From Giardia intestinalis (taxonomy: Eukaryota), in NCBI GenBank assembly GCA_000002435.2, contig CM018790.1: a stretch of 64,000 nt of DNA; one strand, written 5' to 3'. Under the pieces are notes generated by a model. The model saw only the letters and a list, made by a program, of their open reading frames with translations, was not told where the DNA came from and did not search any database. How positions within the stretch are numbered: the first letter of the stretch is position 1; every line of letters starts with the position of its first letter. Made by a program: the position numbers and the translations under genes. Shown here one piece after another: positions 1 to 64,000 of the stretch.

Positions 1-402
1 GTACTCCTGCCAGGATCCCAAGCAAACCTCAAGACAGTGGACCCCAACGACCTCTCTAAGGGGGTGTTTTTTGATGTGAAACTGGGTACAACCAGCACCA
101 CGATCTCCTGCCTGTCTGGCGGACAGAGGAGTCTCCTTGCGCTAAGCCTGATATTCTCCCTGCTCTTGTACAAGCCCTGCCCACTGTACATTCTAGATGA
201 AATAGACGCTGCACTGGACCTCAACCATACGCATAACATAGGCGTCCTTATTAAGAGGAGCTTCCCACAGAGCCAGTTTGTCATTGTGTCTCTTAAGGAC
301 GGACTCTTCTCTAATGCTAACGTGCTTTTGAAGACAAAGTTTGTTGGAGGGTCGAGCGCTATCGACAGATATGTGCGAAATAATGAGAGCACTAGCACCT
401 AA
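1..402 (+). CDS. SMC2: SMC2-type condensin subunit, C-terminal fragment (5' end lies outside the window); the reading frame is open from base 1
   Basis: ABC signature and D-loop: LSGGQRSLLALSLIFSLLLYKPCPLYILDEIDAALD...QFVIVSLKDGLFSNANVLLKTKF. This matches the SMC2/SMC4 C-terminal head (LSGGQRSL[VL]ALSLI...ILDEVDAALD...FIVVSLKEGMF). The ORF-track 'M' at 37 is a GTG and lies inside the gene. Stop TAA at 400-402. Confidence 0.7.
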   Translation, partial: VLLPGSQANLKTVDPNDLSKGVFFDVKLGTTSTTISCLSGGQRSLLALSLIFSLLLYKPCPLYILDEIDAALDLNHTHNIGVLIKRSFPQSQFVIVSLKDGLFSNANVLLKTKFVGGSSAIDRYVRNNESTST

Positions 403-1124
403 TTATACACCTGCTCGGCAAAGTATTTGGCCAGCTTTCTAGACGTTTCTTGTTGCGAGCGAAGCACTGCGTCTCGTGAGTCTTGTAGCCCTTGTAAACC
501 GTCTGCAAAATGCTTCGCGGTCTGCACCTCGTCTGAAATGATCGGTGCACGCCTGCCTATGGTTGTCGGAAGGTACCTACGGTGCACTCCATCAACAAGC
601 TCCTTCGTGCACTCCATGCGTATCTTCTCTTCTTCTGCCAGGAGGTATCTAAGATTGAGCATTCTCTTTTCTTCTATCTCGACTATTTCTGGCAATTGGG
701 CCTTGTAGGGAGTGTATTTATTGCACGTGTCCAGCAGGTGCTTGTTTGCATCTATGAGAGCGGCAGTTTCTTGCTGGATGCGTATCCGTGCATTCTGAAG
801 AAGCTCCTCTGGAGTTAACGGCGCCAGCTTATCTATTTTGAAATATGCATGACCTTCCGGTTGCTGACTGTGCTGTGGAGCCTGTTTCCCCACCTGCTTG
901 CGTATGTAAAGGGAGGGTGTAAACTGCGCAGTGTCTTTGGAACTATGCACATTGCCCTCTGCACTTGTAGGAGGATCTACGGTCCCTATTCTAAGGCCCT
1001 GAATTGGCTCCTCACGAGGCATCCGTGGGCGTAACGCAACCCCAAGAGAGTACGATCTGGTGGACAGCCCCACTGGAGCTCCTTGACTCCCTTGAGCCTC
1101 CTTGGTCGCCCGTTCAACTTGCAT
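399..1124 (-). CDS. hypothetical protein (241 aa), partly coiled-coil; convergent with SMC2, overlapping it by 4 bp at the 3' ends
   Basis: Clean 241-aa ORF starting with a true ATG (complement of cat at 1122-1124). No recognisable domain. Confidence 0.4.
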   Translation of the reverse strand: MQVERATKEAQGSQGAPVGLSTRSYSLGVALRPRMPREEPIQGLRIGTVDPPTSAEGNVHSSKDTAQFTPSLYIRKQVGKQAPQHSQQPEGHAYFKIDKLAPLTPEELLQNARIRIQQETAALIDANKHLLDTCNKYTPYKAQLPEIVEIEEKRMLNLRYLLAEEEKIRMECTKELVDGVHRRYLPTTIGRRAPIISDEVQTAKHFADGLQGLQDSRDAVLRSQQETSRKLAKYFAEQVYN

Positions 1125-1146
1125 TTTGGTAGAATTATTTACACGA

Positions 1147-2160
1147 CTACAACTCGAGAGTCATCGGCCTGTGCTGCTCGCTTCCCTGGTAGTCATCCAT
1201 CGAAAGCAGCGGGACGGTAACCGGTTCCCAAAGGAGTTTAATCGCATCACCATAGACGCCCTTGAGCTCGGTCGCGCATCGCTCGTCAAACGCTTGCCCA
1301 TACACCTTTTTATAGTAGTACTTACACCCTTTGCACTCGCGGAAGTGCATGGCGGTGATTCTATTGAGCCTATTGGAGTCGCTTCCGGAGCCTGCAAAGG
1401 CCACGTTCATAGAGAATGCTGCCGCACAGCACGGATCGTATAGGAAGTCGTGAGCTAGCTTGAAGGCGTACTCGTCCAAGCCTTGAAACTCATCCTCCAC
1501 ACCTGCTCTGAGGCTGTCGCCGTTGTACTTTGCTGAGTACATCTTATGCAACTGTCTGAAGTCTGCACGTGTGTATGTTGCGAAGATTCTGATCCAGGTG
1601 CTGACCTCGTCTTTCTTTACCCCCTTTGTCTCGATCGCCTTTCTAACAAGGACCAGATCCTCCTCGAGCTCGTGTGTATCGCGGGGGATGCGGTCGCCTG
1701 TCGCAACAGCATTGATGAGCTTCGCCCACATATACTTGTCCCCGCAGTCCTTACGGACCACATCGCCCAGGGAATCATTGTAGAGCTGATAATAGAGCTG
1801 CCTTATTTCGCGGACCTCGTGGGTCTCTATCGTCAGAAGGACGTCTACGAGGCACTTCTCATCTGTTCCTGCACCCTTGGTGGCCCCCCTGATTAGCTCG
1901 CAGAGTAACTGGGCCCGGGGCTTGTAGAGCATTAGCACGAGGCTTTCAAAGTCCTTTGACAGATGCTTTTTCAAGAAGGCGTCGAGGAACGTCCCGGTGA
2001 TGGCCTGGAACGTTCGCTGCATATTCCTCAGCTGGTTCGGAGGGTAGCTTCTCGCGATCTCTATCAGATCCAGCCGCTTGCTCTCGTCCTGACATGCCTC
2101 CACAACCTTCTGCACAACCGCTGTGACGCCTGTGGACATCTGGTAATTTTTATTTGCCAT
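1147..2160 (-). CDS. alpha-giardin (annexin-like protein), 337 aa
   Basis: Annexin repeat signature KGAGTDEKCLVDVLLTIETHEVREIRQLYYQLYNDSLGDVV, plus further four-helix repeat units. The ORF-track start at 2217 is a TTG. The real start is the ATG at 2158-2160 (MANKNYQMSTGV...), preceded by an A-rich stretch. Confidence 0.75.
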   Translation of the reverse strand: MANKNYQMSTGVTAVVQKVVEACQDESKRLDLIEIARSYPPNQLRNMQRTFQAITGTFLDAFLKKHLSKDFESLVLMLYKPRAQLLCELIRGATKGAGTDEKCLVDVLLTIETHEVREIRQLYYQLYNDSLGDVVRKDCGDKYMWAKLINAVATGDRIPRDTHELEEDLVLVRKAIETKGVKKDEVSTWIRIFATYTRADFRQLHKMYSAKYNGDSLRAGVEDEFQGLDEYAFKLAHDFLYDPCCAAAFSMNVAFAGSGSDSNRLNRITAMHFRECKGCKYYYKKVYGQAFDERCATELKGVYGDAIKLLWEPVTVPLLSMDDYQGSEQHRPMTLEL

Positions 2161-2337
2161 TTTACTCTGAAATGTCACAAAAACTTCTGTAACGAAAGGG
2201 CTGCTGATTACACACAACCAATGGGCTAGCGAAAACCCTGGTGCCCCCTATGGTCTGGAGCAAGGCCCAAACGGGTAACTTAATTTAAAGCTTAAACGCC
2301 TGTGGTCAAGACATTTCAGAGGCCACAAAATTAAAAT

Positions 2338-5300
2338 ATGACGACCGCCCTGTCCTCTCAGGAGCAGCTGTGCATCGACGGCGCGACTGCGACGTCCATG
2401 ATGGTGTACAGGCTGATCGACTTCACGGCCATCTTCCCCATCACCCCGTCCTCTGTCATGGCCGAGATGATCGAGCAGTACGCCGCGCAAGGCAAGAAGA
2501 ACATCTTCGGAAACGTCGTCACTGTCCGCCAGGCCTGGTCGGAGCTTGGAGCCATTGGCACGTGTCACGGAGCAGCGACCGCAGGCGCCCTCACGGCGAC
2601 CTTCAGCTCGTCGCAGGGGGTCCTCCTCATGATCTCTAACCTCTACCACATGGCTGGCGAGCGCATCCCCTTCGTCCTGCACGTCGCCACGCGCACCGTC
2701 GGGATGGCAGCCACCTCTCTCGCTACAGATCATACGGACGTCTACGCAATCGAAGGCACGAACATGTGCGCCCTGTCCAGCTGCAACGTCCAGGAGTGCT
2801 ACGACATGTCTCTGGTTGCCCACACGACTGCTACGAATGTCCAGGCCGCCTTCTGCCATTTCTTCGAGGGATATCGTGTCTCCCACCAGTTCGAGACGAT
2901 CCAGGTCTTCAAGGACGACGCAGACATCAAGGACTTCCTCAGCGAGGACCAGCTTGCCAAGTGGAGGAGCGAGAACGCCATGGACACTGATCGCCCGATC
3001 GCCTCGAACATCGGTCTCGGAGGCGAGATCCACATGCAGATAGTTGAGTCCCAGGGTGCTGTCTTCGACTCTATCCCGTACCGTATCGAGGAGGCCTTCG
3101 ACCTGCTCCACCGGAAGACTGGCCGCCGTTACCACTGCTTCGAGTACTTCGGCCACCCGACCCCCGATGTTGTTGTCGTCGTCATGGGCGCAACCAGCCT
3201 CACTTTTGAAAACGTCGTCGACGCGCTTGTTAACCGCGAGAACCGCCGCGTTGGCTTTGTCAGAGTCCGCCTCTTCAGGCCGTTCAGCATCGAGCTCTTC
3301 AGCAACGCTATTCCCAAGTCTGCGAAAGTTGTTGTGGCCCTCGATCGCGCACCAGAGCTCCTGAACGCCGGCGGTACGCTCTACCGCGAGACTCTTGCCG
3401 CTCTCATGAAGACTGGCCGCCTTGGCGCGGGCAAGAACTCTGTCCGCCTCGTTGCTGGCGGCCGCTACTCGTACTACGGATGGGAGCTCGGGCCCGCAGA
3501 CGTGGTCACTCTCTATGAGACGTTCGACGTCAGCACGCGCCACGTCGAGAAGATGCCGACGGACTTCGTGCTCAGCATCAAGGACGATATCCGCAAGCGC
3601 TCTCTCCGCCCGGCGCTCCCGGAGCACGTCCCGAAGAGCCTCCTTCCAGAGGGCACCACGGAGTGCATCCTCTGGGGTCTCGGCTCAGACGGCACCATTG
3701 GTGCCTGCCGCAACGCCATGAAGATCCTCTCCGACCGCGTGGGGTGCGAATGCCAAGCCAACTTCGAGTTCGACGGCAAGAAGTCCGGCGGCACCACCGT
3801 CTCACACCTTCGCTTCGGGCCAAAGAAGATCAGGGCCCAGTACAACATCGAGGAGGCCGGGTATGTTGCCTGCCACGCGCAGAGCTACGTGAGCAAGTTC
3901 AACGTCCTCCACGGCATCAAGGAGGATGGGTTCTTTGTCCTGAACACGGAGCATGATACGGTCGAGACTCTCGAGAAGTATCTGCCTGCCGAGATGAAGA
4001 GGGAGATTGCCCGCAAGAACATCCGAGTCTATGCCGTCAACGCAAATAAGGTCGCGCAGTCGGTCGGCCTTGGCGGACGCATAAACACGATCATGATCCT
4101 CTTCTTCCTCAAGCTCGGGCTCAGCAAGCTTCTTGACTTCGATGTCGCCTGCGAGGACATGAAGGCTGCCGCGAGGATTACCTACGCTAAGCAGAAGGCA
4201 GAGGTCATCGAGGCGAACGTGAAGGCCATTGACGTTGCTCGCTCCATTATAGAGCAGTGCCACATAGAGTACGATAAGGCGCGCTGGGTCAACGCTGACC
4301 CGAGCGAGTCGACTGCAAACCAAACCTACGGCCCAGAGCCTGACAAGTATGTCAAGGACATCATCTTGCCTGCCGTCACGAGGAAGTTCGCCAACATCGG
4401 CACCAAGGATGTGATGAAGTACAACTCTGGGAAGATTCCAGGCGGCTACTCCAAGTATGAGAAGCTCGGCTCTGCCGCCAAGGTTCCCATGTGGAAGAAG
4501 GAGAACTGCATCCAGTGCGGTTTCTGCTCTGTCCAGTGCCCGCACGCCGCCGTCCGCTGCTTCGTCATGAATGAGGACGCAAAGCCTGACAACGTCCCCG
4601 AGGACTTCGAGATGCTCGACATGAAGGGCAAGCTCGCTGCCGTTAACAGCGATTCCTCGAAGATCAAGTTCCGCGTCCAGGTTTCGCCGCTCGACTGCAG
4701 GGGATGCGGAGTCTGTGTAGAGGCCTGTCCCAAGGATGCCCTTGCCATGACCCCCATCGACACTGTCCTCGACAAGCAGCAGAAGCTCTTCGACTGGGCC
4801 TACGATTCTCTTCAGTTCACCCAGGGCACCACAAACATCGACACGGAGAGCTGCAACCTCCGCGACCTGCAGCTCCGCTTCCCGTACATGGAGTTCCCTG
4901 GCTCCTGCCCCGGCTGCGGTGAGAGTAACACGATGAAGATGCTGGCGACCCTCTATGGAGATTCGATGGTCGCCTCCATCGGCGTCGGGTGCTCGCTTGT
5001 CTGGATGCATTTCGGCTACATGCGTCCGTTCAACCTTGACAGCGACTCCCGCGGTATTGCCGCCTGCTCGTCGCTCTTTGAGGACAACTCTGTTTTCGGC
5101 TGGGGTGTCGCTCTTGATCGCGATGCCAAGCGTGCAAACCTTCGCGAGTACCTTCAAGCCAACGTCGAGAAGATCACTGACGAGTCCCTGAAGACTACCG
5201 TCCAGGGCTGGCTCGACGCGTTCGACGACCGCAAGGCCTCCATCCGCACGTCTCGTGAGCTCCGCAGCACGGTCGGCATCGAAAGGCTCGACAAGGGCGA

Positions 5301-6099
5301 CTACAAGAACAACCCTGAGTATATCATTCCGACTGTGGACAATCTTGCTTCCAAGTTCCAGCAGTCCGGCGTCGATCTGGATGTTGCGAAGCACATCCTC
5401 CTCAACAACAACTACCTTATCAAGGCCTCCCATTGGCTTGTGGGCGGTGACGGCTGGGCCTACGACATTGACTTTGCTGGCTTCGACCACATCGTCGCCT
5501 CTCGCGATCGCGTGCGTGTGCTCGTTCTCGTCAACCACTGCTTCGGTAACACGGGTGGCCAGAAGTCGAAGGCCACGTCGATCGGCAGCGTCATGAAGAA
5601 CGCGTACTCCGGCGTCAACGTCAAGGACAAGAAGATGGGCGTCATGCTCATGAGCACATACCGCGACGTCTACGTGGCACAGATCTCCCTCGGCTACAAC
5701 CGTAACCAGGCCCTCCAGGTCTTCAGGGAGGCAGAGCACTTTGACGGCCCCGCAGTTGTTCTCGCCTACTGCCCGTGCATCTCGCACATGGTCCAGGGCG
5801 GTCTCACTCACCAGGAGAGGCAGCAGAAGCTCGCCGTCGAGACGGGTGTCTGGCCTGTCTTCCGCTACAACCCGTCCAAGCCCATCGGTGACCGCATGAA
5901 GCTGGAGTACAAGGGGCCAATCAAGCCCGTCAAGGACTTCATGAACACGGAGCAGAGGTTCGGCGCCCTTGCAAAGAGGGACCCTGCCAGGTTCGAGGAG
6001 ATGGCTGCGGCTCTCCAGTCCGACGTTGAGGAGCACTGGAAGGTTCTTCAGGGGCTCAAGGCCATCGACGTGCCCACGGACCCGATTGTTTTCGGGTAA
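2338..6099 (+). CDS. PFOR: pyruvate:ferredoxin oxidoreductase (PFOR), 1253 aa
   Basis: Full-length PFOR architecture. Two 4Fe-4S ferredoxin motifs (CIQCGFCSVQCPHAA and CRGCGVCVEACP) and a TPP-binding GDG motif (GGDGWAYDIDFAG). The ATG follows an AAAATTAAAAT initiator. An AGTGAA polyadenylation signal lies 4 nt after the TAA stop. Confidence 0.95.
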   Translation: MTTALSSQEQLCIDGATATSMMVYRLIDFTAIFPITPSSVMAEMIEQYAAQGKKNIFGNVVTVRQAWSELGAIGTCHGAATAGALTATFSSSQGVLLMISNLYHMAGERIPFVLHVATRTVGMAATSLATDHTDVYAIEGTNMCALSSCNVQECYDMSLVAHTTATNVQAAFCHFFEGYRVSHQFETIQVFKDDADIKDFLSEDQLAKWRSENAMDTDRPIASNIGLGGEIHMQIVESQGAVFDSIPYRIEEAFDLLHRKTGRRYHCFEYFGHPTPDVVVVVMGATSLTFENVVDALVNRENRRVGFVRVRLFRPFSIELFSNAIPKSAKVVVALDRAPELLNAGGTLYRETLAALMKTGRLGAGKNSVRLVAGGRYSYYGWELGPADVVTLYETFDVSTRHVEKMPTDFVLSIKDDIRKRSLRPALPEHVPKSLLPEGTTECILWGLGSDGTIGACRNAMKILSDRVGCECQANFEFDGKKSGGTTVSHLRFGPKKIRAQYNIEEAGYVACHAQSYVSKFNVLHGIKEDGFFVLNTEHDTVETLEKYLPAEMKREIARKNIRVYAVNANKVAQSVGLGGRINTIMILFFLKLGLSKLLDFDVACEDMKAAARITYAKQKAEVIEANVKAIDVARSIIEQCHIEYDKARWVNADPSESTANQTYGPEPDKYVKDIILPAVTRKFANIGTKDVMKYNSGKIPGGYSKYEKLGSAAKVPMWKKENCIQCGFCSVQCPHAAVRCFVMNEDAKPDNVPEDFEMLDMKGKLAAVNSDSSKIKFRVQVSPLDCRGCGVCVEACPKDALAMTPIDTVLDKQQKLFDWAYDSLQFTQGTTNIDTESCNLRDLQLRFPYMEFPGSCPGCGESNTMKMLATLYGDSMVASIGVGCSLVWMHFGYMRPFNLDSDSRGIAACSSLFEDNSVFGWGVALDRDAKRANLREYLQANVEKITDESLKTTVQGWLDAFDDRKASIRTSRELRSTVGIERLDKGDYKNNPEYIIPTVDNLASKFQQSGVDLDVAKHILLNNNYLIKASHWLVGGDGWAYDIDFAGFDHIVASRDRVRVLVLVNHCFGNTGGQKSKATSIGSVMKNAYSGVNVKDKKMGVMLMSTYRDVYVAQISLGYNRNQALQVFREAEHFDGPAVVLAYCPCISHMVQGGLTHQERQQKLAVETGVWPVFRYNPSKPIGDRMKLEYKGPIKPVKDFMNTEQRFGALAKRDPARFEEMAAALQSDVEEHWKVLQGLKAIDVPTDPIVFG

Positions 6100-6492
6100 A
6101 AAAGTGAATCATCTCGCGATGCTTTTTCGGGGGGTCTTGTACGTCTCTTACGGTATCCACCTTGCTCTCCACGCTCTTCTGTTGCTGCTCCTCGTGGCCC
6201 AGCTCCTTCTTGTCTTCCACTTTGGATACATCGAGAATCCTGTATTTCGGATCGTCGAGCCCCACCCACAAATGCAAGCCGCGTTGGTCAGCTACGGGGT
6301 CGTGGGGTCGTTAGTCGTTGTCATATTCACCGTTGGAAGGCTCATCCACGAGGCGCGGAGCATTTTGGTCCCTGTGTGTCGGGTACTGTATCTTCTATTA
6401 TACGTGGCCGTGGTCCCGCTTGTGTTGTTGCGCCGCTTCCACTTCCTTAAGAAGCGCATAAGGTAAAGCGACACAAAGTCTTGCACAGCTGT

Positions 6493-7809
6493 TTACAATA
6501 GCTTGGAAACTAAAGAGGTCTTGAGGGACCGTCGCAGACCGATGTACGAAAGGCACAGGCTTACCAGGCATGCGAGGAATATGGCTGCTGAGCTCGCAAA
6601 GAGGATATAGAAAGGACTGAGGCTTTCTGGCACATAGAATGGGCCGGCACTCTTTGGGTCGCTATCACACAGCCACGGGTTCAGTAGATTCATTCCCAGA
6701 AATCCGCTGGGAAGAGCTGCCAGCTTAATCGACACAGATATGAATGCAATCCAAACTTTATATGAAAGGATTCTGTTCTGGCGTCTGTCTAGGCGCAACT
6801 GGATGATGAGCATGCGCATATTGAAGCCAGAGAGCATTCGAATCACTTCTATGTGTAGCATTTCACTTTCTAATATGTATATCTCAAGGATCTTCTCTAT
6901 CCTCTCCACGGAGACAGGCAGGTTCTCAAGTACATCATCGTCAATGTCGTCAAATGTCGCTTTCTTAATTATGTGTATGTCTGCCTGATTATTAATGTTT
7001 GCCTGGGACCCCGGCCTCAGAAGGGTGGATGATGAATAAGACATGTTACCCAGGTGCAGTCCCGTGGGCGTGGAATTGGTGCGGACGTGCAGCTGTAAAT
7101 TTGACATTTGTGACTGTCCCTGGGTGTTGGCACGGATGAAGTCCTGGTTTTTCAGGGAGATACGAGAGACCTGATCGTCGTGGGCTAAGTTGATCAACAT
7201 CGTTTTGTATCTGTCCAGACATAACTTGATTTGATAGCAAGGGTCGAAGAGAGTCTTATACCCTGTTGAGTCTGCCAGAAGCATGCGGGACGCGTCCCTG
7301 GTGAGGCGACGAAATGCGTCCTTGACCTCATTCAAGGTGTACTGGAGCAGAAAGCCCAAGCAATCTAACTCCCACTCGTCATAGTTGCGCATGGCCGCTG
7401 CCAGCTGGCTCACAAAGTTAGAGATTCGCGCCTGGCCCTCGTGCGGCATGGAGTCCTTTGGAGGAATACCGACATAGCAGTCACTCCGAGTGATGACCAT
7501 AGGGATCTGCTCGAGGATGATCAGGCTGAAGCCACTGTTAATGAGGAAGAACGTCTCCCGGGTCACAAGCGAGTATATCTCGCGAGTGGTCAAAAGTGCC
7601 CGCAGAGACTCCTGCTTCGGAAGCTTAGAGTCTCCAGTATGGCGAAAAATGAGCACGTCCCCCAGCTTGACGTCTGTCGTGACTGTCCCATCTGCCTGGA
7701 TGCAGTAAAATAGGAGCTCATCCGCCCAGGCCCCCTCTGCCATCCTCTCTGCTTTTTGCCGGGAGGCCGGCGTTGATGAGGAAGAATTTACTTGCTGACA
7801 TAGACGCAT
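6493..7809 (-). CDS. Mrs2/CorA-family Mg2+ transporter-like membrane protein
   Basis: C-terminal GMN signature (LPSGFLGMNLLNPW) followed by a second transmembrane helix and a basic tail, preceded by long helical regions. True ATG start. Confidence 0.55.
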   Translation of the reverse strand: MRLCQQVNSSSSTPASRQKAERMAEGAWADELLFYCIQADGTVTTDVKLGDVLIFRHTGDSKLPKQESLRALLTTREIYSLVTRETFFLINSGFSLIILEQIPMVITRSDCYVGIPPKDSMPHEGQARISNFVSQLAAAMRNYDEWELDCLGFLLQYTLNEVKDAFRRLTRDASRMLLADSTGYKTLFDPCYQIKLCLDRYKTMLINLAHDDQVSRISLKNQDFIRANTQGQSQMSNLQLHVRTNSTPTGLHLGNMSYSSSTLLRPGSQANINNQADIHIIKKATFDDIDDDVLENLPVSVERIEKILEIYILESEMLHIEVIRMLSGFNMRMLIIQLRLDRRQNRILSYKVWIAFISVSIKLAALPSGFLGMNLLNPWLCDSDPKSAGPFYVPESLSPFYILFASSAAIFLACLVSLCLSYIGLRRSLKTSLVSKLL

Positions 7810-7810
7810 T

Positions 7811-8893
7811 CTAGATCCACTTGTTTATCTCCCTTAACAACAGCACAAGCACAGACACGTTGTCCTGTGTACCGCTTCGGATTGCTAAATTCTTGAGCTC
7901 GAAAGCTGCCTTTTGAGGCGATCCCGTCTCCTTGAGACACTTTCGAACAGTGTCAACACTTTGCTGATCGGTGACCACGTCCCACACACCGTCACATGCC
8001 ATTATTATAAACTCGTCTAGCTCATTCGTGGAGCTGGCCGTCACACCGACAGAGTCTGGTGTGGGGTATCTGGGATACGAGCGGAGAAACGGGTCACACG
8101 TAACCAAGTTTTTTATGCAATGGTCTCCCAACGCGCGCGAGACGGAGATGAAGCCGTTGACGCGGCCAAAGATGACAGTCCCTCCCAGGGACTTGATGCG
8201 GTCAATCTCCAGCTTGTCGCTTGCTTTATGGTCTTCTGTGCATCTGTATGCTGTGCCGTTTATCGAAATAACTGCCCGCGAATCGCCAACTGACGCAAAC
8301 TCTATCGTGTACTTCGTGACTAGGGCAATGAGAGCAGTACAACCGACATATAGGACGTTCTTCTGCCTTAGCACATCATCCGTCCGTTGAATAGCCTTCC
8401 TGATGATTGCACCAAGTTTGCTGGGCTCATTGGGGGGAACCGGGACGCGCACCTTGGCCGACGGGGATATCTTGTCCTTGGAAAATGTTCCGGTACGAAC
8501 TCCCGAGGACATGGTGGCGTTGGTCAACTGAGAATCTTTTGGAACTCCAGACGGATTTCCACTTAAATTGTGGCCATCGGATGAGAGCTTAGAGCCGGCC
8601 TGGGAACACGTTGGCTGACTCATCGACTGATTTGCTAAAGGATCGGCTTCTAAAAGATGCTCAAGCTTCTGATTTAGAAGGTCTTCCAGTAGATAACGGT
8701 GCAAATTGTCCCCTGCTATGCGGGCTGCTTCCTGTCCCCCGTGTCCATCATAGATGGCAAAAAAACCAGTGGAGTGAGAGTTGCCTAGTTTGTCTATCAT
8801 GACGCACACGTCTTCCATCTGTTTGCGGAAGCGTGGGTTCGGGTCCTCTGCATGGCCTATTCCAACTACGCTGGTTAAACGGAGGGTTGCCAT
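7811..8893 (-). CDS. protein phosphatase 2C (PPM family)
   Basis: PP2C motifs: FFAIYDGHGG, VGDSRAV, ACDGVWDV, GTQDNVSV. ATG start. The stop is 1 nt away from the downstream Mrs2 ATG. Confidence 0.85.
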   Translation of the reverse strand: MATLRLTSVVGIGHAEDPNPRFRKQMEDVCVMIDKLGNSHSTGFFAIYDGHGGQEAARIAGDNLHRYLLEDLLNQKLEHLLEADPLANQSMSQPTCSQAGSKLSSDGHNLSGNPSGVPKDSQLTNATMSSGVRTGTFSKDKISPSAKVRVPVPPNEPSKLGAIIRKAIQRTDDVLRQKNVLYVGCTALIALVTKYTIEFASVGDSRAVISINGTAYRCTEDHKASDKLEIDRIKSLGGTVIFGRVNGFISVSRALGDHCIKNLVTCDPFLRSYPRYPTPDSVGVTASSTNELDEFIIMACDGVWDVVTDQQSVDTVRKCLKETGSPQKAAFELKNLAIRSGTQDNVSVLVLLLREINKWI

Positions 8894-8924
8894 TGTCTTT
8901 TATCAAGCAATTTTTTGAATTTTA

Positions 8925-9965
8925 CTACCCGGATATCAGCTCCCAGCCACAGGACTCCTGGTCACAGGCGGGGCATACACCGGCATTGGTGTCATAACAA
9001 TGCCGACAGCAATCCACGCAAATACAAATGTGATTGCATGGGGTGGATGCTATCACAGCCGCCTTGCCTTTGCACAGCGCACACACTTGAGGGTCTAGAC
9101 CTGCAGATTTGACGCGATTCTCACCGATGGTCTGGAGAGACGCACCTTCGGTGAACACTTTAAAGACGAAGTCTTCTTTCATCTTCTGACACGTAGCGAA
9201 GAGAGCCGGCGTTACGCGGCACTCTGCACTTGCTAGGGCATATATGGAATCATAGCTTTTGTTCTCGATGGCATAAGACAGCGCGCACTTCCCCTCTCTG
9301 TCCGTCGCCCCCACTTCTGATGGAGTCTCCAATAGCAACTTGATACCCTCAAGATTGCAATTCATGGCAGCATATATTAGGGCTGTTCGCCCATAGACAT
9401 CCTGCACCCCTGCTTCCTTGTGACGAAGGACACGCATACAGTTGTTGCCAATGGGGCTATTGCAGAGGGCCGCATGGATCAATGCGGTCCGTCCCCACGT
9501 GTCCTTTTGGCGCACATGCTTGTCCATTAGTTTTTCCACTGAGTAGACATCCCCTGCTCTCGCAGCACACATTAACGGAGTTAATTTGAGGTTCTTCTTG
9601 GTGTACCCGTCTATAGTAGCTACTGCAGAATAGCTTCCGCGTGCTATGGCATAGTCTGACGCCGTCATCCCTGCAAAGTCTTGCATTGCTGCCTCTGCCT
9701 GTACCAATGGCAAAGGCGGAACACGCAAGGCGAGGACAGAAAGGATCAAAGCAGTCTGTCCCTTTTCTTTCTCCTGCATTCCTGCCTCGTTCATGAGCAA
9801 AGGTATGCAGTTATCGTTCCCATGCTCCGCAGCATACATAAGAGCCGTCTTACCGCTGGCATCAACCGCTCTGAGGTGATCAAGATGTTGCCTCAGCATC
9901 TCAAGATCGCCATCTATGGCTGCCTGCATAAGAGGCGTTACGGGGTGGCCTGGGTGGATCTGCAT
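8925..9965 (-). CDS. ankyrin-repeat protein with a C-terminal C3HC4 RING finger (protein 21.1-like)
   Basis: Repeated G(K/R)TAL(M/I)YAA ankyrin units. The C-terminus reads CALCKGKAAVIASTPCNHICICVDCCRHCYDTNAGVCPAC, a RING-type Cys/His spacing. Confidence 0.7.
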   Translation of the reverse strand: MQIHPGHPVTPLMQAAIDGDLEMLRQHLDHLRAVDASGKTALMYAAEHGNDNCIPLLMNEAGMQEKEKGQTALILSVLALRVPPLPLVQAEAAMQDFAGMTASDYAIARGSYSAVATIDGYTKKNLKLTPLMCAARAGDVYSVEKLMDKHVRQKDTWGRTALIHAALCNSPIGNNCMRVLRHKEAGVQDVYGRTALIYAAMNCNLEGIKLLLETPSEVGATDREGKCALSYAIENKSYDSIYALASAECRVTPALFATCQKMKEDFVFKVFTEGASLQTIGENRVKSAGLDPQVCALCKGKAAVIASTPCNHICICVDCCRHCYDTNAGVCPACDQESCGWELISG

Positions 9966-10125
9966 TTAACTTCTTTTTGCTAGACGATTCCTCCCGGATT
10001 TAAACTACGCAATCCATCGGGGTCGATTGCAGCATAATTTGATAGCAGATGCCTGTGCACAGTGGGTACAACATGTTCTCCCTTGTTCTTTGCGGGTAAG
10101 TGTCGCCTTAAAAATTAGAAGATAA

Positions 10126-11796
10126 ATGGACGAGTTTTTATCTCTACTGAGAAAGTCTTCTGACAAGATTTCCACAGTGTATGCCTCAGTTCTTCAATCT
10201 AAAAGCATAGCCGATTCCTTGTTTCAAGGTCTAGTCACAGCTAGCAGTAGTATTACCCCGTCGATGCTTGCTACTATCCTAAAATACCCTTTGTCTTACC
10301 CTCTAACAGATATTGACATGCTTTTCTGTGAATGCATCTCGGCACTAGTAGCACAGGATGCTTGCCGCGCCGAGCTTGTCTTTGTTACCCTACTATCCTT
10401 TGAAGACGTGGGAGCGACTGGCAGTACGCCTTTCTCTTGCAAGCATGCAAAGGTTGATGTTATTAAGCATATTCTCAGTGCCAATCCAACTGCAATTAAT
10501 GCTTTGGCGGCAGCCATTCAGGCCACTATTCCCAGCATCCATTGTATAAAGAGAGCTATACCGTGGCTCGACCTCATACTGTTATTAGAAACGAGTATTA
10601 GTGGGCTAGTGCATAGCACAGTTGAAGCGGCCATAAAGCTTCTTCTCCTTATAGACAGTCACATCGAGGCGTTCTCTGTGCCTGGCGGAGGCGCCGACGT
10701 TCAACCCACAGCGCCTCCTGAGGTTGCCCCATCCGAAGGCGGTGCGGTGGGAAGCTACATAAGTCCATCCTTTGGGTCTCACAAGAAGTTCACCGGGCCG
10801 AATCCAGGAAAGCAGGTAGCTTATGAAGAGCCACAAGAGCACTCCGAGGAGGACGCCGTCGAAGGCTGCTTTCTTGAGGATGCTGAATCAATAGATTTTT
10901 GTACAGATATAGTGGACCAGCTATTGGTTAGCTATTTTGAACACCTTCGGGCACTATGGAGTAGTGATTCCGGTGGTTATGTAAAGCGTTGTCAAAGTGC
11001 TATTATCCCGTGTTTTGCACGTCTGGGGATGTGTCTCCGAACCATCAGGTACACGCAGTTTGTTGTGTTCTATGCCGTGTCACTTGACCCCAGTCTCCCC
11101 GGTCTGCTGATAGAATACTTGATAAAGAGGAGCCTATTTGATTTAAGTGCATCCATCTCTACATACTTAGACTCGATGAATTACTTGGGGAGCTTCATTG
11201 CTCGCTTCTCTGGACTCACGCTCCCTCTTATGATTGGATCCATCAAGCTTCTCCTCCAATACGCGACCCACCTCGGGGCCGAACTAGATCCTGAGAATAT
11301 CCACGCTCTGGATCGAGCCATAGGTGTCTACAGAATTGCTGGGGAACTGTGCCTCGATATGGCCCAGAGAGGGTTCGCATATAAGGGCAAAGCTCAGGTT
11401 TCAACCAATCTTGTCCCAGGTGGTGTCATACGCTACCTTAGCGTAGTCCGAACACTGCTCTACGCCCTCTGCTTTGTTGCCGAGGACATAGCGCCTCAGG
11501 ATCTTGACATGGGGGCATTGTCAAGACTGCTACTCTCAGACCTATGCCCAATTGTCTACTTCTATGACATAGGTGTGCAGCTCTTGCACGTGATCCACAA
11601 GTGGGCATTTTTAGTGCCCAACGAGCTAGACAAGCTTCACGCCATTCTGGATTATGCCCAGAATGTAGATCTACCATACAATGTCATATCTTGCTTTTAT
11701 CCCTTTGAGCCATTGTGCTTACCGCGGAGTAGCAACCTTATTGCGCCATATTATCGAGACTATTGGGTACAGGAGGCAGACGATACAGTAGCGTGA
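10126..11796 (+). CDS. hypothetical protein (556 aa)
   Basis: Long clean ORF. ATG with an A-rich initiator (AAAAATTAGAAGATAAATGG). No recognisable domain. Confidence 0.5.
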   Translation: MDEFLSLLRKSSDKISTVYASVLQSKSIADSLFQGLVTASSSITPSMLATILKYPLSYPLTDIDMLFCECISALVAQDACRAELVFVTLLSFEDVGATGSTPFSCKHAKVDVIKHILSANPTAINALAAAIQATIPSIHCIKRAIPWLDLILLLETSISGLVHSTVEAAIKLLLLIDSHIEAFSVPGGGADVQPTAPPEVAPSEGGAVGSYISPSFGSHKKFTGPNPGKQVAYEEPQEHSEEDAVEGCFLEDAESIDFCTDIVDQLLVSYFEHLRALWSSDSGGYVKRCQSAIIPCFARLGMCLRTIRYTQFVVFYAVSLDPSLPGLLIEYLIKRSLFDLSASISTYLDSMNYLGSFIARFSGLTLPLMIGSIKLLLQYATHLGAELDPENIHALDRAIGVYRIAGELCLDMAQRGFAYKGKAQVSTNLVPGGVIRYLSVVRTLLYALCFVAEDIAPQDLDMGALSRLLLSDLCPIVYFYDIGVQLLHVIHKWAFLVPNELDKLHAILDYAQNVDLPYNVISCFYPFEPLCLPRSSNLIAPYYRDYWVQEADDTVA

Positions 11797-11903
11797 TTGG
11801 CTTGTAGCTCTGGAATAACAGCGTGCATCGACAGGGCAAAGCATTGGGCTCATTCCCAGTAGAAAGTAGAACTCTAAGAAAGTAAATTTCTTTTAGACAG
11901 ACG

Positions 11904-13343
11904 ATGGCTCTGTGGACTACACAGTTCGCTTTAAGCGCTGGTGACGAACATATGCGCGCATTGGAAGACAGGAATAAACACCTGCGGCAGAAACTGGCCG
12001 CTTTGCGACTCGAGTTGACATCGGCCAAGTCCATCAAAGACAAGCGGGAAAAGGATCTGAAGGCCGCCTACAAAAAACAAAAAGAGGCTTATGAGCAGAT
12101 GAAGCAAAAAGGGTGGTCAGCAGAGGCTGAGCTGAACGGCCAGCTTGCTGTCCTGGAGGCCAAGAAGGAGTCTCTCATTATGACAAAAGAGATTATGGAA
12201 CAAGAGTACCATGACCTTGACGACATCTGGAAAACTAACAAGGACTCGTTAGATGCACAACTGGCGTTTCTGCAAAGCAATCTCAAGGGCATGGCTACCG
12301 AGAAAGCCAACATGCGCTCGGTACTTCGGGACGCCAAGCACAAACTTAGGCATTACTTAAAGGAGTGCGAGGGTCTGCTAGATGCCCAGAAGGACCTTGA
12401 ACATTCCATTATCGAGGCACTTAGTCTTGCCCGCGCCTTTGTTGTTAGAAAGTTGGCTACCATTGTCCAGGACGATGTCGTGCTTGCTGAGCTGAAGGAT
12501 CACTACGAGAAGGAAGTCGCAGTGCTTTCCAGTCGTCCTGGACAAACTGCTACGGGTAAGTGCAGGACTTCTGATCTTGTCAGAAGCGAGCAAAAGACAA
12601 GCCCTGCTGATTTAGTTACTAGTACAGACAGATCCAAGAAAGCCAAGGAGGACTCGCGGCCCAAATCGGCAGTATCGTTTACTACCGTTAGTAATACAAG
12701 CCCAAGGAGTAAGGTATTGATAGAGGATCTGGCATGTGAACCGGCTGTGCCACCTGCGCCACTCACTCTCACTCCGGCTAATGCTAGAGCAGAAGCAGAA
12801 GACCAGACACCGGGAGATACAGATCCGCTAAGCACAACACTGCTAATTAGGAATGCTTTAGAGAAAGATAGTAGTGATTACTACCGTCGTCTTCTCAACG
12901 AGGATGCGATTAGAGAATTTTGTTTGACCAGTAAAGAGGAGCAATCTTCTACTAGTGCAGGATCATACATGAAAAAGCTTCTTCGTCCCTCAGTGCAGGA
13001 CTGCACAGAGTCGTATCCTGCAGACAAGCCAACGACATCCGGTCCCAGAGCTGCTTCGTCGTCCAAGAAGGCCAAGAGAAGCTCCTCCTTGAAACGCCGT
13101 GCCCAGCAGATCAAGAAGCACAACAAGCAATATCTAGACCAGATGGCTCTGATAGATATCCTTACGGAGCAAAGGAAGACCCTTCAAGACAAGCTCATCA
13201 ACATCACAAACATCCGGGGAGGAACATACACCAAGGCGTCGACGATAATGATGATCCGCAAGCAAATCGGAGAGCTCACAACAGAGATAGAAGGGCTAAT
13301 CCAGACCCTTCCAAACATCTCCCCCGTCCCCAAGACGACCTGA
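11904..13343 (+). CDS. hypothetical coiled-coil protein (479 aa)
   Basis: Heptad-rich, charged N-terminal half (LRQKLAALRLELTSAKSIKDKREKDLKAAYKKQKEAYEQMKQ), a Ser/Pro-rich middle, and a basic C-terminal region. ATG start. Confidence 0.5.
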   Translation: MALWTTQFALSAGDEHMRALEDRNKHLRQKLAALRLELTSAKSIKDKREKDLKAAYKKQKEAYEQMKQKGWSAEAELNGQLAVLEAKKESLIMTKEIMEQEYHDLDDIWKTNKDSLDAQLAFLQSNLKGMATEKANMRSVLRDAKHKLRHYLKECEGLLDAQKDLEHSIIEALSLARAFVVRKLATIVQDDVVLAELKDHYEKEVAVLSSRPGQTATGKCRTSDLVRSEQKTSPADLVTSTDRSKKAKEDSRPKSAVSFTTVSNTSPRSKVLIEDLACEPAVPPAPLTLTPANARAEAEDQTPGDTDPLSTTLLIRNALEKDSSDYYRRLLNEDAIREFCLTSKEEQSSTSAGSYMKKLLRPSVQDCTESYPADKPTTSGPRAASSSKKAKRSSSLKRRAQQIKKHNKQYLDQMALIDILTEQRKTLQDKLINITNIRGGTYTKASTIMMIRKQIGELTTEIEGLIQTLPNISPVPKTT

Positions 13344-13383
13344 CCGGCAGAAATTCGTTTACTCTGACTCTCTGTTGAGGAGG

Positions 13384-13968
13384 CTACACAGAGGGAGTCT
13401 TTGCTTTGCGGTCTACATACATTCTGAAGTCAGGCGGTATCTCGTCTTCCTCGTACAAGGAATCTGCGAAGTAGATGCGACGGATACGGCAGTTTGCATG
13501 CACAGTCATTCTTGTCGTTTCGATGTAATTTGTACGGTACGCTCTGGCTGTGAAGTCGGTGAGGTTGAACTGTATTTGGTTAAAGCCCGGGCCAAGGCAC
13601 AAGGGCATAGTGCAGATGAACGGCTTGACACGCGTAGTTCTCTGGTAGTTACTTGCTCGGAAGCGTCGCTTGATGTTCTTGTCGTCAAGGATCTGCACCT
13701 CGAAGCTAAAATACTTTCTCATGTTCTTTATAAGCATAACAAGGTAGGGCAGCTTAATTGCGAGTGTATCATTGGGGTCTGCAGGGCACGTTATGTAGTT
13801 TGTTGCCACATTGGTCCCCATGATTTCCAGAACGCACGACTGTATGTCTGGGTCTGTAATGCGCTTTATGTGGCCATTCTTGACTGTCTTTGACCAGATC
13901 TGCAGCGGCTTTGATCCAACTGCATATAATATAGAGAGGAACCCGGATTGGTATGTGTTGCGAAACAT
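13384..13968 (-). CDS. CFAP20: CFAP20 / BUG22 (flagellar-associated protein 20, DUF667), 194 aa
   Basis: Almost collinear with metazoan CFAP20 from memory: [39 protein letters not shown]...[22 protein letters not shown]...[34 protein letters not shown]...NQIQFNL...TNYIET...[14 protein letters not shown] start. Confidence 0.85.
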
Positions 13969-14165
13969 CTCGCGGGCTTTGGTTTTTTTCCGTCCTCAGC
14001 TTTTGTGTTTTGAGACTTCAGCTTGGCTTCGCAATTTTTATTGAAACTTGCAATTAATATTGAATTATAGTTAAATTTCCATTGAGCTGGCCACCGAAAT
14101 CCCCAAGCCAGCGCCAGGCCCTTGTAGGATTTTGTTTGCTGGAATCCCTTCTGGAGCGGCACCTT

Positions 14166-17100
14166 ATGCTTCTAGATAGCTTCCAGTTCCATGCTCACAT
14201 GAAAGGGTTTCCTAATGTTGCTGTAGCCTTTAGGTTAGATGTTGACGCATTAGCAAGCGTTGCCCTGCTCCGGCTGTTTTTTCGTATGCACCATATACCC
14301 TTTTCAGTCTACCCAACCTATACAGATTTCCATCTCTTGAGCCTTCTGAAAACGTTATCCCAGATGACGTCCCTTAAAGCAGAGCCAAATGATCGAGTGG
14401 TAATGTTAGTCAATGCAGGTGCAACGCAAGACTTGACCCAGTACGAAAGTCTACGTATCTATGTAATTGATTATTTTCGGCCCGCATCTTTAGCCAACGT
14501 GGCGTCTCAGCATGTCTTCCTGTTTGACGAAGGGCTAATATTAGGTAGTTTACTTTTATCTTTTTTTCCGCAAAAGGCAACCCGGATACTCCACGAGGCA
14601 ATGCTGTCTATTCGTCTAAATAAAGCCAGAGAAGGTGAGAATGCGCCCCATTCACAGAAGGATGAGGAGGACTCAACTAACACAATTGACACAAAATCAT
14701 ATCGGAGAGTCAGACGAGAGGATAAAGAGCGGGAACAGCCTGATCATGTTTACCCTGCCCAGGATCAGAGCCTATCGGACGATCAGGACACTGAGACGAG
14801 TGAGAGCACAGACGCTCCGCAGCATCATCCATTCGATGGCTCTGATACTGATTTCATTAACGTTCCAGCGGCACCTTCTCAATCTGGCAAACTGGGTTTG
14901 CTCCTGGATGACCCAATCGATCAGGACATCTCACCCCATGGTGAACCAGAATATTCTGATAGCGTAAACAAGGAGTCCACCGAAGAAAGTGTCCATTCCT
15001 CTCTTCAAGATGGGGTCCAGCTGTCGTTCGTTTCAGATGACACTCACCTCACTGATGTGTCAATGGGAGCAACACACCGACAGGTTGATGTCCTGCTCAA
15101 GGAGGCTGAGCTCCATAGTCACGAATCCAGGCGTCACCTTAGTACCTCCTTCAACGCACAAGCACACCCCTTTAAGTATTCAGACATGACGAGACAAAGC
15201 GAATCACAAGGAGATAGTGTGCAGGATGATAGGCAGGATGCTGTCGCAGCGGCCTTCGCTCTTTTGCAAGAGAAAGCCGCATCTACGAGCTCCATAACAG
15301 AACTGGCTACTTTGCAAGTCCTCTATTGCAAGCTGTCTGCAGAAGATTTTACCCACATATACAGGGTTCTCTCCAGTACTATTTCTCATCCTAGCTCGGC
15401 ACAGGTGGCTATGACAGCTGAGTACATGAAGCTGCGGGCGATAGCTTCCCCTTCGGCAATTTTGCTTTATAATATTCTCTCTGAAGAGGCGAAGACAGGC
15501 CTGTTTATGAACAGATCGTTGATGGTCTCTATTCAGTGGCATGCGATGACGGGGGCGGCTGGGGCGTTTGTCATGCAACGTTGTTCTCTGAACGCTGTCA
15601 AGGACTTGCTAACCTCATGCATGAATACGCTTCAGCTTAAAGAGAAGCATTTTACCAGTACACTCAGTGTGTCTCAGTATACCGCGGGGGCGAAGAACTT
15701 GAGCTTGGAGGAGGTCATCGCCAATTCTCAGCGAAATGGCTCGCTGGATATGCATGCCAATGCTCCGAAATTTACGACCTATTCGGATCCAGAGCCGAGT
15801 GTAGGCTCTGTAGTAGGCTCTGCTGTGGGCAACGAAGATTCGCTGCACTCAATACTGAGCCAGAGCAGCAGACTAAGCAGTCTTCTTAACACTAACGACA
15901 CTGGACCTGCTTTTACAAAATCCATGCAAACATCGCTACCACTCCATGATCCTCTCCCCTACGTAGTTGTTAATGATCCGTTCTTGTACTGCCTGCGCAT
16001 GACATCTTTATACAATGCACTATGCTTCACTAACAGCAGTCTCCTTCGCGCGGTCTTCGACAGTTATGTGAGCAATCGAAAGTCTCTTCAGACAGCGACG
16101 ACTGCAAATATGGTCAGCTTCTTCTGCAATATCAATGGGTTTGGTCCAGATCTCTATCAGAAGAGCTGGTCTGAGCAGGACAACAACGCTCGTTTCTTTA
16201 TTCTTTCCCAGTACACAGCCAGTATCAGAAAGACAAGTGCTCCTTGGAGATCTATTCCCTTCGTGCCAAATATGGTTTATACCACAGAAACAAATGTGGA
16301 GATCAGTGCTTTTGATATGGCGTATCTTCTTGAGGGCTTGATGATGCTTTTGCCTCCCAGCCATACCCGTAAACCTGACAGGGCGGAGCCTGAGGATAAT
16401 AATGGTAACACGCAGGTGCCTCTGGTTGTGTGCGACGATCTAACGCACGCACAATTATTAACGATGATGTACAAATGCGCCTTTGCAGGTCCTGACGAGA
16501 TTCTAGAGTTGTCTACCACCCGCAGATTTGCTACCATTTTCCAGCGGATCCTTGATACTCGCTCAGAAATCCTTCAACATGCGCAGAAATCATATCTGTT
16601 CTATCGGCAGCGTTATAGAAAGATCGACCCCATCCCAGGAGTCCACGTTTCAGAGCTACCAGTGGCCAGCCTAAGCCACTCGCTTCTGTATTTTAGTAAG
16701 GTCGTTGCAGAGTTTCGGCTACTCTGCGTGCACCGGCATCTTCAGAGCCTTTCGCGCTCTCCAATTAGCTTTAGATTTAGGTATGGACATAAAGATTTGC
16801 AAGTGATTCTGCCGTCTGTATCCTCGCGAGACGCTGGTAGATGGAGAAGGTACACCCATATTTCACCGAAGCAAAGCTTTGAGGATACATTACAGCGGCA
16901 GAGCGTAATCCTGGTCTTCAAGGGGCCAGACTATGCCCTAGCGTCTGGGGCAAGTGCACGTTTGAGCCTCTTCGATGCGTGGTTGGCTAATAGCCTGCCG
17001 CCCATAAGAGAAATTCTTACCAAGAAGGGTGTCTTTACGGAAAGCTGTGTTGAACACGATGCCTCTGTGGTGACTGTGCCATTGCAAATGACATTTACCA

Positions 17101-17297
17101 TATTACCAGTCATCAAGGGATTTATGGCAGCAAACTTAGAAGCAGAAAATGCGCAGATAAAGAAGATAATCGATCAAAAGGAGAGCTCAAAGCATGAAAA
17201 GCATAAGCAAGGAGTGGATGCAGATAACGAGGATGAGCAGGCTAAGCAAGAAAGCGAAGCTGACGACATCTGTGTCGATGAGGGTGTTAGTAAATAG
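14166..17297 (+). CDS. CDC45: CDC45-like DNA replication protein with a large acidic/Ser-rich insertion (about 1043 aa from the first ATG)
   Basis: The N-terminus from the first true ATG, MLLDSFQFHAHMKGFPNVAVAFRLDVDALASVALL, parallels the CDC45 N-terminus (MFVSDF...RVLLFVASDVDALCACKIL). VVMLVNAGATQD...LRIYVIDYFRPASLANV...VFLFDEG parallels the DHH-like block (FILINCGANVD...FVCDTHRP). An acidic D/E/S-rich linker follows, as in CDC45. The ORF-track start at 14082 is a TTG. AGTAAA overlaps the TAG stop. Confidence 0.55.
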   Translation: MLLDSFQFHAHMKGFPNVAVAFRLDVDALASVALLRLFFRMHHIPFSVYPTYTDFHLLSLLKTLSQMTSLKAEPNDRVVMLVNAGATQDLTQYESLRIYVIDYFRPASLANVASQHVFLFDEGLILGSLLLSFFPQKATRILHEAMLSIRLNKAREGENAPHSQKDEEDSTNTIDTKSYRRVRREDKEREQPDHVYPAQDQSLSDDQDTETSESTDAPQHHPFDGSDTDFINVPAAPSQSGKLGLLLDDPIDQDISPHGEPEYSDSVNKESTEESVHSSLQDGVQLSFVSDDTHLTDVSMGATHRQVDVLLKEAELHSHESRRHLSTSFNAQAHPFKYSDMTRQSESQGDSVQDDRQDAVAAAFALLQEKAASTSSITELATLQVLYCKLSAEDFTHIYRVLSSTISHPSSAQVAMTAEYMKLRAIASPSAILLYNILSEEAKTGLFMNRSLMVSIQWHAMTGAAGAFVMQRCSLNAVKDLLTSCMNTLQLKEKHFTSTLSVSQYTAGAKNLSLEEVIANSQRNGSLDMHANAPKFTTYSDPEPSVGSVVGSAVGNEDSLHSILSQSSRLSSLLNTNDTGPAFTKSMQTSLPLHDPLPYVVVNDPFLYCLRMTSLYNALCFTNSSLLRAVFDSYVSNRKSLQTATTANMVSFFCNINGFGPDLYQKSWSEQDNNARFFILSQYTASIRKTSAPWRSIPFVPNMVYTTETNVEISAFDMAYLLEGLMMLLPPSHTRKPDRAEPEDNNGNTQVPLVVCDDLTHAQLLTMMYKCAFAGPDEILELSTTRRFATIFQRILDTRSEILQHAQKSYLFYRQRYRKIDPIPGVHVSELPVASLSHSLLYFSKVVAEFRLLCVHRHLQSLSRSPISFRFRYGHKDLQVILPSVSSRDAGRWRRYTHISPKQSFEDTLQRQSVILVFKGPDYALASGASARLSLFDAWLANSLPPIREILTKKGVFTESCVEHDASVVTVPLQMTFTILPVIKGFMAANLEAENAQIKKIIDQKESSKHEKHKQGVDADNEDEQAKQESEADDICVDEGVSK

Positions 17298-17310
17298 TCT
17301 AGGCAAAAAA

Positions 17311-17856
17311 ATGTTGACACGCCTTCGGCTGGAGGCAGCTTCCTTTGCTCGGAGAGTTGAGCAGAAATTCAATCTGGCTCAGAAACAAGAGGAGCTGCGT
17401 GCGGCCCGCCAGCGGGAGTTCATTCTGTATGAATTCTACTGCCTGTTAACTCAAAGGGAGAGCTTCAACAAGCTTCTGTCTGGTGTAGTGCAGCAGCAGT
17501 ATGACCATAGTCAGGAGTCTCAATTCGGCCTGGGGGAGCTCGCACTCCCTACGGGGACAGACATCAACCCAATGCCTATCTTCCGCTTCAAGGCCCTTCT
17601 TTCACAGTTGGAAAGAGCAACATCTAGAGAAGATATTCGTAAAGTCTTCAAGCAAGCCAACGAACGATCGCTCTTCTGTGGTGCAGAGCATGTCAGGGAA
17701 ATCCTTATTTTGATGGATCGCAAGGATCTGCGAGAGGAGGTATGGAGGATATGCGCCCCATACATTCCCGAAAAAGAATGCCTCTCTCGCGTTATTGAAA
17801 TCCTTCCTGTGAGTGAGCAGCGCTCTCTAAAAAACATATATTGGCCTCCACGATAG
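17311..17856 (+). CDS. hypothetical protein (about 181 aa; the upstream 17194 start overlaps the CDC45-like 3' end)
   Basis: The ORF 17194..17856 has an in-frame ATG at 17311 preceded by GGCAAAAAAATG, which avoids overlap with the upstream gene. No recognisable domain. Confidence 0.4.
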   Translation: MLTRLRLEAASFARRVEQKFNLAQKQEELRAARQREFILYEFYCLLTQRESFNKLLSGVVQQQYDHSQESQFGLGELALPTGTDINPMPIFRFKALLSQLERATSREDIRKVFKQANERSLFCGAEHVREILILMDRKDLREEVWRICAPYIPEKECLSRVIEILPVSEQRSLKNIYWPPR

Positions 17857-17857
17857 G

Positions 17858-18541
17858 ATGTCCAGCAGACTTCAAGTGTATCAACTACTGAGCCACTACA
17901 TTCAGGAACATAGCAGTGCAGTACACTTACTATCGTTCCATGCCTCCTGCTACCATCTCTGGGTTTCGACTTTTTGTTGTATCAAACGGGGCTGTGCTTC
18001 TCAAGTGGGAACGATTATTTGGTTTCTTCTTTATGTGCTCCCGTGGGCACTGGCTGCTATGAATCCATCCCGATGGGCGCAGATTGTCCTTAGTAGCGCA
18101 ATATATTCAGCCGTAATTCCTCACTTTATTTGGGCAATTATGCAAGTTGTGCGCATCTCCAGGATGCACGGCAGGCGAGCACTACTTAAGTCTGCTGCTA
18201 TCAATGGTTTACTAACCATTCTGCTTCTATTTAATCCGACGATTCCTTTTAAGCCAGACTATGGACTAGCCATTCAGAGAGCCTTCCCCCTCGTACCCTT
18301 TAGAAACGCACTTCTCCCCATAACACTTCCGGGTGCGCTCCCCTTGGAGATGCCTCTCTACGTCCACATCTCTTACATTTTGATAGGAGGAATAGTCATT
18401 CCCGTGATGGTTCACATTTACTTGCTATATTTAGTGGCATTTGTCATTGCTATCTATAGACTTTGCTGTTCGTGCACTGCCAAAAAACCAGGAGATCAGG
18501 ATGCACCGATCAAGAGCTGTGTTGATACTGATGTAGATTGA
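17858..18541 (+). CDS. hypothetical multi-pass membrane protein (227 aa)
   Basis: Several hydrophobic helices (IIWFLLYVLPWALAA, IVLSSAIYSAVIPHFIWAI, ILIGGIVIPVMVHIYLLYLVAFVIAIY). The ATG is 1 nt after the preceding stop. Confidence 0.5.
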   Translation: MSSRLQVYQLLSHYIQEHSSAVHLLSFHASCYHLWVSTFCCIKRGCASQVGTIIWFLLYVLPWALAAMNPSRWAQIVLSSAIYSAVIPHFIWAIMQVVRISRMHGRRALLKSAAINGLLTILLLFNPTIPFKPDYGLAIQRAFPLVPFRNALLPITLPGALPLEMPLYVHISYILIGGIVIPVMVHIYLLYLVAFVIAIYRLCCSCTAKKPGDQDAPIKSCVDTDVD

Positions 18542-18571
18542 ACAATTGGACGGGGACTAAGGTTGTAGGCG

Positions 18572-20719
18572 TCATTTGCGAAGAAGCAGTCGTAATAAGT
18601 AAATTACTGTCAGAATTCCAACGCTATTGACTGCAAGCAGAACAGGAAAGAAGTACTGCACAGAGCAGCGGGATCTAGATGTTCTTCGATGTCCAGGTGC
18701 CCGGTCTCTGCAGTGTCCGTAGTGCTTGTGTCGTTTACCGATGTGCAACTGACGTTCGCGCTTACCCAAGTTGAAGGTACTTGGCACCAAAGGTCTCAGA
18801 GTGCTATAGAGGACATCGACCTCAACCAGCTCTGGTGTGGCCTCCTTATTGATGTCATCAGCCTTAGAAGCCCTGTGACTGAATCTTTTTCTTAGCGGCC
18901 GGCTACTGTTCTCTTCGCTGTCTTGAATTCCCCTCAAGCTGCTACTCGAGGGAGAATTAGTCATGACTGGTAAACAGGCTGAAGGCTCTGTGATTATTGT
19001 GTGCTGATCCAGAGGGTAGCCAGCGTTCTCCTTCCTAGGCTTCTGTGCAGATGACGTGGCATGCATCCCCTTGCAGTGTGAGTAGAGCTGAATAGCATTT
19101 TTCAGGGTACCACCACAAGAAGAGTTGAAGACAGGGGTGTTGCTGGATGCCGGCACGGAAGTGTTATAGGCACGGAGACGCTGGGAGAAGCAGAAGGAAG
19201 CAACCGCGGAGGCAGACGGTCGAACGCTGGGATCGGGGCTACACATGATAGCAAAGAGGTCGCAAAGCTCTGCACTATAAATGCTCCGCAGCTTACTGAT
19301 GCTTTCCAAAAGGTCCTGCTGATGCTTGTAGGAGTTGATGTAATCATCGTAAGCTACACCAGTACCGAAGTCAGTAGTAGCTGCGGCAAACTCTTCATAG
19401 TTAAAAAGGAGAACGAGGAATGAAATTCCCAGTGAGTAGATGTCTGTTGCTTGCGTCGATTTTGGCTTTGTGGGAACAAACTCTGGAAAGGACTTGTCTC
19501 TGATAATGAAGTTTCGATCAAGGTCTGGAGAGTCCTCTCCGTTCATGCTGTCGCCGCCACTCGCGTCGTTACTTGCATGTTCAGTGGCTTGTAGCGTACC
19601 GGAGATGGCACAGTAAAGCTCAGGCGCCAGGTACAGCTCTGTTCCCGCACTGGCGCCGTCTCCAACTTGTCCGAAATCTGCTATTCGAACACGGAGGCCC
19701 TCTACTCCTACACGCCGTATGTACTGAAGTTGTCGACAGTGTTCTCGAAGCGATTCGTCAGTGTGGAACTGGCGCTGTTTGTATCGAAGCTCCTGCCTCT
19801 GCTTCGTGGTGAGAGCATCTGGGAAGTCGGCAGGATCGTTGTATATGCACGAGATATACCCCTTTGGGTCATCATCTGGGACATCGCCGTCAAGAAGCAT
19901 GTTGCCAAGCTTCACGTCACGGCTAAGAAAGCCTATGGCATGGAGATGCGCCAGCCCAGACGCTGCCTGAAAGAGGAGAAAAAGCACTTCTTCCTCAGTC
20001 ATTTGCCTGTTGAACACCGATCTGCGCAAATTAAGAAGGGAACCACCCTTGCAGTAATTGAGTAAGATGAAGAGATGAAGCGTCTCTTCCGTTGCGTTGA
20101 GTGCAGTCCGATATCTTTCGGCCCAACAGTGGTGGTACTGGACTATGTTTTGATGCCGAAGTTTCTCCAGGACAGTCACCTCAGAGAGCGCCTTAAGCAG
20201 CCATGGTCGCGACGCTCCAACAGATATGATCTTGATGGCGTACACACCCAGCTCTACAGCATTGAGTTGGTGGCGCACACGGTAAACTGTGCCAAAGCTT
20301 CCTGAGCCTATGCACCCAAGCTGCCTAAAGAAATGTTTATAGTAGCTTCTGCGTGAGCTTTCAACCGCTGTTTGCAGAAGCTTAAAGTAAAGCTGAGCTA
20401 GCATGTAGGGTCGCTGACAGGTGGGGCAAACTGGGACGTCAATAAGTCTCTGCACATATGTCTTGGGGATCTTATCGGACCTGGTGAAGGGTGTGTGCTT
20501 GCGAACCTCTGATAAGAGAGTGTTTTTGGTACTATCTGTAGTGTTCGAGACACTGGGAGACTGGTCAGTGTCAGAACGCGCGGTCAGACTGAGGGCATTC
20601 CTGATGTCTGTCGATGTCATGCCCTGGGCCCCCGTAGTAAACTGCGCCAGCTCGTCATTGCTTTCTTCTGTGACCAGTAGTGCAGACATGCCTTGCTTGC
20701 TCCCCTTTAACGATCTCAT
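18572..20719 (-). CDS. Wee1-like protein kinase with long N- and C-terminal extensions
   Basis: Kinase core: IGSGSFGTVYRV...YAIK (VAIK-type Lys)...LSEVTVLEKLRHQNIVQYHHCWAE...NYCKGGSL (the Wee1-type EYCNGGSL motif)...HLHAIGFLSRDVKLGNMLL, then an insert of about 65 aa before IADFGQ, then LAPELY. An insert between the catalytic loop and DFG is a Wee1 hallmark. The ORF-track start at 20731 is a GTG; the first ATG is at 20719. Confidence 0.55.
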   Translation of the reverse strand: MRSLKGSKQGMSALLVTEESNDELAQFTTGAQGMTSTDIRNALSLTARSDTDQSPSVSNTTDSTKNTLLSEVRKHTPFTRSDKIPKTYVQRLIDVPVCPTCQRPYMLAQLYFKLLQTAVESSRRSYYKHFFRQLGCIGSGSFGTVYRVRHQLNAVELGVYAIKIISVGASRPWLLKALSEVTVLEKLRHQNIVQYHHCWAERYRTALNATEETLHLFILLNYCKGGSLLNLRRSVFNRQMTEEEVLFLLFQAASGLAHLHAIGFLSRDVKLGNMLLDGDVPDDDPKGYISCIYNDPADFPDALTTKQRQELRYKQRQFHTDESLREHCRQLQYIRRVGVEGLRVRIADFGQVGDGASAGTELYLAPELYCAISGTLQATEHASNDASGGDSMNGEDSPDLDRNFIIRDKSFPEFVPTKPKSTQATDIYSLGISFLVLLFNYEEFAAATTDFGTGVAYDDYINSYKHQQDLLESISKLRSIYSAELCDLFAIMCSPDPSVRPSASAVASFCFSQRLRAYNTSVPASSNTPVFNSSCGGTLKNAIQLYSHCKGMHATSSAQKPRKENAGYPLDQHTIITEPSACLPVMTNSPSSSSLRGIQDSEENSSRPLRKRFSHRASKADDINKEATPELVEVDVLYSTLRPLVPSTFNLGKRERQLHIGKRHKHYGHCRDRAPGHRRTSRSRCSVQYFFPVLLAVNSVGILTVIYLLRLLLRK

Positions 20720-20769
20720 CTTGATGGACACAAGTCTTTACCGATCGGCGATCCAGAATTGTCAAATCG

Positions 20770-22011
20770 CTAATGAATTTTTGACTGTACAAAGCATGGC
20801 TCGGGGAGTTCGTCGCCAATCTGGTACAGATGGAGGTCAACCTGCCCGTTGTTATGAACAGTGATCACCTTAGTAGTGTTGCTGGGGTCATTGGGCTGCG
20901 AATCCTGTGCAATCACAACATTTATTGAGCCAAATTGACAGCTCGGGGCAACAGTATACAGAGTATCTTGGTAAGGAATGTCGAAAGAACTACACCTGAC
21001 AGATGTGAGGGACGCTTCAGAGAAACTGACCGGTTGCCCATTCTCATGATAGGTCAACGTAACACTTCCTGACAGGCCCCGATTCGTCAGAGATAGAGTC
21101 ACAGGCGTGGCAGCCCCTTGAATAAGCGCTTTAATAGGCACACAGATAAGATATGGGCCTGCAGTTGTCGTGCCATTATAAGCAACTAGAAGGACCAGAG
21201 ACTGCAAGCTAACGATGGGAGCGGTATTGCTCCAGTAAATAGACGCTCTGCCAGTAGTATACACGACTGCATTAGACGAGGAGAGGTTTATTGCTAGGAG
21301 TTCAGTAGAGTTGGTTATTATGACGTCTCCACTGACGCTCTCCATGTACACAGGTCCCAGCAAAGACATGTTGATGCTTCTGGAATGGTTCCAGACTTGC
21401 AGGCTCGACACACTGGATTGTAGAGACAAGGAGACCTCCATGGGAACAGAAGCCAGTGTCATGTTAACAGCCGCCGCCTTACCCGACTCCACTGAGAAAA
21501 GAGTGGCTGGACTGTGAAAATAATGACCCTCCAGACTTATATTACTGGCGATATAATCACACTTAAAGCCCATTGAGGCGCTTGCTAACGTCACGTTTCG
21601 TTTGTATGACGTACCATCCACAAGAGAATCGTTCACGGCATATAAAAAGTTACGAGATGCGTTTGAAGAAGGTGGTTCGCAAGCGAACCCACAGAATGTG
21701 AACAAAGCAGTGACATGATTATCTATAAAAAGGCTCAAATCTGATACGACAAAATCAGCTGTAACCTCGCCACTCCTGAATGCGGTATCTGTGGTGGGTG
21801 GGGCTGCTACGTCATCTGCGAAGCTAGAGGCTAACAGTTGCTCGGGGATCTTCCGGCAAGTTACCATTACTGCAATGAGCCACCCCATCGTACAGACTAG
21901 GAAAAGAGGTAGCAGAAGGCCAAAGAAGCAGATGAGTTGCACCTTTCTGAAGTCTTTTTCCCGGGCTGTCAGATCCTCGACATTTATCCTGTTGTCTTGC
22001 AAGTCAGGCAT
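20770..22011 (-). CDS. hypothetical type II (signal-anchor) membrane / secreted protein with many N-glycosylation sequons (413 aa)
   Basis: N-terminal hydrophobic anchor (LICFFGLLLPLFLVCTMGWLIAVMV), then an S/T/N-rich ectodomain with many NxS/T sites. ATG start. Confidence 0.45.
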   Translation of the reverse strand: MPDLQDNRINVEDLTAREKDFRKVQLICFFGLLLPLFLVCTMGWLIAVMVTCRKIPEQLLASSFADDVAAPPTTDTAFRSGEVTADFVVSDLSLFIDNHVTALFTFCGFACEPPSSNASRNFLYAVNDSLVDGTSYKRNVTLASASMGFKCDYIASNISLEGHYFHSPATLFSVESGKAAAVNMTLASVPMEVSLSLQSSVSSLQVWNHSRSINMSLLGPVYMESVSGDVIITNSTELLAINLSSSNAVVYTTGRASIYWSNTAPIVSLQSLVLLVAYNGTTTAGPYLICVPIKALIQGAATPVTLSLTNRGLSGSVTLTYHENGQPVSFSEASLTSVRCSSFDIPYQDTLYTVAPSCQFGSINVVIAQDSQPNDPSNTTKVITVHNNGQVDLHLYQIGDELPEPCFVQSKIH

Positions 22012-22116
22012 GAGGTTTTTAAGATGGTTGTTGGTTGCCGGTCAGTGCACGCTGCTTTATGGAACCCAGCACATTTACTTTTAATGCACATAGTGAGCTC
22101 CGACGCGGAGATGCAC

Positions 22117-24141
22117 TCACTTGTTGGCTCGGCGCTTGTTGCTCAGAGAGAGACCTCCAACAATACCCCCTATGATCCCTGCCACCACCGCCACAGCAGC
22201 CACGGTAGCCCCTGCGATGATTGGTGCGTTGCGCTTCATAAATGTTTTATAGTCTTCACGCTGGCTAAGGGCAGTTTCCAGAGTTGCATAATCTACAAGA
22301 ACCCCCCTTTTGACCAGGGAGTCCCTTGTGTGTGCCTTCTCGTCATACTTCCTGCTCTCCTGGAGCAAGGAGATATAGAGCTCCAGGCGAAAGTCAAAGC
22401 TCTCACATATGTCATAGAAGCTAAAGTACTTTGTGAGCGAGTCTTTAGGATCTACGAATGTTATTGCTTTACTAAAGTCTATGAAGCGTCCCGAGGCGAT
22501 CTTTTCATAGTAACTTTTAGGCTCGGTAGACTTCGTTGGAAATGACGTGTCCTTCATGATGATATTGTAGAGCCCATCGTGTGTGCGCACAAAGGAGATC
22601 CCAGCCGAGAAGTGTCTGAAGAGACTCAGTATATCTGCATCATTAATGTCGAGGGAAGTGGAAGCGGTTATGGTGTTGGGAGCCGGGGAGAGTGTGGGCC
22701 CAGATGGCGAACCGCAACCATCTGTGTCACTAGATGCTCGTGCCGATAGTGACATAGATGGAGATGACGATCCTTGTTGCTGTTGCTGCTGTTGTGCTTG
22801 GCGAGACCACTTGAATATCCCTTTAGTTTGCTTCAGAAAGCTGTTAGATATCACCGCTAATAGGCTCGTCACACACGCAAAATTAATGGAATAATCGACG
22901 AGACGCGGGATGAACTGCTCGACCTTTGTGAATGCGTTCTTGATAGTCGTAGTTATGTAATCATCATCCTGTGTCATGGGCGCATCTGTGATGGGGCGGA
23001 ACGTGGCAATATTCAATATTGCGTTCTCGTCAATTGAGGGGTGATATGGCGATTCGCATACTGAGCCCTTGCTTAGGAGTAACATGTGATAGCCCGTATA
23101 AGTCGCTAGGGATGGCCTGGCCTGCTTTCCACACTCACCTCCAGTGGCATCTTCAACTACTTGTTCAGTGTTAGGCATAGCAGGTACGTAGTTGCTAAAG
23201 ATGTGGGGAAGATAGAGCCGTGCACCCAAACTGAAGCTTGTGGCAGAAAGGAAGAGAGCAAACTGAATCCCTCCTGCCACAAGCGCGTCTAGGAAGCGCG
23301 AGCGCCCGTAGGGCGTACCTGAAAGGGAGATGCACCCAGTCATTACAGCCGCGGTCTGGATTGCTTGGCATGTAATCCCGATGGACGGATGATTGCCAAT
23401 GATGGCATACAGCTCTGCATCAACCATGCGCATGACCGGCTCGAAGGCAAGACCAACAGTAGCAACCATGACTCTATTGTCTGGGTGCAAGAACGGAAAT
23501 AGCGTGGAGCGACTTATCTCCAAAGCCAGGTGAAGCAATTCGGGATAGGGAATTGTGAACATAGTCTGGAAGTTGAAGCGCTCAGCAAAGGCACTGCCAT
23601 ACGGCTGATAGTTATCGGAGGATTCTACATATAACCCCGTTTCATCTGCAACAAAAGCAGTAAGAAGGTCTACCATTTCAGCAGAGTCTGGGTAAAGATA
23701 TTCATCCTTGAGCGCAGCATAGTAGAGTGCTTCTAGAACATACGTGTACCCTTGAAAATAGCATTTGAAGGTCAAGTTTTGGAAAAGTGTGTCCACTATT
23801 ATCCGTTCCAATATGCTCTGGTGAAGGCGCACAAACGAGTGAGGGAACTCTCTGCCTATTTTTGTCTTGTACTCCTGCTTGTGCTTACTGGACGTCAGAT
23901 CGTTATAGACGTCCACGGTTCCTTTCTGAAAGAAGGTCCAAAGAGATCGTAGGCAATCTAAATGAATTTGCTCATAGTCCTGCTGATTTTCCTTTGTGTA
24001 GACCTCAAACTGTGCGTAGTTCTTACAGACGCCATTGCCCAAGACCAGAAAGTATTGCTCAAGTCTGGCTGCGCGGCTCACGGGTGGCGTTGTTGCGAGC
24101 GTACATCCCGGCGCAACATCACCAATGCGATTTAATGGCAT
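22117..24141 (-). CDS. hypothetical protein with a poly-Q tract and a C-terminal transmembrane anchor (674 aa)
   Basis: QAQQQQQQQG encoded by a (CAR)n run near 22771-22800. C-terminal IIAGATVAAVAVVAGIIGGIVGGLSLSNKRRANK, a tail-anchor-like helix. ATG start. Confidence 0.5.
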   Translation of the reverse strand: MPLNRIGDVAPGCTLATTPPVSRAARLEQYFLVLGNGVCKNYAQFEVYTKENQQDYEQIHLDCLRSLWTFFQKGTVDVYNDLTSSKHKQEYKTKIGREFPHSFVRLHQSILERIIVDTLFQNLTFKCYFQGYTYVLEALYYAALKDEYLYPDSAEMVDLLTAFVADETGLYVESSDNYQPYGSAFAERFNFQTMFTIPYPELLHLALEISRSTLFPFLHPDNRVMVATVGLAFEPVMRMVDAELYAIIGNHPSIGITCQAIQTAAVMTGCISLSGTPYGRSRFLDALVAGGIQFALFLSATSFSLGARLYLPHIFSNYVPAMPNTEQVVEDATGGECGKQARPSLATYTGYHMLLLSKGSVCESPYHPSIDENAILNIATFRPITDAPMTQDDDYITTTIKNAFTKVEQFIPRLVDYSINFACVTSLLAVISNSFLKQTKGIFKWSRQAQQQQQQQGSSSPSMSLSARASSDTDGCGSPSGPTLSPAPNTITASTSLDINDADILSLFRHFSAGISFVRTHDGLYNIIMKDTSFPTKSTEPKSYYEKIASGRFIDFSKAITFVDPKDSLTKYFSFYDICESFDFRLELYISLLQESRKYDEKAHTRDSLVKRGVLVDYATLETALSQREDYKTFMKRNAPIIAGATVAAVAVVAGIIGGIVGGLSLSNKRRANK

Positions 24142-24179
24142 TGGGCTTTATGGCCTAATTAATTATTTCAAAACAATTA

Positions 24180-24962
24180 ATGCCTCAGGGCGATTACATC
24201 CGTCTTTGGCAGAAGCGCTTCGGCCGACGGTTGGATTACGAAGAGCGCAAGCGCAAGCGCGAAGCCCGTGAGCCAAAGGTGCTTGCCAAGAAAGCGCAAA
24301 ATCTCATAGGAATTAAGGCAAAGCTCTTTGCAGAGAATCGTCGAAAGGAGAAGATCCAGATGAAGAAACTTATCAATCAGCATGCAGAGCGCAACGCCAA
24401 GCGGAAATCAGAAGAGCCCGTGCGGGAGGGGGCCGTCCCGGCGTATCTGCTTGACCGAACCCAGGAAAACCGGGCTAAGGTTCTCTCTAACTTGGTCAAG
24501 CAGAAAAAGAAGGCACGCGCTGGCAAGTGGGACGTCCCTATTCCGAAGGTGCAGCCTGTTACAGAAGAGGAAGTTTTCAAGGTGTTACGGTCTGGAAAGC
24601 GGCGCAGAAAGCAGTGGAAACGCGTCATCACGAAGGCTACGTTCGTGGGGCTTGGGTTCACGCGGAAAGCACCCAAGTACGAGCGCTTCATCCGACCTTC
24701 TGCGCTGCGCTACCGACACGCACACGTGGTGCATCCAGAGTTGAAGTCTACGCACATGCTCGAGATCATTGGGGTTAAGAAGAACCCCAGTTCGCATCTC
24801 TACACGGATCTTGGCGTGATGACGAAGGGAACTGTGATAGAGGTCAATGTAGCAGATCTCGGGCTTGTGACGCAGGGCGGCAAGGTCGTTTGGGGAAAGT
24901 ATGCGCAGATAACAAACCACCCGGAGCGTGATGGTTGCGTGAACGCCGTCCTCCTCGTTTGA
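24180..24962 (+). CDS. NSA2: ribosome biogenesis protein NSA2 (TINP1 homologue), 260 aa
   Basis: Collinear with NSA2: [31 protein letters not shown]...KKAQ...KAKLF...KEKIQMKK...[26 protein letters not shown]...[27 protein letters not shown]...[67 protein letters not shown]. Confidence 0.85.
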
Positions 24963-25036
24963 GCTGCTAACAAACGGAACCATCACGTGAATCACTGTGA
25001 ACTTGAATACCTGTGGCCTTTTCCTGGGTCGCCTGT

Positions 25037-25405
25037 TTACTTGGCAGCACTCTGGAGGTTCTTCAGCACCTCAGCGAGCTTGTCCTCCGTTTCCTTCTGC
25101 TTTTTCTCAGCGTACGCAGCCGTAGACTTCAATACCCCTACATCCTTTTCTCCCTTAGCAATCTCCTCTTGGATCCCTGAAGCAATGGCCTCACGACTTC
25201 GTGCAACATAGCATCGTCCAACGGCCCTGTAAAGTGGCGCGCTCGGAACCTCGTCCAGGGCATTCAAGGTTATTCGCTTCATCTGGATGAGGGTGTTCAA
25301 CCCTTGAATCTGTGCCTTTAATTGATCTCCTTGACGCATGAACGATAGGAGAGTCTGCTGAGTGCTAAGAGCCTCCTTCTGCAAAGCCTGTACCTCTGTC
25401 GCCAT
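25037..25405 (-). CDS. prefoldin beta-type subunit (about 122 aa from the first ATG)
   Basis: Two coiled-coil arms flanking a central beta-hairpin motif (LDEVPSAPLYRAVGRCYVARSREAI), the prefoldin-beta layout. The ORF-track start at 25459 is a GTG. The first ATG is at 25403-25405 after TTAAAAATCAG. Confidence 0.5.
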   Translation of the reverse strand: MATEVQALQKEALSTQQTLLSFMRQGDQLKAQIQGLNTLIQMKRITLNALDEVPSAPLYRAVGRCYVARSREAIASGIQEEIAKGEKDVGVLKSTAAYAEKKQKETEDKLAEVLKNLQSAAK

Positions 25406-25468
25406 CTGATTTTTAAGGACGCTATCACGATATAATTTTGCGGTGCTAACTAAAGACACTAGCTAGGT

Positions 25469-28084
25469 TTACTCCACCTGCTCAGGTTTCTGGTCAGCGG
25501 TTGCGCTTTTTGGGTCTGCGTCACCATACATCGTCTTGTAATGTTCCAGTGGAATTGTGCTTCCTGCTAACACCTCCTCGAGGATATAAACCGTCTCTTG
25601 TACATTCTCCAGCCACAAGCTCTTGTCGAGAATGTTGCCCTGTTCATCGAATCCGCTAAGGTTTCCATCAAGGCCGTGCAGCACAAAGCAGCCACGGACG
25701 TTCTTGTTGAGTGTGCGCTGTTCGTCGGCTGTTAAGGTCTCTGCCTCGTAAAGAGCAAGCCACTCTGCCTTGTTCTTCTCAACTCGCTCCTTCATGGAGC
25801 TATCGTTGGTCTTGTCAAACAGCAGCTTGTCGTAGTTTTCATCACAGTACTTATAGATGCTCTCCAGAGACCTCTCGACGCAGGAGTTGATAAGTTCTTG
25901 GTCGTAAGGTCGCCATATAGTGTTGAGGAGATTATCAACCAGAGACGCGTGGGTTGATTGATAGACAACCATCCCCGTGACGTTAATAATGTACAATCCG
26001 AATGATGAAGACTTGCCACCGTACTTGTGGGCTATCAAGTACCTTCCAGACGAGTCCCAGGAGCACCCGTCTACCACCTCTATCTCTGCAGAGGTCTTCT
26101 CTAAAGTACTAGTATTGATCACGATCAGAGCCTGCTCCTTTCTGTCATTGCGATTCAGCGCGACGAGGTAGTCGTTATAAGGAGAGAACATTACCTCTGA
26201 GGCCGTGATGCCCGGTATCTTCTTGATCTTTACGACCGCTGCCTTTCTGTTGGCATGATCGACAACTTCTCCAGAAACAATCTCTGGATAAACTGGCTTG
26301 CCAAGCTTGCAGGGGTAAAGTCCGTACTTTTCCTGGAGCGTGAAGATGTAGATGGCAGCCTGTCCGTCATTGAGGAGCATTTCGCGCTCATCAACGGCGT
26401 GCTTCATGAAGGAGTCCAGGGCCTTGAGAGAAAACTGCAAGGAATTAGCGTTGCTCTGCTTCTGCATCTTGATATACTTTCGGCTTTCTTCCTGGGCCTC
26501 TTTAGATGATCCAACAGGAATCGTAATGAAAGCAAGCATGGATCCGGTGGCAGCCCAGCACGCACTTTGAATGTAAAGGTTTTGGGGGAGCTCGAGCTGC
26601 TCCATTTTTACCACAAGGTCCCGGCGAAGAGGCTTCCTTTCCAGCCCCTTTGCGCCCGCAAGCTCTTGCAGTCTATCATAGGAGACACTCTCACTGTTTC
26701 CCTGGAGAATGATAACAAAGATAGTAGAGACTAAGTTTTGGTCGCTTTGGGACTCAGTGATAATTGCAAGACAACCACCATTTGCGCTCCAGAATAGCCG
26801 GCCATTGGTGATAAAGAAAGACCTCTGTGCAAGGACTCGCACACCAGAACGGCCGTGGCTGGGGACGTTCAAGTTGAGCACGTTGCAGACTGAAGGCTTT
26901 TGCTTGTCTGAAGACTTCTGATAGATAGCCACAATATCCTGACCGTGGCCGTTTGGGCTGAATAGGAGTGACGTGGTGTTCGGGTATGACAGGACTTCTT
27001 GGAGGCTTATTACATAGATTGCAGACTCGGTTAGCTGAACCTTATAGACAGATATCTGCTCATTGCTCATTAGCAAAATCAAGTTCCCAGTCGAGCTGAA
27101 CAAGACACGATCCTCGGGTCTTACTAAACTATCGTCGTTGTTCTTGTACGAATACAACTTCACATTGTTCAGTGTAGAGAGAATACGGCGCTCAATAATG
27201 GACCAGACAGATACGGTGATGTGCTTTGACTCCTCAAACTTCTGGTAGAGCCCAAATTCATCCTCAGCCTCGTCTACATCCTTGAGGAACTTGTCTAGAT
27301 CGTATTCGTCCAGCTCATCAACGTTAGCTGTGTAAGAAAACGTCAGCAGAAAACGCTCACACGGAGAGACCTTGAAGGACCTGATGAAGGTGTGAGTGTC
27401 CTGGCTGTCCGACTCGTGAGAAATGGTGATGGTCGTTCCGTTGTCATGAACCAAGACAATGCTTTCCTCATAATGGTATATGAAGTAGGTGCCCATTGGT
27501 GAGTAACTGACGTCGAGAAGCTTGTCAGCGCAAGGTTGTACGTTTATAATGGAAATATTCTCCCCGTTGAAAGCACACCGGCTCACATTGGTCTTTGTCA
27601 ACAGAAGAAATTCATGGTCTATGCGGCCAGAGAGAGGGAAGTAGAGGCGTCTGTGGCGCTCACTACAATCGATGGGCGTGTACGGTTGCGGAGTGTAGCT
27701 CTTGGGTAACTTGCGTAGCTCTTCCACGTAGCTATACTGGCGCACAGTGAGCGGATAATCATCTCCAAAGATACTGGTGTTGCCATTAAACTCTCTGACA
27801 CACTTCTCGGCGCCGCTGGGATTAACAAACCGGATAAGACAGAAACCGCTACAGGCGTCGTTTGCGTCCAGTGGAATCTGAATATGCTCAGTTTCTGCCA
27901 CGTCGCCAGACTTCTTGACAATGTGCTCGTAAACATATTTGAGGAGCCGCTTCCTTTTGCTAGCCTCTGGAGTCGGCAGTCCACTTATGATAACTATGCA
28001 GCTAAGGTCACTAACCATCTTTGGTTCCGGGGTCTTAAACGTGGCATTAAATGCCTCCAAGACCTCCTTGTTGCTCGTTAGCAT
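25469..28084 (-). CDS. eIF3 subunit b (PRT1)-like protein: N-terminal RRM followed by beta-propeller repeats, 871 aa
   Basis: N-terminal RRM-like block (CIVIISGLP...KYVYEHIVKKSG...SGFCLIRFVNPSGAEKCVREFNG). The remainder is repetitive beta-strand-rich sequence consistent with the eIF3b/eIF2A-type propeller. ATG after an AT-rich 66-bp divergent spacer. Confidence 0.45.
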   Translation of the reverse strand: MLTSNKEVLEAFNATFKTPEPKMVSDLSCIVIISGLPTPEASKRKRLLKYVYEHIVKKSGDVAETEHIQIPLDANDACSGFCLIRFVNPSGAEKCVREFNGNTSIFGDDYPLTVRQYSYVEELRKLPKSYTPQPYTPIDCSERHRRLYFPLSGRIDHEFLLLTKTNVSRCAFNGENISIINVQPCADKLLDVSYSPMGTYFIYHYEESIVLVHDNGTTITISHESDSQDTHTFIRSFKVSPCERFLLTFSYTANVDELDEYDLDKFLKDVDEAEDEFGLYQKFEESKHITVSVWSIIERRILSTLNNVKLYSYKNNDDSLVRPEDRVLFSSTGNLILLMSNEQISVYKVQLTESAIYVISLQEVLSYPNTTSLLFSPNGHGQDIVAIYQKSSDKQKPSVCNVLNLNVPSHGRSGVRVLAQRSFFITNGRLFWSANGGCLAIITESQSDQNLVSTIFVIILQGNSESVSYDRLQELAGAKGLERKPLRRDLVVKMEQLELPQNLYIQSACWAATGSMLAFITIPVGSSKEAQEESRKYIKMQKQSNANSLQFSLKALDSFMKHAVDEREMLLNDGQAAIYIFTLQEKYGLYPCKLGKPVYPEIVSGEVVDHANRKAAVVKIKKIPGITASEVMFSPYNDYLVALNRNDRKEQALIVINTSTLEKTSAEIEVVDGCSWDSSGRYLIAHKYGGKSSSFGLYIINVTGMVVYQSTHASLVDNLLNTIWRPYDQELINSCVERSLESIYKYCDENYDKLLFDKTNDSSMKERVEKNKAEWLALYEAETLTADEQRTLNKNVRGCFVLHGLDGNLSGFDEQGNILDKSLWLENVQETVYILEEVLAGSTIPLEHYKTMYGDADPKSATADQKPEQVE

Positions 28085-28202
28085 GCACCGTTTTCAATAA
28101 AATTCGGGAAGAATTAAAATAAATTGCATTAAAGTGTAAGAAAAATTCCAATGTGTATAAATCACACAGAACGTCTGGCGACAAATGACCAAGGGGGTAA
28201 AA

Positions 28203-28245
28203 GAGTCTTGAAGAAAAGGACCTTGAAGAAAGGGGTCTTGAAGCA
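28203..28245. repeat. 2.5 copies of a 15-nt tandem repeat, (T/C)CTTGAAGAAARGGR, in a divergent promoter region
   Basis: agagTCTTGAAGAAAAGGAcCTTGAAGAAAGGGGTCTTGAAGcatgc, between the eIF3b-like start (28084, minus) and the 28151 ATG (plus). Confidence 0.5.
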
Positions 28246-28568
28246 TGCTAGACCACTTTGCTTTCTCCTTATTACCTCCGACCCAGCGTACAATCACTTG
28301 CGACAGCTTTGCATAAGACTAGCGACCTTTAAGAAATATATCGGCAAGGTTATTTCGCTACCAGATTCGCCTGCAGTTACCGCTGCTGCTAATTCAGAAG
28401 ATTCAGAACGACATAGCGGGACAATACCTGATCCCCATGACCTATTGCAACGTGCACGGAAAGAACTGCGACAGGTAGCAGCAATAGTACAAGATGGTAG
28501 TCTTATAGCCGAAATTGCATCTGCATCCACGCAAGGGAATAGAGTATTTCTATACACACTAAAGGAGA

Positions 28569-29951
28569 TTGCGCAGAGCACCTTTTACTTTTTTCTGTGG
28601 TATATTTTGTAGCATATCAAAGTTGGAACAAGAGCAGCACCCGCATCTCATTCAAAGCAGCGCATGGAAATGGAAACTCTGTGCTTTGGAGCTTATCCTG
28701 GCCAGTAATACCTTAGTTGGCTGGACACTGGATCAAGCAATTTCAGTGACAGCATCGACCATGTTCTCTGGCACGCTACTGACAGCTCAGGAATGGATAC
28801 TTTCAAGAGTAATACACTATGCATTGACCAGTCCTAATGCAGGGGCAAGTCTAGGCACTGACATAGATGCAGATGCAGGTACAAATACAGATGTGCACAT
28901 TCGTGATCATTCAATTAATATTCTACACCCTGTGATGGAGCTTATCACCTCCAATCAACCGTTACTGGGATTAGATCCCATACGGACAATCCATATAATG
29001 TGCGCCTATATGTCAGTTATGTTCGATAACAAATTTCAGTTCTCTGCTACATATTCAAAGGAGTTTGGAACAGTCTTACTGCGATGCACTCGACACTTCG
29101 CTTCCGGTGCATTATCAGCAAGATACTTGTCAGAGTTATCTAAGCTGATTTTTCTGCACATGCAGAACTCTAATGCCATCACTGCACTAGTAACTTCGTC
29201 TCAGTGTTTGCTGGACATGATATCTAAATGGTTAAGGCAGATCTTATTGTCGGGGCACAATACAAACAACATCTGTATCCTTATTTCCTTGATTTTTAGC
29301 ACCCCGATACAGATTGCCGGCTGCAACACGATAGAGAGGTACCGAAATGGCTTATTAAACGATGTGCTGGAGTATCTGGATGATGACGTTCTTCAAATAA
29401 TAAGGGTAGCAATAAAATTAGACGGTTGCCAAGCATGCGCACACATCAATGGATTACTGGAGATGCTCATCACTATTGATGTGGTGCAAATCGTTAACAG
29501 GGTATCCCTAGAAACAATTTCAAATGCCATTTCCTTATTGTGTGAAGTAGTACGGGTTGGTGTGGTGGCTCAGCGCACTGAGTCCCAGTTTCAACGTGGC
29601 TCTTGGATGGATCTGCTTGCCATCACAAATGCAAGCGTATTATTGTCCATGATGCTCATCTGCTTGGTGGATAGCGAGAGAAGAGATCATGGCCTGACGA
29701 TACTCCTCGAACTAATGAAGGTAACAGGCAGCAGTGTGCAAGAGTTAGAAGAGTTTCTGATACTTCAAATTATGCGGTTTAAGGCCTGTCATCAGGCCGT
29801 TAATGCGCTAGATGAGGATAGGATGCTGATGCTAAGTGTGTTACAAAACCGTATTTCTATGGTTCTTTCTAGCTGTGCCTCGCCATCTAGACCGGTTAAG
29901 GCGCGGGAAGCAGGTTCATCCAAAAGCTTTTATATTGAGCGGCCGAGCTGA
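28569..29951 (+). CDS. hypothetical protein. The real N-terminus is uncertain: possibly the ATG at 28151 with a frame change before 28612, or the first in-frame ATG at 28761
   Basis: Long clean ORF in frame 0. The track start at 28569 is a TTG. An ATG-initiated ORF, 28151..28612 in another frame, runs into it from an AT-rich initiator 66 bp from the divergent eIF3b-like start. Confidence 0.4.
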   Translation: MRRAPFTFFCGIFCSISKLEQEQHPHLIQSSAWKWKLCALELILASNTLVGWTLDQAISVTASTMFSGTLLTAQEWILSRVIHYALTSPNAGASLGTDIDADAGTNTDVHIRDHSINILHPVMELITSNQPLLGLDPIRTIHIMCAYMSVMFDNKFQFSATYSKEFGTVLLRCTRHFASGALSARYLSELSKLIFLHMQNSNAITALVTSSQCLLDMISKWLRQILLSGHNTNNICILISLIFSTPIQIAGCNTIERYRNGLLNDVLEYLDDDVLQIIRVAIKLDGCQACAHINGLLEMLITIDVVQIVNRVSLETISNAISLLCEVVRVGVVAQRTESQFQRGSWMDLLAITNASVLLSMMLICLVDSERRDHGLTILLELMKVTGSSVQELEEFLILQIMRFKACHQAVNALDEDRMLMLSVLQNRISMVLSSCASPSRPVKAREAGSSKSFYIERPS

Positions 29952-31286
29952 GCGCAGAGGAATCCCGCAATTGCCAAGATACGTCTGATACCCGCTTTCC
30001 ACGACGCTCTTGAGTGTTGCTTTTGCTTCGTCAGTAAGCTCTGCTCTGAGAGATGCGATTACTAACTGAACATCTTGATCTGTGATTTGTCCTAGAGAGA
30101 GAAAGATATCACTAAGAAGAACTAGTGTGAGAAACCCCCTACACGAGTTAGCAACACGAGCAGAACGCACCGAAGAAGATGACAGCAATAGAGACGTCAT
30201 CAACCCAAGGGTTGCAGATAAGTAGCTGGGCACCCGCAAAAAGAGTTGCACAATGGTGTTGCACCTGCATGCCTGAATAATGTTTGTGACAGCCAGCTCG
30301 TCGCAAAACTTTTGCCGCTTCTTGTCTGTCCCACATGCCAAGGGCTGTACGAGGGAGAATACGGAATAGATCTCGCTCGCAATAGCAGATAGAAGATTGA
30401 CGTCGCTTATCCTTGGAAGAGGCCCTATCTGTGGTGATCTTATTAAACGAGAGATGGCACTACTCAACAGCCGCTGACAAAAAATAAGCCCTGTCAATCT
30501 GTCATCTACAATTGGATTTTCAGAAAAAAATTGATGGCCATTATTATCTGCGTCCAGTAGCACTGACAGTTTTACCGATGCCCGCAAACCTTGCAAGAGA
30601 GCGCGCAAGGAGAGAACACTTCCCGCATGAAGACCGTCCCCTGGTTCAATAGCTCCACAGCATAAGTTTTCGATTGCAAGTACGGCTATGCACGCAGGCA
30701 GGAGACAGTTATCACCAATGCTAATGAATATTTCTAATGCGTTAGCCAAATTAGTCAGCACGTCCAACACCTGCTCTTGTGTCACATGCATGGCCAGCCG
30801 GGCAACAATGGCAATGGCCATGCTGATGATGTATGCTGAATTAGACGCAATATATGGAAGGACGCAGTTCAGCAGCGAAACGTATTGTTCCTGGTAAGAC
30901 GTATCCGACTGTAGAAGAGTGATACTTCCAAGCGAGCTCCCCAGTGAGCTTCTACTGGTCAGCTGGTGTGTGTTTCCCGACGAAGCCGTGAGAAGAATGG
31001 AACTATCAGACATGCCAGGCTTAATAGGCTGATCGGCTTGTGCTGTGTTCCGAGGATATGGAACGGTGTTGTGTAAAATTTGTCTGTCTATTTTGGTTGT
31101 GTACTTGGGAAAACTGAGAGTAGAGCTGCAAACGACCACTACCTGGACATTATCCACTAAATTGCCTATTCCAGCTTGAGAGGCTAGTGTGTCAAAGAAC
31201 AGCAAGGTGTCGTGCACGGTCTGCTCTGTAAGCTCGTAGAGCTGCTCATAGACAACGCTCCGCCACTGGTTGACGAGTGCTCTCAT
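29916..31286 (-). CDS. hypothetical protein (456 aa); its 3' end overlaps the convergent upstream gene by 36 bp
   Basis: Clean ORF with a true ATG start (MRALVNQW...). No recognisable domain. Confidence 0.45.
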   Translation of the reverse strand: MRALVNQWRSVVYEQLYELTEQTVHDTLLFFDTLASQAGIGNLVDNVQVVVVCSSTLSFPKYTTKIDRQILHNTVPYPRNTAQADQPIKPGMSDSSILLTASSGNTHQLTSRSSLGSSLGSITLLQSDTSYQEQYVSLLNCVLPYIASNSAYIISMAIAIVARLAMHVTQEQVLDVLTNLANALEIFISIGDNCLLPACIAVLAIENLCCGAIEPGDGLHAGSVLSLRALLQGLRASVKLSVLLDADNNGHQFFSENPIVDDRLTGLIFCQRLLSSAISRLIRSPQIGPLPRISDVNLLSAIASEIYSVFSLVQPLACGTDKKRQKFCDELAVTNIIQACRCNTIVQLFLRVPSYLSATLGLMTSLLLSSSSVRSARVANSCRGFLTLVLLSDIFLSLGQITDQDVQLVIASLRAELTDEAKATLKSVVESGYQTYLGNCGIPLRSARPLNIKAFG

Positions 31287-31415
31287 CCAAAACCAACAGT
31301 TAGTGAGGTGATTTTATAGTTTGCAGGATTTACTTAGGAACGTTGAGTCTGGCCTGGCTCTGCTCTGCTCTGCCTTGCCTTATTCTACATTGCTATGATC
31401 CACGTTGATTACAGA

Positions 31416-32969
31416 TTACACACTACCTCCATGGACTAGCTCTCGGGCGGTCATTTGACCCCAGAGGGAAACAACGTTCTCGGCTTGCGCTTTGTGCACC
31501 GGTAGGTAGTTCTTCGAGGACATAACGACGTTGTCGACGATGACATCAACCGATTCCTCGTTGTTTTGGCTAATCAACGCGTCTTGGTTAGAGATAACCT
31601 CTTCGTTCTTCATATATGGTTGGACGTTGACGAGCTCGTCAAGGCAGCTATCGTCGCTGAGCTCTTTGAAGACGTCATCTACTGCGCCTGCGCTCCTCAT
31701 CCGCAAGTGCTTGTGTCTAGAAAGTCGTCTAACAGGATACATATCGAAATTCTGAACGAGAAGATGATCCCTTAGCTGAGGAGAGGCCACATCCCCCGCT
31801 GAATATAGTGGCTCGTTGGCATCTCCTCCCAGCTCCGGAGTAAGGTGTCCTTGTCCCCGCTTTAACCCCTTATGTTTTAGAGATACTATTCCCTGCTGAG
31901 CGACCTTGTGGGAACTCTGCCGCTGATGCCGCTGCTTCTTGTGGAAACGTGAAGATGGTATAGCTAGCGAAGGTACAACTAGTGGATTGGTTTCTATGGC
32001 TTGTCCTGAGCTTCCGCGCTTACTTTCCGGGCTCAAGTGTGCATTCGCCTGGTCCTCACTTGCATTCTGGATACTACCGATAACGCTCTCTCTCCTGTCG
32101 TCCTCTCTCTTGTCTTTCTTACATAGTGCTTGAGCTGGTTGAGTTGATTGCGCTGGTTGTGGGTTCGAGTCCCGTGACATCTGCTCTATGCCAAGCAGCA
32201 ACTGATCAAAGCTAGTACTGATGAGACGACGAAAGTATTTTGCAGGATTGGTGTTGAGAGCAAGGAGTAGCTTTACATAGGATGCTTCTACTAGCCTATA
32301 GTTATCGTTCCCCATATATATGATGAAATCTTTGTTAGCATGTGCATTTGCAGAAGGCTTCATACTAAAATAAAGGTTAGATAATGAGGCATTTGTGACA
32401 AATTTTGCTAAAACAGAATGCGCGTTGGTTTGATTGAGAAGATGATAGGAAAGGTCGTCGATAAATATTCGCTGATTAGGGGTGAAGGACACAGAACAGT
32501 CAGCCCTGCTGGGGTTTGTTGGTGAGTAGGACTGAGAGAGAGTAATGTTGAGCTCGTGGCCTATGCTGGAGGAGCGGCTGATGTACCTCGAAGCCGATGA
32601 GGATCCAGGTTGAGTGCCCCGTTGCTTTCCAATGGACGTCATCATGTGGCTAGCGCTATTGAAAGGCATGTTTTCGATTGTAAAGGGAAAACTAGAGTAT
32701 GCAAGATTTGTGTGTCCTAAAAAGATGGTCTGAAAGAGGCGAAAGTTGGGGAAGTTTTCCAGTTCCCCTGGATCCAATACCATAATATTCCTTGTGCTCA
32801 GCCCGTTGTCAAGATACGTGAACTCTAAATCCCACACGGCCAGTGTGAAAAAGTATGCCTTCTTCAGACACCCCCGCACTCTATAACGATAGATGCGCAA
32901 GGAAACGTTTTTTCCTGCATCGTCTGTCTTCCCCCGCTCTACCCAGCCGACATCGTGGCCGAACCACAT
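31416..32969 (-). CDS. hypothetical protein (about 517 aa from the first ATG)
   Basis: The ORF-track start at 32987 is a TTG. The first ATG, at 32967-32969, is preceded by AT-rich sequence. The protein has S/N-rich low-complexity segments and no recognisable domain. Confidence 0.45.
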   Translation of the reverse strand: MWFGHDVGWVERGKTDDAGKNVSLRIYRYRVRGCLKKAYFFTLAVWDLEFTYLDNGLSTRNIMVLDPGELENFPNFRLFQTIFLGHTNLAYSSFPFTIENMPFNSASHMMTSIGKQRGTQPGSSSASRYISRSSSIGHELNITLSQSYSPTNPSRADCSVSFTPNQRIFIDDLSYHLLNQTNAHSVLAKFVTNASLSNLYFSMKPSANAHANKDFIIYMGNDNYRLVEASYVKLLLALNTNPAKYFRRLISTSFDQLLLGIEQMSRDSNPQPAQSTQPAQALCKKDKREDDRRESVIGSIQNASEDQANAHLSPESKRGSSGQAIETNPLVVPSLAIPSSRFHKKQRHQRQSSHKVAQQGIVSLKHKGLKRGQGHLTPELGGDANEPLYSAGDVASPQLRDHLLVQNFDMYPVRRLSRHKHLRMRSAGAVDDVFKELSDDSCLDELVNVQPYMKNEEVISNQDALISQNNEESVDVIVDNVVMSSKNYLPVHKAQAENVVSLWGQMTARELVHGGSV

Positions 32970-33036
32970 CCAAACTATGCGTCGCAAACGAAAATCAGTT
33001 AGATTTTTTAATGCAAAATAATTCGTGCCTATCAGG

Positions 33037-33076
33037 GCTGAATCAAGGCTGAACCAGAGCTGAACTAAAGCTGAAC
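33037..33076. repeat. four copies of GCTGAA(C/T) at an 11-bp period in the divergent intergenic spacer
   Basis: ggGCTGAATcaagGCTGAACcagaGCTGAACtaaaGCTGAACac, ending 13 bp upstream of the thiamine pyrophosphokinase ATG. Confidence 0.6.
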
Positions 33077-33088
33077 ACTTCGGACAAG

Positions 33089-34006
33089 ATGGTCAATGTG
33101 GACGCTCACTATGATCTGCGCTACGTGGATACTCTACAGGCAAGCCAACCGGATCTATGCCCTGACTCTACTGGCTCGGGAGAGTATCACGTTATATTGC
33201 TGAACTATCTGTGGCCTTCGTGGTGGCGAAATGCGATAGCAGACGCCAAGACTGTCATCCTGGCTGATGGTGCTGCGTCGCGGTTGGCCGCAGTTGCTGC
33301 AGGCGAAACTCTTAACGAATGTGGGCGCCATGAGGGCTCCTCCGCCGAGCTGCGCGTTGCCGCAGATACCGTATGTAGGTTGCTATCCTCTGCGCTTGGG
33401 GCTGTCAAGTTTATCAGCGTGGGTGACTATGACTCCATGACGCCCAGAACGGTCGAGTTTTTGGAGACCTACGGGATAGCAAGAAACCATGTTCCTGAGC
33501 AAGACTCGACCGACGGGTCGAAGGCGCTAACTCTATTGTTAAACTTACTGAGTGTGAACAATTCAAGCGGGCCCTCATCTGCGCCAGCTGCGCCAGTTAC
33601 TCCAGTCATCCCACGTGTCTTAATGCTGGGTGCATTTGGTGGACGTTTAGACCACTGCTTATGTCACTTTTGTCTACTCCACAAGTACGGTAGTCAGTGC
33701 ACCATCCATCTGCACGGCGATAATAATGTTGCGCTCCTCATTCCTCCTACACAGGCGAGTTCTCAGAGAGAACCGTCCCCTGTGACTCTGTCTCTGCCGA
33801 GGTCACTGAAGATCGATGCCGTTGGGGTTATTGCCCACAATGGGCCATGCCGTGTGTGGTCCGAAGGCTTGAAGTGGGATATGAATGGGCTCCTCCTGGG
33901 ATACGAAACGATACAGTCTGGGTGTAATGTGCCTCTGAGCAAAAGTGTACGGGTTTCTAGCGATGGCTTTGTAATCTTTACTTTGTCCTACAGCTTGACT
34001 GGTTAA
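33089..34006 (+). CDS. thiamine pyrophosphokinase (TPK), 305 aa
   Basis: The TPK catalytic and thiamin-binding blocks, matched from memory to the consensus: VILLNYLWP...ILADGAASRL (compare LVILNQPL...ACADGGANRLYD), VGDYDSMTPRTVEFLE (compare IKGDFDSIRPEV), EQDSTDGSKAL (compare DQDHTDFTKCL), GAFGGRLDHCLCHF (compare GGLAGRFDQ), EGLKWDMNG (compare TGLKWNL). Confidence 0.7.
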   Translation: MVNVDAHYDLRYVDTLQASQPDLCPDSTGSGEYHVILLNYLWPSWWRNAIADAKTVILADGAASRLAAVAAGETLNECGRHEGSSAELRVAADTVCRLLSSALGAVKFISVGDYDSMTPRTVEFLETYGIARNHVPEQDSTDGSKALTLLLNLLSVNNSSGPSSAPAAPVTPVIPRVLMLGAFGGRLDHCLCHFCLLHKYGSQCTIHLHGDNNVALLIPPTQASSQREPSPVTLSLPRSLKIDAVGVIAHNGPCRVWSEGLKWDMNGLLLGYETIQSGCNVPLSKSVRVSSDGFVIFTLSYSLTG

Positions 34007-34361
34007 CCGATGATTCTGTGCTAGGAGGTAGTTGAAGAAGCTAGGGTCACACTCGGACCTTAGGAGTGCTTCCATGATAGAATATTCTGTACGTATGTTA
34101 TGGCAATCTTAGACTGAGACTTTCGGCCAGACGTAAATTATCTTTTCAATTAGCTGTACTAGGGACCGTCGTAAATAAAGATAGGATTTTAAACTGTAAA
34201 GTTCTCAACAAAAGGGTTTAAATTTTAACCTGCACAAACTCTAATTACTGTAATACTTACTACAGATCGCAAAGATGTCACTGCTTGTCAAGTGGATACA
34301 TCAGAGTAAACATAGTGTGTTAGCAGAAAAAGGTTAGAAAGTAAGTAATCCCTCAGGTAGT

Positions 34362-35130
34362 ATGTTTAGTTTTGAACCTAATGCCACCGATGATTTTACT
34401 TCTAAAAATACGCCCGACGATGGCCTCACAAACACCACAAATCTACTTCAAGCCATCTCTCCGTTTTTATCTAATGTCATAAGCCCGGATGAACTGCCCG
34501 AGAAGGCCCTTGATCAAATTACAATGCTCGGTGGAGACGGTATCCTTTACTTGCTACTGGAGGAAAAGGTTCGCTTCTACTTGAAGATATGCTGCAGAGT
34601 AGAGGCGGGACACCTTTTATCTCGTGAGGGAACCATGTTAATTCAGATATTCGCCAGAACGGGGAGGCCTGCTCTTTTGTATCGAGATTATACGGATGGA
34701 TATATTGGTGCCTTGCAAGAGCTTCTTACAAACAACGTAACGATTCAGCCGGATGGATGGAGTAGTTGGTTCAGATATGCCGAGTAAGGCAATGTGGAGT
34801 GTCTCCGGACCTTAGAGATACCTGCACACAGTCCTGAGTCACCTTTACTGTGAGGCCGGAAGACGATAGCTCTGGCTATTCTTTTGCTAACGTTACAGCC
34901 TTAATGATCGCTGCCATGCTCGACTATCCAGGCATTTGTCAGGTGCTGCTGGGCCAGGGAGCATGCATGGTTTCACCGGGAAAACTACCACACTAATGAT
35001 TACTTCCTGGTGTGGCAGTCTCAAAACTGCTCGCGTTCTCTTGAATAGAGAAAGAGGATGAGGAAGAGCAGGAACTGGACCGCGCTTATGGAGGCGGCCC
35101 ATAACAACAACAACAACAACAACAGCAACT
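34362..35130 (+). pseudogene. decayed ankyrin-repeat (protein 21.1-like) gene: an intact 141-aa 5' ORF (34362..34787) followed by ankyrin repeats broken by stops and frameshifts
   Basis: Past the TAA at 34785 the same and neighbouring frames give ...DGWSSWFRYAE*GNVECLRTLEIPA..., ...NVTALMIAAMLDYPGICQVLLGQGACM..., ...RNWTALMEAAHNNNNNN.... These are recognisable G-x-TALM-xAA-x-G-x-x-x-C-V-x-LL units. They lie in at least three frames and contain TAA/TGA/TAG stops. Confidence 0.5.
35103..35129. repeat. (AAC)7 microsatellite
   Basis: aacaacaacaacaacaacaacagcaac, inside the decayed ankyrin remnant. Confidence 0.7.
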
Positions 35131-35447
35131 CAGAACTAGTGGAGTCCTGGCCCCGTACAAAAGCGAACAGAAGAACACAAGCGGATGGACGACGATGATG
35201 ATAGGCGCAGTTCACGGCCATCTGAACGTGGAGATACAGCCAAACTAGTTGCCAAGCCGTGGAGGTACTACAACATACTCGATTTCTTAGATGACTACAA
35301 ATAGAGATAATCTAGTACGCAAATACAGGCAGCATAAAGAATCCTGGAAGAATCTATTGTGATCCGCTACGTGTTCCCCCTCTGTGCAAGTGACTAAAAG
35401 GTTTAGGCCAGATCGGTGAAGTAAATGGGGCTAGTCAATTAAAAACC

Positions 35448-38400
35448 ATGGATACCCTCTTGGTCGCCATAGACCGGCACGATTATGCACACGCGCTCCT
35501 GAAGATCGACCGCCTTAAGAGATCGTCCAACGAGCCCCTCTTTGTCGTGTACATCAGCTTTATGGAGCCGTTCATTCACTATTGTGCATCTCTGCCCACG
35601 GCCTTTTCTACGCTCGCTAATGTTATTGTAGGCATTACACCGGAAATACTGCAACAGAACATGGGGAACTTACTGCACCTATGCGCCGGCGCGGGCCTGA
35701 ATGAGTATATAGCAGACCGTCTTCCGAAAGACCCCGTCGTGACAGTAGAATCATTTCCACATCTGTGTAGATATAAATTAGCATGCAACGATTATGAAGC
35801 CATTGATAAGCTCCTTGTCGGAATCGACAAGCAAAGTGACAGGCACTTTTCGAAGGACCAGGCTCTACGCCACCTGCGATGGAAGGAAGCCTTTGCGCTT
35901 ATGGTTGCCAGGAGCCAAGTCAGCCTTCTGACAGAGAGCTCCCCAGCTCAGACCATTCTCACTAAGAATGCGCGGACACTTTTCAAGTTAGCTTTGTCTG
36001 GCTTCACGCGGAACTTCCTTTCTGATTTCTCACTTTTTGGTAAGACTGTTCCTCAGGGCAACACGCTCTTTCTCCAAAGCCTCCATCGTCAGAGTCCTTT
36101 GTCTATTTTGGCCAACTTGGTAGAGTACGACGTCTTTCTTGTCATAGCATCCGGTATTAATGAACAGGGCATGTTACAGAACTACCTGTTTGATCTGAGT
36201 AAGTTGGAAGGCATTTCCTACGAGGCACAGATGGACCCAACACAGCACAGCTTGGTGTCCGAGACTCCTCTTCAGAAACTTGAGGATACCGATCCAGCAA
36301 CAGAAGAGGCAGTAATTGTCAATGCCTCCAACCCGAGCTCTCTATTGCTCAAGCTCCATGCCATACATCCACGGATAATGGTCGTTCGTTCTTTGCTCGC
36401 CAAACTCCGAGATATGGCTAATGATGCGCCACCAGAGCCTCTCTGGAATCTCGCTTATGCCGAATTCTGGGATGTCTTTCTCTCGCATGATGTGGCTGAT
36501 GCACTGGATGTGTGCAGTGTTATGAGCCTCCACTACCGGCTTCAAATGGATATTATCTTTCTTCTGAGGGATGGAAAGAACGCTGCCAGAGCCCGAGCGA
36601 ACCCTTCTGCGTCTATATCAGCGGAGTTTAACTCATATCAGTCTGTTTTCACCGGCAAGGATGCTTACATTTCCGTCAGGGGTATTCCCATGGAGGTCCT
36701 CCTCAAGATATTATTTATTCTAAGTCGCACAACTTATAATAGCTTTGATATTCTTCCGTTTGGGGTTGCAGAATCAGCTGAGGAAGGATCCCTGCTGTTT
36801 CTCCAGAGGGATGTGAACGCAGCAATAAAACATATTATTCGAACCATATTTGATGCGGTACTGAGTGGAAAGCAACCTCTGTCTGTGCTGATGGAGGTAG
36901 CTAAGATTGTTCAGGACCTCCGCCAGACGGCATATGGGTTTGAGCTGAGAAACTTGGTTGAGATTATCAAGTATGTTTGGGATAAAGAGGCCCAGTACAA
37001 GGAGAACCATGCTCTAACTGTGTGCGTGATGTATGTGGATATTGTCTGTAAGTACACGCAGTTCAAGTGGTATAGCCGTCGAAATGGAAGTCTTGTTCTG
37101 CCAAGCGAAGGCAAGATTCAAATGAGAGACATTTCCAGCCAAAATAAGGAGCTTGAGACAGTCAGACGCGATCCCCTGGGAAATGCTGAGAATATACAAC
37201 GTGCACGAGAAGCTTATATGGAACCTTTTACTCTGAAATCTCTTCAGGTGCACATGGACACTGTTGCGACCGTAGTTGCAGACCTCCTTTATAGAGGCAA
37301 AGACTTTAATTCAGTTGTTGACGACACTATAATTTTGCTTACGGTACCAATGCTGATCTCCTTGCTCAACCTCTTCCAAAACCCATATTTCCACGAGTAC
37401 GTACTGAGGTCCCTTGACAGGTGCAAGACACCTCGAGACAAGAGTGGTCGCTCAGCAAATGGTCAGGGCTCTGCGAAGAAGTCGCACCAAACCAGCGAAT
37501 CACAAAGATCAGGGTCTCCGTTCTCAGCTTTGGTGTTTAAGCGGCAAACAGAAGCAGGAGATGACCCCGCTCTATCTGGGACGGGGGTCACTGCCACCGT
37601 GCGGCAAGTGTCCCTCTCCAGTGACTGCAACAGGAGTATAGATCGAGCGTTCATTGCGCTTGTGGACGTAGCAAATGACCTCTATGGCCATCTCAGCGAA
37701 ATCTTTTCACAGAAGGGGCTTGCAGATGCATATCCCGCGATAGTCTCTAACATGCTCCTCTTGAAACAGCGAATGCGTACATTGAACGTAGAGACTTGGA
37801 AGACTTCTTTAGAAGATGAAGTTCTTTACAACTTTTTTGATGTGGCCAATCAGCAGTACCAGACATTTGGGTCGTTCTTCTGGCGATGGTTCTTGGAGCG
37901 CGGTATTATTACGCAGAAGCCTGCGCATACCATTGTAAGCGGCATCGGTAGCCTTTCAATCGAAGACACGTGCTTGCTTCTGGATGAGGCTGTCGCCCTC
38001 GAACAAGAAACTGCCAAGTCTTCTCGAACCAAACGAAAGCCTACCAGGCCGGCCGGAGACACGCCACTGGGCACATGCAAGAACCCGTTGTGCTTCCCTG
38101 CTCAGTATCTAAACTCACGCAGATCGGCTCGTTTCCCCGCTGTGCCATTCGCCTTCATGCCACTCATCCAGGGCGCAGCACAGTTTGGGCGTGAATTTGT
38201 GACCATCACATACCAATCTATAGGCTCATCAATGCTCGAGCTTGTTAATCCTTATTATATGTTTGATAGTTTGGCGGCCACTGCACGCATGCAAATCTCT
38301 TCTGCATACATTCTTTCAGACTCACTTGAGCTCTTGTACAAGTGGATGAACACCTGTTTGGGGTACAAGACAATAAAGAAGAGCAACCTCATAGGTCTAT

Positions 38401-39401
38401 TTCTCGGGCTGACTGGCGTGTTAGCGGGAGCTGGCGAGCCCTATCTCCGGTATACACAGCACAGGTACTACATCATAGACTCCTTTGATATGAGCTGCTT
38501 TTCGGCTTGCGAGCACCTCTTTAACGATGGCGGTTATTGCAAAGATGAGAACCTTGGGACCCTATGTCCTTGGTCTACCTCCGTCTCCTCAGGTACGGCG
38601 CAGAAGCTTACCAGTGATGCACGACCTTCACAAATAGAGACATCTCTTCCTCTCTCCTCCAACATACTCTACTCAAATATCTGGAACTACCATTTAGGCA
38701 ACCAGCCCAGTATCGCTGCTAAATCGCTTTCTCTAAGCCCCGGGGTCCTTGCCAGCAAGCTCTATGTGCCACTGTCACGCCACGAAAGCTTCTCAAACCT
38801 ACTCAACTACTCATTGAGGATGTTCCTCCAAGGAAGAAATGCAATCTTCACACGAAGATTGTCACGGTCGGACGCCATGGCAACCTTCCTCATATATCAT
38901 ATATGTTCATACGTCTATCTACTGATACATGGCGCGGACAAGGGGGCAATAGAGGTATCGAACAGTGAGCTTACGACCATATTCTGCGATCTGGAATTTC
39001 TTCTGCAGGCAAAGGTCTCCTCTGATCACGATCTTGCCAGCAAGGCCTACGCCGAGTTCTTTGATTACCATGGGTTTACGCAGCGCCTTCCCCCGATGGA
39101 TCTTCTCTTCAACGTTCCGCTCCTTAAGTACTGGCTTGAACGTCTTGGCGCTCTGACTGTGACCCTCCCTATTGCATCTGAAGTCATCGTTAGGTCTTGT
39201 GACCTGTCGGTTACCATCCCTTTAGTAATACTCATCGTTAGCGCAATTATCTTTAAGGAGAAGGGCCTAATGGACGATGTACAGACAAACATAGATGCAC
39301 TCATTGAGTGCATCAGCCGGAAGACAGTGGATCCGCTTGTCGAGCCCACCAAGCAACTCTGTCTAGCGTGTCTTCACAATATCCTCCGGTTCCATGTCTA
39401 A
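35448..39401 (+). CDS. large hypothetical protein (1317 aa)
   Basis: Uninterrupted 3.95-kb ORF. ATG after CAATTAAAAACC. Mostly alpha-helical and leucine-rich, with an S/T-rich linker. No recognisable catalytic motif. Confidence 0.5.
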   Translation: MDTLLVAIDRHDYAHALLKIDRLKRSSNEPLFVVYISFMEPFIHYCASLPTAFSTLANVIVGITPEILQQNMGNLLHLCAGAGLNEYIADRLPKDPVVTVESFPHLCRYKLACNDYEAIDKLLVGIDKQSDRHFSKDQALRHLRWKEAFALMVARSQVSLLTESSPAQTILTKNARTLFKLALSGFTRNFLSDFSLFGKTVPQGNTLFLQSLHRQSPLSILANLVEYDVFLVIASGINEQGMLQNYLFDLSKLEGISYEAQMDPTQHSLVSETPLQKLEDTDPATEEAVIVNASNPSSLLLKLHAIHPRIMVVRSLLAKLRDMANDAPPEPLWNLAYAEFWDVFLSHDVADALDVCSVMSLHYRLQMDIIFLLRDGKNAARARANPSASISAEFNSYQSVFTGKDAYISVRGIPMEVLLKILFILSRTTYNSFDILPFGVAESAEEGSLLFLQRDVNAAIKHIIRTIFDAVLSGKQPLSVLMEVAKIVQDLRQTAYGFELRNLVEIIKYVWDKEAQYKENHALTVCVMYVDIVCKYTQFKWYSRRNGSLVLPSEGKIQMRDISSQNKELETVRRDPLGNAENIQRAREAYMEPFTLKSLQVHMDTVATVVADLLYRGKDFNSVVDDTIILLTVPMLISLLNLFQNPYFHEYVLRSLDRCKTPRDKSGRSANGQGSAKKSHQTSESQRSGSPFSALVFKRQTEAGDDPALSGTGVTATVRQVSLSSDCNRSIDRAFIALVDVANDLYGHLSEIFSQKGLADAYPAIVSNMLLLKQRMRTLNVETWKTSLEDEVLYNFFDVANQQYQTFGSFFWRWFLERGIITQKPAHTIVSGIGSLSIEDTCLLLDEAVALEQETAKSSRTKRKPTRPAGDTPLGTCKNPLCFPAQYLNSRRSARFPAVPFAFMPLIQGAAQFGREFVTITYQSIGSSMLELVNPYYMFDSLAATARMQISSAYILSDSLELLYKWMNTCLGYKTIKKSNLIGLFLGLTGVLAGAGEPYLRYTQHRYYIIDSFDMSCFSACEHLFNDGGYCKDENLGTLCPWSTSVSSGTAQKLTSDARPSQIETSLPLSSNILYSNIWNYHLGNQPSIAAKSLSLSPGVLASKLYVPLSRHESFSNLLNYSLRMFLQGRNAIFTRRLSRSDAMATFLIYHICSYVYLLIHGADKGAIEVSNSELTTIFCDLEFLLQAKVSSDHDLASKAYAEFFDYHGFTQRLPPMDLLFNVPLLKYWLERLGALTVTLPIASEVIVRSCDLSVTIPLVILIVSAIIFKEKGLMDDVQTNIDALIECISRKTVDPLVEPTKQLCLACLHNILRFHV

Positions 39402-39431
39402 ACCGACAAAATAAATGAAAACACTTTTTGG

Positions 39432-39965
39432 ATGCCGAATCCATTTGGACGCTTGGTCCCTATCCTCATCGATGTCGTCTTGGACAACGTACACGTCTCT
39501 GAGAAGCTCATCTATGACGTGTTTGGAGAGCTAACCCCATTAGGCCTTGCAGAGAGACTCGCAGACGAGTACTGTCTGTCTCCTTTGGCAGCACACCGCC
39601 TGCAAAGGATCGTCACGGCGCAGGCTGCTCCAGACTGCCGACCCCTGCTGGTCCTGATAGACGGCCCACCATGCCTTGTTACAATTCCTCTCTGTATAGT
39701 CATTGACAATATTGGGCTCAAGGATACGCTGTGCCTGGACGTGAATAATAAGCAGTTGGATCTAGATGCAGTCATTGATAATATCATACGAGAGAAGGCG
39801 CTAGGACTGACGCACCTGTCCTACCTTAAATGGAGAAAGGCGATCATGTTTCAGATCCTCACAGAGGTCTACAAGGCTGTAGAATGCTCGATAAAACAGC
39901 TGGACCCCCCACAGAGGCTCACAGATGTGGTCGGGCCGTGCCCTTGTTTGGGGCCGGTGGAGTAG
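39432..39965 (+). CDS. hypothetical protein (177 aa), in the same frame as the upstream 1317-aa ORF and 30 bp downstream of its stop
   Basis: ATG preceded by AAAATAAATGAAAACACTTTTTGG. Clean ORF. Could be an independent gene or a read-through extension. Confidence 0.35.
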   Translation: MPNPFGRLVPILIDVVLDNVHVSEKLIYDVFGELTPLGLAERLADEYCLSPLAAHRLQRIVTAQAAPDCRPLLVLIDGPPCLVTIPLCIVIDNIGLKDTLCLDVNNKQLDLDAVIDNIIREKALGLTHLSYLKWRKAIMFQILTEVYKAVECSIKQLDPPQRLTDVVGPCPCLGPVE

Positions 39966-40007
39966 TCTCAAAAAAAGTTCTGAAAGTCAAAGCACGCCAA
40001 CACGCCA

Positions 40008-41240
40008 ATGACCCTTGTGTTTATCATTCTTGTTCATGCAGCCCTCCTGACAGGCACCCATGGAAATAGGGAGATAGACCTGGAGGGGCAGAGCCCAGAG
40101 CATGCATGCACGCTTCCGATCACCCATCGGTCCCGGGCAGGAGCGTTTACATGCTCAGCGTCAACTTGTGAAACCTGTCTCCAGAGCAATGAAGGATGCT
40201 TTTGGTGCGCAACAACCAACAGTTGTCAAGCACTCAGTGAGGGCGCCGTTCCTGATTCATGTCCTCATGCGGAGTGGCACGATATGATCTATGACGCTCG
40301 CAGCTGCTGTGCCCCTTATGGCAGTAGCTATGCCACCTGTCTGGGAGATGTCCGTGTGTCCTATTGTGCGTGGTGTCCCATCACTACCCAAGGGGGATCT
40401 GCCTGTATTTACAAGTTCACAAAGGAGCTCTCCTCTCGATTTTGCAAGGCGCAGCCAGACGAGCTGATCGAGTGCTCTGCGCTTTCTTCCTGTCGCGACT
40501 GCTCTGCAAGCTCCATGTGTGGTTGGTGCGACCTATCTTCTACCTGTGTCACTATCAACACGCTCTACTCCATGGTCAACGACTCATACGTATGCACCGA
40601 GGTCACTACAAACTGTTGTGGCGACTATACCACGTGCGAAGAGTGCTCAAGTCAGTCTGGCCCATTTACCAAGCAGGCCTGTTTGTGGTGTCCAGACGAT
40701 GGTAAATGCAAGAACTACGATGCAGCGATCTCCTCCTGTTCAAGCACCAACAGGATGGGGACAGGGTTCTGCACGGACAGTTGCTACGTTTCTAGTTCGT
40801 CCTGCCACGCGTGCATGCGGGCAGGAGGATGCATCTGGATAGATTCGTACAGCTACACGAGCGCAGGCAGTCCCGTTGCCCCTGGAGACCTTAAGCCTTT
40901 CTGCATAAAAGGAGGCATCAGCGGCCCAGCCAACCGCGCCTTCTTTTATAACAGTTCGAGCCCAGGCAACTATGCGTTTTCGCCCCACTCATTCTACTAC
41001 TTTAGCTGCACGTTGACGGCATCTGGGCTAATCAACACAATGATCGGGGTTGCCGTTTTCGTTGTCTTGGCCATTATTGCGGTCTTGGTGGCGATTACAT
41101 GCATCAAGCGTTGCAAATATATGGTCCTCCTTCGCGAGGCTCTTGCACAGAACAACGAGGTCCTCGTGGACAGCGATGAAGAGAGTGATGACGCACCTGC
41201 TGTGCTTATGGGCGATGTGCAGGCAGTCCCGTGGGAGTAG
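40008..41240 (+). CDS. cysteine-rich type I membrane protein with four PSI (plexin-semaphorin-integrin)-like modules and an acidic cytoplasmic tail; not a VSP
   Basis: Signal peptide MTLVFIILVHAALLTGTHG. Modules: CETCLQSNEGCFWCATTNSCQ, CRDCSASSMCGWCDLSSTCV, CEECSSQSGPFTKQACLWCPDDGKCK, CHACMRAGGCIWID. Transmembrane helix MIGVAVFVVLAIIAVLVAITCI. Tail with DSDEESDD. It lacks CRGKA and GGCY. Confidence 0.55.
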   Translation: MTLVFIILVHAALLTGTHGNREIDLEGQSPEHACTLPITHRSRAGAFTCSASTCETCLQSNEGCFWCATTNSCQALSEGAVPDSCPHAEWHDMIYDARSCCAPYGSSYATCLGDVRVSYCAWCPITTQGGSACIYKFTKELSSRFCKAQPDELIECSALSSCRDCSASSMCGWCDLSSTCVTINTLYSMVNDSYVCTEVTTNCCGDYTTCEECSSQSGPFTKQACLWCPDDGKCKNYDAAISSCSSTNRMGTGFCTDSCYVSSSSCHACMRAGGCIWIDSYSYTSAGSPVAPGDLKPFCIKGGISGPANRAFFYNSSSPGNYAFSPHSFYYFSCTLTASGLINTMIGVAVFVVLAIIAVLVAITCIKRCKYMVLLREALAQNNEVLVDSDEESDDAPAVLMGDVQAVPWE

Positions 41241-41333
41241 GCCACCCGCTCCTTCCCTGGATATGCGTGGAATGACAGGAGTGAATGTTTTATCCTTGCT
41301 TGAAGATGAATTATTTACAATGCACCGGATTGG

Positions 41334-42629
41334 CTAGTTTCCGACTAGGGATCGGTCTATGTTCGTTATGAGACTCCTGATCTGCTCCTTAGACATGTTT
41401 CCTGAGGCTCTGCTGACAGCTATCGGACTAGCAATAGAGTGAATGGGTGGCCTGTTGGATGCGCCCAGCCCGCTGTTATACTGCGAATAGTTGAGCGCGC
41501 TATTGCTAACAGAGCGGTTATTAGCGTTAGATGTAAGGGCGTAAATATGGTCCACATTGTTGGAAACCAGGTCCTCCTCGAGTGCTCTACGCTCCAGGAT
41601 CTGCAGGCGGCTGCGTGCGCGCTCAGCCCGATCGTTTATTTCGCGCATAAGGTCGCTCTTCGCTGCCCTAGACTCCCTCTCTGCATCTTCACATCGTCGC
41701 TTAGAGTCGTAGTTTTCACGTGCGAGAGCGTCCTGGAGTCTCTTGGACGACTCCAGCTCAGAGTCTTTCACGTGTAATAGGGCATCGCGTGCCCTGACCT
41801 CCTGTTCAAGTCTGTAGGCATCAGTGGCCCTCTGTGCGGCAAGCTGGTCGGCGGCGGCAAGCTTGTCTGCGAGCTCCGCCCGCTTCTGGCGCTCAAATGC
41901 AGCTTCGTTGCGGGCGAAGTCGACGTCCTTGCGGAGCGCAAGGTTCTCCTTTTCAAGTTGCCCAAGGCGCAGTCTCAGATCAGCAATCTCACGCTCCGCA
42001 TCGACAAGCCGCGCGCGAAGGGCGTCGTTACCGCGCAACTGAGACTCCATATCTGTGCACTTTCGCTCGAGAGCGGCGTTGCGCTTGCTTAAGTCTGCAA
42101 AGCGATAATCTGCGTCCCGGAGACGGGCCTCTGCGTCATCGCACCTCTGCCGATATGCACCGATGCTCGATGTCAAATCCTGCTTTTCCTTGCGCAGTGA
42201 CTCTGCTAGGCGGCGCTCCTGTTCTATCGCAAAACTCTTATCCGCAAGTTCCTTTTCTAGCAGGGTCTTCCTTGCAGATGTGCGCGCAAGTGCTCCTTCG
42301 AGGGCATCAACACGCGCAGTCCCCTTCAGCGCCTCCATCTTCGCCATCTCGACTTCGTTCTCCTTTTGGCGCATCAGGTCCTCTACCTCGTGGAGACGCT
42401 CCCTTTGCTGCTGGAGCGCGAGGATAGACTCACGGTCGACGAGGTCCTGGCGAAGCTCCAGGTGTTCTAGATCGTTTATGGGCCCCAAGGTTTGCCTGTG
42501 TGACGTCGACGAGTATGCGCTGGCTGAGCGGTAGCCGTTGTCGTGCAGAGACGACAGGCGCATGGACGCGGCAAGAGCCGGGGACTGCTGGGCACGGCTG
42601 TTATATAGATCTCCTGTGCGCAAAGACAT
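41334..42629 (-). CDS. coiled-coil protein, paralogue of 48050..50239 (about 431 aa from the first ATG)
   Basis: The ORF-track start at 42671 is a TTG. The first ATG is at 42627-42629, after an A-rich stretch. It shares an N-terminal block (LEHLELRQDLVDRESILALQQQRERL...ARVDALEGALARTSARK) and a C-terminal block (RAERARSRLQILERRA...SPIAVSRASG...KEQIRSL) with the 729-aa gene. Confidence 0.55.
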   Translation of the reverse strand: MSLRTGDLYNSRAQQSPALAASMRLSSLHDNGYRSASAYSSTSHRQTLGPINDLEHLELRQDLVDRESILALQQQRERLHEVEDLMRQKENEVEMAKMEALKGTARVDALEGALARTSARKTLLEKELADKSFAIEQERRLAESLRKEKQDLTSSIGAYRQRCDDAEARLRDADYRFADLSKRNAALERKCTDMESQLRGNDALRARLVDAEREIADLRLRLGQLEKENLALRKDVDFARNEAAFERQKRAELADKLAAADQLAAQRATDAYRLEQEVRARDALLHVKDSELESSKRLQDALARENYDSKRRCEDAERESRAAKSDLMREINDRAERARSRLQILERRALEEDLVSNNVDHIYALTSNANNRSVSNSALNYSQYNSGLGASNRPPIHSIASPIAVSRASGNMSKEQIRSLITNIDRSLVGN

Positions 42630-42731
42630 GGCCTTTATCAGTTTTGCCTTTTTTTCACCGAGGTTTTGCAACCATTGGCGGAAAATCTGTACTTTTTAGA
42701 TATTACATGTGCAATGGCCATTGTTGGCCAA

Positions 42732-43145
42732 ATGTACCCCGAACTGAATGCACTGTCCAACGCATATGCGGTCGACATGGCCATTCAGCACGAGTCTGCG
42801 AGGATCGTTGTAGTACGCTTCGGGCTCCCTGACACCGCTGCCTGCGCTGAGATGGACGAGCTTCTTGCCGAAACGATGGTGCGTCTGTCACGGATGGCCA
42901 TCTTTTACACCGTTGACCGAAATGTTGTGTCAGGATTTGATGAGCTGTATGAGCTAGAGGATGATGATTTTGCGCTCCTCTTCTATTATAGAGGAAGACG
43001 GATGCAGTGTGATTTCGGACGATTTGGAAAGTACAAGTTGACCGTTGTCCCACCAAGCACAGACACCTTCATTGACGTGATCAGCGAATTGTACTATAAT
43101 GCGCAGCTGGGACGGTTTAGCTGTACGTCTCCCTGGCAGCCATGA
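42732..43145 (+). CDS. DIM1: Dim1 / TXNL4-type thioredoxin-like U5 snRNP protein (137 aa)
   Basis: IVVVRFGLPDTAACAEMDELL (compare VVVIRFGHDWDPTCMKMDEVL), AIFYTVDRNVVSGFDELYELEDDDFALLFYYRGRRMQCDFGRFGKYKL (compare AVIYLVDITEVPDFNKMYELYDPCTVMFFFRNKHIMIDLGTGNNNKI), TFIDVISELYYNAQLGR (compare EMVDIIETVYRGARKGR). The ORF-track start at 42666 is a TTG. The ATG at 42732 (MYPELN...) gives a Dim1-length protein. Confidence 0.65.
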   Translation: MYPELNALSNAYAVDMAIQHESARIVVVRFGLPDTAACAEMDELLAETMVRLSRMAIFYTVDRNVVSGFDELYELEDDDFALLFYYRGRRMQCDFGRFGKYKLTVVPPSTDTFIDVISELYYNAQLGRFSCTSPWQP

Positions 43146-43169
43146 TCCAAAATTCTCAAAATCAGACTC

Positions 43170-46100
43170 ATGGCGGACAACGAGTACACCCTTATTTCGC
43201 AGGTCTCTGCCACAGAAAACTGCAAAACTATGCTGGTTCAACATAATGGCACCGGGAATTATGCCTTTAAGTACTTTTATACCTCCTGGCCTGTTCCGAA
43301 TGCGCGCCTCAGGAGTTGCATGGACGCTTACCTGCAACTTACATGTCCACATATTATTCGCCTCCAGACATACTCCATAGATACAGCCTTCACCCTTGTC
43401 ACAGACATGACCAATGGGCCGAGCTTGCGTTCTCTCATTATTAAGCGTCGGATTGCCCAGCAATGGTTTACTTCAGTAGAGATTTGGCTGCTTATTACTC
43501 AACTGTTAGAAGGGGTTAAAGCCTACCAGAGCTTTTATGCTCGTGTAGGCGCAGCCGCTGATACGCCGCCCAATCTTTTTCTTTCCCCGTTCTTCATTCT
43601 TATAAGTGATGAAGAGCGGATGAAGCTTCAGATTACAGAGTTCTATCAGACCCTCTTACTTCCCAGTGTCCAACGGCTTTATGCCACGTCGGGTGTTGCG
43701 CCCCCAGAGGTTTCAAAGCACCTGCCCATCAGTGCTTCTGCAGACATATGGATGATCGGTGCAATTCTTTATGAACTACTGACTTTACAACAATTGGATC
43801 TAGATCGATTGATTGAGCTGAACAGTGATGTGGTCACACTGGCCAAAATTGATAATCTGTATCCAATAGATTATGAGCCCTTGGAGCCATACCAATCTGT
43901 AGCAGTATATAGTTTTCTTGATCATGGAAAAGCTTTTCGTTACAGAGAGCTCTATTCACTGCTCTCATGCATGCTCATCATAAACCCCGATAAAAGGCCG
44001 CCTGTAGAGCTCCTTTTAGATTACGCTCTATTGCACACTCCGGCTCTTGTGCAACCAGGATCACCAGGGTCTTCCCTTTCAAGGCCAGAAGATGGACATG
44101 TGCCAAGAGAAAAAGGAGGCAACGATGCAGCTATCCAGAGTTCTATAATAGTCGGGTCTGATGCTCCAGATGCCACTCTACAAAATACTCTTCTTGTTGG
44201 CGTGAAAACGGAGTTGCACAAGGCCGTCGAAGAAAACAATCTTGACAAATTGTTTATGAACCTCCAGTTTGCACGATCTACCGACATAGACGGAAACACC
44301 GCTCTTGTATATGCCATAAAGGCTAACAATGAAGATGCAGTGAAGATCTTGGCACAGGAGGAAATCGGCGTTCTCACAGGAGAGGGATATTCTCCTCTTC
44401 ACTTAGCTCTGCTTCTCAATCACATACAGCTAGCGAAGTATCTAGACGCCTCCTACGATCTGCAGTTTCTTCATGGGGTGGAGCTATGGGTTGATGAGCA
44501 TGGGGTTAGTAACCTAATGCGCTGCGTTTGCGAGCGGAATCTCGTTGGGGTATACTATTATTCAGATAAGCAACAGAAGTTGCAAGATTATGACGGCAAG
44601 ACTGCTCTGATTAAGGCTGTGTTGAATTATAATGAAGGACTCCCTGCCGGCCAGGAAGACGTCAATCTGGCAATTATAAGGCTCTTGCGATTGCACGAGG
44701 CAAGAATACAGGATAAGCGAGGGCGCACAGCACTAATGTACGCTGCAGAGTGTGGGTATCTAGCGGCCATTGACGTCCTCTCCGGCTCTGAGGCGGGAAT
44801 GCGCGACAACGAGGGTCACAACTCCCTTGAAATGGCGTTCTCCAACAGAAAACTCGAGGCTGCACGGCGGATGCTTCTATTGGAGCCGGTTCCCCATTCG
44901 TGCCCCGACCGCCAGGGACTCACAGACCTAATGAAGGCATGCATTGAGGAAGATGCTTTTTCGCTTTTCTGCCATATGACGCAGACCAGAGCCACAGATA
45001 TTAATGGTAATACAGCCCTCATGCACTGCGTTATTCACGACCGTCCAGAATTTATACCGGAACTCTCTGAAGAGTATAGAATGATTAACAGAATCACAGG
45101 GCATAGCGCTATGATGCTAGCAGTCCAGCTGGAGAGGCGTGCATGCTTTGAGGCCCTTATTAAGCATGAGTCCGGGCTTAAGTCCTCTAGCGGAATGACA
45201 GCGTTGATGATGTGTGCATCACAAGGCCTTAGGCCCTATGTCAATCGCCTTTTGAATATCGAGACCAATATCTTCAATGGCACGTGGAACGCAATGACGT
45301 ATGCAATAGCTGCTAACCATCACGAGATTATCGGCCTTTTGGCACCGTTAGAGCTCAACCTCTCAGCAGTGCTTAAGGACTACGACGCCCTCACTGACAC
45401 AGCCGCTGAGATTCAGCAGGAACTGGAGGGTGCTGCGTCTAGTGTACGATCCACAATATCTCTTAACTCAGGATATACCCCGCTTATGTTTGCCGCCCAG
45501 CAGGCGAACATAAACGCTGTGTGGGGACTAAGAGACAAGTATCTTGGTCGCAAAGATCAGCACGGTTTCACAGCTCTGATCTATGCCACTCGTGTCAAGT
45601 CCTTAGAATGCTGCAGGCTTCTGGTTGATGAGCGAGACATATTGTGCAATCAAGGCCTTTCTGCTTGGTTCTACGCCTATCAGAACGGATATCATGAGCC
45701 ACTGGACATAATCCGTCCCACGATAAAATATGCTAACACAGAACATCGGCTGACAGATCTTCATATGCTCATCCTACGGAATGAAGTGCCGCTGAGTTCG
45801 GTTCAACCAGGAGGTACTGTGTCTTCATCCTTGACAGCAGACAGCACCGTGCGTTCGAGTTCTGCAAAGTCTTCACTGCACCATAGAGACCCTCACGAGG
45901 GCCTTCAGTCAACTTATACACCTAACCGCTTCAGACGCAGTCAAGTAACCACCTCAGCCATTTTGTGTCCTAAGGAGTTATCAAACACTAGCAATATGAT
46001 ATCCTTAGAGTCCTCTCTTGTGCTTCCAGAAGACCCACCAACTAAGACGCAGCCAGATTATCTACAAGATGTTTCCACTCTTCTTTATCTGACAAAGCTG

Positions 46101-48026
46101 TATACCAAGTCTGGTGAAACAGCCCTTATGCTAGCGGCAAAGAGCTACAGAGGTAAGATGGACAAGAATCTACTCGCTCTCGAGGCAGGAATGCGGGATT
46201 CCTATGGAAGATTGGCATCGTGCATTGCCATAGAGCGTGGAAACACAGAGTTTCTCACTGAGGTTCTTCCGTATGAACGGGATGCTCTGATTGCAGATGG
46301 ATTCACAGACCTAATGCTTTCTATTCTTGAGGATGATTATGTTGCCCTGATGCACCACCTTAAGAATCCAGAACAGCAATGCGGTCAAGTCGTCATGTCA
46401 GCTTACACTGCGCTTAACATTTGCATATACTGTGGCAAGAATACGCTTATACCGCTTTTTCTGCCCTACGAAGCCGACATAGAAATCCACGACAAGCTTA
46501 AGCCGTTGGACCTCGCCTATGCGACCCGCAACGTCGAGGCCATACTTCTCTTAATGCCTTACACATACACGGGAGGGCGACTGGCACTCTCCCAGTGCCT
46601 TTCCAACCTCATTCGAGCAGCCATGAAGGAGCAGCGTCTTTCAGATACAAGAGCATATGACCTTCTAGCAGCATTTCACAGCTCAAACTATCGCCAGCTC
46701 AAGGAGGCTCTTCAGAGTAACGACATTCAAAGCATGAAGGCGTTCAAGGAGCTGGCAGATAGTTTCCAGGCCGTTGCTTTGAATATTGAATACCTTGTTC
46801 TCCCAGACGCTGTCTTTGATGACAATGGAAACTCTCAACTACACATCGCTGCCCTGGCTGCAGATACACGTCTTGCAGCTGCGTTTGTACATCTGCATAG
46901 TTTGCGCAACAAAAAGGGAGAAACAGCGCTCATGCTCGCCGCTCGAAGCGGTTCTGAAGCCGTGGTCGACATCCTTCTAAACTACGAGGCGGAGATGCAG
47001 GACAACAACAAAATGACGGCAACGGAACATAGCATTGTGAGCGGCACATTCCACAAAGTTCTGAACCTGTATACACGGGAGAAGGCCTTTCTCGTTAACG
47101 AGTGTGAGCTTTCTCCTCTCATGCTTGCTGTTTTGGAAGGAGACATTAAAACTGTGAGCGCCGGCCTCAAGTATGCAAAGCTGCGCACATCGTCTGGAAT
47201 GACTGCTTTGCATATGGCTATCTACCTCCGGCAGCAAGCACACGCCAATCTCCTCAAGATGGAGAAAGGAATCCTCACATACGATGGCTTGTCACCGTGG
47301 TTCTTAGCTAAAGAGAAGCGCATGGCACATGATTTCTTAGAACCTGACTCCACGGTAGATGCATTGGGCTGTACAGAGCTCCATCGGGCTGCAATCCAGA
47401 ACAATTCGCAACAAGTAAGGAACTACTTACCTCTTGCGCAACAATATAATGCAAATGGTCGCACCTCTCTTATGGAAGCGGCTCTTGCCGGTTCACTAGA
47501 CGCCGCGAAGATACTCGTCGACCATGAACACGGAATGCGGGCAAGGGCCCGTTTCGTTGTGGGCAATAGCTACTTTGATGAAGCCACTGCATTAATGTTT
47601 GCTGCCGCTGCAGGGCATGAGAGCATTGTACGGCTTCTGATCCCCTACGAGTGTAAGATGCACGAGTCGTGCAACGGAAAGACGGCGCTGATGGCTGCCG
47701 CGGCAGCGGGTCACCTTTCCACCCTTAAACTCCTGATTGATAGCGAGGGAGGGCTTACAGGCCAAAATGGCTGGACCGCGCTGATGTCTGTAGTCTCTAA
47801 GCAGTACGTTGATTGCGTCGCTCCCCTGTTGGAGAAGGAGGCAGGAATGCGGGATTCTCAGGGAAACTGCGCTCTTGTGACAGCAATAAGCAACGGGAAC
47901 ATGGACATCGTACGGGTGTTAGCTCCAATTGAGGCGAAGATAATGGGGAAATCTACTCTCATGCGCATCTGGAAGAGCAACATAGCATACGACGAGATAG
48001 TTCGGTATGTTAACAAGCTACTATGA
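43170..48026 (+). CDS. ankyrin-repeat protein (protein 21.1 family) with an N-terminal NEK-like pseudokinase domain, 1618 aa
   Basis: About 40 ankyrin units of the Giardia type (GNTALVYAI..., GRTALMYAAECGYLAAIDVL..., GKTALMAAAAAGHLSTLKLL...). The N-terminal 230 aa have a kinase fold (YAFKYF..., LITQLLEGV..., APPEV...SADIWMIGAILYELLT) but lack the GxGxxG, HRD and DFG catalytic motifs. ATG 24 bp after the Dim1 stop. Confidence 0.8.
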   Translation: MADNEYTLISQVSATENCKTMLVQHNGTGNYAFKYFYTSWPVPNARLRSCMDAYLQLTCPHIIRLQTYSIDTAFTLVTDMTNGPSLRSLIIKRRIAQQWFTSVEIWLLITQLLEGVKAYQSFYARVGAAADTPPNLFLSPFFILISDEERMKLQITEFYQTLLLPSVQRLYATSGVAPPEVSKHLPISASADIWMIGAILYELLTLQQLDLDRLIELNSDVVTLAKIDNLYPIDYEPLEPYQSVAVYSFLDHGKAFRYRELYSLLSCMLIINPDKRPPVELLLDYALLHTPALVQPGSPGSSLSRPEDGHVPREKGGNDAAIQSSIIVGSDAPDATLQNTLLVGVKTELHKAVEENNLDKLFMNLQFARSTDIDGNTALVYAIKANNEDAVKILAQEEIGVLTGEGYSPLHLALLLNHIQLAKYLDASYDLQFLHGVELWVDEHGVSNLMRCVCERNLVGVYYYSDKQQKLQDYDGKTALIKAVLNYNEGLPAGQEDVNLAIIRLLRLHEARIQDKRGRTALMYAAECGYLAAIDVLSGSEAGMRDNEGHNSLEMAFSNRKLEAARRMLLLEPVPHSCPDRQGLTDLMKACIEEDAFSLFCHMTQTRATDINGNTALMHCVIHDRPEFIPELSEEYRMINRITGHSAMMLAVQLERRACFEALIKHESGLKSSSGMTALMMCASQGLRPYVNRLLNIETNIFNGTWNAMTYAIAANHHEIIGLLAPLELNLSAVLKDYDALTDTAAEIQQELEGAASSVRSTISLNSGYTPLMFAAQQANINAVWGLRDKYLGRKDQHGFTALIYATRVKSLECCRLLVDERDILCNQGLSAWFYAYQNGYHEPLDIIRPTIKYANTEHRLTDLHMLILRNEVPLSSVQPGGTVSSSLTADSTVRSSSAKSSLHHRDPHEGLQSTYTPNRFRRSQVTTSAILCPKELSNTSNMISLESSLVLPEDPPTKTQPDYLQDVSTLLYLTKLYTKSGETALMLAAKSYRGKMDKNLLALEAGMRDSYGRLASCIAIERGNTEFLTEVLPYERDALIADGFTDLMLSILEDDYVALMHHLKNPEQQCGQVVMSAYTALNICIYCGKNTLIPLFLPYEADIEIHDKLKPLDLAYATRNVEAILLLMPYTYTGGRLALSQCLSNLIRAAMKEQRLSDTRAYDLLAAFHSSNYRQLKEALQSNDIQSMKAFKELADSFQAVALNIEYLVLPDAVFDDNGNSQLHIAALAADTRLAAAFVHLHSLRNKKGETALMLAARSGSEAVVDILLNYEAEMQDNNKMTATEHSIVSGTFHKVLNLYTREKAFLVNECELSPLMLAVLEGDIKTVSAGLKYAKLRTSSGMTALHMAIYLRQQAHANLLKMEKGILTYDGLSPWFLAKEKRMAHDFLEPDSTVDALGCTELHRAAIQNNSQQVRNYLPLAQQYNANGRTSLMEAALAGSLDAAKILVDHEHGMRARARFVVGNSYFDEATALMFAAAAGHESIVRLLIPYECKMHESCNGKTALMAAAAAGHLSTLKLLIDSEGGLTGQNGWTALMSVVSKQYVDCVAPLLEKEAGMRDSQGNCALVTAISNGNMDIVRVLAPIEAKIMGKSTLMRIWKSNIAYDEIVRYVNKLL

Positions 48027-48049
48027 GGTGACAACCATTTACATTTGAG

Positions 48050-50239
48050 CTAATACCGATACTCTCCAGAACCCACCGAAGCCATCAGATCTCTCATCTG
48101 GTTCTTTGTAAGTCTCTCACTCGCACGGGAAACTGCCAAGGGACTTGCTGTGATGGACATGGCCGGAACCGATGGCGATCGCGGGTGACTGCGGTGGGAG
48201 GCGGAAGTATCCTGTGGCTGCGCATGAATAGAGAAGCTCACAGAGCGATCAATCAGCCCTCTGTTCTCCATTGCTGTCGCTATATCTCTATCCGCGCGAT
48301 CCATTACATATGTACTGCTAGGTGGAGGCGCACAGGATCGATCAAACCCTCCATATCCATAGCCATTTCCTCTGCTAGAGCTTCCAGACAGCCTATTTGC
48401 CTCGCGTGCTGCATCCTCTATTTGATTGCTAATTGCATCTTCCATAACTGCACGGTTTTCTAGGAGCTGGATTCTTCGTCGGGCTCGCTCTGCCCGCTCA
48501 TTCCGCTCCCGTTCAAGTGCTGCCTCAGTTTCCCTCAAAATACGGAGCTTCTCCTCAGCTTCTTTCCGTGTATTCTGCGACTCTATAGCAAGCTGGTCGA
48601 CTACCCGTCTCGTGCTCTCTATTTCTGCTTCCTTGCAGCGTATATTTCCTTGCAGCCTTTGCATATCACGTTCAAGCTGCATATTTCGACGCTCTCGCTC
48701 GTCCATGGACTCTGTCATGATTACAATGCGAGACTTTAGATTGGCCACCTCGTTTATCCGCTGCTCCAGCTCTCCCTCGCATTGCTTCAGGGAGCTAAGT
48801 AAACTATTGAATTCTCTGCACTTAGTATCATGAACGACCTTTAGATCTGTGAGGTTGTCATAGAGGTCCGACACTCTTCTGTTGAGGCCCTCAATGTCTC
48901 CTTCCATTAAGTTTTTGTCCGCTTGAAGGGATGCCACTTGACCTTGTAGTGCTGTGCACTCGCTGCTCTTGCGCATCATGCCGTCCTTTATTTCTCCGTT
49001 GATTTTCTGCAACTCGCAGCAGGTGTCGGAAAGGGTGCGCAGGTCTGTCCTCAGCTCTTTGATTATTTCAGCCATTGTTTTCTTGCCAGTTGCTGAGAGA
49101 AATGCCCACTTATTACGTATCTGCTTCGACGGAGGCCCGGCCCCGCTTATGGACTTGACGAAATTGCACTCCAGATAAATAGCAGACTTAAGAGCGAGAA
49201 GAGTGATGGCATCCTGGCTTCGCATGCTGTTGTACGTTGTGTTATCGATTAGACTAGCTATCTCGGCTATATCATCGGGGCGCAACTTGTTGACAGAACT
49301 ATTGATATTGTCATTGTCGCTTGAAATTTTGTGTCCATACCCTCTTCTGCTTTTCGTCAGCTCCAGAAGTCTACCAACAAAAACAGCTGCCTTACATATG
49401 CTGCGCAACTTCGAGACAGCCTTTGGCGTGCCCTCAAGGATTCGTCGCATACGAAGAGTCTCGTCCAAGAGTAGCTCAAAATGACCAGTGGTGAAGTCCT
49501 TTTGCCGTCGTAGCTCAGCTACCACTCTGTCCAGCTGGAGCACTTTCTTCGCAAGCTCTTTTGTTGCTGTCAGCGACTGGTTCGCTATTTGCTCATTAAG
49601 CAGAACGGCCCTGCTCAGCATCTCATTCTCCTTACGCACAACAGTGAGCTGTGTATCTAAGCCTGACGCTAGCTGCTCTGCTTTCTCTGTGCGGTCCTGA
49701 AGCACCTTAGTGTTCTCAGTAGCAGCATCAACGCGCCGCTGAAGGTCACTCGACAGCTGCATCTGACCGGAAAGTTGCTGCTGGAGATCAGCAGCTTGCT
49801 TATTCGCGGAAAAAAGCGCGGCTCTGAGAGTTTGTATCTCTTTCTCCTGCTCCTCAGCACGAGTGAGCGAAGCCATGTGCTCTGCACGCAAGATATTTGC
49901 ATGTTCCAGCAATCTCTTAACCTCCATGTCCTTCTCCTGTACTTCCCTTTCCAAAACAACCTTGCGTGCAGAGGTTCGTGAGAGTGCATTTTCTAGTGCA
50001 TCCACCCGTGCAGACTCCTTTAGCTGCTGCATTCGCAGGTTTTCCAAGTCTATCTCCTTCTGCACCGCTGCCGCTTTGACTTCATTCAGGAGCACACGCT
50101 GTTGCTCGAGGGCCAGTATTGATTCCTTATCGATCAGCTCCTGGCGCAGCTCCATGTGTTCTGTGTCAGCTCTCGACGAGCCTTGAACCTGCGTCATATG
50201 GAGCGATGTGTCCATGGGTACCATGCGAGACGTGCGCAT
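48050..50239 (-). CDS. coiled-coil protein, larger paralogue of 41334..42629 (729 aa)
   Basis: The N-terminal TEHMELRQELIDKESILALEQQRVLL...ARVDALENALSRTSARK and the C-terminal RAERARRRIQLLENRAV...SPLAVSRASE...KNQMRDL blocks are shared with the 431-aa gene. A central coiled-coil insertion of about 300 aa is extra. True ATG start. Confidence 0.55.
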   Translation of the reverse strand: MRTSRMVPMDTSLHMTQVQGSSRADTEHMELRQELIDKESILALEQQRVLLNEVKAAAVQKEIDLENLRMQQLKESARVDALENALSRTSARKVVLEREVQEKDMEVKRLLEHANILRAEHMASLTRAEEQEKEIQTLRAALFSANKQAADLQQQLSGQMQLSSDLQRRVDAATENTKVLQDRTEKAEQLASGLDTQLTVVRKENEMLSRAVLLNEQIANQSLTATKELAKKVLQLDRVVAELRRQKDFTTGHFELLLDETLRMRRILEGTPKAVSKLRSICKAAVFVGRLLELTKSRRGYGHKISSDNDNINSSVNKLRPDDIAEIASLIDNTTYNSMRSQDAITLLALKSAIYLECNFVKSISGAGPPSKQIRNKWAFLSATGKKTMAEIIKELRTDLRTLSDTCCELQKINGEIKDGMMRKSSECTALQGQVASLQADKNLMEGDIEGLNRRVSDLYDNLTDLKVVHDTKCREFNSLLSSLKQCEGELEQRINEVANLKSRIVIMTESMDERERRNMQLERDMQRLQGNIRCKEAEIESTRRVVDQLAIESQNTRKEAEEKLRILRETEAALERERNERAERARRRIQLLENRAVMEDAISNQIEDAAREANRLSGSSSRGNGYGYGGFDRSCAPPPSSTYVMDRADRDIATAMENRGLIDRSVSFSIHAQPQDTSASHRSHPRSPSVPAMSITASPLAVSRASERLTKNQMRDLMASVGSGEYRY

Positions 50240-50386
50240 TTAGAAGGAAGGCAAAAGTTAGCAGACTTTATTAAAAGTTGTCTATGTGCTCAATAAAATA
50301 TTAGCTCACGGCTACGGAGGGATTGTTGAAAAACTTCGCAGCCCTTAGCAGTATACCAAAGCTTTATTAAATTGTTCGTTGAGCAG

Positions 50387-51496
50387 ATGCCTCTTCTGTC
50401 TGTCAATAGTTGGTTTGGAACCAAGTCTCCCTTCTTCACTCAGAATATGCGGCACTGCGTGCCTAACCCAGGGGTTATCCTCATAATGTCGCTTTTGTTT
50501 ACCGGATCAATAATTTTCCTAATAATCAGCGCGATAGCTTTTTCGTTCAATTCTGCACAAGCATATGGGATAGCACACTACTCTACACCTTCATCTGGAG
50601 CATCTTCTCAAACAGAGCCAGTGACTGTTACTCTCGAACGATTTAATGTGGAAAAGCCCCTTTACGTATACTACCATCTACAAGACTTCCATCAGAACGT
50701 TCGGTTCTATGTCTCTAGCTTTAGTAGGAAGCAGCTCCAATCAGACAGCTTTAAAGCCGCTGGTCTGAACAAGGACTGCAATAAAGGGGGGACGGTAGTA
50801 GATGAGCCATGCGGCCTTATTTATCAATCCTTATTCAACGATACCTTGGCTAGTACCACAACAAACGAAGTAACCTTTTATATCACCAGCACAGACACCT
50901 CCGCAAATCCGTCTCAACCTATAAAGGTTCAGTTGCCTATTAATACAACGGGGATTGCCTGGAAGGAGGACATCAAGAGCACTAGAATGTATGGAAAGGC
51001 ATTCCAAGCTCTTCCAAATAGTGAAGCTGTTGCAGTATGGATGCGAACAGCACCCCTAAGTACATTTGACAAGCTTTACGGACGGTTCACTGCAGAGCAA
51101 CTCAAGGCCCTCGTCACAGACTCTTACACAGCGGAAACCATATATGATGCTTCGAAGGCTGGCGGTGTAACCGTGGAGTTTTCGGTGACAAATAACTTTC
51201 CATACGGGAAGAAGTCCATTGTGCTGCAGCAAATGACCGTTTTCGGAGGATACTATGAAACAAGGAACTTAGCAATCTTATCTATAATCTTAGGGTGTGT
51301 CATGTTTATCTGCGGACTTACTCTTCTCATCATCTTCCTCGAACGCGGACCGCGGAGTGCCAAGTATAAGACAGTCTTAGAACAGTATCCTATAGTTACC
51401 AATAGCAGCATTCTCCTGTCTGAGCTCGAAAGGATGGGGGACGAGAAGGTCCGCAGAACCATACGCCAGGTAAAGGCCGAAATGGGACTCAAGTGA
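50387..51496 (+). CDS. CDC50/LEM3 (TMEM30) family protein, the P4-ATPase beta-subunit family
   Basis: Family motifs: PLYVYYHLQDFHQNVRFYVSS (the FYQNHRRY block) and DEPCGLIYQSLFNDT (the PCGLIAxSxFNDT block). Two transmembrane helices flank a large glycosylated ectodomain. The ORF-track start at 50372 is a TTG; the first ATG is at 50387. Confidence 0.7.
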   Translation: MPLLSVNSWFGTKSPFFTQNMRHCVPNPGVILIMSLLFTGSIIFLIISAIAFSFNSAQAYGIAHYSTPSSGASSQTEPVTVTLERFNVEKPLYVYYHLQDFHQNVRFYVSSFSRKQLQSDSFKAAGLNKDCNKGGTVVDEPCGLIYQSLFNDTLASTTTNEVTFYITSTDTSANPSQPIKVQLPINTTGIAWKEDIKSTRMYGKAFQALPNSEAVAVWMRTAPLSTFDKLYGRFTAEQLKALVTDSYTAETIYDASKAGGVTVEFSVTNNFPYGKKSIVLQQMTVFGGYYETRNLAILSIILGCVMFICGLTLLIIFLERGPRSAKYKTVLEQYPIVTNSSILLSELERMGDEKVRRTIRQVKAEMGLK

Positions 51497-51525
51497 CTCT
51501 AGAGGTAAACAAAACGCAGTGTGGT

Positions 51526-53220
51526 TCACACGCTTTTTCCATCGCAACTGAAGATGTCATCAACGCGCAGGATCATACAAGCATTTTCTATAGCGGCCTT
51601 GAGGACCTGCAGCTTTGTGCTCAGTGGGTCCCAGATGCCCTGCTCCTTGCAGTTGACGAGGAGCCCTGTGACCCCATCGACACCCAGCTGACAGTTCGGG
51701 TCACTGGTGTGGGCAGCCTTGAGCTCGGTGATGGTCCTTATTATATTCCCACCGCAGTTCTGCAGCAGCGTCCGTGGGATCACCTCCAGGGATTTGGCGA
51801 CTGCCTTAATGACAAGCTGAGGCTTTCCGACAAGGGTGTCTGCATACTGAGAGAGTGCCGTCGACAAGTGAGCCTCAAAACAGCCTCCGCCAATGACCAG
51901 GCGCGGGTCAAGGATAATATTCCTGCACACGTGCATGGCGTCCTGAATGTTCCGCTCTATCTCCAGCAGGGTGCTCTTGGAGGCGCCTCGAAGCACAATG
52001 GTACAGGCACTGGCCTTACCCCCAGATTGGTGGATGAAGGAAAAGAACTCGTCACCGATCTTCTGGAGCTCATAGAGGCCTGCGTATGTCCCCACATCAC
52101 TTTCTTGAAGCTCCTCCACGCGACTGACAATGGTGGCACCGGAAACTGCCGCAAGGCGCACGTTGTCTGTCTTCCTGACGCGCCTGAGGACTGTCACGCC
52201 GTGCTGGACAAACATATGAGTCGCCTGATCCGCCACACCCTTCTCGGTGATGACCAGGTCGGGCTTGAAGCTGAGGATCTTCTCCACGTGGGTCCTAATG
52301 TAGTCTTCTTCGACCTTGAGTATGTCTCCTAGATCAGACTTCCCTTGGAACAGCTCTACGTTCATCATTGATTGGGCCTTCTTGTACTCTAGAGGGCAAT
52401 CCAGAAGAAGTATGCGGGGATTCTTGATGTACTTCCTCATATCGGGGTGAATGACATCCTTATTAAGCACTACGCCATCGATGACGCAGCAGTCCTCCAC
52501 AGTCGCACCAGGGATCTTCTCTATGCGGCAAAACCTCTTAATATCAATGTCAACTGAAGCACCAAGCTCTGCTTCATCCCCTTTTGAACGCGCATCCTTA
52601 GTGACACCCACTAGACCCTTGCGCACCTCCGCTCCACGTCCTCTAGCGACTATGCTGACCGCCTCGAGCGCAAGGTTGCACATGAGATCCATCCATCTAC
52701 TGACAAACTTCGTGGATAGCGAGTTCTTTAAAACTGTCATAATAGGGCCTGCCGCCTCAGACTTCAGACCCAGGATCTCTATGCCCTTTATATTTATTTC
52801 AAATGAAGATCTTTCTGCCTCACTCAAAAGAAAGTCCAAGGCTTTCTGGTATCCCTGCGTAATGAGAATAGGATGTATCCCACACTTGAGAAGGGGCTCT
52901 GCCATGGCGATCACCTCCCCTGCCAGGATGACAACGCTTGTGGTGCCGTCTCCGACTTGCTCCTCCTGGGCCCGTGAAACCTCCAGCATGGCCTTGGCTG
53001 CGGGGTGTGCCACGTCGAGCTCGCGCAGGATGGCGTTCCCGTCGTTTGTCATGACCACGCTCCCCATTGAGTCCAGGATCATCTTGAGCATGGAGCGTGG
53101 GCCCATCGTTGTCCTGATGACGTCTGCGACTGTCTTACTTGCCTTGATGTTGTTCATGCGGGCCATTTCTCGGCGCTCGCTCTCGGTGCCTTGGCTCAGG
53201 ACATAGACTTGGGGCTGCAT
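51526..53220 (-). CDS. CCT3: T-complex protein 1 subunit gamma (CCT3), 564 aa
   Basis: Group II chaperonin motifs: TNDGNAILRELDVAHPAAKAMLEVSRAQEEQVGDGTTSVVILAGE. The N-terminus aligns specifically with CCT-gamma (VLSQ.T.RE.G......NI.A.KT.AD.IRT..GP.SM.KM.LD.MG). ATG start. Confidence 0.9.
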   Translation of the reverse strand: MQPQVYVLSQGTESERREMARMNNIKASKTVADVIRTTMGPRSMLKMILDSMGSVVMTNDGNAILRELDVAHPAAKAMLEVSRAQEEQVGDGTTSVVILAGEVIAMAEPLLKCGIHPILITQGYQKALDFLLSEAERSSFEINIKGIEILGLKSEAAGPIMTVLKNSLSTKFVSRWMDLMCNLALEAVSIVARGRGAEVRKGLVGVTKDARSKGDEAELGASVDIDIKRFCRIEKIPGATVEDCCVIDGVVLNKDVIHPDMRKYIKNPRILLLDCPLEYKKAQSMMNVELFQGKSDLGDILKVEEDYIRTHVEKILSFKPDLVITEKGVADQATHMFVQHGVTVLRRVRKTDNVRLAAVSGATIVSRVEELQESDVGTYAGLYELQKIGDEFFSFIHQSGGKASACTIVLRGASKSTLLEIERNIQDAMHVCRNIILDPRLVIGGGCFEAHLSTALSQYADTLVGKPQLVIKAVAKSLEVIPRTLLQNCGGNIIRTITELKAAHTSDPNCQLGVDGVTGLLVNCKEQGIWDPLSTKLQVLKAAIENACMILRVDDIFSCDGKSV

Positions 53221-53308
53221 TTTTTATTAAGGCAGTTTTTTGCCACTCTGTTTACTCTGCTCAGGCAGGCTGACGCAATAGTGCACTGGTATTCATGTTA
53301 TGGGGATC

Positions 53309-55037
53309 TCACATAGACGGGAACGAGAGCCCTCTGCTGTCCTTCTTCTTGGGCCCGGCATATGAGGATGTGAGTCTGCTCATTAAAAAATAGAAACAAT
53401 ATTGCTGTAGTTTTGTCTCTTGGCGATGTCGAGGACCGTGGTACCAGGTGGAAAGCATCGATCTTTGCAGGTAGTTCTCATATCCCTCTCCCTTTCCATA
53501 AGTAGCTTGGCACACTCTGTTTTGTAATGATACACTGCCTTCATAAGAATGGTCTAGCCAGTGGTACTCTGGATGCCAGCTTTTTTGTCCATCAATAGCT
53601 TAACACATTCTGAGTGATTATTATGCGCTGCATACATGAGCGCAGTTTGGCCATGTCAATTTTTCATGCCACCTTCGTGCTTTATTAGCAATGTAACCAC
53701 TTCTGTGTGCCCATGCACCGCTGCTAACATCAACGCTGTCTCTTCGTATCCATTCCATCCACTTATGTCAAAATACTTCGCTGTCTTTCCCTTTCGGATA
53801 GAAATAAAACGATTCACAGCCTCCATATCCCGCATTCTACAGCCTGCATGAGCCTGGTGACGCCTTTATTATCTGTCGGATCAAGGAGCTCCACAATATC
53901 TGTGTGCTTCACTAACAAAGCAAGCATCATCGTGGTTTTACCATTGCTATTCACCCCATATTTACCAGACAAATACTCCAATGCAGTGCTCTTGGAAGCA
54001 GCGCTTGTGAGCAGAGTATATGAGAAATCCTGTATAGCTGACTCCTAAAATCCTTTCTAGAGTCATTTATCTCTCCTGATTTGAGGCTAAGGCTGTTCTC
54101 AAGAGGCTCGATCTCCGATTAGCATTGTCTAGAGCAGCCTCTAGTGCCGTGACTCAAGCCCGTAGTCTTCCTTTTAGAACACCAGATTCTTGAAGCAGCC
54201 TACCAAGCTCCCTGGCTGTTGGTCTTTGAGTGGGGTCTAGAACAAGCGCTTTCTTGAGGATACTCCTTATGAGGTCGTCTTCAACTGCACTCAGGCTGAG
54301 CCTTTGCCCATCAACGAAGACATTCCTCGGGTGCTGCTCCCAGGAGATTAGGCATTTGAAAGTGAAGAGCTCATAGGCGGTAGCACCGAAGACCCGACGT
54401 CGAACGTAGGGCCGGTCTCGTCCCTGAGGTGGATCTCGGGAGCCATGTATGCTTGGTTCCCAAAATGGCACTCCCATTGTGCAGGACATCCTTGCAGAGC
54501 CCGAAGTCCGCAAGAGCTGAGCCTGCCATTTCTGCTGACATCGACTTTGTCGGGGTCGTGAAGGTAGGTAAGGATGATGGCGATCTGCTCCATGATGGAG
54601 AGCACTGTATCGGTAGGGTTACCGGTTCTTGCTCAATCGGCAATCACATCTTGAGGCACCGATCTCAGCGGTCCATGATGATGAAGATGGAGTGAGCGTC
54701 TCTGAGCACCCGGTAGTGCCTAATGACATCTAGGTGTGAGCGTCTGGAAATGGTGGCCAGCGCGACCCAGTGGCCTCCGTGAGCTTCCCACTCTGAGTCT
54801 TGGATAGCCACCTATCACATGGACAGTACCAAAGCTGCCCACATCAAGCACCCCTCCTCGCATCGATGCAGCTCGTCGGCGGGCACAGGATATCGAGTGC
54901 ACCGTCCCCAGCCATGACGGTGTCAACGGCGCTGTGCAGAGCACGCTCGGGGGCAGGGAAGCGGCCACCCCTGCTCCCGGTTGCTGGCTGGCTGGCGAAG
55001 TACATAAGGCGCACCCGCTTGTCGGCAGCTGCACCAC
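53309..55037 (-). pseudogene. decayed NEK-kinase / coiled-coil / ankyrin-repeat gene, inverted paralogue of the plus-strand gene at 56947..59030
   Basis: A kinase N-lobe fragment (GGVLDVGSFGTVHVIGG), catalytic and activation segments (ADFGLCKD..., AYMAPE, PTQRPTARELGRLL), a coiled-coil fragment (LEAALDNANRRSSLL) and ankyrin units (GKTTMMLALLVKHTDIVELLDPTDNKGVTRLMQAV, TALMLAAVHGHTEVVTLLIKHEGGMKN*HGQTALMYAAHNNHSECVKLLMDKKAGIQSTTG*TILMKA...PGTTVLDIAKRQNYSNIVSIF). They are spread over at least four frames, with in-frame TGA and TAG stops. Confidence 0.6.
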
Positions 55038-55047
55038 TAGTGACGCG

Positions 55048-55053
55048 TTTACT
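55048..55053 (-). promoter_or_regulatory. putative polyadenylation signal AGTAAA of the VSP gene
   Basis: The minus strand reads TAG-ATGTACTTAGGT-AGTAAA, matching the Giardia AGTPuAA consensus 12 nt after the stop. Confidence 0.35.
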
Positions 55054-55065
55054 ACCTAAGTACAT

Positions 55066-56277
55066 CTACGCCTTGCCCCTGCAGATGAACCACCAGCAGA
55101 GGAAGCCCACGAGGCCCCCGACGACAACGATGACAGCGACGGAGATCCCCGCGATGGCGCCGGTAGAAAGGCCGCTCTTGTTCGTGCTACCGCCATCTTT
55201 CATGAGGTAGCAGAGAACGGGGCCTTGATTATTAGATGGGGGAGCGCAGCTCGCGCAGTTAGCGACGCCCTGAATGTTATTGCTTGTCTCTGTACACAGC
55301 TTGCATGCTTTACTGGCGTCCAAGTAACGGCCAGGTGGACAGGCGCTGCACTTATTGGGCTGATTAGCTTCGGTGCATGTCGCACAAGTGGAGTCGCATA
55401 ATGGACACATGTTCGAGACAGCTGTCAAGCCATTCGCACACGTTTGGCATTTTCCATCCCCAGTGGGCGTTGTGCAGATGCTCTTCCCGGGGAGCCTCGT
55501 CGTCTGGTAGCACCCGCCCTCCTGGATGAAGTATCCGGCGGCGCAGACCGTGCAGGCACCGTTAGCGGCAGTGGTGCAGAACCGAGTCCTGGCCGCATTG
55601 CTTGTGCAGACGCCATTGAGCGGCACGTTGTTCCCCTTGCACTTCGAGCAGTACTTGGTACCTCCAATTGTTAGGCCGCACGTCTCGCACTCCGGGCCCT
55701 CCACGCATTGCTCCACGCACGTGCCGTCTGTAGGATTGCTCTCGTCGGCGTACCTCAGCATCTTCCCGGCGGGACAGGCCGTGCACTTGGAAGCGCCGGC
55801 CCCGCTGCACTCCGCACAGGAGGGGTCGCAGGGCGCGCACGTTTGTCCGGATAGATACGTTCCGACAGGGCAGGCATCTAAGCATGCCTTCTTCGTCGGG
55901 GTCAGATGCTTTCCTGGTTCACATTCTTCGCAAGTCTGCTTGTCCGGGGAGCACGTCTGGCAGTTCACGATCGGGCAGTCGGCCTGCGGCGTGCACTGCG
56001 TCCCGTCGTCGTTGGGGTCGAAGCCAGGGCTACACGTCTCGCACCTTGTGTTGTCGCCAGAGACGCACTGGGCGCAGTTCTGGACTCCGCAGTCGGACGC
56101 GGGGTTCTTGGTGCACTTCTTCGTGGTGGGGTTGAGGGTGTAGCCTGAGCCGCACGTCTTGCACTGCTGGGGGTTGCTTTCCTCGCAGACATCACAGCCC
56201 TCGACCTCGCACGGCGCGGTCTTTTCGTTGTGCTTTGCCAGCACGGTTGCACAAACTAGGAGAAATCCTACCAACAT
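55066..56277 (-). CDS. variant-specific surface protein (VSP), 403 aa from the first ATG
   Basis: Signal peptide MLVGFLLVCATVLA. About 25 CXXC pairs. The GGCY motif (IQEGGCYQ). The invariant VSP C-terminus GLSTGAIAGISVAVIVVVGGLVGFLCWWFICRGKA. The ORF-track start at 56334 is a GTG; the ATG is at 56275-56277. Confidence 0.9.
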   Translation of the reverse strand: MLVGFLLVCATVLAKHNEKTAPCEVEGCDVCEESNPQQCKTCGSGYTLNPTTKKCTKNPASDCGVQNCAQCVSGDNTRCETCSPGFDPNDDGTQCTPQADCPIVNCQTCSPDKQTCEECEPGKHLTPTKKACLDACPVGTYLSGQTCAPCDPSCAECSGAGASKCTACPAGKMLRYADESNPTDGTCVEQCVEGPECETCGLTIGGTKYCSKCKGNNVPLNGVCTSNAARTRFCTTAANGACTVCAAGYFIQEGGCYQTTRLPGKSICTTPTGDGKCQTCANGLTAVSNMCPLCDSTCATCTEANQPNKCSACPPGRYLDASKACKLCTETSNNIQGVANCASCAPPSNNQGPVLCYLMKDGGSTNKSGLSTGAIAGISVAVIVVVGGLVGFLCWWFICRGKA

Positions 56278-56946
56278 TAGCCGGAGTTCGTATGCCACTG
56301 CTCTTCTGTCAGGCCGGTGCGTTGCCGCGAGCACTGAGAGACAGCCGCTCTTGCTCTCTTGATCGGTTGGACTGGAGAGGGATAAGATAATAGCACACCC
56401 ACCGGAGGCCGGCTGATGGCACGGTTCCCCCTGGCTTCGATAGGAACAGGACCAGTGAGGAGTAGACTCAGACCGTGCCTCTCTTGTGGAATGATTGATT
56501 GGGGTGCACTCTTGTACATTGCTGTCACTGTATCACTGGGCCCACCTGCAGGTGCGCTCAGAGGCCTCACGGGTAAGCTGCGCCCACTTCTCGACCGTCC
56601 GGAGACGATGGCTGGTTGTGGATAACATACTAAAAGCTCCTCTCCATCGATGCATCCAGAGCTCAGTGTCGTCCCGGTCGGCATACTCTGTCGGGGCACT
56701 CCGCGTCGGCCTCCAGGGTTCGGCCTGCTCAGGGCCATACGAGCCGCTAATGTGCCCTCCTTGGCCTGCCATCAGCAGCTCGCACTAGGCGCCTTACTCA
56801 GGCAGTAGCCAAGGCCACTCCAAAGGGTGGCTCCGGATTGCAGTTAAAATCAGCGGCGGCTGTTGACTCCACTCCCTATCCCAGCTGCCGCAGAGGGTGT
56901 CCTGGGAGACGCTAGTAACAGTGCAGTTAGCGGCTTTGCAGGGCCG

Positions 56947-59030
56947 ATGGGCGTTTGGGGAGCGTGCTCAGAAGGGGCCTTCAGTGTTATCTACTCTCTC
57001 AGGGGATGCCCCCACCTCATTGTGAAGGAGATCCGGCTCGACGGTCTGGGTCAGCACGGTGTGGATGCTAAAGCGTGGGCTGACCGCTCTTTTTATCCTC
57101 TTTCACCCGGGGGTCCTCAAGTACCATCAAGTGATTGAAGACGAGGGCCTTATCTATGTCGTCACGGACCGGCACAGCAGGACTCTTGACAACTTCCTCA
57201 CCGAGCACAAGCGAAGGAAGATCCCCGTGTCTGCCGGCGTGATCCTCTCCGTCATGAAGCAGGTCGCCGCCGCCCTCGCCTACCTTCACAGCGTCAGTGG
57301 GGCAAACACTAAAGGCCTCGTCCACTGTGACCTCAGGCCTGCCAGCATTCTTATCAGCGCAGACGGAGAGCGCTTCATCATCGCCGACTTCGGCCTCTGC
57401 AAGGACGCCCTGTGGAGTGAGAGCACTCTCATAGGAATAATGGCGTACATGGCCCCCGAGGCGCTCCTCCGTAATGAGGCCAGCCCCGCCTCCGACGTAT
57501 GGAGCCTCGGGGTCATCATTTATGAACTAGTAACTCTGAGGAGACCGGACTTCTTGGGGGGCAAGGAGCCGGCAGAGGTCTTCGTCGACGGGTGGAGGCC
57601 GGACCTGAGCGGTGTCGCTGATGGCTTCATAAAGAGTGTTCTGGAGAGGATATTCGTGCTGGAGCCAGAGAGGAGGCCGACGGCCAGGGAGCTGCACGAG
57701 ACGTTCGCTACATTCGACATCCCAGTTGGTGAGCTGAGGGCTCAATACGCGGTGCTGAAGTACGAATGCGGCTCCTTGGAGGCTGCGCTGAATGGCGCTA
57801 ACGCCAGGATCGCGCTGCTGGAAGAGGATGTTAAGACTAAATCCACTAAGATCGACGCACTCGAAGACCAAGGTAAGGAACATCTAGCCATGATTAAGGC
57901 ACTGGAGAGTAGGCTTGCACAGTTCAGTGACAGGATGAACACGGCTGACCCTCAGTCCAGCCTCCTTTTGCTGCCCAGGCTGATGCGTGCCGCGCATACG
58001 AACGGCATGGAGACCGTCCGGATGCTGCTTGAAGAAAGACTCGGTGTTGGTCAGCGCGACGCACAGGGGCACGTTGATCCCGTCGAGTTGTTTGTTGGGG
58101 AGGAGAGGGGCCTCCAGGACAAGAACGGCTGGACTACCTGATGATCGCCACAGAGGAGGGCTATGCAAGAACTGCCTCCCTTCTGGTCCCATATGAGAAG
58201 GACTGGATCGACAGCGAAGGCAAGACGGCCTTGGTGATTGCGGCAGAGGCAGGACATGAAACTGTGGTGGAGGCCATCGACCCAACCGATGAGAACGGCG
58301 TCACGGCGCTCATGCGGGCTGTTAATAGAAATGATGTGGGGGCTGTAAAAGCACTCTTACCCATCCAGAGGGGGAGGAAAACATACAAAGAGGTCACAAT
58401 AAGCGGATGGTACATGGGCAAAGGAACAGCTCTGATGGTGGCTGCGGCAAGTGGACACGCAGAACTAGTAGAACTGCTAGCAGAGCACGAAAAGGGGAGA
58501 AAGTAGGCGGTTGGGCCGCTCCCGTATTCGCGGCACTGTGCAATCGTTCCAATGACCCCCTGGTGGACTATATTGGGCACGTTGAGCTTTTGATGGAGTA
58601 TGAGAGCAGTATCTCAGGGTGGACGGAGCTCATGTATGCAGCAGCACGAGGGCACGAAGGAATCGTAGAGCTGCTCAAGCAGGAGACTGGCATAAGGAAC
58701 AACGAGCATCAGACTGCCCTCATGTGGGCAGCACGCAATGATCATCCAGAGTGCGTCAGGCTCCTACTGAAGGACGAAGGCGGCATGCAAACGACCAAGG
58801 GCTGGACCGCTCTTATAAACGCAGCATATAGCAACGCCGTGGAATGTGCAAGACTTCTTAAGGAAAACGAGAAGGAGCTGAAGACAATTTCTAGCTGCCA
58901 TGATCACTCGCCCGGTACCACTGTCCTCAGTATCGCTAAGAAGAAGGATCGCAAAGAGATAGTAGGCATCCTCCCAAACGAGATCTGCTCTTCTTTATCG
59001 AGGTCGGCTTGCCAGCTCCTGTCCGAGTAA
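56947..59030 (+). pseudogene. NEK kinase / coiled-coil / ankyrin-repeat (protein 21.1) gene broken into four reading frames. It is either a pseudogene or carries sequence errors
   Basis: Segments: 56947..57138 (MGVWGACSEGAFSVIYSL...IVKEIRLDGL, kinase N-lobe); 57059..58141 in another frame (HCDLRPASILI, ADFGLCKD, YMAPE, coiled coil, first ankyrin); 58141..58506 in a third frame; 58407..59030 in a fourth. At 58135-58145, ...NGWTT*MIATEEGY would read GWTT-L-MIA if one base were restored. Confidence 0.5.
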
Positions 59031-62023
59031 ACCCGTCCAGGATCCGAAGCTTAGATGCCGCCCACTCTGGAGAAGAGCCTTGTGCATCCCGCCTGGAAGC
59101 CGTTGGGTGCTCCACTATGCATTCCGGAGCGTCTCTCCTCTCTGACTGGCTTGGGTCAACCATCGTCTGACATCTAGTGAGCACCCGCTGTCTCGGGCCT
59201 TGCGTCAGTCGTGGCGATCCAGTCTCGAGAGCAGTTAACTCTGGCCATGTACTCTGGAGTAGCTTTGTGGCCCTGGTGCTCTACGACGAGGATCGCACGC
59301 CACGACCCCGGGTGTCGACTCCCGTTCCTCGGGGTGCCTCTTCATCTTCTCGTGGAGGGCACCATCTGTTCCATTATCAAGGATGCGCTCCCCGTGTGCC
59401 TCTATCCTGGAGTCATAGTACGCATTCGTGGATGCCGATGGAGTACTCTTATACGTTGTGTCGGGGGAGAGGCCCACCCCTCTGCTCATGGATCGCAGTG
59501 CGCTCTTGCAGGTGGTCCGTCACCCAGCACGAGACCGTGTCGACGCTCACCCTGTGCAGTGCGTCTGGCTCAGTGACCTGTGGGCTGGTCCATCTGCACT
59601 GCACAACACACTTGGGGGGAATGATTCGGTCTGTCGAGGCGTCGTCCAAAGCATCACGAGCGATCAAGACCGGTTCGCCGTTAGGCCGTCTTTCTCTACA
59701 CCGGCACCCGTCTACTCGAGGGTGTCAGGTACTGCCAGCTGCTGTAGTAGACACCCAGCAGGTGGCCCAGACCACTACTCCTCGGTGCGGACAGGATCAG
59801 TCCGCCTCTGCCAACCAGACACCCCAGGAGCCCCATCTCTTGTCGAGGGACTCACATAGGCCACGTGTGGGTCCATCTCGACCAGCGGGGCGAGTGATTA
59901 GTGCCATCACTGGCTTCAGGTTCTCTGCTGCCTTGAGGGGTCCTTCGAGACCAGCCAGGAAGAAGGCCTCCTGCTCCTCTGTGCTCCTACACCCAGTGCT
60001 GACCGTCGAGCCATGCTGCTTCCCAGGCCTGTCGCCTCTGTGACTATCCTCGCCGCGTCACTGTTGTCGGCATGGGCACTGAGTGGGGTATCTCCTCAGC
60101 TCCCGATGAGCAGGTTCTGTCCCGCGCAGTGTGAAGGCATACTCAGGGCCCCGAGGGACCGAATCCAGGGGTGCAGCGTGTCGCAGCTGAAGGAAGGCCT
60201 CGACGCAGCTCCTCGGGACTACCTTGTGGAGCGAATCATGATCGTCCATTGATTGTGGTCGCCCTGTCTCATTCTTGAGGAAGGACCAGGCGGAACCGTA
60301 CAGAGCACGCATCCCATCCTATGGATCGCGCTGAGGATCTCGTTGAAGGCCTGCACCCGGATGGACTCGCCAGCGCAGACCCGGGGACTTCGAGCCCCGT
60401 GGACTGGCCGTCCGTGCTCTCCGATGGCTGAGGGGCTCGTGTCCCTCAGGGGCCAGGCCGTCCTGATCCGGCCCCTCTGGATAGCAAGGTTCTGGTCGTC
60501 GGTGGCGCTGTCAGGGTGCAGCTCCCCCTCGAGGCGAGGCAGAGGCTGCAGGCCGGGCAGTGGGGTGGTGACTGTTGCTCCTCTGCTTCCCCGCTGTGTG
60601 GGGAGGCACGTCTCCTCGGCTCTCGACTGGAGCTCTGCGGGGTGTTAGGTACCCTCCCCTGAGCACGTTCGCACGACGGGCGCTGAGGGGGATTTCCTTC
60701 TCTATCCCCGCTGCCCCACTCAGCAGCGCCCTGCATCCGGTGTCTGTGCTGCATGCGTCTGGACGGCCTCACCGCGGAGGGTTTTCGCGCAGGACAGGCA
60801 CGTGCTCTTCCGTTCCTACTAGTTCAACGTTCGCCTGGTGCCACTACAGCGTAGGGCGCCCCTCTCCATCAGGTTCCTAAGATCCTCGTTCTCGCTGTGA
60901 TACCTGATCTCTCCCCCGTGAGGGGTGGGGTCCACGGTGCACTGGTGTGTGTCCGGGACGATGCCCCCTCATGGAGCTCTGCAGGTTCCAGGACCCTCTG
61001 GGGACAGCCAGCAACTGGGACCCCTGCTGTGAGCTAGGTTGAACTAGCTCCACCGGGCCACGAGCAGCTTCATGGCACTCTGGTGTTGCTGGTCTCTCAA
61101 CCGCACATGCTTGGCCTGTCCTAGCAGATAGTGGGGTCGTGCCTGAGTACTTTCGAGGAGTCTGGGAAGCGCTCCGGTCCGATGCTTTCTATCCAGAGCA
61201 TCGCGACGGGCAACGGTGAGGGCCCGCGTGGGACACCGCACTTGGGCACCAAGGCTCGGTGTGCGTGAGCTGGCACCGTCTGTCGGTCGAAAAGCTGCAG
61301 AAGGAGCAGCAAGAGGAGCCCAAAGCGGGAGAGGGTTCTCCAGACGTGCTGCTCGAGACCCTTTAGAAGTCGAAAGAGACATGGCAGGAGACGCAGAAGT
61401 GGTCGAGTGGCTCTTCGTGCTGTGGATCGCGTAGGAGGTCCCCGAGGGCGCAGTCTCTTAGTGAACCTGGCGTTCTTGAGCCAGTTCATGTAGTCAGCGA
61501 GTGACCCCTTCAGGGCTAGGTGGTCTCCTAGAGAAACGGTCATTGAGGGCCTGCCACCATGCGCCGCTCTCCATGATAGGGAGATTCAGCGGAGAGAGGT
61601 GTGGGGCCCCTTACTCATTCTATCGGATGCTTTCCAGACTCCATTCTTCGAGCCCCTGAGAACCTTCCTCGGCAGCTCGCTCGTGGGAGCGGTTGCCGGT
61701 CTGCTGCTTGCTGAGGGCTGGGCGTCGGGGCTATCAGCTTTCCGTTTGGGCTTCTTCTCCCGCCGGAACTGGATGGCACTAGATTCCTGGACCCTAGGTT
61801 CGAATGTCGAACAGATGAGTGAGAGAAGACCTGCCTGGTGTGGCGACTCGCACGGAATTTGCTCGGACAGATTGTCTAGAGGTTCCCCAATGGAGTTAAA
61901 TATCTCATAGATTGATGATTTTAGAGACAACAAAGGTGGCAAATTTCAGAGATGAGTGGATTACGCCGGGTGGTTTACTCAAGCTGCAGCTACCAAGATT
62001 CTAGTTAAAGCTCCTACCTTAAG
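59031..62023. other. GC-rich, ORF-poor region of about 3 kb between two convergent genes. No recognisable coding or RNA feature
   Basis: The region is visibly more GC-rich than the flanking genes. The longest ORFs are 84-288 aa, overlap in all six frames, are R/S/P/G-rich with low-complexity translations, start with non-ATG codons, or lack AT-rich initiators. Confidence 0.3.
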
Positions 62024-63901
62024 TTACGTGGTAGTTTGCATCCAAATGAGCCTAGCAACCCGAATGGCGTCGCGTGTCGACCTTAGTGGGGCATTGAGTA
62101 ACGAACCTAAATGATTTGCAACCTCGAAGCGCTTGGATTCTAAAAACGAATAGGCCACAGGATCTGCACCAACACCGTATCGAAGCCGGCCAATTGCTGC
62201 TACAATCAATGCGCAGCAGTGGACTATTTTTGTGTTTGCCTCCTTGAGTAGCCTCATGGATTTCTCTAGAAGCACTAGGATGCCCTCTTGATCTAGCTGG
62301 CGGGATGTGACCCGTTGCTCTAGGATTGCTCCGCAAAGAGTGCTAGTAGGCAGATCCTCGAGGAGCTCATTTAAAGAGATAGCTTCAGATATAGTTTGAT
62401 AGGCGTACGTGGTGTTCGTCTCTTGGAGCATCAGTATAGCAGCGTAAAAGGCGGATCTATCTATACACTTTAAAGCTTTCAAGACCGAGGACAGAAAGGA
62501 GTGAAGTAAGCCTATGTCCTGCGAGGCTTGTAGCACAAAGTGCGTTAGTGCGGAGACGATACAAGGCCCATGTGCTCCCAGAGAGGTTATTGTCCCGAGT
62601 AGTCTATTCACGGCATTTATAAATATAGGCATTTCCTCTGGCGAGCACCATTTGAGAGAGTTCATTGCAATAAGCGTACAGTACTGTGCATCGAAGTCAG
62701 TGGTAGCTAACTGTGCACAAATCTTGATGTACTCAGTACGATTGTGGTGAGATAGATATTGTGCAATAAATAAGGCATCTGGAAGTTTATACTTTAAGCC
62801 CTTTTCTATAAGTGCGCAGGCCTCTGGGTGAGAATCAAAGGCGTATAAATGCAGACGTATTGATAAGTGGAGGCAGTACGCTATTACTTGTGCTTGTAAA
62901 TAACTATCTACGGACTTCTCAAGTCTATTGATTCCCTCCGCTAGACTAGCCACTGCTCCCCCAGCTGACGCTCCATCGATGACTTCTCTAACAAGTGTCT
63001 GGAAGTATTCATTATTTAACAGATCCTCAACTAAATCTAAAACTGGCTTATTTTGTGTCAGTATGGATGTGATGAGCAGGCCTTCAAAATCTTTGATGAT
63101 GCTTGCTCTAATATTCTGTCCGTTAAGAGTTGATAAGGCAAAAGGAAGAGGCAAACCCTCATTCAATTGTATCGTCCTTAGAATGTGTAGATCAACACTG
63201 GCCATTATCGAGCAAAGACGATGCCTGACTGTATCTGGTGTTCCAGCCGTATAATTAACTAGACCAAATAATAGAGACGCCTTCAAACCAGCCATGACTT
63301 CCTCTGGCACATGTGATTGGCAAAATGATATTATGTGCTCCCAACTAGGATGGGTAACAGGAAGGTCCAGCCCCACAGAGCTAAGAGCGTAATAGTATCG
63401 CAGTATGCAAAGCAGATCATCAAGGGCCTCCGGTGCTAGAGACGATACAGTATCTATGTACATTTGTATGGTTTCTAGAAGCTGAGAGGATAGGAGAGGA
63501 TCGCTGATTAGGTGACAGTTGCTGAACGATATGGCAAGGACGTGTGTTCTCAGTCCAAATCTGACCCAGTGCTTCTTGGTTGCTTCGCTAAAGAGCATCA
63601 TAAACTTACATGTTTGCAGAGCGTGTCCCTCTGCGAGTACCATGCATTCGTTGAGAATTTCAATAAAGAGAGACCCCTCAATTACATCGCCAGCGGCAAG
63701 GTGTTCTACTAACAAGTTGAAAAATGTCGTTGAAAAGGCTTCCTTCCCCTGGTCAAGCCTACAGTATGTGCATAAGAGCTTGCAGTTGCTAGAAAAGATC
63801 TTCATGTTCTCGGTAGACCCCATAGAGATCTCCCGCTTTATTGTATCTTCCAGGTGCGCAGAAAACGTGCTTGCAACTTCTGTGTCGTAGTGAGAGAGCA
63901 T
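62024..63901 (-). CDS. hypothetical protein (625 aa), helical-repeat-like
   Basis: Clean 1.88-kb ORF with an ATG start and an in-frame stop 17 codons upstream. No recognisable domain. Confidence 0.5.
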   Translation of the reverse strand: MLSHYDTEVASTFSAHLEDTIKREISMGSTENMKIFSSNCKLLCTYCRLDQGKEAFSTTFFNLLVEHLAAGDVIEGSLFIEILNECMVLAEGHALQTCKFMMLFSEATKKHWVRFGLRTHVLAISFSNCHLISDPLLSSQLLETIQMYIDTVSSLAPEALDDLLCILRYYYALSSVGLDLPVTHPSWEHIISFCQSHVPEEVMAGLKASLLFGLVNYTAGTPDTVRHRLCSIMASVDLHILRTIQLNEGLPLPFALSTLNGQNIRASIIKDFEGLLITSILTQNKPVLDLVEDLLNNEYFQTLVREVIDGASAGGAVASLAEGINRLEKSVDSYLQAQVIAYCLHLSIRLHLYAFDSHPEACALIEKGLKYKLPDALFIAQYLSHHNRTEYIKICAQLATTDFDAQYCTLIAMNSLKWCSPEEMPIFINAVNRLLGTITSLGAHGPCIVSALTHFVLQASQDIGLLHSFLSSVLKALKCIDRSAFYAAILMLQETNTTYAYQTISEAISLNELLEDLPTSTLCGAILEQRVTSRQLDQEGILVLLEKSMRLLKEANTKIVHCCALIVAAIGRLRYGVGADPVAYSFLESKRFEVANHLGSLLNAPLRSTRDAIRVARLIWMQTTT

Positions 63902-64000
63902 TAGCAGAAGAGACTCCTTGGCGGGACGGTCTGCCGAAGGAAACTGATCATAAATGAGCTCATTTGTAATTTGATAGAAGAGGTCATCTGCGTATCCAGC

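Follow-up and report, generated by a model that had tools for sequence, protein, structure and literature searches.

The closest described counterparts of the two genes analysed here are the disc-associated proteins (DAPs) and basal-body proteins of Giardia catalogued by GFP tagging in the Dawson laboratory. DAP is an operational localisation class, not a sequence family; one of our genes (A, GL50803_15499) is itself a member as DAP15499, and its longer relative (B, GL50803_17412) does not figure among the DAPs in the main texts searched. In C-terminal GFP fusions, all from one laboratory and with the tag adjoining a conserved C-terminal helix, A is seen at each of the eight basal bodies, on the dense bands, along the disc margin or lateral crest and on the cytoplasmic posteriolateral axonemes (PMC4931700; PMC5450421 and supplements; bioRxiv 10.1101/361105), and the protein has been detected by mass spectrometry. 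The dense bands and disc margin are the nucleation zones of disc microtubules, the composition of which has been described as undefined (bioRxiv 10.1101/361105).

Other long coiled-coil proteins offer partial parallels. SF-assemblin and beta-giardin are likewise protist coiled coils of basal bodies, flagellar roots and the Giardia ventral disc, but they differ from A and B in lengths and motifs, and Pfam scans up to E = 10 gave no SF-assemblin match for A, B or their homologues. The resemblance to the pericentrin, CDK5RAP2 and Cep135 class is functional only: these are long coiled coils found at sites that organise microtubule minus ends, and the places where A is seen, namely the basal bodies, the dense bands and the disc margin, are microtubule-organising sites as well; no sequence relationship to A or B was found among 1.84e9 proteins or in the PDB, and no gamma-tubulin-binding motif was identified. 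Intermediate filament and lamin proteins also combine a long alpha-helical rod, most conserved at its ends, with a disordered head and tail; in the present proteins the intermediate filament rod domain PF00038 had no Pfam match, and a PDB profile search returned only weak, generic matches to lamin coil fragments (E 0.003–0.06). The end of coil 1, (Y/F)LExLLDE, we take to resemble the intermediate filament termination motif 'YRKLLEGEE', as a lead only. SMC proteins, like B, have two long coiled coils of similar length (245 and 222 residues in B) around a hinge-like region, but their ATPase heads and SMC hinge domain are missing from A and B, and A is without any hinge.

The window is a stretch of 64,000 nucleotides of G. 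intestinalis WB (assembly GCA_000002435.2, contig CM018790.1), to which all coordinates refer. Gene A (41334..42629, minus strand) is an ORF of 431 aa matching XP_001708676 exactly, and gene B (48050..50239, minus strand) an ORF of 729 aa matching XP_001708672 exactly; B annotated at 721 aa would begin at Met9 (50215). The two lie 5,421 bp apart, and between them on the opposite strand are DIM1 (GL50803_15500, 137 aa; 42732..43145, plus strand; Pfam DIM1, E 1.6e-27), which forms a divergent pair with A here as in G. muris, and a NEK-family ankyrin-repeat gene of 1618 aa (43170..48026, plus strand; Pfam Pkinase and Ank repeats). An earlier sequence-only reading of this DNA had given the same coordinates and strands for the two coiled-coil ORFs, with opposite-strand genes between them, and these were confirmed; its label of pseudokinase for the 1618-aa gene is borne out by the loss of catalytic residues, as the kinase domain aligns but carries Ala for the catalytic HRD Asp and EFY for DFG. 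On its other side B forms a divergent pair with a CDC50/LEM3 gene (50372..51496, plus strand; Pfam CDC50, E 3e-33), followed by a gene for a CCT chaperonin subunit (51526..53220, minus strand), recognised from its ORF and synteny.

BLASTP with composition adjustment aligned A53-266 with B25-242 (90.5 bits, E 1e-23, 35% identity) and, collinear with this N-terminal alignment, A270-424 with B525-722 (45.1 bits, E 4e-9). Similarity between coiled coils can be a matter of generic heptad composition, and the alignments were compared with 200 global, 200 local (14-residue) and 200 heptad-register-preserving shuffles, the best scores of which averaged 17.6–19.1 bits and reached at most 30.0 bits across all three kinds, and with a reversed-sequence control (20.8 bits). 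Because the real alignments exceed all shuffled controls, the similarity of A and B is not one of generic heptad composition; the homology stands, and the two are true paralogues, differing in length by 298 aa.

The shared N-terminal and C-terminal blocks quoted in the sequence-only reading were recovered at 59%, 46% and 50% identity. The rod-start block, A residues 53-130 (DLEHLELRQDLVDRESILALQQQR...ARVDALEGALARTSARK; 42240..42473, minus strand) and B residues 25-102 (49934..50167, minus strand; BLASTP and block alignment with A), is the most similar, at 59% over 78 aa, and both copies carry the consensus [DE]xE[HQ][LM]ELRx[DE]LID[RK]ES[ILV]L ... AR[VLI]DALExAL[AS]RTSARK. Its conservation in A spans all heptad positions, dN is 0 between assemblages across A residues 53-140, and the block recurs, though more diverged, in Spironucleus and in the sequences P0091 and P0094. 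The rod-end block, aligned across the family, comprises A residues 291-352 (ELESSKR...RAERARSRLQILERRALEE; 41574..41759, minus strand) and B residues 539-600 (EIESTRR...RAERARRRIQLLENRA; 48440..48625, minus strand; BLASTP and block alignment). It is 46% identical over 68 aa when B is taken as 539-606, and in A 291-352 and B 539-606 it follows the consensus E[LI]ES[ST][KR]R..D.LA.E ... ERAE[RK]A[RK].R...LE.R, then a low-complexity linker. The C-terminal motif, A residues 399-429 (ASPIAVSRAS..MSKEQIRSLITNIDRSL; 41343..41435, minus strand; predicted short helices) and B residues 697-722 (ASPLAVSRASERLTKNQMRDLMASV; 48074..48151, minus strand; BLASTP, block alignment and AF2), is 50% identical over 26 aa, with the consensus ASP[LI]AV[ST]RAS..[ML][ST]K.[QE][IM][RK].L[IM] present in both G. 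intestinalis proteins and dN of 0 between assemblages across A residues 399-431. A Kipferlia fragment is collinear with the ERAE[RK]A[RK]...LE.R half of the rod-end block and the C-terminal motif (hhalign probability 95.5%, E 1.5e-8). G. muris B carries a degenerate form of the motif, and the Spironucleus protein stops short of it, the frames downstream included; given this tailless homologue, the C-terminal module is not universal in the family.

The AF2 models, monomers with pTM 0.24, consist of helices and disorder. A is modelled as a disordered head (1-53), a single helix (54-352), a disordered linker and helices at 402-410 and 414-429, and B as a helix (23-267), a hinge, a second helix (389-610), a disordered tail and a helix at 712-720. 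The central hinge of B (residues 268-388; 49076..49438, minus strand; AF2 and alignment) carries a conserved amphipathic helix, KLRSICKAAVFVGRLLELTK, after which follow low-confidence short helices and a loop, with mean pLDDT of 35–57 per 10-residue block. It lies in the segment without counterpart in A, which BLASTP leaves unaligned between its two matches (B residues 243-524; 48668..49513, minus strand). Conservation at the exposed heptad positions b, c and f is 0.54–0.64 in the N block and 0.51–0.67 in the rod-end block, against 0.34–0.38 in mid-rod. The proteins presumably dimerise as coiled coils; the conserved modules at their ends would attach to partners or to one another, and the rod may serve as a spacer, of fixed length in A and jointed in B.

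An HMM profile search over 1.84e9 representative proteins returned just nine at E<1e-10, including P0089 (E 7.7e-11), which we take for a generic repetitive coiled coil rather than a relative. Credible relatives, some of which score above 1e-10, come from Giardia, G. muris (GMRT_15515, GMRT_11479), S. salmonicida (SS50377_23153), Kipferlia (partial) and metagenome contigs. In Pfam scans of A and B up to E = 10 no match rose above threshold; all were of a generic coiled-coil kind, led by ATG16 with 21.8 bits where the cut-off is 33.7. A lineage-specific coiled-coil family with conserved terminal modules had been proposed for this pair, and the search supports it: the proteins belong to a small family so far found in Fornicata and a few metagenome sequences only.

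Between assemblages, A has dN/dS 0.019 (dN 0.025) and B dN/dS 0.051 (dN 0.082), both measured against assemblage B, which points to strong purifying selection on both genes (about 0.02 and 0.05). The suggestion of a cytoskeletal or disc-associated role, made from sequence, agrees with where published GFP tagging places the short copy, and the shared end modules suggest a related cytoskeletal role for B. The two copies might instead have diverged in function, with A cytoskeletal and B located elsewhere or a poorly expressed, degenerating copy; the non-synonymous rate of B is about three times that of A, B has a derived head and a derived C-terminal end (LMASVGSG against LIxxIDRSL), and it is absent from one encystation proteome in which A is detected. 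Localisation, interaction and proteomic reports on B were looked for and not found, nor was the protein mentioned in the main texts of the literature searched. Nevertheless, the dN/dS of B is comparable to the values for the neighbouring genes CDC50 (0.050) and NEK (0.040) and falls to 0.01–0.02 in the N block, in coil 2 and at the rod end (0.011 for residues 521-610), and its ORF is intact in assemblage B, two further assemblage-level variants, G. muris and the metagenome lineage L003. Since its rate matches that of its neighbours and its frame is intact across lineages, B is not degenerating; it may occupy a different location from A, but divergence of the kind described is, in our judgement, rather doubtful.

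In assemblages A and B the distance between the two genes is 5.4 kb. L003 has them on the same strand with approximately 6 kb between them, and in G. muris they are separated by approximately 105 kb on the same chromosome, with the same strand and the same B-then-A order. Two gene blocks are conserved, CCT-CDC50-B and DIM1-A(-NEK); in G. muris the divergent CDC50/B pairing is kept and the NEK orthologue (L008 15519-20006) lies approximately 4 kb from A, and CDC50 is nearby in L003, where gene order differs and A sits on the opposite side of CDC50. The distance in G. muris, the surrounding gene order that differs in all three lineages and the position of A across CDC50 in L003 could also be explained by a dispersed duplication, the proximity in G. 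intestinalis being a secondary juxtaposition through genome rearrangement. We regard this as unlikely: same-strand linkage holds in 3/3 lineages, and within approximately 6 kb in 2/3; in a genome of approximately 12 Mb the chance of 5–6 kb proximity is of the order of 1e-3 for two given genes, and it would be needed twice; and G. muris retains B-then-A order and orientation. An origin by local duplication, as proposed earlier, remains plausible; the bracketing of intervening genes by the pair is specific to G. intestinalis. The layout fits an ancient local duplication with later rearrangement, although, with 105 kb between the genes in G. muris and an altered gene order in L003, their original adjacency is an inference.

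The compact arrangement in G. intestinalis, with its 5.4 kb spacing, same orientation and 298-aa difference, would also be expected of a fairly recent local duplication within this species, after which the larger copy gained a coiled-coil expansion of approximately 300 aa. A neighbour-joining tree, distance-based on 254 columns and subject to unequal rates, has G. intestinalis, G. muris and L003 sequences in both the A clade and the B clade (bootstrap 100% and 90.5%, respectively); P0004 groups with A at 72% support, and deeper nodes are weak (22.5%). Third-codon identity between A and B is 0.26–0.40 in the N and rod-end blocks and 0.19 in the short tail motif, against an expected 0.25, so that synonymous sites between the two genes are saturated. 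Because the A and B clades each contain three lineages, the duplication is not recent, and it would predate the split of G. intestinalis, G. muris and the Giardia-like lineage L003. The expansion fares no better: G. muris B, the B orthologue P0085 from the metagenome and the protein of Spironucleus salmonicida all carry the central segment, including the motif KLRxIxxAxxFVxRL, and the Spironucleus protein aligns with B end to end (E 8e-23); P0004 retains at least the motif, P0004 and P0091 have sequence across the central region, and approximately half of the extra segment of B is modelled by AF2 as non-coiled hinge and not as coiled coil. All three A orthologues (3/3) are short and without the central hinge segment, and the outgroup homologues point to loss in A rather than gain in B. 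The internal expansion proposed for the larger copy is accordingly reversed in direction, and a recent duplication is very improbable.

The names given to these proteins in annotations carry next to no weight: some assemblies call both 'Chromosome segregation protein SMC', and 15499 has been labelled DUF390 (PMC4931700), START (PMC5450421 and supplements) or Sm in papers, but neither SMC_N nor SMC_hinge had a Pfam match up to E = 10, START, DUF390 (PF04094) and Sm/LSM were likewise without a match at E <= 10 in the scan of A, and no globular ATPase head is seen in the AF2 models.

We therefore return to an ancient pair of paralogues in a Fornicata coiled-coil family, arising by local duplication, with central loss in A and related cytoskeletal roles, a joint reading that we consider probable. 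The ancestral protein would have consisted of a short disordered head, the rod-start block, coil 1, a hinge outside the coiled coil with the conserved amphipathic helix, coil 2, the rod-end block, a low-complexity linker and the short, conserved C-terminal helix. Duplication of the single gene, most likely a local one that left both copies in the same orientation, would have preceded the separation of G. intestinalis, G. muris and the third Giardia-like lineage. The copy adjoining CDC50 (B) would have kept the full architecture and evolved faster; the copy adjoining DIM1 (A) would have lost approximately 280–300 central residues, comprising the hinge and adjoining rod, leaving a single uninterrupted helix of approximately 300 residues that has since evolved very slowly. 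Subsequent rearrangements would have altered the content between the two genes.

The localisation of A is already known; the paralogy, family range and architecture are not stated in the literature searched. A bolder proposal, which we put forward tentatively and think more likely wrong than right by a good margin, is that the family forms a Fornicata-specific scaffold of microtubule-organising sites, in which A and B would assemble through their end modules at basal bodies and, in Giardia, also at the dense bands and disc margin. If this were true, the long paralogue B would be a missing component or partner of the disc nucleation machinery, and the rigid rods of A and the jointed rods of B would set different spacings.

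In the window, which comes from Giardia intestinalis WB (assemblage A), the two coiled-coil genes lie on the minus strand, 5,421 bp apart: the short paralogue A (GL50803_15499, or DAP15499; 41334..42629, -), with 431 aa and a translation identical to XP_001708676, and the long paralogue B (GL50803_17412; 48050..50239, -), with 729 aa and a translation identical to XP_001708672. Between them, on the opposite strand and as a sequence-only reading had placed them, are DIM1 (GL50803_15500; 42732..43145, +; Pfam E 1.6e-27) and the gene for a NEK-family kinase of 1618 aa that is rich in ankyrin repeats (43170..48026, +). Beyond A lies a PSI/high-cysteine membrane protein (40008..41240, +), and beyond B lie CDC50 (50372..51496, +) and then a CCT subunit (51526..53220, -). 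Alignment of the NEK/ankyrin kinase domain to STK17B showed the HRD Asp replaced by Ala, the next Lys by Thr and DFG by EFY, and because the catalytic Asp and the DFG motif are lost, the earlier description of this protein as a pseudokinase is borne out. Annotations disagree on where B starts: it has 729 aa from Met1 (50239) in the older annotation and in most assemblies, and 721 aa in the 2019 WB re-annotation, with an implied start at Met9 (50215); two divergent B variants begin MPMD... (Met6 equivalent). Elsewhere, GC-rich parts of the window (57-61% GC) contain a 1253-aa pyruvate:ferredoxin oxidoreductase (2338..6099, +) and a variant-specific surface protein (55066..56334, -; Pfam VSP, E 1.5e-119), and an Rfam scan of the whole window matched no RNA family.

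Composition-adjusted BLASTP of A against B returned two collinear alignments, A53-266/B25-242 (90.5 bits, E 1e-23) and A270-424/B525-722 (45.1 bits, E 4e-9), in which the block at the N-terminal start of the rod is 59% identical over 78 aa, the rod-end block 46% over 68 aa and the C-terminal motif 50% over 26 aa. Pairwise alignment with shuffled coiled-coil controls had been proposed as a check on the paralogy, and the true scores stand well above those controls: with A shuffled 200 times by each of three schemes (over its whole length, inside windows of 14 residues, or between residues of equal heptad position), best scores against B averaged 17.6-19.1 bits with a maximum of 30.0 bits, and reversed A scored 20.8 bits. 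Generic heptad or coiled-coil composition is excluded as the source of the similarity by all three types of shuffle and by the reversed sequence, and the two genes are paralogues, as had been proposed.

A HMMER search of 1.84 billion representative proteins with a seven-sequence profile matched only 23 proteins at E ≤ 0.001 and nine at E < 1e-10. One of the nine, P0089 (E 7.7e-11), is a repetitive coiled coil matched in ten stretches and was taken as a generic coiled-coil match outside the credible family. Each Giardia species has two members, those of G. muris being GMRT_15515 (412 aa, A orthologue) and GMRT_11479 (654 aa, B orthologue); further members are SS50377_23153 of Spironucleus salmonicida (519 aa), the partial KIPB_013051 of Kipferlia bialata, and the metagenome proteins P0004 (583 aa), P0085 (862 aa), P0091 (817 aa) and P0094 (a 90-aa fragment). 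Practically the whole Spironucleus protein, residues 2-516, can be aligned with B 25-575 (E 8e-23), and in the Kipferlia fragment both the rod-end block and the C-terminal motif are matched in collinear order (hhalign probability 95.5%, E 1.5e-8). Word-indexed searches with A, B and an 11-sequence profile found no homologues beyond the HMM search set, and scans of metagenome contigs for the family gave no matches. The family, described beforehand as lineage-specific, was indeed matched only in Giardia, Spironucleus, Kipferlia and metagenome contigs, and as far as these searches can see it appears to be restricted to Fornicata. It is older than the ventral disc, because the disc-less Spironucleus and Kipferlia carry members.

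Three database entries call for comment. SS50377_23153 (10001..11560 of its locus) stops at ...EKQMEQW, just short of the rod-end ERAERAR motif, and is followed by an unusually long gap of 868 bp; translation of the three downstream frames (genetic code 6) revealed no C-terminal tail motif, so that S. salmonicida is regarded as lacking the tail module. P0003 (290 aa, from a 950-bp Logan contig) joins an unrelated N terminus (Pfam PF15795 on record) to a stretch that is 100% identical to the C-terminal 172 residues of A, and is most likely an assembly chimera. P0087 (189 aa, Logan assembly) runs as B for 143 residues and then enters an alternative-frame ORF (49669..49989, -), probably a frameshifted read-through caused by faulty sequencing or assembly of that sample.

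When A, B and six homologues were scanned with Pfam, every match was a generic coiled coil below its cut-off, the strongest being ATG16, also a generic match, with 21.8 bits where 33.7 are required. A PDB profile search found only generic coiled coils, namely designed ones and pieces of lamin and tropomyosin, at E ≥ 0.002. These genes are labelled SMC elsewhere, and 15499 has been labelled DUF390, START and Sm (archaeal type) in papers. Pfam scans extended to E = 10 reproduced none of them, 'Chromosome segregation protein SMC' included; the labels have the appearance of artefacts of coiled-coil or low-complexity sequence, and these misleading annotations can now be corrected.

The age of the duplication is best seen with a third lineage, represented by a Giardia-like metagenome contig (JGI sample 3300010163, contig Ga0136175_10014415; 15 kb, 60% GC, compact intergenic spacing). 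It carries a short, A-type gene, A' (3..1262; 419 aa, truncated where the contig stops), a long-form gene, B' (7371..9959), which encodes P0085, and genes for CDC50, a SET-domain protein and an Arf/Roc GTPase; because its CDC50 shares about 40% identity with the G. intestinalis and the G. muris protein alike, we consider this lineage to be roughly as far from either species as the two are from one another. In a neighbour-joining tree of 254 ungapped columns, the A proteins of G. intestinalis, G. muris and this contig formed one clade (bootstrap 100%) and their B proteins another (90.5%), with the contig as first branch within both; Spironucleus and P0091 fell outside the two clades, and P0004 joined A with weak support (72%). 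Third-codon identity between A and B was 0.26-0.40 in the N-terminal and rod-end blocks and 0.19 in the short tail motif (composition expectation 0.25), and the longest identical nucleotide run was 8 bases, from which it follows that the duplication is ancient and without recent gene conversion, a process excluded by the same two measures. We regard the ancient paralogy as near certain.

B residues ~243-524 form a segment without counterpart in A, which had been read as an internal expansion of the larger copy. The comparison speaks against this: the conserved motif of the segment, KLRSICKAAVFVGRLLELTK in the B sequence, can be aligned in G. muris B, P0085, P0004 and Spironucleus, whereas all three A orthologues lack the segment. 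By parsimony, the presence of the motif in outgroup and B orthologues and the shortness of every A orthologue favour a deletion in the A lineage after the duplication, and we consider it highly probable that the central segment was lost by A and not gained by B. At the termini, the A-like sequences SPALAASMRL (head) and LIxxIDRSL (C terminus) also occur in P0085, P0004, P0091 and Kipferlia, so that the A-like end features are ancestral and the B versions derived.

With A and B both read as plus strand, the gene order is CCT(+) CDC50(-) B(+) NEK(-) DIM1(-) A(+) in G. intestinalis assemblages A and B, where the paralogues lie 5.4 kb apart; CCT(+) CDC50(-) B(+) at ~978 kb and DIM1(-) A(+) at ~1,084 kb on one chromosome of G. 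muris, about 105 kb apart; and A'(+) 1068-aa gene(+) CDC50(-) SET(-) B'(+) on the metagenome contig, about 6 kb apart. Conserved synteny takes the form of two short blocks, CCT-CDC50-B and DIM1-A(-NEK); the G. muris NEK orthologue (15519-20006 of its locus, 41-49% identity) lies ~4 kb beyond the A orthologue, so the A-NEK neighbourhood has been kept despite the rearranged order. The comparison of synteny with other Giardia genomes, suggested beforehand, thus shows linkage retained: in each of the three lineages the paralogues share a strand, and in two of them they are no more than ~6 kb apart. The Giardia genome is roughly 12 Mb, and on that assumption the chance of such proximity is ~1e-3 per lineage. 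Amid the otherwise heavily rearranged gene order, secondary juxtaposition of genes that arose apart would also account for the present closeness, and we judge it improbable; the low chance of proximity and the constant strand favour an ancient local duplication followed by rearrangements, and a local origin is probable. The local duplication and rearrangement proposed earlier fit the linkage and strand, with the duplication an ancient one, and the pair offers an example of old paralogues still linked amid extensive rearrangement.

Comparison of WB with its assemblage B (GS) orthologues revealed strong constraint on both genes in the dN/dS check that had been called for, although with dS > 1 the ratios are rough: 0.019 for A (95.4% aa identity; window 41334..42629 against 10929..12224 of the GS locus), 0.051 for B (85.3%), 0.031 for CCT (93.3%), 0.050 for CDC50 (84.1%) and 0.040 for NEK (86.7%). 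Conservation of A thus exceeds that of a CCT chaperonin subunit and far exceeds that of B. Between assemblages, dN was 0 in the N block and C-terminal motif of A and 0.025 in the N block of B; dN/dS was 0.01-0.02 in coil 2 and the rod end of B and 0.14 in its hinge, the least constrained region. For the A-B pair itself dN/dS is not meaningful because dS is saturated. On these sequence grounds both are considered functional genes.

AF2 models run with the family alignment had a pTM of 0.24 for both proteins, as expected for extended monomers, and for this reason only their secondary structure was used. A is predicted to have a disordered head (1-53), one unbroken helix of 299 residues (54-352, pLDDT mostly 88-95), a disordered linker and short helices at 402-410 and 414-429; B is predicted to have a helix (23-267), a low-confidence hinge with short helices (268-388), a second helix (389-610), disorder (611-711) and a terminal helix (712-720). 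The conserved rod-end modules and terminal helix are common to A and B. Conservation at the exposed heptad positions b, c and f was 0.54-0.64 in the N block, 0.51-0.67 in the rod-end block and 0.34-0.38 mid-rod; because it reaches these positions, the end blocks are putative binding surfaces beyond the dimer core, which points to their binding something rather than serving that core alone. Coil 1 ends in a conserved (Y/F)LExLLDExxR motif (B ~250-262, window ~49454..49492, -), with the versions HFELLLDETLR in B, YLERLLDENIR in P0085 and YLERCLEQNLA in Spironucleus, which bear a possible resemblance to the 'YRKLLEGEE' helix-termination motif of intermediate filaments.

The wider question is how the roughly 100 microtubules of the attachment disc are nucleated and anchored. 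Their minus ends arise at the dense bands and disc margin and not at the basal bodies, the composition of dense bands and margin has been described as undefined, and a C-terminal GFP fusion of GL50803_15499 is reported at both (bioRxiv 10.1101/361105). DAP15499 is among the few proteins reported at dense bands, disc margin and basal bodies, has been detected by mass spectrometry, and has 3.4 times as much mRNA in in-vivo foci as in culture (804 vs 237 FPKM; PMC5450421). A is a genuine protein, abundant and under strong constraint, located at structures that organise microtubules. The earlier suggestion of a cytoskeletal or disc-associated family is upheld for A. For B, no main-text mention of GL50803_17412 was found in the literature searched (apparent matches were PMC-id or number coincidences), and the searched supplements of the 2011 disc proteome paper and of an encystation proteome do not list it.

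In a mechanism consistent with these data, A and B would form coiled-coil dimers whose end modules dock either onto one another or onto structures of the basal bodies or roots, with the rod as a spacer of ~44 nm in A and, in B, two ~35-nm arms joined by the hinge (calculated with a rise of 0.148 nm per residue). An ancestral basal-body function may have been extended in Giardia to the disc nucleation zones, with a related role retained by B; for such a shared cytoskeletal role of B we see the case as evenly balanced, and the overall picture of evolution and mechanism as likely.

Because both genes were already annotated and A is a published disc-associated protein, nothing here is new in kind. 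What appears to be new, within the literature searched, is the recognition of A and B as paralogues, a definition of their family with its taxonomic spread, the hinge as part of the ancestral architecture and its probable disappearance from A, the lasting linkage of the two copies, and the pointer to B. Elsewhere this would be an ordinary lineage-specific coiled-coil duplication; for specialists in the Giardia cytoskeleton it provides experimental handles, namely paralogue B, a family that predates the disc, and the conserved parts (two rod-end blocks and the terminal helix), and it makes B, the one paralogue of A, a candidate at the microtubule-organising sites of Giardia.

Follow-up and report, generated by a model that had tools for sequence, protein, structure and literature searches.

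In the variable region of Giardia lamblia WB analysed here, a VSP gene is flanked by two broken Nek/coiled-coil/ankyrin genes, which probably derive from different lineages of the Nek-GL4 subfamily and reached the VSP gene separately. The window, that is, the whole 64,000-nucleotide stretch that was analysed, belongs to a 1.54-Mb chromosome record (1,539,535 bp). One Nek relic (named copy A) lies 3' of the VSP gene, both on the minus strand, and the other (named copy B) lies on the plus strand and is divergent from the VSP gene. Both relics are already catalogued. Based on exact sequence strings in Additional file 1 of Manning et al. 2011 (PMC3218828), from which the class assignment is taken, copy A corresponds to GK431/GL50803_106529 and copy B to GK123/GL50803_137728 (orthology code 1:1:0), each listed there as Nek-GL4 and 'Pseudogene'. 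The same study counted 32 genes and 29 pseudogenes of Nek-GL4 in WB and wrote of 'rampant gene duplication and pseudogenization' (PMC3218828). A VSP gene with two dead Nek neighbours is ordinary for Giardia variable regions.

The VSP gene and its two Nek neighbours

The VSP gene (55066-56277, minus strand) is complete and encodes 403 aa. The protein matches the Pfam VSP profile PF03302 (E=1.2e-119, 400 bits against a cutoff of 31.4) and contains 18 CXXC motifs, 13.1% Cys, and one GGCY. Its N-terminus, MLVGFLLVCATVLA, is hydrophobic and resembles a signal peptide, and its C-terminus carries a hydrophobic stretch, a putative membrane anchor, followed by the CRGKA tail. The start codon at 56277 lies in the context TAatgTT, which fits the initiator-like (Inr) consensus PyAatgTT described at Giardia start codons (PMC2996952). 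The stop codon is TAG at 55068-55066. A poly(A)-signal-like motif, AGTAAAC (55053-55047, minus strand), follows 13 nt past the stop and agrees with AGTRAAY, the poly(A) signal of Giardia. The features by which the gene was assessed as a VSP gene, namely the profile match with CXXC motifs, the hydrophobic C-terminus with CRGKA, and the Inr start with the poly(A) motif, were all found, and the protein is 100% identical to P0239, annotated as a WB 'VSP' on the 1,539,535-bp record. The gene is intact, as the first-pass annotation had stated.

The divergent intergenic region between the VSP gene and copy B (56278-56911) is 85% identical at the nucleotide level to positions 2749-3175 of a contig from isolate DH (AHGT01000023, locus L009) and is also conserved in the 5' flanks of other VSP paralogues. 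The N-termini of P0272, P0269, and P0294 match its translation, so that the counterpart of this region appears to have been annotated as a false N-terminal extension in other VSP paralogues.

Copy A (53383-54863, minus strand) is dead. A reading in three frames revealed seven frame changes and at least six premature stops (TGA 54667, TGA 54635, TGA 54156, TAA 54069, TGA 53658, and TAG 53556). On visual comparison of the two translated copies, a catalytic-loop segment is apparently deleted from A. Its kinase remnant reaches 29.4 bits against Pkinase, below the Pfam cutoff of 31.7 because of this decay, and the ankyrin part is recognised as Ank_2 (1.1e-30). The coiled-coil segment of both copies was recognised only via alignment to relatives. 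Copy A had been placed downstream of the VSP gene on the same strand, which holds, with a start 30 bp after the VSP gene, which does not: the GTG at 55037 and the end at 53309 are limits of the open reading frame list and not of the gene, and homology runs from 54863 to the TAA at 53385-53383. Two parts of different character can be distinguished on the minus strand. The part at 53383-54341, comprising the kinase end, a shortened coiled coil, and TALM-type ankyrin repeats, is single-copy; 54342-55065, which includes the spacer to the VSP stop, may be multi-copy, as suggested by contig breaks and by the conceptual translations of GK427, GK428, and GK430.

Independent support comes from short-read contigs, at least ten of which, drawn from different runs, are 99.9-100% identical to the window. 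Nine of these enter the ankyrin part of A or the very start of its kinase remnant and end between 54278 and 54471 (most at 54278-54359, one at 54471), and one contig stops at 53201, before reaching copy A. The breaks at 54278-54359 are consistent with a repeat starting there. From 53383 to about 54340, the stops and frame changes are confirmed both by the independent short-read contigs and by a second isolate (L010), which is 99.2% identical, carries most of the lesions, and keeps four of the five stops within its covered part. Each isolate also has lesions of its own: L010 has an extra 1-nt deletion at 54303 and reads TGG where WB has TAG at 53556-53554. Between WB and L010, both of assemblage A, divergence is 2.66% in the single-copy part of A versus 0.67% in the 13 kb to the left, so that this part diverges four times faster than the adjoining sequence.

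Copy B (about 56912-59030, plus strand) is degenerating as well, in agreement with the first reading. Read from the window assembly, it requires four frame changes to give one frame: -4 nt at 56962, -2 nt at 57070, a lesion at 58135/58138 (58135-58141) that loses about 33 aa, equal to one ankyrin repeat, together with the frame, and -1 nt at about 58496. The third lesion yields a double stop after ...NGWTT, and the intact relatives P0141, P0142, P0030, and P0057 have 32-33 extra residues exactly there. The stitched translation matches Pkinase (3.7e-28) and Ank_2 (5.7e-47), and the paralogues of copy B show 70-86% identity. Its 360-aa ORF, in which the VAIK lysine, HCD, and DFG motifs are readable, is 100% identical to the WB protein P0001 (XP_001708665.1), an old gene model that covers only 295 aa of copy B. 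The only listing found for P0001 is under the older WB gene models in eukprot; none was found under the chromosome-scale record.

We consider it unlikely that the broken Neks are not inert, with the 295-360-aa ORF of copy B acting as a truncated scaffold Nek, or with transcripts of A or B feeding antisense or small-RNA control of the VSP gene. The kinase/coiled-coil ORF of B is open, was a called gene in the 2007 annotation, and is annotated 'Kinase, NEK'; A lies directly 3' of the VSP gene on the same strand, where read-through transcripts are conceivable, and SAGE tags are given for some GL4 pseudogenes in Manning et al. (PMC3218828). However, no sign of selection is seen in the sequence: A not only diverges fast but has acquired further lesions separately in each isolate, private frameshifts have arisen both in B and in its DH paralogue, and no Rfam family matched within 53000-62100. 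It is very unlikely that faulty sequencing or assembly produced the frame changes and that copy B, at least, is in truth one intact Nek/ankyrin ORF: the frame changes of B at 56900-59030 do rest on assembly sequence and its premature stops arise only at them, but its largest lesion (about 100 nt) recurs in the independently sequenced and assembled DH paralogue, the stitched translation of Manning et al., printed to the ankyrin start only, already needed the frameshift at 57070, P0001 was found listed only under the older models, and for A the independent Illumina contigs and the divergent isolate described above carry the lesions too.

Relation of copy A to copy B

The first-pass annotation had taken the two copies for an old inverted duplication around the VSP gene, that is, an ancestral Nek/ankyrin gene whose two arms then drifted apart and degenerated where they stood, with closer relatives elsewhere, if any, arising later as copies of either arm. 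The two do lie on opposite strands on either side of the VSP gene, share the domain order and the broad family (Nek-GL4 in the catalogue entries of Manning et al., PMC3218828), and align by tblastx in a collinear chain (E=8e-57, best blocks at 45-47% identity). Failure of the copies to align had been named as one result that would overturn this reading. The significant alignment found is too weak a test, since a significant match is obtained for any pair of Giardia Nek/ankyrin genes, and the similarity between A and B is not above the background of this family. At the nucleotide level, A and B form no inverted repeat; they match only in short patches (45-241 nt, 65-80% identity) within conserved kinase and ankyrin motifs. 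By blastp, copy B ranks 11th to 19th among the relatives of A in the retrieved protein set; with the ankyrin part alone, B takes 19th place among the matches to A, and the top 25 of B do not include A. The peptides that had been paired between the copies lie in the ankyrin repeats and the kinase end, where A is matched better by many other retrieved Nek/21.1 proteins than by B.

A neighbour-joining tree of the kinase domain was built from 43 Giardia sequences with 100 bootstraps, the full WB GL4 set being about 60. A clade of A and B appeared in 0/100 bootstraps. Copy A grouped with the WB pseudogene GK450 in 100/100, and these two with two Neks of isolate P15 (P0064 and P0160) in 100/100, while copy B fell in a separate clade beside P0002, P0141, and P0011. 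The kinase identities agree with the tree, at 38.7% between A and B, 84.2% between B and P0011, and 74.7% between A and GK450, the last measured on the conceptual translation printed in the 2011 supplement. A and B as closest relatives or as an exclusive clade were therefore rejected on the bootstraps and the kinase identity.

The duplication of one gene into two inverted arms is thus highly improbable. The two copies are less close to each other than A is to P0064 and P0160, or B to genes of P15, DH, and WB, and therefore the split of A and B far predates that of assemblages A and E. The arrangement is also not mirror-symmetric about the VSP gene, A standing tail-to-head and B head-to-head, unlike the known inverted VSP pairs, and each Nek type is independently linked to VSP genes at other loci. 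On sequence grounds, A and B appear to be different branches of one fast-duplicating kinase subfamily, Nek-GL4, and hence not two arms of one inverted duplication.

VSP-linked segments and the history of the locus

The head-to-head pair of copy B and the VSP gene has a counterpart in isolate DH. Three blastn blocks connect the window with L009 (59522-56712 at 86%, 56659-56234 at 85%, and 56002-55041 at 89.5%), giving a counterpart that is 85-89% identical at the nucleotide level from about 490 bp past the 3' end of B to 25 nt past the VSP stop, and the outer flanks of L009 are unrelated to those of the window. Pairwise alignment of the B segment gives 88.3% identity and shows no indel at 58137, and the DH ORF P0002 ends at the position equivalent to the stop of copy B at 58135-58141. 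The loss of the ankyrin repeat with its frameshift is common to both, and therefore B would already have been broken when the segment was copied. Such a head-to-head segment appears to be present at least twice in assemblage A, with one extra copy seen, that of DH. A non-coding element 3' of copy B (59155-59768, plus strand) matches L009 4854-5455 at 79.6%, and window positions 59000-59522 match L009 507-1 at 81.9%. Within L009, positions 1-371 and 4835-5204 are inverted and 99.46% identical, so that a 99.5% inverted repeat (371 nt) of this element brackets the paralogous Nek and VSP pair in DH.

A second arrangement, in which an A-type Nek comes after the VSP 3' end, is found elsewhere too. 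In the 2011 supplement (PMC3218828), the conceptual translations of GK427, GK428, GK430, and GK431 all begin in an out-of-frame VSP tail ('SAGGSSAG'). Compared on these printed translations rather than in DNA alignments, GK427, GK428, and GK430 are 73-84% identical to A across the frameshifted stretch (82% for GK430), which suggests at least three further WB sites where a dead A-type Nek comes after a VSP 3' end. At a P15 locus (L014), a gap of 285 bp separates a VSP gene from the A-like Nek P0064, which follows it on the same strand; the kinase part of P0064 is stop-free in a single frame, and the Nek is collinear with window positions 54878-54206 at 71-75% nucleotide identity.

The VSP gene itself appears to join these two arrangements. 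Its coding sequence is a mosaic of paralogues in the identity profile: identity is 100% to P0243 over residues 121-160 and to P0245 over residues 161-200, and residues 281-360 are about 91% identical to P0240, 84-86% to P0241-42, and about 50% to P0243 and P0245. By blastn, homology to the VSP locus stops at 55041 in L009 and at 55038 in a third paralogous locus (L015), which places the break in paralogous VSP loci 25-28 nt past the stop codon. L015 shares only the 810 bp at the VSP 3' end and, as the site of a close VSP paralogue, has no Nek on either side, so that linkage of Neks to VSP genes is not universal. The first-pass annotation had seen in the locus a footprint of recombination. Traces of duplication and recombination are indeed present, but they lie in this end of homology and in the mosaic VSP gene, not in inverted arms.

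These observations suggest that the locus is composed of two distinct repeat segments, both VSP-linked, that meet at the VSP gene. The first would be the head-to-head unit of a B-type Nek and the VSP gene, copied after B was broken, and the second the VSP 3' end with the A-type dead Nek; both Neks were probably broken before being copied. Since homology with other VSP loci stops there, the conserved VSP 3' end with its poly(A) signal is likely the junction at which flanks were exchanged, which may have occurred by duplication, gene conversion, or unequal recombination. We infer this order of events, together with the age and order of the two joins, and regard the Neks as presumably functionless, passive hitch-hikers on VSP-associated duplication.

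More tentatively, it is possible that physical linkage to VSP genes accounts, as a side effect, for most of the extreme turnover and pseudogene load of Nek-GL4. Adjacent Nek fragments would be carried along by the duplication and gene-conversion tracts that diversify VSP genes, the GK123 type head-to-head and the GK431 type tail-to-head, with the VSP 3' end and poly(A) signal serving as the flank-swap junction. If this is true, dead Neks would be molecular fossils by which the movements of VSP cassettes could be traced.

Comparison with known systems

Copies A and B resemble the other Nek-GL4 pseudogenes of Manning et al. 2011 (Genome Biol 12:R66), in whose catalogue they are entries, in their kinase/coiled-coil/TALM-ankyrin order, their stops and frameshifts, and their close paralogues. 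In contrast to the present analysis, the searched passages of that text and supplement do not comment on the position of the pseudogenes relative to VSP genes; the recurrent joins of VSP and Nek appear from our reading of the Manning sequences together with L009 and L014.

In duplicated and inverted VSP pairs, the identity of the flanks ends abruptly (Adam et al. 2010, BMC Genomics 11:424; bioRxiv 10.1101/2022.03.07.483299). The present locus is similar in that homology runs a few hundred bp past the coding region and stops abruptly, the VSP bodies are mosaic, the copies have pseudogenes and remnants of repeats between or next to them, and its DH paralogue is bracketed by the inverted repeat. 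It differs in that the window holds a single VSP gene, and the inverted flanks are two different Nek relics rather than one sequence twice.

In Giardia muris, NEK and ankyrin-repeat-protein genes and pseudogenes intervene between paired VSP genes, and these families were suggested to be anchoring points for recombination (Xu et al. 2020, Microb Genom 6:mgen000402). Truncated Nek/ankyrin pseudogenes adjoin VSP genes in both cases. However, the species and gene lineages are different, and the muris relics lie between two identical VSP genes, unlike the two Nek relics here, which stand on either side of one.

The VSP gene and its mosaic composition

The gene for a variant-specific surface protein (VSP) at 55066-56277 on the minus strand is intact, in agreement with the first-pass annotation. 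It encodes a complete protein of 403 aa (Pfam VSP, E=1.2e-119), in which motif counting on the translation identified 18 CXXC motifs, a GGCY motif, a hydrophobic C-terminal anchor, and the CRGKA tail, and AGTAAAC lies 13 nt past the stop codon. The sequence around the start codon, TAatgTT, matches PyAatgTT, the published initiator consensus at vsp start codons (PMC2996952). An annotated WB VSP, on a chromosome record of 1,539,535 bp, matches it at 100% identity. A protein identity profile revealed that residues 1-120 resemble no paralogue, and that identity reaches 100% with the VSP P0243 over residues 121-160 and with P0245 over residues 161-200. Over residues 281-360, it is ~91% with P0240, 84-86% with P0241-42, and ~50% with P0243/45. 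Relative to the WB paralogues, 40-residue blocks of 100% identity thus adjoin blocks of ~50% to the same proteins, and this sharp mosaic pattern suggests recent gene conversion.

The 5' flank of the VSP (56278-56772) is conserved among paralogous VSP loci. An upstream extension of the gene, with tblastn matches up to 56532-56772, was rejected as a product of over-extended gene models in other assemblies (P0272, P0269, and P0294), whose spurious N-terminal extensions are translated 5' flank. A sequence of ~80 nt upstream of the VSP (window 56587-56661; 2743-2822 in L009, a contig of isolate DH) recurs inverted just downstream of the DH VSP stop codon (L009 4385-4465, 81%), and the window has the upstream copy only.

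Decay of the two flanking Nek relics

Copy A, a dead Nek/coiled-coil/ankyrin gene, lies downstream of the VSP on the minus strand and extends from 54863 to 53383 by homology to intact relatives; the limits assigned to it earlier, 53309 and 30 bp after the VSP, were ORF-list boundaries. Following this homology, we identified seven reading-frame changes, and premature stops at 54667, 54635, 54156, 54069, 53658, and 53556, so the gene is dead, as first proposed. The kinase remnant falls under the Pfam threshold, the ankyrin repeats are still clear, and the coiled coil is shorter than that of copy B. The relic is listed in Additional file 1 of Manning et al. 2011 (PMC3218828) as GK431 / GL50803_106529, "Nek-GL4, C, Pseudogene", with a stitched translation.

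The lesions of copy A are real, since those between 53383 and ~54340 are confirmed by independent short-read contigs and by a divergent assemblage-A isolate. Ten short-read contigs from different public runs are 99.9-100% identical to the window; nine enter copy A from the housekeeping genes and end at 54278-54471, and the remaining one stops at 53201, short of copy A. Most contigs entering from the left end within this interval, mostly at ~54342, and the break appears to mark the edge of multi-copy sequence. The contig of the divergent isolate (L010, 99.2% identical overall) has the same frame changes as WB and four of the five stops in the covered part; the TAG at 53556-53554 reads TGG, and an extra 1-nt deletion is found at 54303. 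Divergence between WB and this isolate is 2.66% in copy A, 0.67% over the 13 kb on its left, and 0-0.12% within CDC50 and CCT-gamma; the faster divergence of copy A is as expected under relaxed constraint.

The housekeeping genes CCT-gamma (51526-53220) and CDC50 (50387-51496) lie to the left of the locus, and their locus was recovered solely in assemblage-A short-read contigs, which end inside copy A. The gene call for CCT-gamma has 564 aa in contigs L001-L008, which match the window at 100%, and 546 aa in L010-L012, a set that contains both the 99.2% isolate and contigs at 99.9% identity to the window; the difference probably reflects a different choice of start codon. A large, intact Nek/ankyrin gene of 1618 aa is located 5 kb left of the locus (43170-48026); it is called as 1539 aa in several short-read assemblies and differs by 0.78% between two A-assemblage isolates.

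Copy B (56912-59030, plus strand) is a frameshifted Nek/coiled-coil/ankyrin gene transcribed divergently from the VSP. It has four frame changes: -4 nt at 56962, -2 nt at 57070, -1 nt near 58496, and one at 58135/58138, where about one 33-aa ankyrin repeat is lost. No premature stops occur beyond those linked to the frame changes. Its 360-aa ORF (57059-58141) is 100% identical to XP_001708665.1, "Kinase, NEK", of ATCC 50803; together with the WB match of the VSP, this identity places the window in isolate WB (assemblage AI). The survey of Manning et al. 2011 (PMC3218828) lists this relic as GK123 / GL50803_137728, "Nek-GL4, 1:1:0, Pseudogene", again with a stitched translation, and gives GLP15_3881 as its P15 orthologue; this orthologue is absent among the retrieved proteins, where the best match is 64%. 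The earlier statement that both Neks are degenerating holds for copy A by stops, frame changes, and read contigs, and for copy B by four frame changes in assembly sequence, the largest of which also occurs in an independently assembled DH paralogue.

To the right of copy B, the 3 kb at 59030-62024 have 59-65% G+C and contain only ORFs without recognisable similarity, in an otherwise densely coding genome. No decayed VSP, Nek, or ankyrin sequence was found there by Pfam on ORFs, tblastn with all retrieved proteins, or our own HMMs on six-frame translations, and neither an Rfam family nor a tandem repeat (TRF) was detected. This region could be a retrotransposon relic or subtelomere-like sequence.

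Relatedness of copies A and B

The first-pass annotation read the two relics as arms of an old inverted duplication around the VSP. The similarity behind this reading is genuine, as copies A and B align collinearly and far above chance (tblastx, E=8e-57). The family containing both has about 200 members, so a significant alignment is no evidence of direct duplication, and the duplication was judged by relative relatedness rather than by mere alignability. Among the matches to copy A, using stitched translations, copy B ranks 11th when the whole sequence is compared, 18th by the kinase part alone, and 19th by the ankyrin part alone, and copy A is outside the best 25 matches to the ankyrin part of copy B. 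In a neighbor-joining tree of 43 Giardia kinase domains with 100 bootstraps, copy A groups with GK450 (100/100) and, together with it, with the P15 Neks P0064 and P0160 (100/100); copy B falls in a separate clade with P0002, P0141, and P0011, and the pairing of A with B received 0/100. The kinase domains of A and B are 38.7% identical, as against 74.7% for A and GK450 and 84.2% for B and P0011. At the nucleotide level, inverted matches between A and B are limited to patches of 45-241 nt (65-80%) in conserved motifs. With closer relatives of each copy elsewhere, the inverted-duplication reading fails, and by these comparisons A and B are distant cousins in one large family.

The relatives of the two copies also differ in kind. 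Copy B has many at 70-86% protein identity in WB, DH, and P15. No intact relative comes close to copy A, with 35-50% identity for the best ones; blastp against the conceptual translations of Manning et al. matched it to the dead WB paralogues GK427 (84%), GK430 (82%), and GK428 (73%), including stretches read in the wrong frame.

Two proposed VSP-linked segments and their probable junction

Copy B and the VSP belong to one recurring segment. At the start of DH contig AHGT01000023 (L009), P0240, a VSP 81% identical to that of the window, lies head-to-head with a Nek split in three ORFs of 411, 160, and 101 aa. The window matches this contig by blastn at 59522-56712 (86%), 56659-56234 (85%), and 56002-55041 (89.5%), and the homology stops 25 nt past the VSP stop codon. 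The outer genes of L009 are unrelated to those of the window, so L009 is a paralogous locus. Pairwise, the copy B segment (window 56700-59530, L009 1-2765) is 88.3% identical. No indel separates the two sequences at 58137, where the frame changes, and the ORF of the DH kinase ends at the equivalent base. Exactly at this site, an extra 32-33 residues are present in each of the intact relatives P0141, P0142, P0030, and P0057. The lesion common to copy B and L009 and absent from intact relatives argues that the B-type Nek had lost one ankyrin repeat out of frame by the time the Nek+VSP segment was duplicated; private indels arose later in each copy. In L015, a DH locus with a third VSP paralogue (80% identical to that of the window), only the last 810 bp of the gene are shared (90.8%), and homology stops 28 nt past the stop codon. 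This locus was also checked for an A-type relic, and no Nek was found on either side.

A second segment would comprise the VSP tail and copy A. The Manning translations of GK427, GK428, GK430, and GK431 share an opening peptide (...SSAGGSSAG...*VVNASLVVQLPTSG...), an out-of-frame translation of the VSP transmembrane/CRGKA region and poly(A) signal (window ORF 55056-55196), and all four read on through the glycine-loop remnant in the same wrong frame. This common start points to at least four WB loci at which a VSP stop is followed by the same already-frameshifted Nek, as read from the supplement translations. The coiled coil and ankyrin tail are kept by GK431 only, and in the other three the divergence begins no later than the end of the kinase domain; this fits short-read contigs that assemble through the ankyrin part of copy A and mostly break at ~54342. 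At a P15 locus (L014), the Nek P0064 is located 285 bp downstream of a VSP of 625 aa, in the same orientation. This Nek is collinear with window 54878-54206 (71-75% nt) and matches the kinase part of copy A (residues 2-218, stitched translation) in one HSP and a single frame. The linkage of a VSP with a downstream A-type Nek thus seems older than the WB-specific copies.

We infer that the conserved VSP 3' end is a site where different downstream flanks would join, and a join at this locus would have set an A-type flank behind a VSP that had arrived with a B-type partner. On this sequence evidence, the locus is likely a composite of two VSP-linked repeat segments carrying dead Nek hitch-hikers. 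That physical linkage to VSPs drives the turnover of the GL4 kinase subfamily is a tentative and rather doubtful extension. The inverted-duplication footprint first proposed for the locus does not stand; the traces of recombination seen instead are the VSP mosaic and the flank homology ending 25-28 nt past the stop codon.

Comparison with known VSP loci

The features described here are real but ordinary and already catalogued. As a discovery the locus offers little, given that the VSP had been annotated, that both relics have stood in the literature as pseudogenes since 2011, and that VSP, Nek, and 21.1 genes are known to lie together in variable, rearrangement-prone regions. According to the kinome survey (PMC3218828), GL4 in WB comprises 32 genes and 29 pseudogenes, with "rampant gene duplication and pseudogenization". 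VSP, Nek, 21.1, and HCMP genes occur together in variable regions that lack synteny (PMC3091692; PMC4570179), and duplicated VSPs in WB have pseudogenes and repeat relics alongside them (bioRxiv 10.1101/2022.03.07.483299). In G. muris, the intervals between paired VSPs hold Nek or ankyrin pseudogenes, which may provide anchors for recombination (PMC7641422). In the literature, we found no explicit statement tying particular lineages of GL4 pseudogenes to fixed positions relative to VSPs; such recurrence adds slightly to what is known, and its support here comes in part from supplement text in place of DNA. The present check removes a tempting but wrong story of local inverted duplication and leaves a modest lead, namely the recurrence of specific lineages of dead Neks at fixed positions with respect to VSP genes, with lesions or frame structure common to the copies. 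Dead Neks could mark how VSP segments get copied and recombined.

An element downstream of copy B (59155-59768), present as one copy in the window within reach, occurs twice in AHGT01000023 as an inverted repeat (99.5%) flanking the paralogous Nek+VSP pair; its arms lie at L009 1-371 and 4835-5204, and the DH contig ends within one arm. Here a VSP does sit inside a true inverted repeat, but the isolate is another one and the sequence differs from that first proposed. The vsp mosaicism and flank breaks at the present locus agree with published vsp recombination and with flanks whose identity breaks off abruptly (PMC2996952).

Follow-up and report, generated by a model that had tools for sequence, protein, structure and literature searches.

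The question raised by this locus is whether the DNA that separates a VSP gene from the TCP-1 (CCT) gamma gene in Giardia intestinalis holds a dead kinase gene, as an earlier note made from the sequence alone had proposed, or whether it encodes something that only appears to be broken or is retained for another purpose. We addressed this in a window of 64,000 nucleotides (the whole stretch of DNA that was analysed), which exact protein matches assign to G. intestinalis WB clone C6 (ATCC 50803). The region, designated here as NEK1psi, is almost certainly a non-functional, duplicated but non-processed Nek-GL4 pseudogene of the kinase/coiled-coil/ankyrin type, which is located in an island specific to assemblage A, is drifting neutrally and was probably co-duplicated passively with VSPs. 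The coordinates of the features discussed below are collected in Table 1. The intact CCT gamma gene forms a conserved anchor directly downstream, the pseudogene ending 160 nt from the CCT start. On the other side, the translation of the VSP terminates in FICRGKA and the protein has the Cys-rich CXXC ectodomain, transmembrane segment and CRGKA tail of its family. CCT gamma and the VSP carry consecutive accession numbers (KAE8302410 and KAE8302411), which suggests that no protein-coding gene separates the two in the 2020 annotation. The small ORFs within and next to NEK1psi were formerly listed as the "hypothetical proteins" GL50803_124827, GL50803_106673 and GL50803_114590; those that can be traced are now represented solely by old XP or MetaClust accessions, with none in the KAE series.

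Table 1. Features of the NEK1psi locus and its surroundings (positions are those of the window).
Feature	Position	Strand	Remarks
Intact NEK, 1618 aa	43170..48026	+	Exact-sequence match
TCP-1 (CCT) gamma, intact	51526..53220	-	XP_001708669 / KAE8302410; exact protein match to WB
NEK1psi-VSP-NEK2psi block, 5.9 kb	53258..59154	.	Missing from the corresponding site in P15 (assemblage E)
NEK1psi core	53383..54863	-	From G-loop Met codon to terminal TAA (53385-53383), followed by TGA
Seven degenerate TALM-type ankyrin units	53386..54029	-	Alignment to P0004/P0009; Pfam Ank_2
In-frame TAG, IQSTTG(stop)TILMKAVYHY	53554..53556	-	Trp of GWTxLM; TGG in L017, L018, L019 (P0164, P0169)
In-frame TGA, HEGGMKN(stop)HGQTALMYAAHNN	53656..53658	-	Ankyrin Trp codon; TGG in L017, L018 (P0169)
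Frameshift site	53814..53837	-	ECGIWRL(stop) in one frame, R-DMEAVNRF in another; common to every lineage examined
Coiled-coil linker remnant LEAALDNANRRSSLL	54100..54144	-	Frame 2; aligns to kinase-ankyrin linker of P0004, P0009
In-frame TGA, RLRA(stop)VTAL	54154..54156	-	Precedes the coiled coil; WB-like sequences have the stop here (54156), AII-like lineages two codons upstream (54162-54160)
AYMAPE (APE motif)	54435..54452	-	Frame 0; frameshift between DFG and APE
ADFGLCKD (DFG motif)	54488..54511	-	Frame 1
Catalytic-loop deletion, about 20 residues (HRDLKPxN)	54520..54560	-	Between YLHDPDKVD and ...ADFG; alignments to P0004, P0009
In-frame TGA, VIAD(stop)ARTG	54633..54635	-	Not reported as a stop in DH; also a stop in Manning's GK431
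In-frame TGA, FIIMDR(stop)DR	54665..54667	-	Not reported as a stop in DH
Glycine-loop remnant GGVLDVGSFGTVHVIGG	54807..54857	-	Frame 0
5' extension of NEK1psi unit	54864..55031	-	Frame 0 open; no kinase homology
AGTAAAC, putative VSP poly(A) signal	55047..55053	-	12 nt past VSP stop; in spacer
VSP gene, intact, 403 aa	55066..56277	-	XP_001708666 / KAE8302411; Pfam VSP 1.2e-119
NEK2psi, second broken NEK-ankyrin gene	56947..59030	+	Manning G076 / GK123 / GL50803_137728, Nek-GL4 pseudogene (PMC3218828)

The core of NEK1psi was delimited by three-frame translation, Pfam matches and frameshift-aware alignment to two intact NEK-ankyrin kinases, P0004 (683 aa, G. duodenalis) and P0009 (685 aa, isolate P15). 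These proteins share with NEK1psi a colinear arrangement of kinase, coiled coil and ankyrin repeats, but their frames are open, they retain the HRDLKPxN motif and neither is a positional ortholog beside CCT gamma. After frame correction the NEK1psi translation matches Pfam Ank_2 (3.6e-31) and Pkinase (4.7e-10; 39.7 bits against a cut-off of 31.7 bits), and single ORF fragments also match Pfam Ank. A tblastn search with 16 intact Giardia NEKs, a check proposed in the earlier note, gave matches in three frames with E values down to 2e-48, and together with the Pfam match identifies a protein-kinase domain related to the Giardia Neks. The C-terminal part has the GL4-type order of a coiled coil followed by TALM-type ankyrin repeats, seven of which align to P0004 and P0009 where the note had counted "six or more"; the coiled coil itself is a probable assignment, made from alignment to the linker of the intact paralogs. 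The five ORFs into which the note had divided the gene (54720..55037, 54371..54643, 54348..54605, 54154..54513 and 53309..53515) are all present on the minus strand, as are the peptides that it quoted, which follow one another in order over three frames within the stated coordinates. Its statement that no ORF of 60 aa or more spans 53516-54153 is correct for the minus strand only, as ORFs of 71 aa (53636..53851) and 66 aa (53848..54048) are present on the plus strand.

The kinase homology begins at the G-loop (Met codon 54863), whereas 55037 is only the GTG start of a mechanically called ORF. The true edge of the unit lies near 55031, as set by the DH copy, whose distance from the VSP stop of that isolate is likewise 35 nt, and by a paralogous copy (L027) that is 94% identical, begins at window position 55031 and has an unrelated upstream flank. 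The 5' extension between this edge and the core may correspond to an N-terminal or 5' region of ancestral origin. What is left of the kinase domain is not catalytically competent, because the HRDLKPxN loop is deleted, the DFG and APE motifs are in different frames and the VAIK-type lysine motif "VKE" that follows the G-loop in NEK2psi and P0004 reads VGS (in RLRVGSS), with loss of the Lys.

To list the lesions we wrote a protein-to-DNA aligner with frameshift states and used the intact P0004 and P0009 as references. Against P0004 (45% identity over 461 codons) it reports 13 lesions, comprising five in-frame stops and eight frameshifts, the latter near 54762, 54658, 54518, 54454, 54392, 54114, 54037 and 53834; there is an additional frame change between the G-loop and the next segment. 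Against P0009 the path is slightly different, with six frameshifts and six stops, among them TAA 54069-54067, without any change to the overall conclusion. The earlier note had pointed to two stops in the middle of ankyrin units, TGA 53658-53656 and TAG 53556-53554; both are there, as single G-to-A changes of an ankyrin Trp codon (TGG to TGA and to TAG), and they form part of a longer inventory that includes the frameshifts, the remaining stops and the catalytic-loop deletion. Relative to intact homologs, NEK1psi thus carries multiple disabling lesions.

The locus has already been described. Manning et al. 2011 (Genome Biol 12:R66, PMC3218828) extended 30 fragmentary WB predictions to kinase pseudogenes, 29 of which belong to Nek-GL4, a subfamily with fast turnover, and Table S1 in Additional file 1 contains the row G115 / GL50803_106529 / GK431 / Nek-GL4 / class C / "Pseudogene" with five Pfam ankyrin repeats. 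GK431 was put together there from a number of GiardiaDB ORFs. Every residue of its printed sequence agrees with the translation of the window, as do the stops that follow RRRCT, TPRCH and VIAD, and on this match NEK1psi is GK431 (GL50803_106529), the Nek-GL4 pseudogene of WB; its placement in GL4 is taken from the Table S1 row for the identical sequence (PMC3218828). The published version consists of long single-frame stretches, in which frameshifts are unlisted and the missing catalytic loop is unremarked, and it offers no isolate comparison, unlike the present analysis. The SAGE columns for GK431 are blank (PMC3218828). NEK1psi is probably not expressed, although it may conceivably act as a non-coding RNA or through a short peptide. 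The gene identifiers of the locus were not found in the main texts of the literature, and neither this published entry nor the close pseudogene paralogs of NEK1psi in WB had been noticed in the earlier note.

These paralogs are GK427 (GL50803_101380), GK428 (GL50803_15206) and GK430 (GL50803_113450), whose 5' parts are near-identical to that of GK431 and share its scrambled catalytic region, the stop after TPR(C/R)H and, further upstream, a VSP C-terminus translated out of frame. In their published form these copies either are shorter or cease to match beyond the kinase C-lobe (in GK430, past ...ARELVRLLQA), and only GK431 among the four has the coiled coil and seven ankyrin units. A close intact paralog or ortholog was also sought; the best identities were 30-49%, with no protein above 50%, and for the 5' half the search for a parent gene returned only a 162-aa fragment ORF (P0191, on L027) and a P15 NEK that is 39% identical.

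It might be argued that the gene is intact and that its stops and frameshifts are errors of sequencing or assembly in a single genome. The region is indeed repetitive, and every short-read contig breaks within 54235-54471 because the 5' part of GK431 recurs almost unchanged in GK427, GK428 and GK430; the same copies explain why a 47-aa ORF is present twice in the old WB proteome. The WB-specific 5' lesions (54518-54762) appear only in the window and in Manning's GiardiaDB 2.3 sequence, which has the same stops but may derive from the same assembly. The 3' half, on the other hand, is base-for-base identical in at least seven independent Illumina-based assemblies: seven short-read Logan assemblies from different SRA runs show 100% identity to the window over 53221-54342, and one of them reaches 54471. 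The core frameshifts are common to DH, L024, L025, L017 and L019, and a deletion of some 20 residues in the catalytic loop is incompatible with homopolymer error. With these observations the sequencing-error reading is effectively refuted, and we give it a negligible chance of being correct. The decay is mutational and not annotation noise, as the earlier note had maintained, a view that is borne out by the independent assemblies, the polymorphism of the lesions, the neutral codon spectrum and the prior curation as GK431.

Comparison among isolates separates old lesions from recent ones. For the AII isolate DH (AHGT01000024, L021), the alignment with the window extends from 55224 to 43656 at 98.1% identity, and the isolate has the same pseudogene just as far from the stop of its own VSP; over the aligned 53221-55224, 6.1% of positions differ and there are four small indels. 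This alignment has no large indel at the catalytic-loop site, so the deletion is common to DH. When the aligner was run on each lineage, the frameshifts near 54454, 54392, 54114 and 53834 were found in all lineages examined. Compared with the DH inventory, the frameshifts near 54762, 54658 and 54518 and the stops at 54667 and 54635 are confined to WB, whereas DH, L024 and L025, which are separate assemblies with 8-10 lesions each, show in their place a frameshift near 54856 and a stop at 54722; lesions are also present in L017 and L019. Both quoted stops are polymorphic. The ORF P0169 (L017, L018) reads ...GGMKNWHGQTAL... and ...SITGWTALMEAV..., with both Trp codons intact, and only the second Trp is restored in P0164 (L019). 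The distribution of these changes is not tree-like, in that the DH-like L017 has neither stop, DH has both and the WB-like L019 has one, and it requires either that the mutations recurred or that the lineages recombined. Being polymorphic, the two Trp-to-stop sites might be of use as markers within assemblage A.

The substitutions that separate WB from DH are distributed evenly over codon positions in NEK1psi (24/23/28; chi-square p=0.76), compared with 3/3/16 in CCT gamma and 9/5/16 in GL50803_17412. Divergence is 5.3% in NEK1psi as against 1.3-1.4% in these two genes. This pattern, together with nonsense and frameshift lesions that are polymorphic between isolates, indicates that NEK1psi has been free of coding constraint since before the AI/AII split, and it makes the pseudogene a clean yardstick of the neutral rate beside an essential gene. 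The same evidence bears on whether a surviving short ORF might still be useful, for instance the 150-aa, four-ankyrin ORF of some isolates (P0169) as a small ankyrin-repeat protein. This ORF is open in six contigs of AII-like isolates and matches Pfam Ank_2, and Giardia encodes hundreds of ankyrin-only proteins. In WB, in DH and in over 100 further contigs, however, it is truncated to pieces of 59 + 84 or 59 + 53 aa, NEK1psi substitutions show no third-position excess, and the traceable old small ORFs of the block have dropped out of the KAE series; we regard a coding role for it as very improbable. GL50803_124827, GL50803_114590 and GL50803_106673 should not be counted as genes.

From these comparisons, a Nek-GL4 gene copy located between a VSP and the essential CCT gamma gene would have become non-functional before the split between sub-assemblages AI and AII, with the catalytic-loop deletion and the frameshifts near 54454, 54392, 54114 and 53834 as the ancestral lesions. 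Later neutral drift would have added lineage-specific frameshifts and nonsense changes, among them the two Trp-to-stop mutations, leaving a sequence that probably encodes no protein and has no activity of its own. Its 5' part belongs to the small family of near-identical WB pseudogene copies represented by GK427, GK428 and GK430. Each published WB copy is located after a VSP 3' end, so that at least this 5' part was probably a passive passenger when VSP 3' flanks were duplicated.

The junction with the VSP requires closer inspection, as the earlier note had placed the 3' processing signals of the VSP inside the dead gene, which it took to start 30 bp after the VSP stop. The VSP stop (TAG 55068-55066) is separated from the ORF start at 55037 and the unit edge near 55031 by a spacer of 28-35 nt; only the latter, 35 nt past the stop, is a real boundary. 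The consensus poly(A) signal of Giardia mRNAs is AGTRAAY. The heptamer AGTAAAC in the spacer is very likely the VSP's own signal, judging by its position: AGTRAAY is found within 100 nt after the stop in 10 of the 29 long ORFs compared with 2.3% of random windows, an enrichment that exists only relative to stop codons, as the window as a whole contains 31 occurrences with 27 expected. Because AGTAAAC is upstream of both 55037 and 55031, the VSP signal is not inside the dead gene as had been claimed. At most, the cleavage site of the VSP transcript would abut the edge of the pseudogene.

A further alternative is that the DNA is kept as functional non-coding sequence, either as a VSP 3' flank module that acts in duplication, recombination or silencing, or as upstream control of CCT gamma. 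Manning's table shows that GK427, GK428, GK430 and GK431 each come after the C-terminal coding part of a VSP and are interrupted by the same stop following TPR(C/R)H; identical tail-to-tail VSP pairs have 318-559 nt of 3' flank in common with 2.4-3.2 kb of "non-coding" DNA between them, and the 3' end of NEK1psi is close to the CCT start. Against this, NEK1psi diverges four times faster than its neighbours, P15 has CCT gamma but no NEK1psi, and there is no VSP in front of the copy on L027. Co-duplication is, moreover, expected from simple hitch-hiking, and we consider retention for a non-coding function to be quite unlikely. A narrower version concerns the VSP 3' end and the 5' NEK part (about 54190-55224), which may constitute a conserved multi-copy module with at least four copies in WB, each after a VSP, that perhaps fills tail-to-tail VSP spacers and offers a homology tract for VSP duplication, inversion or conversion. 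This is unlikely, but were it true the pseudogene would be retained as a recombination substrate and would not be mere debris. Neutral decay of a non-functional Nek-GL4 copy remains the preferred reading.

The VSP is flanked by broken NEK genes on both sides, a point that the earlier note had missed. NEK2psi is divergent from the VSP and resembles NEK1psi in its GL4 subfamily, its kinase/coil/ankyrin architecture, its location in the same island and its curation as a pseudogene. It is far less decayed, however, as the aligner reports three frameshifts and no in-frame stops, and HCDLRPAS and DFG are kept. A recent inverted duplication of the two around the VSP can be ruled out, the DNA similarity between them being just 69% over 116 nt.

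The block containing NEK1psi, the VSP and NEK2psi is missing from its site in P15, where NEK1psi has no positional ortholog. In the P15 contig (ACVC01000072, L020) bases 866-960 correspond to window positions 53257-53165 and bases 310-617 to 59452-59155, with 248 nt between them, so that the contig passes directly from the counterpart of 59155 to that of 53257. WB and DH are syntenic only as far as position 55224 within the VSP; beyond it, on the upstream side, DH has a different VSP of 603 aa and unrelated genes. The surrounding island (54.5-61.5 kb) is GC-rich (56-65%). The GC-rich stretch at 59.0-62.0 kb was considered as a decayed VSP or a known RNA, and was rejected when tblastn with VSP, Pfam and Rfam gave no match. 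The indel at 53258-59154 is not named in the portions of Franzen 2009, Jerlstrom-Hultqvist 2010 and Xu 2020 that were available to us. Published work describes GC-rich, gene-poor surroundings for VSP regions, and reports that breaks of synteny and indels in Giardia genomes are marked by VSP, NEK, Protein 21.1 and HCMP genes. The present locus agrees with these descriptions, being a GC-rich VSP and NEK island found in WB and not at the same place in P15, with draft-assembly contigs that terminate at the junction. NEK1psi is one of about 30 catalogued WB Nek pseudogenes, and its setting of VSP, NEK, GC-rich island and synteny break is a textbook one for the variable regions of the Giardia genome.

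The entire block formed by the VSP gene and the broken NEK genes on either side of it (53258-59154) is absent at the same site in P15 of assemblage E (L020, ACVC01000072, 1-960). The right-hand boundary of homology between WB and P15 (53257) coincides exactly with an AGTAAAC motif (53250-53256, minus strand), and the CCT-gamma ATG follows 30 nt downstream of the motif. Part of the GC-rich stretch listed in the table (59155-59452) is 72% identical to CCT-gamma-adjacent DNA of P15; no long credible ORF, Pfam match, Rfam match or VSP similarity was found in the stretch as a whole.

Synteny between WB and DH (assemblage AII) breaks off within the VSP gene (window 55224, corresponding to 8609 in L021, AHGT01000024), so that only the final ~160 nt (TM + CRGKA) are common to the VSPs of the two strains. 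At this locus DH possesses a 603-aa VSP with a differing body, and the genes upstream are unrelated to those of WB. Judged from this sequence comparison, the arrangement suggests that the VSP was swapped via recombination inside its conserved 3' end.

The two Trp-to-stop mutations in the decayed NEK/ankyrin pseudogene downstream of the VSP (NEK1psi) were compared across four loci (L017, L018, L019 and L021; sites 53656 and 53555). Both are present in DH; neither occurs in L017, whose CCT-gamma departs from that of WB by the same counts as that of DH, and the WB-like L019 carries the first but not the second. This pattern is not tree-like, which implies that either the G-to-A changes recurred or assemblage A lineages recombined with one another.

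Over 20 short-read contigs, assembled independently from different runs, all break off within 54235-54471 of this pseudogene, and the P15 draft contig likewise stops less than 1 kb from CCT-gamma. The interval is a repeat boundary that this pseudogene has in common with its paralogs, the pseudogenes GK427, GK428 and GK430. A contig from run SRR2642196 (L027, 1710-2018) contains a copy of window 54727-55031 that is 94% identical; the 1.7 kb upstream of this copy is not VSP and has no match among the other sequences compared, and thus the 5' end of the pseudogene exists at least once without VSP linkage. In the window, an ATG (55063-55065, minus strand) directly follows the VSP TAG (tagATG) and opens a 73-aa ORF. 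In the reconstruction of GK430 by Manning et al. (PMC3218828), the equivalent frame continues into the pseudogene through a frameshift. This ATG is possibly the ancestral start, or possibly a chance occurrence.

Features in and around the pseudogene block
Feature	Coordinates	Strand	Remarks
Antisense ORFs, 279 and 251 aa	51493-53206	+	wholly within CCT-gamma, opposite strand
73-aa ORF	54844..55065	-	in another frame
NEK2psi (broken NEK-ankyrin gene)	56947-59030	+	divergent relative to VSP
GC-rich stretch, 3 kb	59030-62023		GC 59-65%

In NEK2psi, which is identical with GK123 (GL50803_137728) of Manning et al., the reading frame shifts three times (near 57040-57076, 58103-58112 and 58504), and in-frame stops are absent. 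Its decay looks much younger than that of NEK1psi.

The long antisense ORFs are not genes but mechanical ORFs of the kind that this codon usage typically yields. The intact NEK at 43170-48026 (plus strand) was compared across loci L009-L016. It encodes 1618 aa in the window, DH and P15, but the called length is 1539 aa in 138 Logan contigs with otherwise WB-identical neighbours; either the choice of start codon in the call or a genuine difference at the 5' end could account for this. Both the CDC50 homolog and GL50803_17412 are broken into two ORFs apiece in the assembly of a single run (L014, SRR13990249, 2846-6290), reflecting either assembly errors or gene disruption in this sample.

Follow-up and report, generated by a model that had tools for sequence, protein, structure and literature searches.

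A GC-rich, gene-less block at a VSP/NEK locus of Giardia intestinalis WB: probable neutrally evolving spacer or relic DNA

Results

Based on the sequence comparisons presented here, the GC-rich block that follows a frameshifted NEK gene of Giardia intestinalis is very probably functionless spacer or relic DNA, which would be evolving neutrally in a gene-poor, recombination-prone and isolate-variable VSP zone. It would be the remnant of something whose function was lost long ago (for its left end, before the split of assemblages A and E), and its original identity is unrecoverable. The neighbourhood may be read as a series of decay, leading from a NEK copy with few frameshifts, through a shattered NEK copy, to the block, in which nothing recognisable is left; the block may persist because selection does not favour deletions in this zone. 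The coordinates of all features are given in Table 1; the window is the whole stretch of 64,000 nucleotides that was analysed.

Table 1. Features of the block and of its left-hand neighbourhood, in order of position in the window
Feature	Position	Strand	Remarks
NEK/ankyrin pseudogene, shattered	53258-55065	-	absent from P15 at this position
Intact VSP	55066-56334, or shorter depending on the start codon	-	PF03302, E = 2.6e-119
Frameshifted NEK	about 56863-59030	+	absent from P15 at this position
Non-coding block	59031-62023	.	2,993 bp, GC 0.603
Left segment	59036-59532	+	positional homolog next to TCP-1 in P15 (L013, 743-180)
Longest open frame	59171-60043	+	290 codons stop-to-stop; 288 aa from GTG
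GL50803_11803 (XP_001708661.1)	60058-60312	-	84-aa ORF, 'hypothetical protein' of 2007
Hyper-divergent stretch	60660-61105	.	7-22% mismatches per 100 bp against L014/L017
GL50803_98230 (XP_001708660.1)	61044-61382	-	112-aa ORF, 2007 annotation only
Low-divergence stretch	61110-61870	.	11 substitutions in 760 bp (1.4%)
GL50803_88658 (XP_001708659.1)	61121-61543	-	140-aa ORF, 2007 annotation
Right homology breakpoint	61862-61870	.	CTCGGACAG; two contigs leave WB here
3' flank of the ~1,133-aa gene	61871-62023	-	AT-richer; poly(A) signal AGTAAAC at 61973-61979

Extent and composition of the block

The window is from G. intestinalis WB; its TCP-1 gamma and GL50803_17412 products exactly match WB proteins. 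The block is delimited on the left by the NEK stop codon (TAA, 59028-59030) and on the right by the stop of a minus-strand gene of about 1,133 aa, at 62024. The preliminary description of this DNA had placed about 3 kb between the 3' ends of the two genes, and the gap measures 2,993 bp. Its statement that gaps elsewhere are only 1-200 bp long is too strong, because ORF-poor gaps of 0.5-1.8 kb are found in the same window (34007-35447, 53221-55065).

Concerning base composition, the GC content of the block is 0.603 against 0.507 for the whole window, with a peak of 0.66, and the two GC-rich runs that had been quoted are located at 60451-60481 and 60638-60665. The reported shift towards GC is thus present, but it starts before 59031: the GC-rich zone is wider than the block, extends from about 54000 to 61700 with values of 0.56-0.62, and takes in both the VSP and the NEK genes. 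The level is not peculiar to the block: it is common to the adjoining genes (intact VSP: 0.605, NEK: 0.58), and PFOR (2335-6096) is just as GC-rich (0.594). The GC content of the block matches that of the VSP and NEK genes which surround it.

Absence of coding signal

No credible gene was found in the block, in agreement with the preliminary description: none of the six frames carries a coding signal. Stops number 23-32 per ~997 codons in all six frames, the calculated figure for random sequence of the same GC content being about 31 per ~1,000 codons, and the codon-usage score favours no frame of the block. Three-base periodicity is also absent: the 3-nt Fourier scan, which had been proposed earlier, gave no residual coding frame (signal of 0.3-3.1 in the block vs 5-12 in the GC-rich VSP and the NEK kinase domain). 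In the Pfam search of the six frames (E <= 1) only two sub-threshold noise matches were obtained, and no ankyrin, kinase, VSP or RT domain.

The six-frame map had been described as a lattice of short ORFs. The random density of stops agrees with this, but one frame of 290 codons (59171-60040, plus strand) is a mild anomaly and exceeds 98.4% of dinucleotide shuffles. Its GC content by codon position is flat (0.585/0.616/0.612), it is broken by a stop in the P15 isolate of assemblage E, and none of its five alternative starts was found by exact look-up; this frame was judged spurious.

Divergence from assemblage E

In P15 a positional homolog of the left segment lies beside TCP-1, and the comparison spans ~500 bp of the block, after which the P15 contig degenerates into Ns. 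Over this length identity is 68-72%, and 10 of the 11 gap runs are not multiples of three. The divergence (p = 0.331, JC 0.44) can be set beside that of the fourfold sites of TCP-1, CDC50 and GL50803_17412 between WB and P15 (p = 0.27-0.31). The left segment holds no ORF that is common to WB and P15. Judging from this alignment, the segment has been near TCP-1 since before the A/E split and has drifted at the rate of synonymous sites, with indels that break the frame; the earlier characterisation of the block as long-dead DNA fits such a neutral rate and such indels.

P15 lacks 53258 to ~59000 at the orthologous position, with breakpoints at 53257 and ~59036. The block is therefore partly old flanking DNA, outside the inserted or deleted cassette, because its left ~500 bp keeps its position in P15.

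Variability of the VSP/NEK neighbourhood

The two NEK copies to the left of the block are inverted copies of each other. The cluster had been called a decaying VSP/NEK cluster, which holds for both NEK copies but not for the VSP, which is intact. Looking at the DH isolate, synteny with WB is broken inside the 3' end of the VSP, at 55224, and WB-DH divergence, 0.2-1.8% farther out, reaches 11% on approaching the VSP; assemblies of short reads are interrupted at about 54342. Homology between isolates is lost abruptly at about 59036 and 61870, which are at or close to the two ends of the block, and on either side of the cluster divergence increases as the VSP is approached. The suggestion that this segment varies between isolates was borne out by these breakpoints and by the steep divergence toward the VSP. 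The block is VSP-adjacent and gene-less, with elevated variation and synteny breaks, which are the traits of VSP-associated gene-poor variable regions.

Block ends and inverted repeats

A tentative refinement, less likely than the plain reading as spacer or relic, is that the block forms, as in inverted vsp pairs, the spacer of an inverted-repeat structure that has since decayed, or that it is an invertible segment, flipped or remodelled in some lineages. The former arms would have been at least 120-170 nt long and made up of the NEK-tail motif and adjacent sequence; such a structure would refine the main explanation and does not contradict it. The last codons of the NEK read CTGTCCGAG (59019-59027), and the right breakpoint carries their exact reverse complement, CTCGGACAG. 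Past 61870 the metagenome contigs L014 and L018 carry a different flank with a copy of the NEK-tail motif, and their junction, present in two independent assemblies, falls exactly on this perfect 9-bp inverted repeat. In P15, the sequence that directly adjoins the TCP-1 promoter can be aligned with L014 74-243 (score 41 vs 12.5±1.8 in shuffles), a stretch composed of a NEK-tail-like motif and the reverse complement of WB 61870-61751. The same P15 sequence aligns with the reverse complement of the WB right end (30 vs 12.3±1.9 in shuffles), and the same contig runs on into WB 59155-59452 in direct orientation. The size of the spacer also lies within the 2.2-3.8 kb of inverted vsp pairs (PMC2996952).

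The arms are nevertheless inferred transitively, via P15 and L014, the match within WB being 9-19 nt; past 19 nt the WB ends are not significantly similar (p = 0.02-0.11). The halves of the block have no inverted similarity, no second NEK or VSP copy is found on the right side in WB, and the contigs of 1.4 kb fit an inversion and a different right-hand neighbour alike. A palindrome of two decayed gene copies was considered separately and rejected, the halves having neither inverted nor direct similarity. Concerning the remainder of the right end, 61871-62023 is weakly alignable by eye with the 3' flank of the assemblage-B-like ortholog, and blastn homology ends at 62015.

Right part of the block and metagenome alleles

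Two independent metagenome contigs cover 60660-61870. The hyper-divergent stretch contains, relative to L014/L017, an indel of ~83 bp near 60873-60881. Divergence between WB and L014 goes from 1.4% to 10-22% toward the VSP; the jump to more than 10% is abrupt, at about 61105, just beyond the stop of the 140-aa ORF, and in 61545-61870 divergence is down to 0.6%. This sharp edge, the low values to its right and the occurrence of one and the same allele in two independent samples would favour a functional non-coding transcript or regulatory element in the right ~760 bp (61110-61870), for instance an antisense or long non-coding RNA. Such an RNA could be linked either with the VSP cluster or with the neighbouring gene at its 3' end. 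From the comparison of two sequences and the scans below, we regard this as improbable. The value of 1.4% is the ordinary local WB-DH background within assemblage A (0.2-1.8% in flanking genes), and a gradient like this steep rise is seen beyond the VSP cluster as well; the low divergence would therefore be the norm and the adjoining stretch the outlier.

The RNA searches also speak against a functional element. The Rfam scan of the block (gathering threshold and E <= 1) returned nothing, the tRNA scan gave no hit, and folding z averages about 0 for either strand, with no excess folding. Segments resembling tRNA or rRNA had been reported as lacking, which agrees with these scans, and the long non-coding transcript put forward earlier as a candidate finds no support in them. 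Looking at poly(A) signals, the block has a single AGTRAAY on the plus strand (61460-61466) and none on the minus strand.

There is a small chance that the block is a recombination substrate (2.8 kb with inverted NEK-tail arms, remodelled between lineages), or that its right 760 bp is a conserved VSP-linked non-coding transcript. If true, flipping or remodelling of a 2.8-kb segment would help to shuffle the adjacent VSP/NEK cassette.

Repeats, pseudogenes and mobile elements

Our preferred reading of the block as decayed spacer or relic DNA was compared with several more specific origins. No repeats or tandem repeats were found in the block; it has no similarity to the rest of the 64-kb window (blastn and tblastx, NEK copies included), or to the neighbouring genes of the DH, P15, B-like and G. 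muris loci. The exact-pattern scans of JGI metagenomes gave no match, and no Logan contig spanning the block was found via look-ups of the NEK and VSP products.

A remnant of a neighbour gene was rejected: tblastn with the G. muris ABC transporter (convergent with the ortholog there), the DH 1,906-aa gene and others gave nothing below E = 0.07. A NEK/ankyrin (21.1) pseudogene was likewise rejected, with no Pkinase or Ank in the six frames and no similarity to the NEKs of the window; the shattered NEK at 53258-55065, by contrast, can still be recognised. Nor was a VSP remnant found, by PF03302 or by tblastx against the VSPs of WB and DH. CXXC occurs 0-3 times per frame in the block, up to 5 times in shuffles and 18 times in the neighbouring VSP. 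The preliminary description had seen neither a CXXC-rich frame nor ankyrin units nor a reverse-transcriptase YxDD motif; the counts and the six-frame Pfam search agree with the first two, and [YF]xDD is absent from all six frames.

It had also offered a dead non-LTR retrotransposon as a candidate, and a GilD-like copy eroded past domain recognition would suit the length of the block (~3 kb, about that of GilD). Retroelement fragments have in addition been reported at some non-syntenic sites between WB and P15 (PMC3091692). We consider such a copy very unlikely: besides the missing YxDD motif, no RVT, endonuclease or zinc-knuckle domain was found in the six frames at Pfam E <= 1, neither poly(A) nor terminal repeats are seen, there is no second copy within 64 kb, and P15 has the left end at the orthologous position. 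The candidate is thus left unsupported, with no trace of RT or endonuclease, no repeat and an orthologous left end.

ORFs of the 2007 annotation

Three minus-strand ORFs of the block were included in the 2007 annotation, and they were the only matches in an exact look-up of 15 in-block ORF sequences. That one or more of them (GL50803_88658, GL50803_98230, GL50803_11803), or the 288-aa frame, represents a genuine lineage-specific protein gene is suggested by this annotation, by the intact state of the 140-aa ORF in the second allele and by the unusual length of the 290-codon frame; it is, however, highly improbable. All nine differences (9/9) between GL50803_88658 and the metagenome allele change the amino acid, and none of the 11 substitutions between WB and L014 is synonymous in the annotated ORF frame. 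Periodicity and codon bias are absent, GL50803_98230 and GL50803_88658 overlap in different frames, and the 288-aa frame is interrupted in P15. The minus strand of the block has no AGTRAAY, and therefore no poly(A) signal follows any of the three ORFs; the NEK, the VSP, the dead NEK and the 1,133-aa gene all have one within ~50 nt of the stop. The three ORFs have 2007-era identifiers only, with no current NCBI accession, and they are mentioned neither in the supplementary tables of PMC3610916 (strand-specific RNA-seq) nor in the results of a full-text search. By these measures they behave as chance ORFs.

The 11 substitutions leave one codon phase entirely untouched, and 7 of them would be synonymous in a plus-strand frame. 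This frame was rejected as coding because of its many stops in both alleles and because the sample is 11 sites.

A foreign (laterally acquired) origin, another earlier candidate, has a practically negligible probability and is close to refuted: the GC content of the block is above the genome average, but its native neighbours VSP, NEK and PFOR have the same GC, no plasmid or phage matches it, its longest ORF has no relative in 185,579 prokaryote genomes, it contains no Pfam domain and its left end is older than the A/E split.

Comparison with known systems

GilD is reportedly a 'dead' family of Giardia non-LTR retrotransposons, and its size is about 3 kb. Compared by description, the block is also ORF-less, eroded and about 3 kb long; it differs in that it lacks any remnant of RT or endonuclease, is not repeated in the window and occupies an orthologous position in another assemblage.

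The two members of an inverted vsp pair have 2,190-3,847 bp of non-coding DNA between them (Adam et al. 2010, PMC2996952). Like these spacers, the block is non-coding, 2.8-3.0 kb long and at a VSP locus, and its ends have traces of inverted arms with abrupt loss of homology. Unlike them, it is not flanked by an identical gene pair in WB, its arms are short, degenerate and visible only via P15 and the metagenome allele, and the arm motif is the NEK tail and not a vsp.

In the regions that are not syntenic between WB and P15, 'hypothetical' ORFs, VSPs, NEKs and Protein 21.1 predominate (Jerlström-Hultqvist et al. 2010, PMC3091692). The present locus resembles these regions in differing between WB and P15 (5.8 kb of NEK-VSP-NEK are missing in P15), in the WB/DH synteny break in the VSP and in its content, which consists of the listed families and short hypothetical ORFs; the left ~500 bp of the block, unlike such regions, keeps its position in P15.

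Few genes and higher variability characterise the regions around VSPs, and small ORFs were over-called in the first WB annotation (Xu et al. 2020, PMC7000408). The block lies 2.7 kb from an intact VSP and has no credible gene, it shows elevated divergence between isolates with an increase toward the VSP, assemblies of short reads are interrupted nearby, and its small ORFs of the first annotation have no current NCBI accession. Nothing substantive sets it apart; its GC content of 0.60 is higher than that of typical Giardia intergenic DNA and equal to that of the neighbouring family genes. The importance of the block is little beyond housekeeping: it supports the treatment of GL50803_88658, GL50803_98230 and GL50803_11803 as spurious, offers a quantitative case of VSP-adjacent DNA that drifts at the synonymous rate, and adds small data points on the turnover of VSP neighbourhoods (the 5.8-kb cassette, the 9-bp inverted-repeat breakpoint and the two-sided divergence gradients). 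The block is one instance of an already known class, the VSP-associated gene-poor variable regions, and a concrete example of the fast-changing DNA known around VSP genes.

Locus and extent of the block

The block between the NEK gene and the convergent minus-strand gene (59031-62023) has no function: it is spacer or relic DNA that drifts neutrally within a VSP-associated region prone to rearrangement, and regions of this type have already been described for this genome (PMC7000408, PMC3091692, PMC2996952). Based on exact-sequence look-ups of gene products, the window belongs to Giardia intestinalis WB (ATCC 50803). The features identified are presented in the table.

Features of the window in and around the block
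Feature	Position	Strand	Basis
PFOR	2335-6096		Pfam
GL50803_17412	48050-50239	-	exact-sequence look-up
TCP-1 gamma	51526-53220	-	exact match XP_001708669.1 / KAE8302410.1
Giardia VSP, intact	55066-56334	-	Pfam
Kinase + ankyrin (NEK) pieces	57026-59030	+	Pfam
GL50803_114590 (last NEK fragment)	58407-59030		exact match
GL50803_11803	60058-60312	-	exact match, 2007 annotation
GL50803_98230	61044-61382	-	exact match, 2007 annotation
GL50803_88658	61121-61543	-	exact match, 2007 annotation

The gap extends from the NEK stop (59028-59030) to 62024, where the minus-strand gene has its stop, and measures 2,993 bp, which bears out the gene-free stretch of about 3 kb in the preliminary description. The block is also GC-rich as described there (0.603 vs 0.507 for the window, with a maximum of 0.66 at about 60250-61000), but this enrichment spans a larger zone, about 54000-61700, that takes in the VSP (0.605) and NEK (0.58); PFOR (0.594) is as GC-rich as the block. 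The intergenic gaps of 1-200 bp previously given for the rest of the window are too narrow a range, since further ORF-poor gaps of 0.5-1.8 kb are present. One of about 1.4 kb (34007-35447) has no ATG-ORF of at least 150 aa, no Rfam match and no tRNA.

Logan short-read contigs from several sequencing runs are 100% identical to the window over up to 4 kb, and the frameshifted and fragmented genes are therefore genuine and not assembly errors. Those bearing TCP-1 that were read all stop at 54300-54471, most at 54342, within the dead NEK; this shared end marks a repeat or heterozygosity boundary. Elsewhere, two abutting open frames on the minus strand (402-1160 and 1150-2247), 253 and 366 codons long, have a few bases in common and may be a single frameshifted gene or two genes.

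Coding, RNA and repeat content

Each of the six frames of the block contains 23-32 stops per ~997 codons, and the calculated random-sequence expectation at its composition is about 31 per ~1,000. Only an open frame of 290 codons (59171-60040, +) is mildly anomalous: it exceeds the longest in 98.4% of dinucleotide shuffles. The GC content of the 288-aa ORF is flat across codon positions (0.585/0.616/0.612), while GC3 is 0.72-0.81 in true GC-rich Giardia genes of this window. A log-odds scan of codon usage, with the long genes of the window as training set, favours no frame of the block. The 3-base Fourier signal is 0.3-3.1 in the block vs 5-12 in the GC-rich VSP and the NEK kinase domain; that of the shattered NEK pseudogene (53234-54755) is similar to the block (1.1-2.4). 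Pfam searches of the six-frame translations at E <= 1 give two sub-threshold noise matches only. With random stop density, no periodicity and no Pfam domain, the earlier view that the block holds no credible gene stands, as does the absence of a YxDD motif and of a CXXC-rich, VSP-like frame (no CXXC enrichment was found). The same applies to tRNA- or rRNA-like segments: Rfam (gathering level and E <= 1) and ARAGORN detect no RNA family or tRNA in the block. On either strand, the folding energy of 200-nt windows does not depart on average from that of dinucleotide shuffles (mean z about 0). The block contains no notable direct, inverted or tandem repeats, its halves show no similarity to each other, and neither blastn nor tblastx links it to other parts of the window. 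Plasmids, phages and prokaryote genomes contain nothing that matches it.

Three in-block ORFs are identical to entries that the 2007 WB annotation lists as 'hypothetical proteins'. These and GL50803_114590 have only 2007-era identifiers (EukProt/MetaClust), whereas the neighbouring real genes also have current NCBI KAE accessions; we therefore infer that the 2019/20 re-annotation removed all four. According to Xu et al. (PMC7000408), small ORFs were over-annotated in the first annotation, and the surroundings of VSPs contain few genes and show more variation between alleles. No AGTRAAY signal is found downstream of ORF140 (GL50803_88658, 140 aa) and ORF118. Long antisense 'shadow' ORFs lie opposite PFOR (3805-6108, 768 codons) and the VSP (55526-56143), and demonstrate that chance ORFs arise readily in GC-rich Giardia DNA.

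Comparison with assemblage E and the NEK-VSP-NEK unit

In the P15 (assemblage E) contig ACVC01000072.1, the region upstream of TCP-1 matches WB up to 53257, and about 120 bp past this point homology to WB 59036-59532 begins in the same orientation. WB 53258-~59000, comprising the shattered NEK(-), the VSP(-) and the frameshifted NEK(+), is therefore missing at this P15 position. As the homologue of 59036-59532 sits there in the same orientation, the leftmost ~500 bp are old DNA, located near TCP-1 already before the A/E split. This comparison covers the block up to the 59532 equivalent, after which the contig has Ns and then unrelated AT-rich sequence. Over 59036-59532, WB and P15 differ by p = 0.331 (JC 0.44), with 11 gap runs (7, 1, 1, 1, 1, 1, 6, 1, 11, 34 and 5 columns) and no common ORF; in the same pair of genomes, fourfold-degenerate sites of TCP-1, CDC50 and GL50803_17412 give p = 0.267-0.305. 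The segment thus evolves neutrally.

The NEK copies at 53258-55065 (-) and 56863-59030 (+) are head-to-head, inverted copies flanking the intact VSP. Six inverted-repeat pairs link them (e.g. 54558-54602/57245-57289 at 80%). The left copy is broken into many frames, the right one lies in at least three (57059-58141, 58141-58506, 58407-59030), and the 5.8-kb NEK-VSP-NEK unit has an AGTAAAC poly(A) signal at both ends.

Comparison with DH and metagenome alleles

The DH (A2) contig L009 is collinear with WB (A1) over 41526-55224. At 55224 (L009 7994), inside the conserved VSP 3' end, DH switches to a different VSP and different downstream genes, and this VSP 3' end looks like the recombination point. 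WB-DH divergence is 0.2-1.8% in core genes and 3.2%, 7.2%, 6.5% and 11% toward the VSP. On the other side, two metagenome contigs in ENA that come from separate samples (L014/L017, covering WB 60660-61870, and the shorter L018, 61150-61870) are mutually 100% identical over 844 bp. WB differs from this allele at 11 of 760 sites in 61110-61870 (1.4%, ordinary A-A background) and by 7-22% per 100 bp in 60660-61105, with an indel of ~83 bp. Since both sides climb, divergence forms a gradient into the cluster on both flanks; together with homology to L014/L018 that breaks exactly at 61870, this agrees with the earlier proposal of an isolate-variable segment.

All 11 substitutions in 61110-61870 are non-synonymous in the ORF140/ORF118 frame, and within ORF140 9/9 alter the amino acid. 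At the same sites, 7/11 are synonymous in a stop-filled plus-strand frame. Their coordinates have remainders of 0 or 1 modulo 3 only (61121-61870); that one codon phase is left empty is probably due to chance (a probability of about 0.035, counting any of the phases). L014 and L018 terminate at an identical base, 89 bp past their 101-aa ORF.

Right-hand gene

The 625-aa ORF extends off the window; it represents the C-terminal portion of a protein of ~1,133 aa. Its orthologues are the assemblage-B-like P0030 (70% identity, from the full HMMER scan) and P0032 of G. muris (29%). The B-like contig stops 258 bp past the P0030 stop codon, where the sequence becomes GC-rich. In G. muris (CM016927.1, 10001-15667) a convergent ABC transporter follows the orthologue after 10 bp, with no gap, and the block holds no trace of this transporter. 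The junction is non-syntenic between the two species, because gene order differs on both sides of the orthologue.

Origin of the block

The original identity of the block is irrecoverable from its sequence. A plausible account is a decay series in the neighbourhood, which would lead from frameshifted NEK through fragmented NEK to nothing recognisable.

Concerning the block ends, WB has CTCGGACAG at the 61870 junction, the reverse complement of CTGTCCGAG (59019-59027, the final NEK codons), and past the junction the metagenome allele contains the NEK tail again, over 24 nt with 22/24 identical. Beside TCP-1, P15 aligns with the L014 flank and the reverse complement of WB 61870-61751 (significant scores of 41 and 30 vs about 12.4±1.9 in shuffles), and the P15 sequence then goes on, in direct orientation, with homology to WB 59155-59452. 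The simplest reading, tentative and rather doubtful, is that inverted arms no shorter than 120-170 nt formerly flanked the block. The left arm would have decayed in WB, where the ends match significantly over 19 nt only, and the L014 lineage would carry either an inverted block or a right arm lost from WB; the alignments, on short contigs, fit both inversion and a retained right arm. Adam et al. (PMC2996952) described inverted vsp pairs with 2,190-3,847 bp of non-coding DNA between them, and the block ends bear a degenerate likeness to these pairs.
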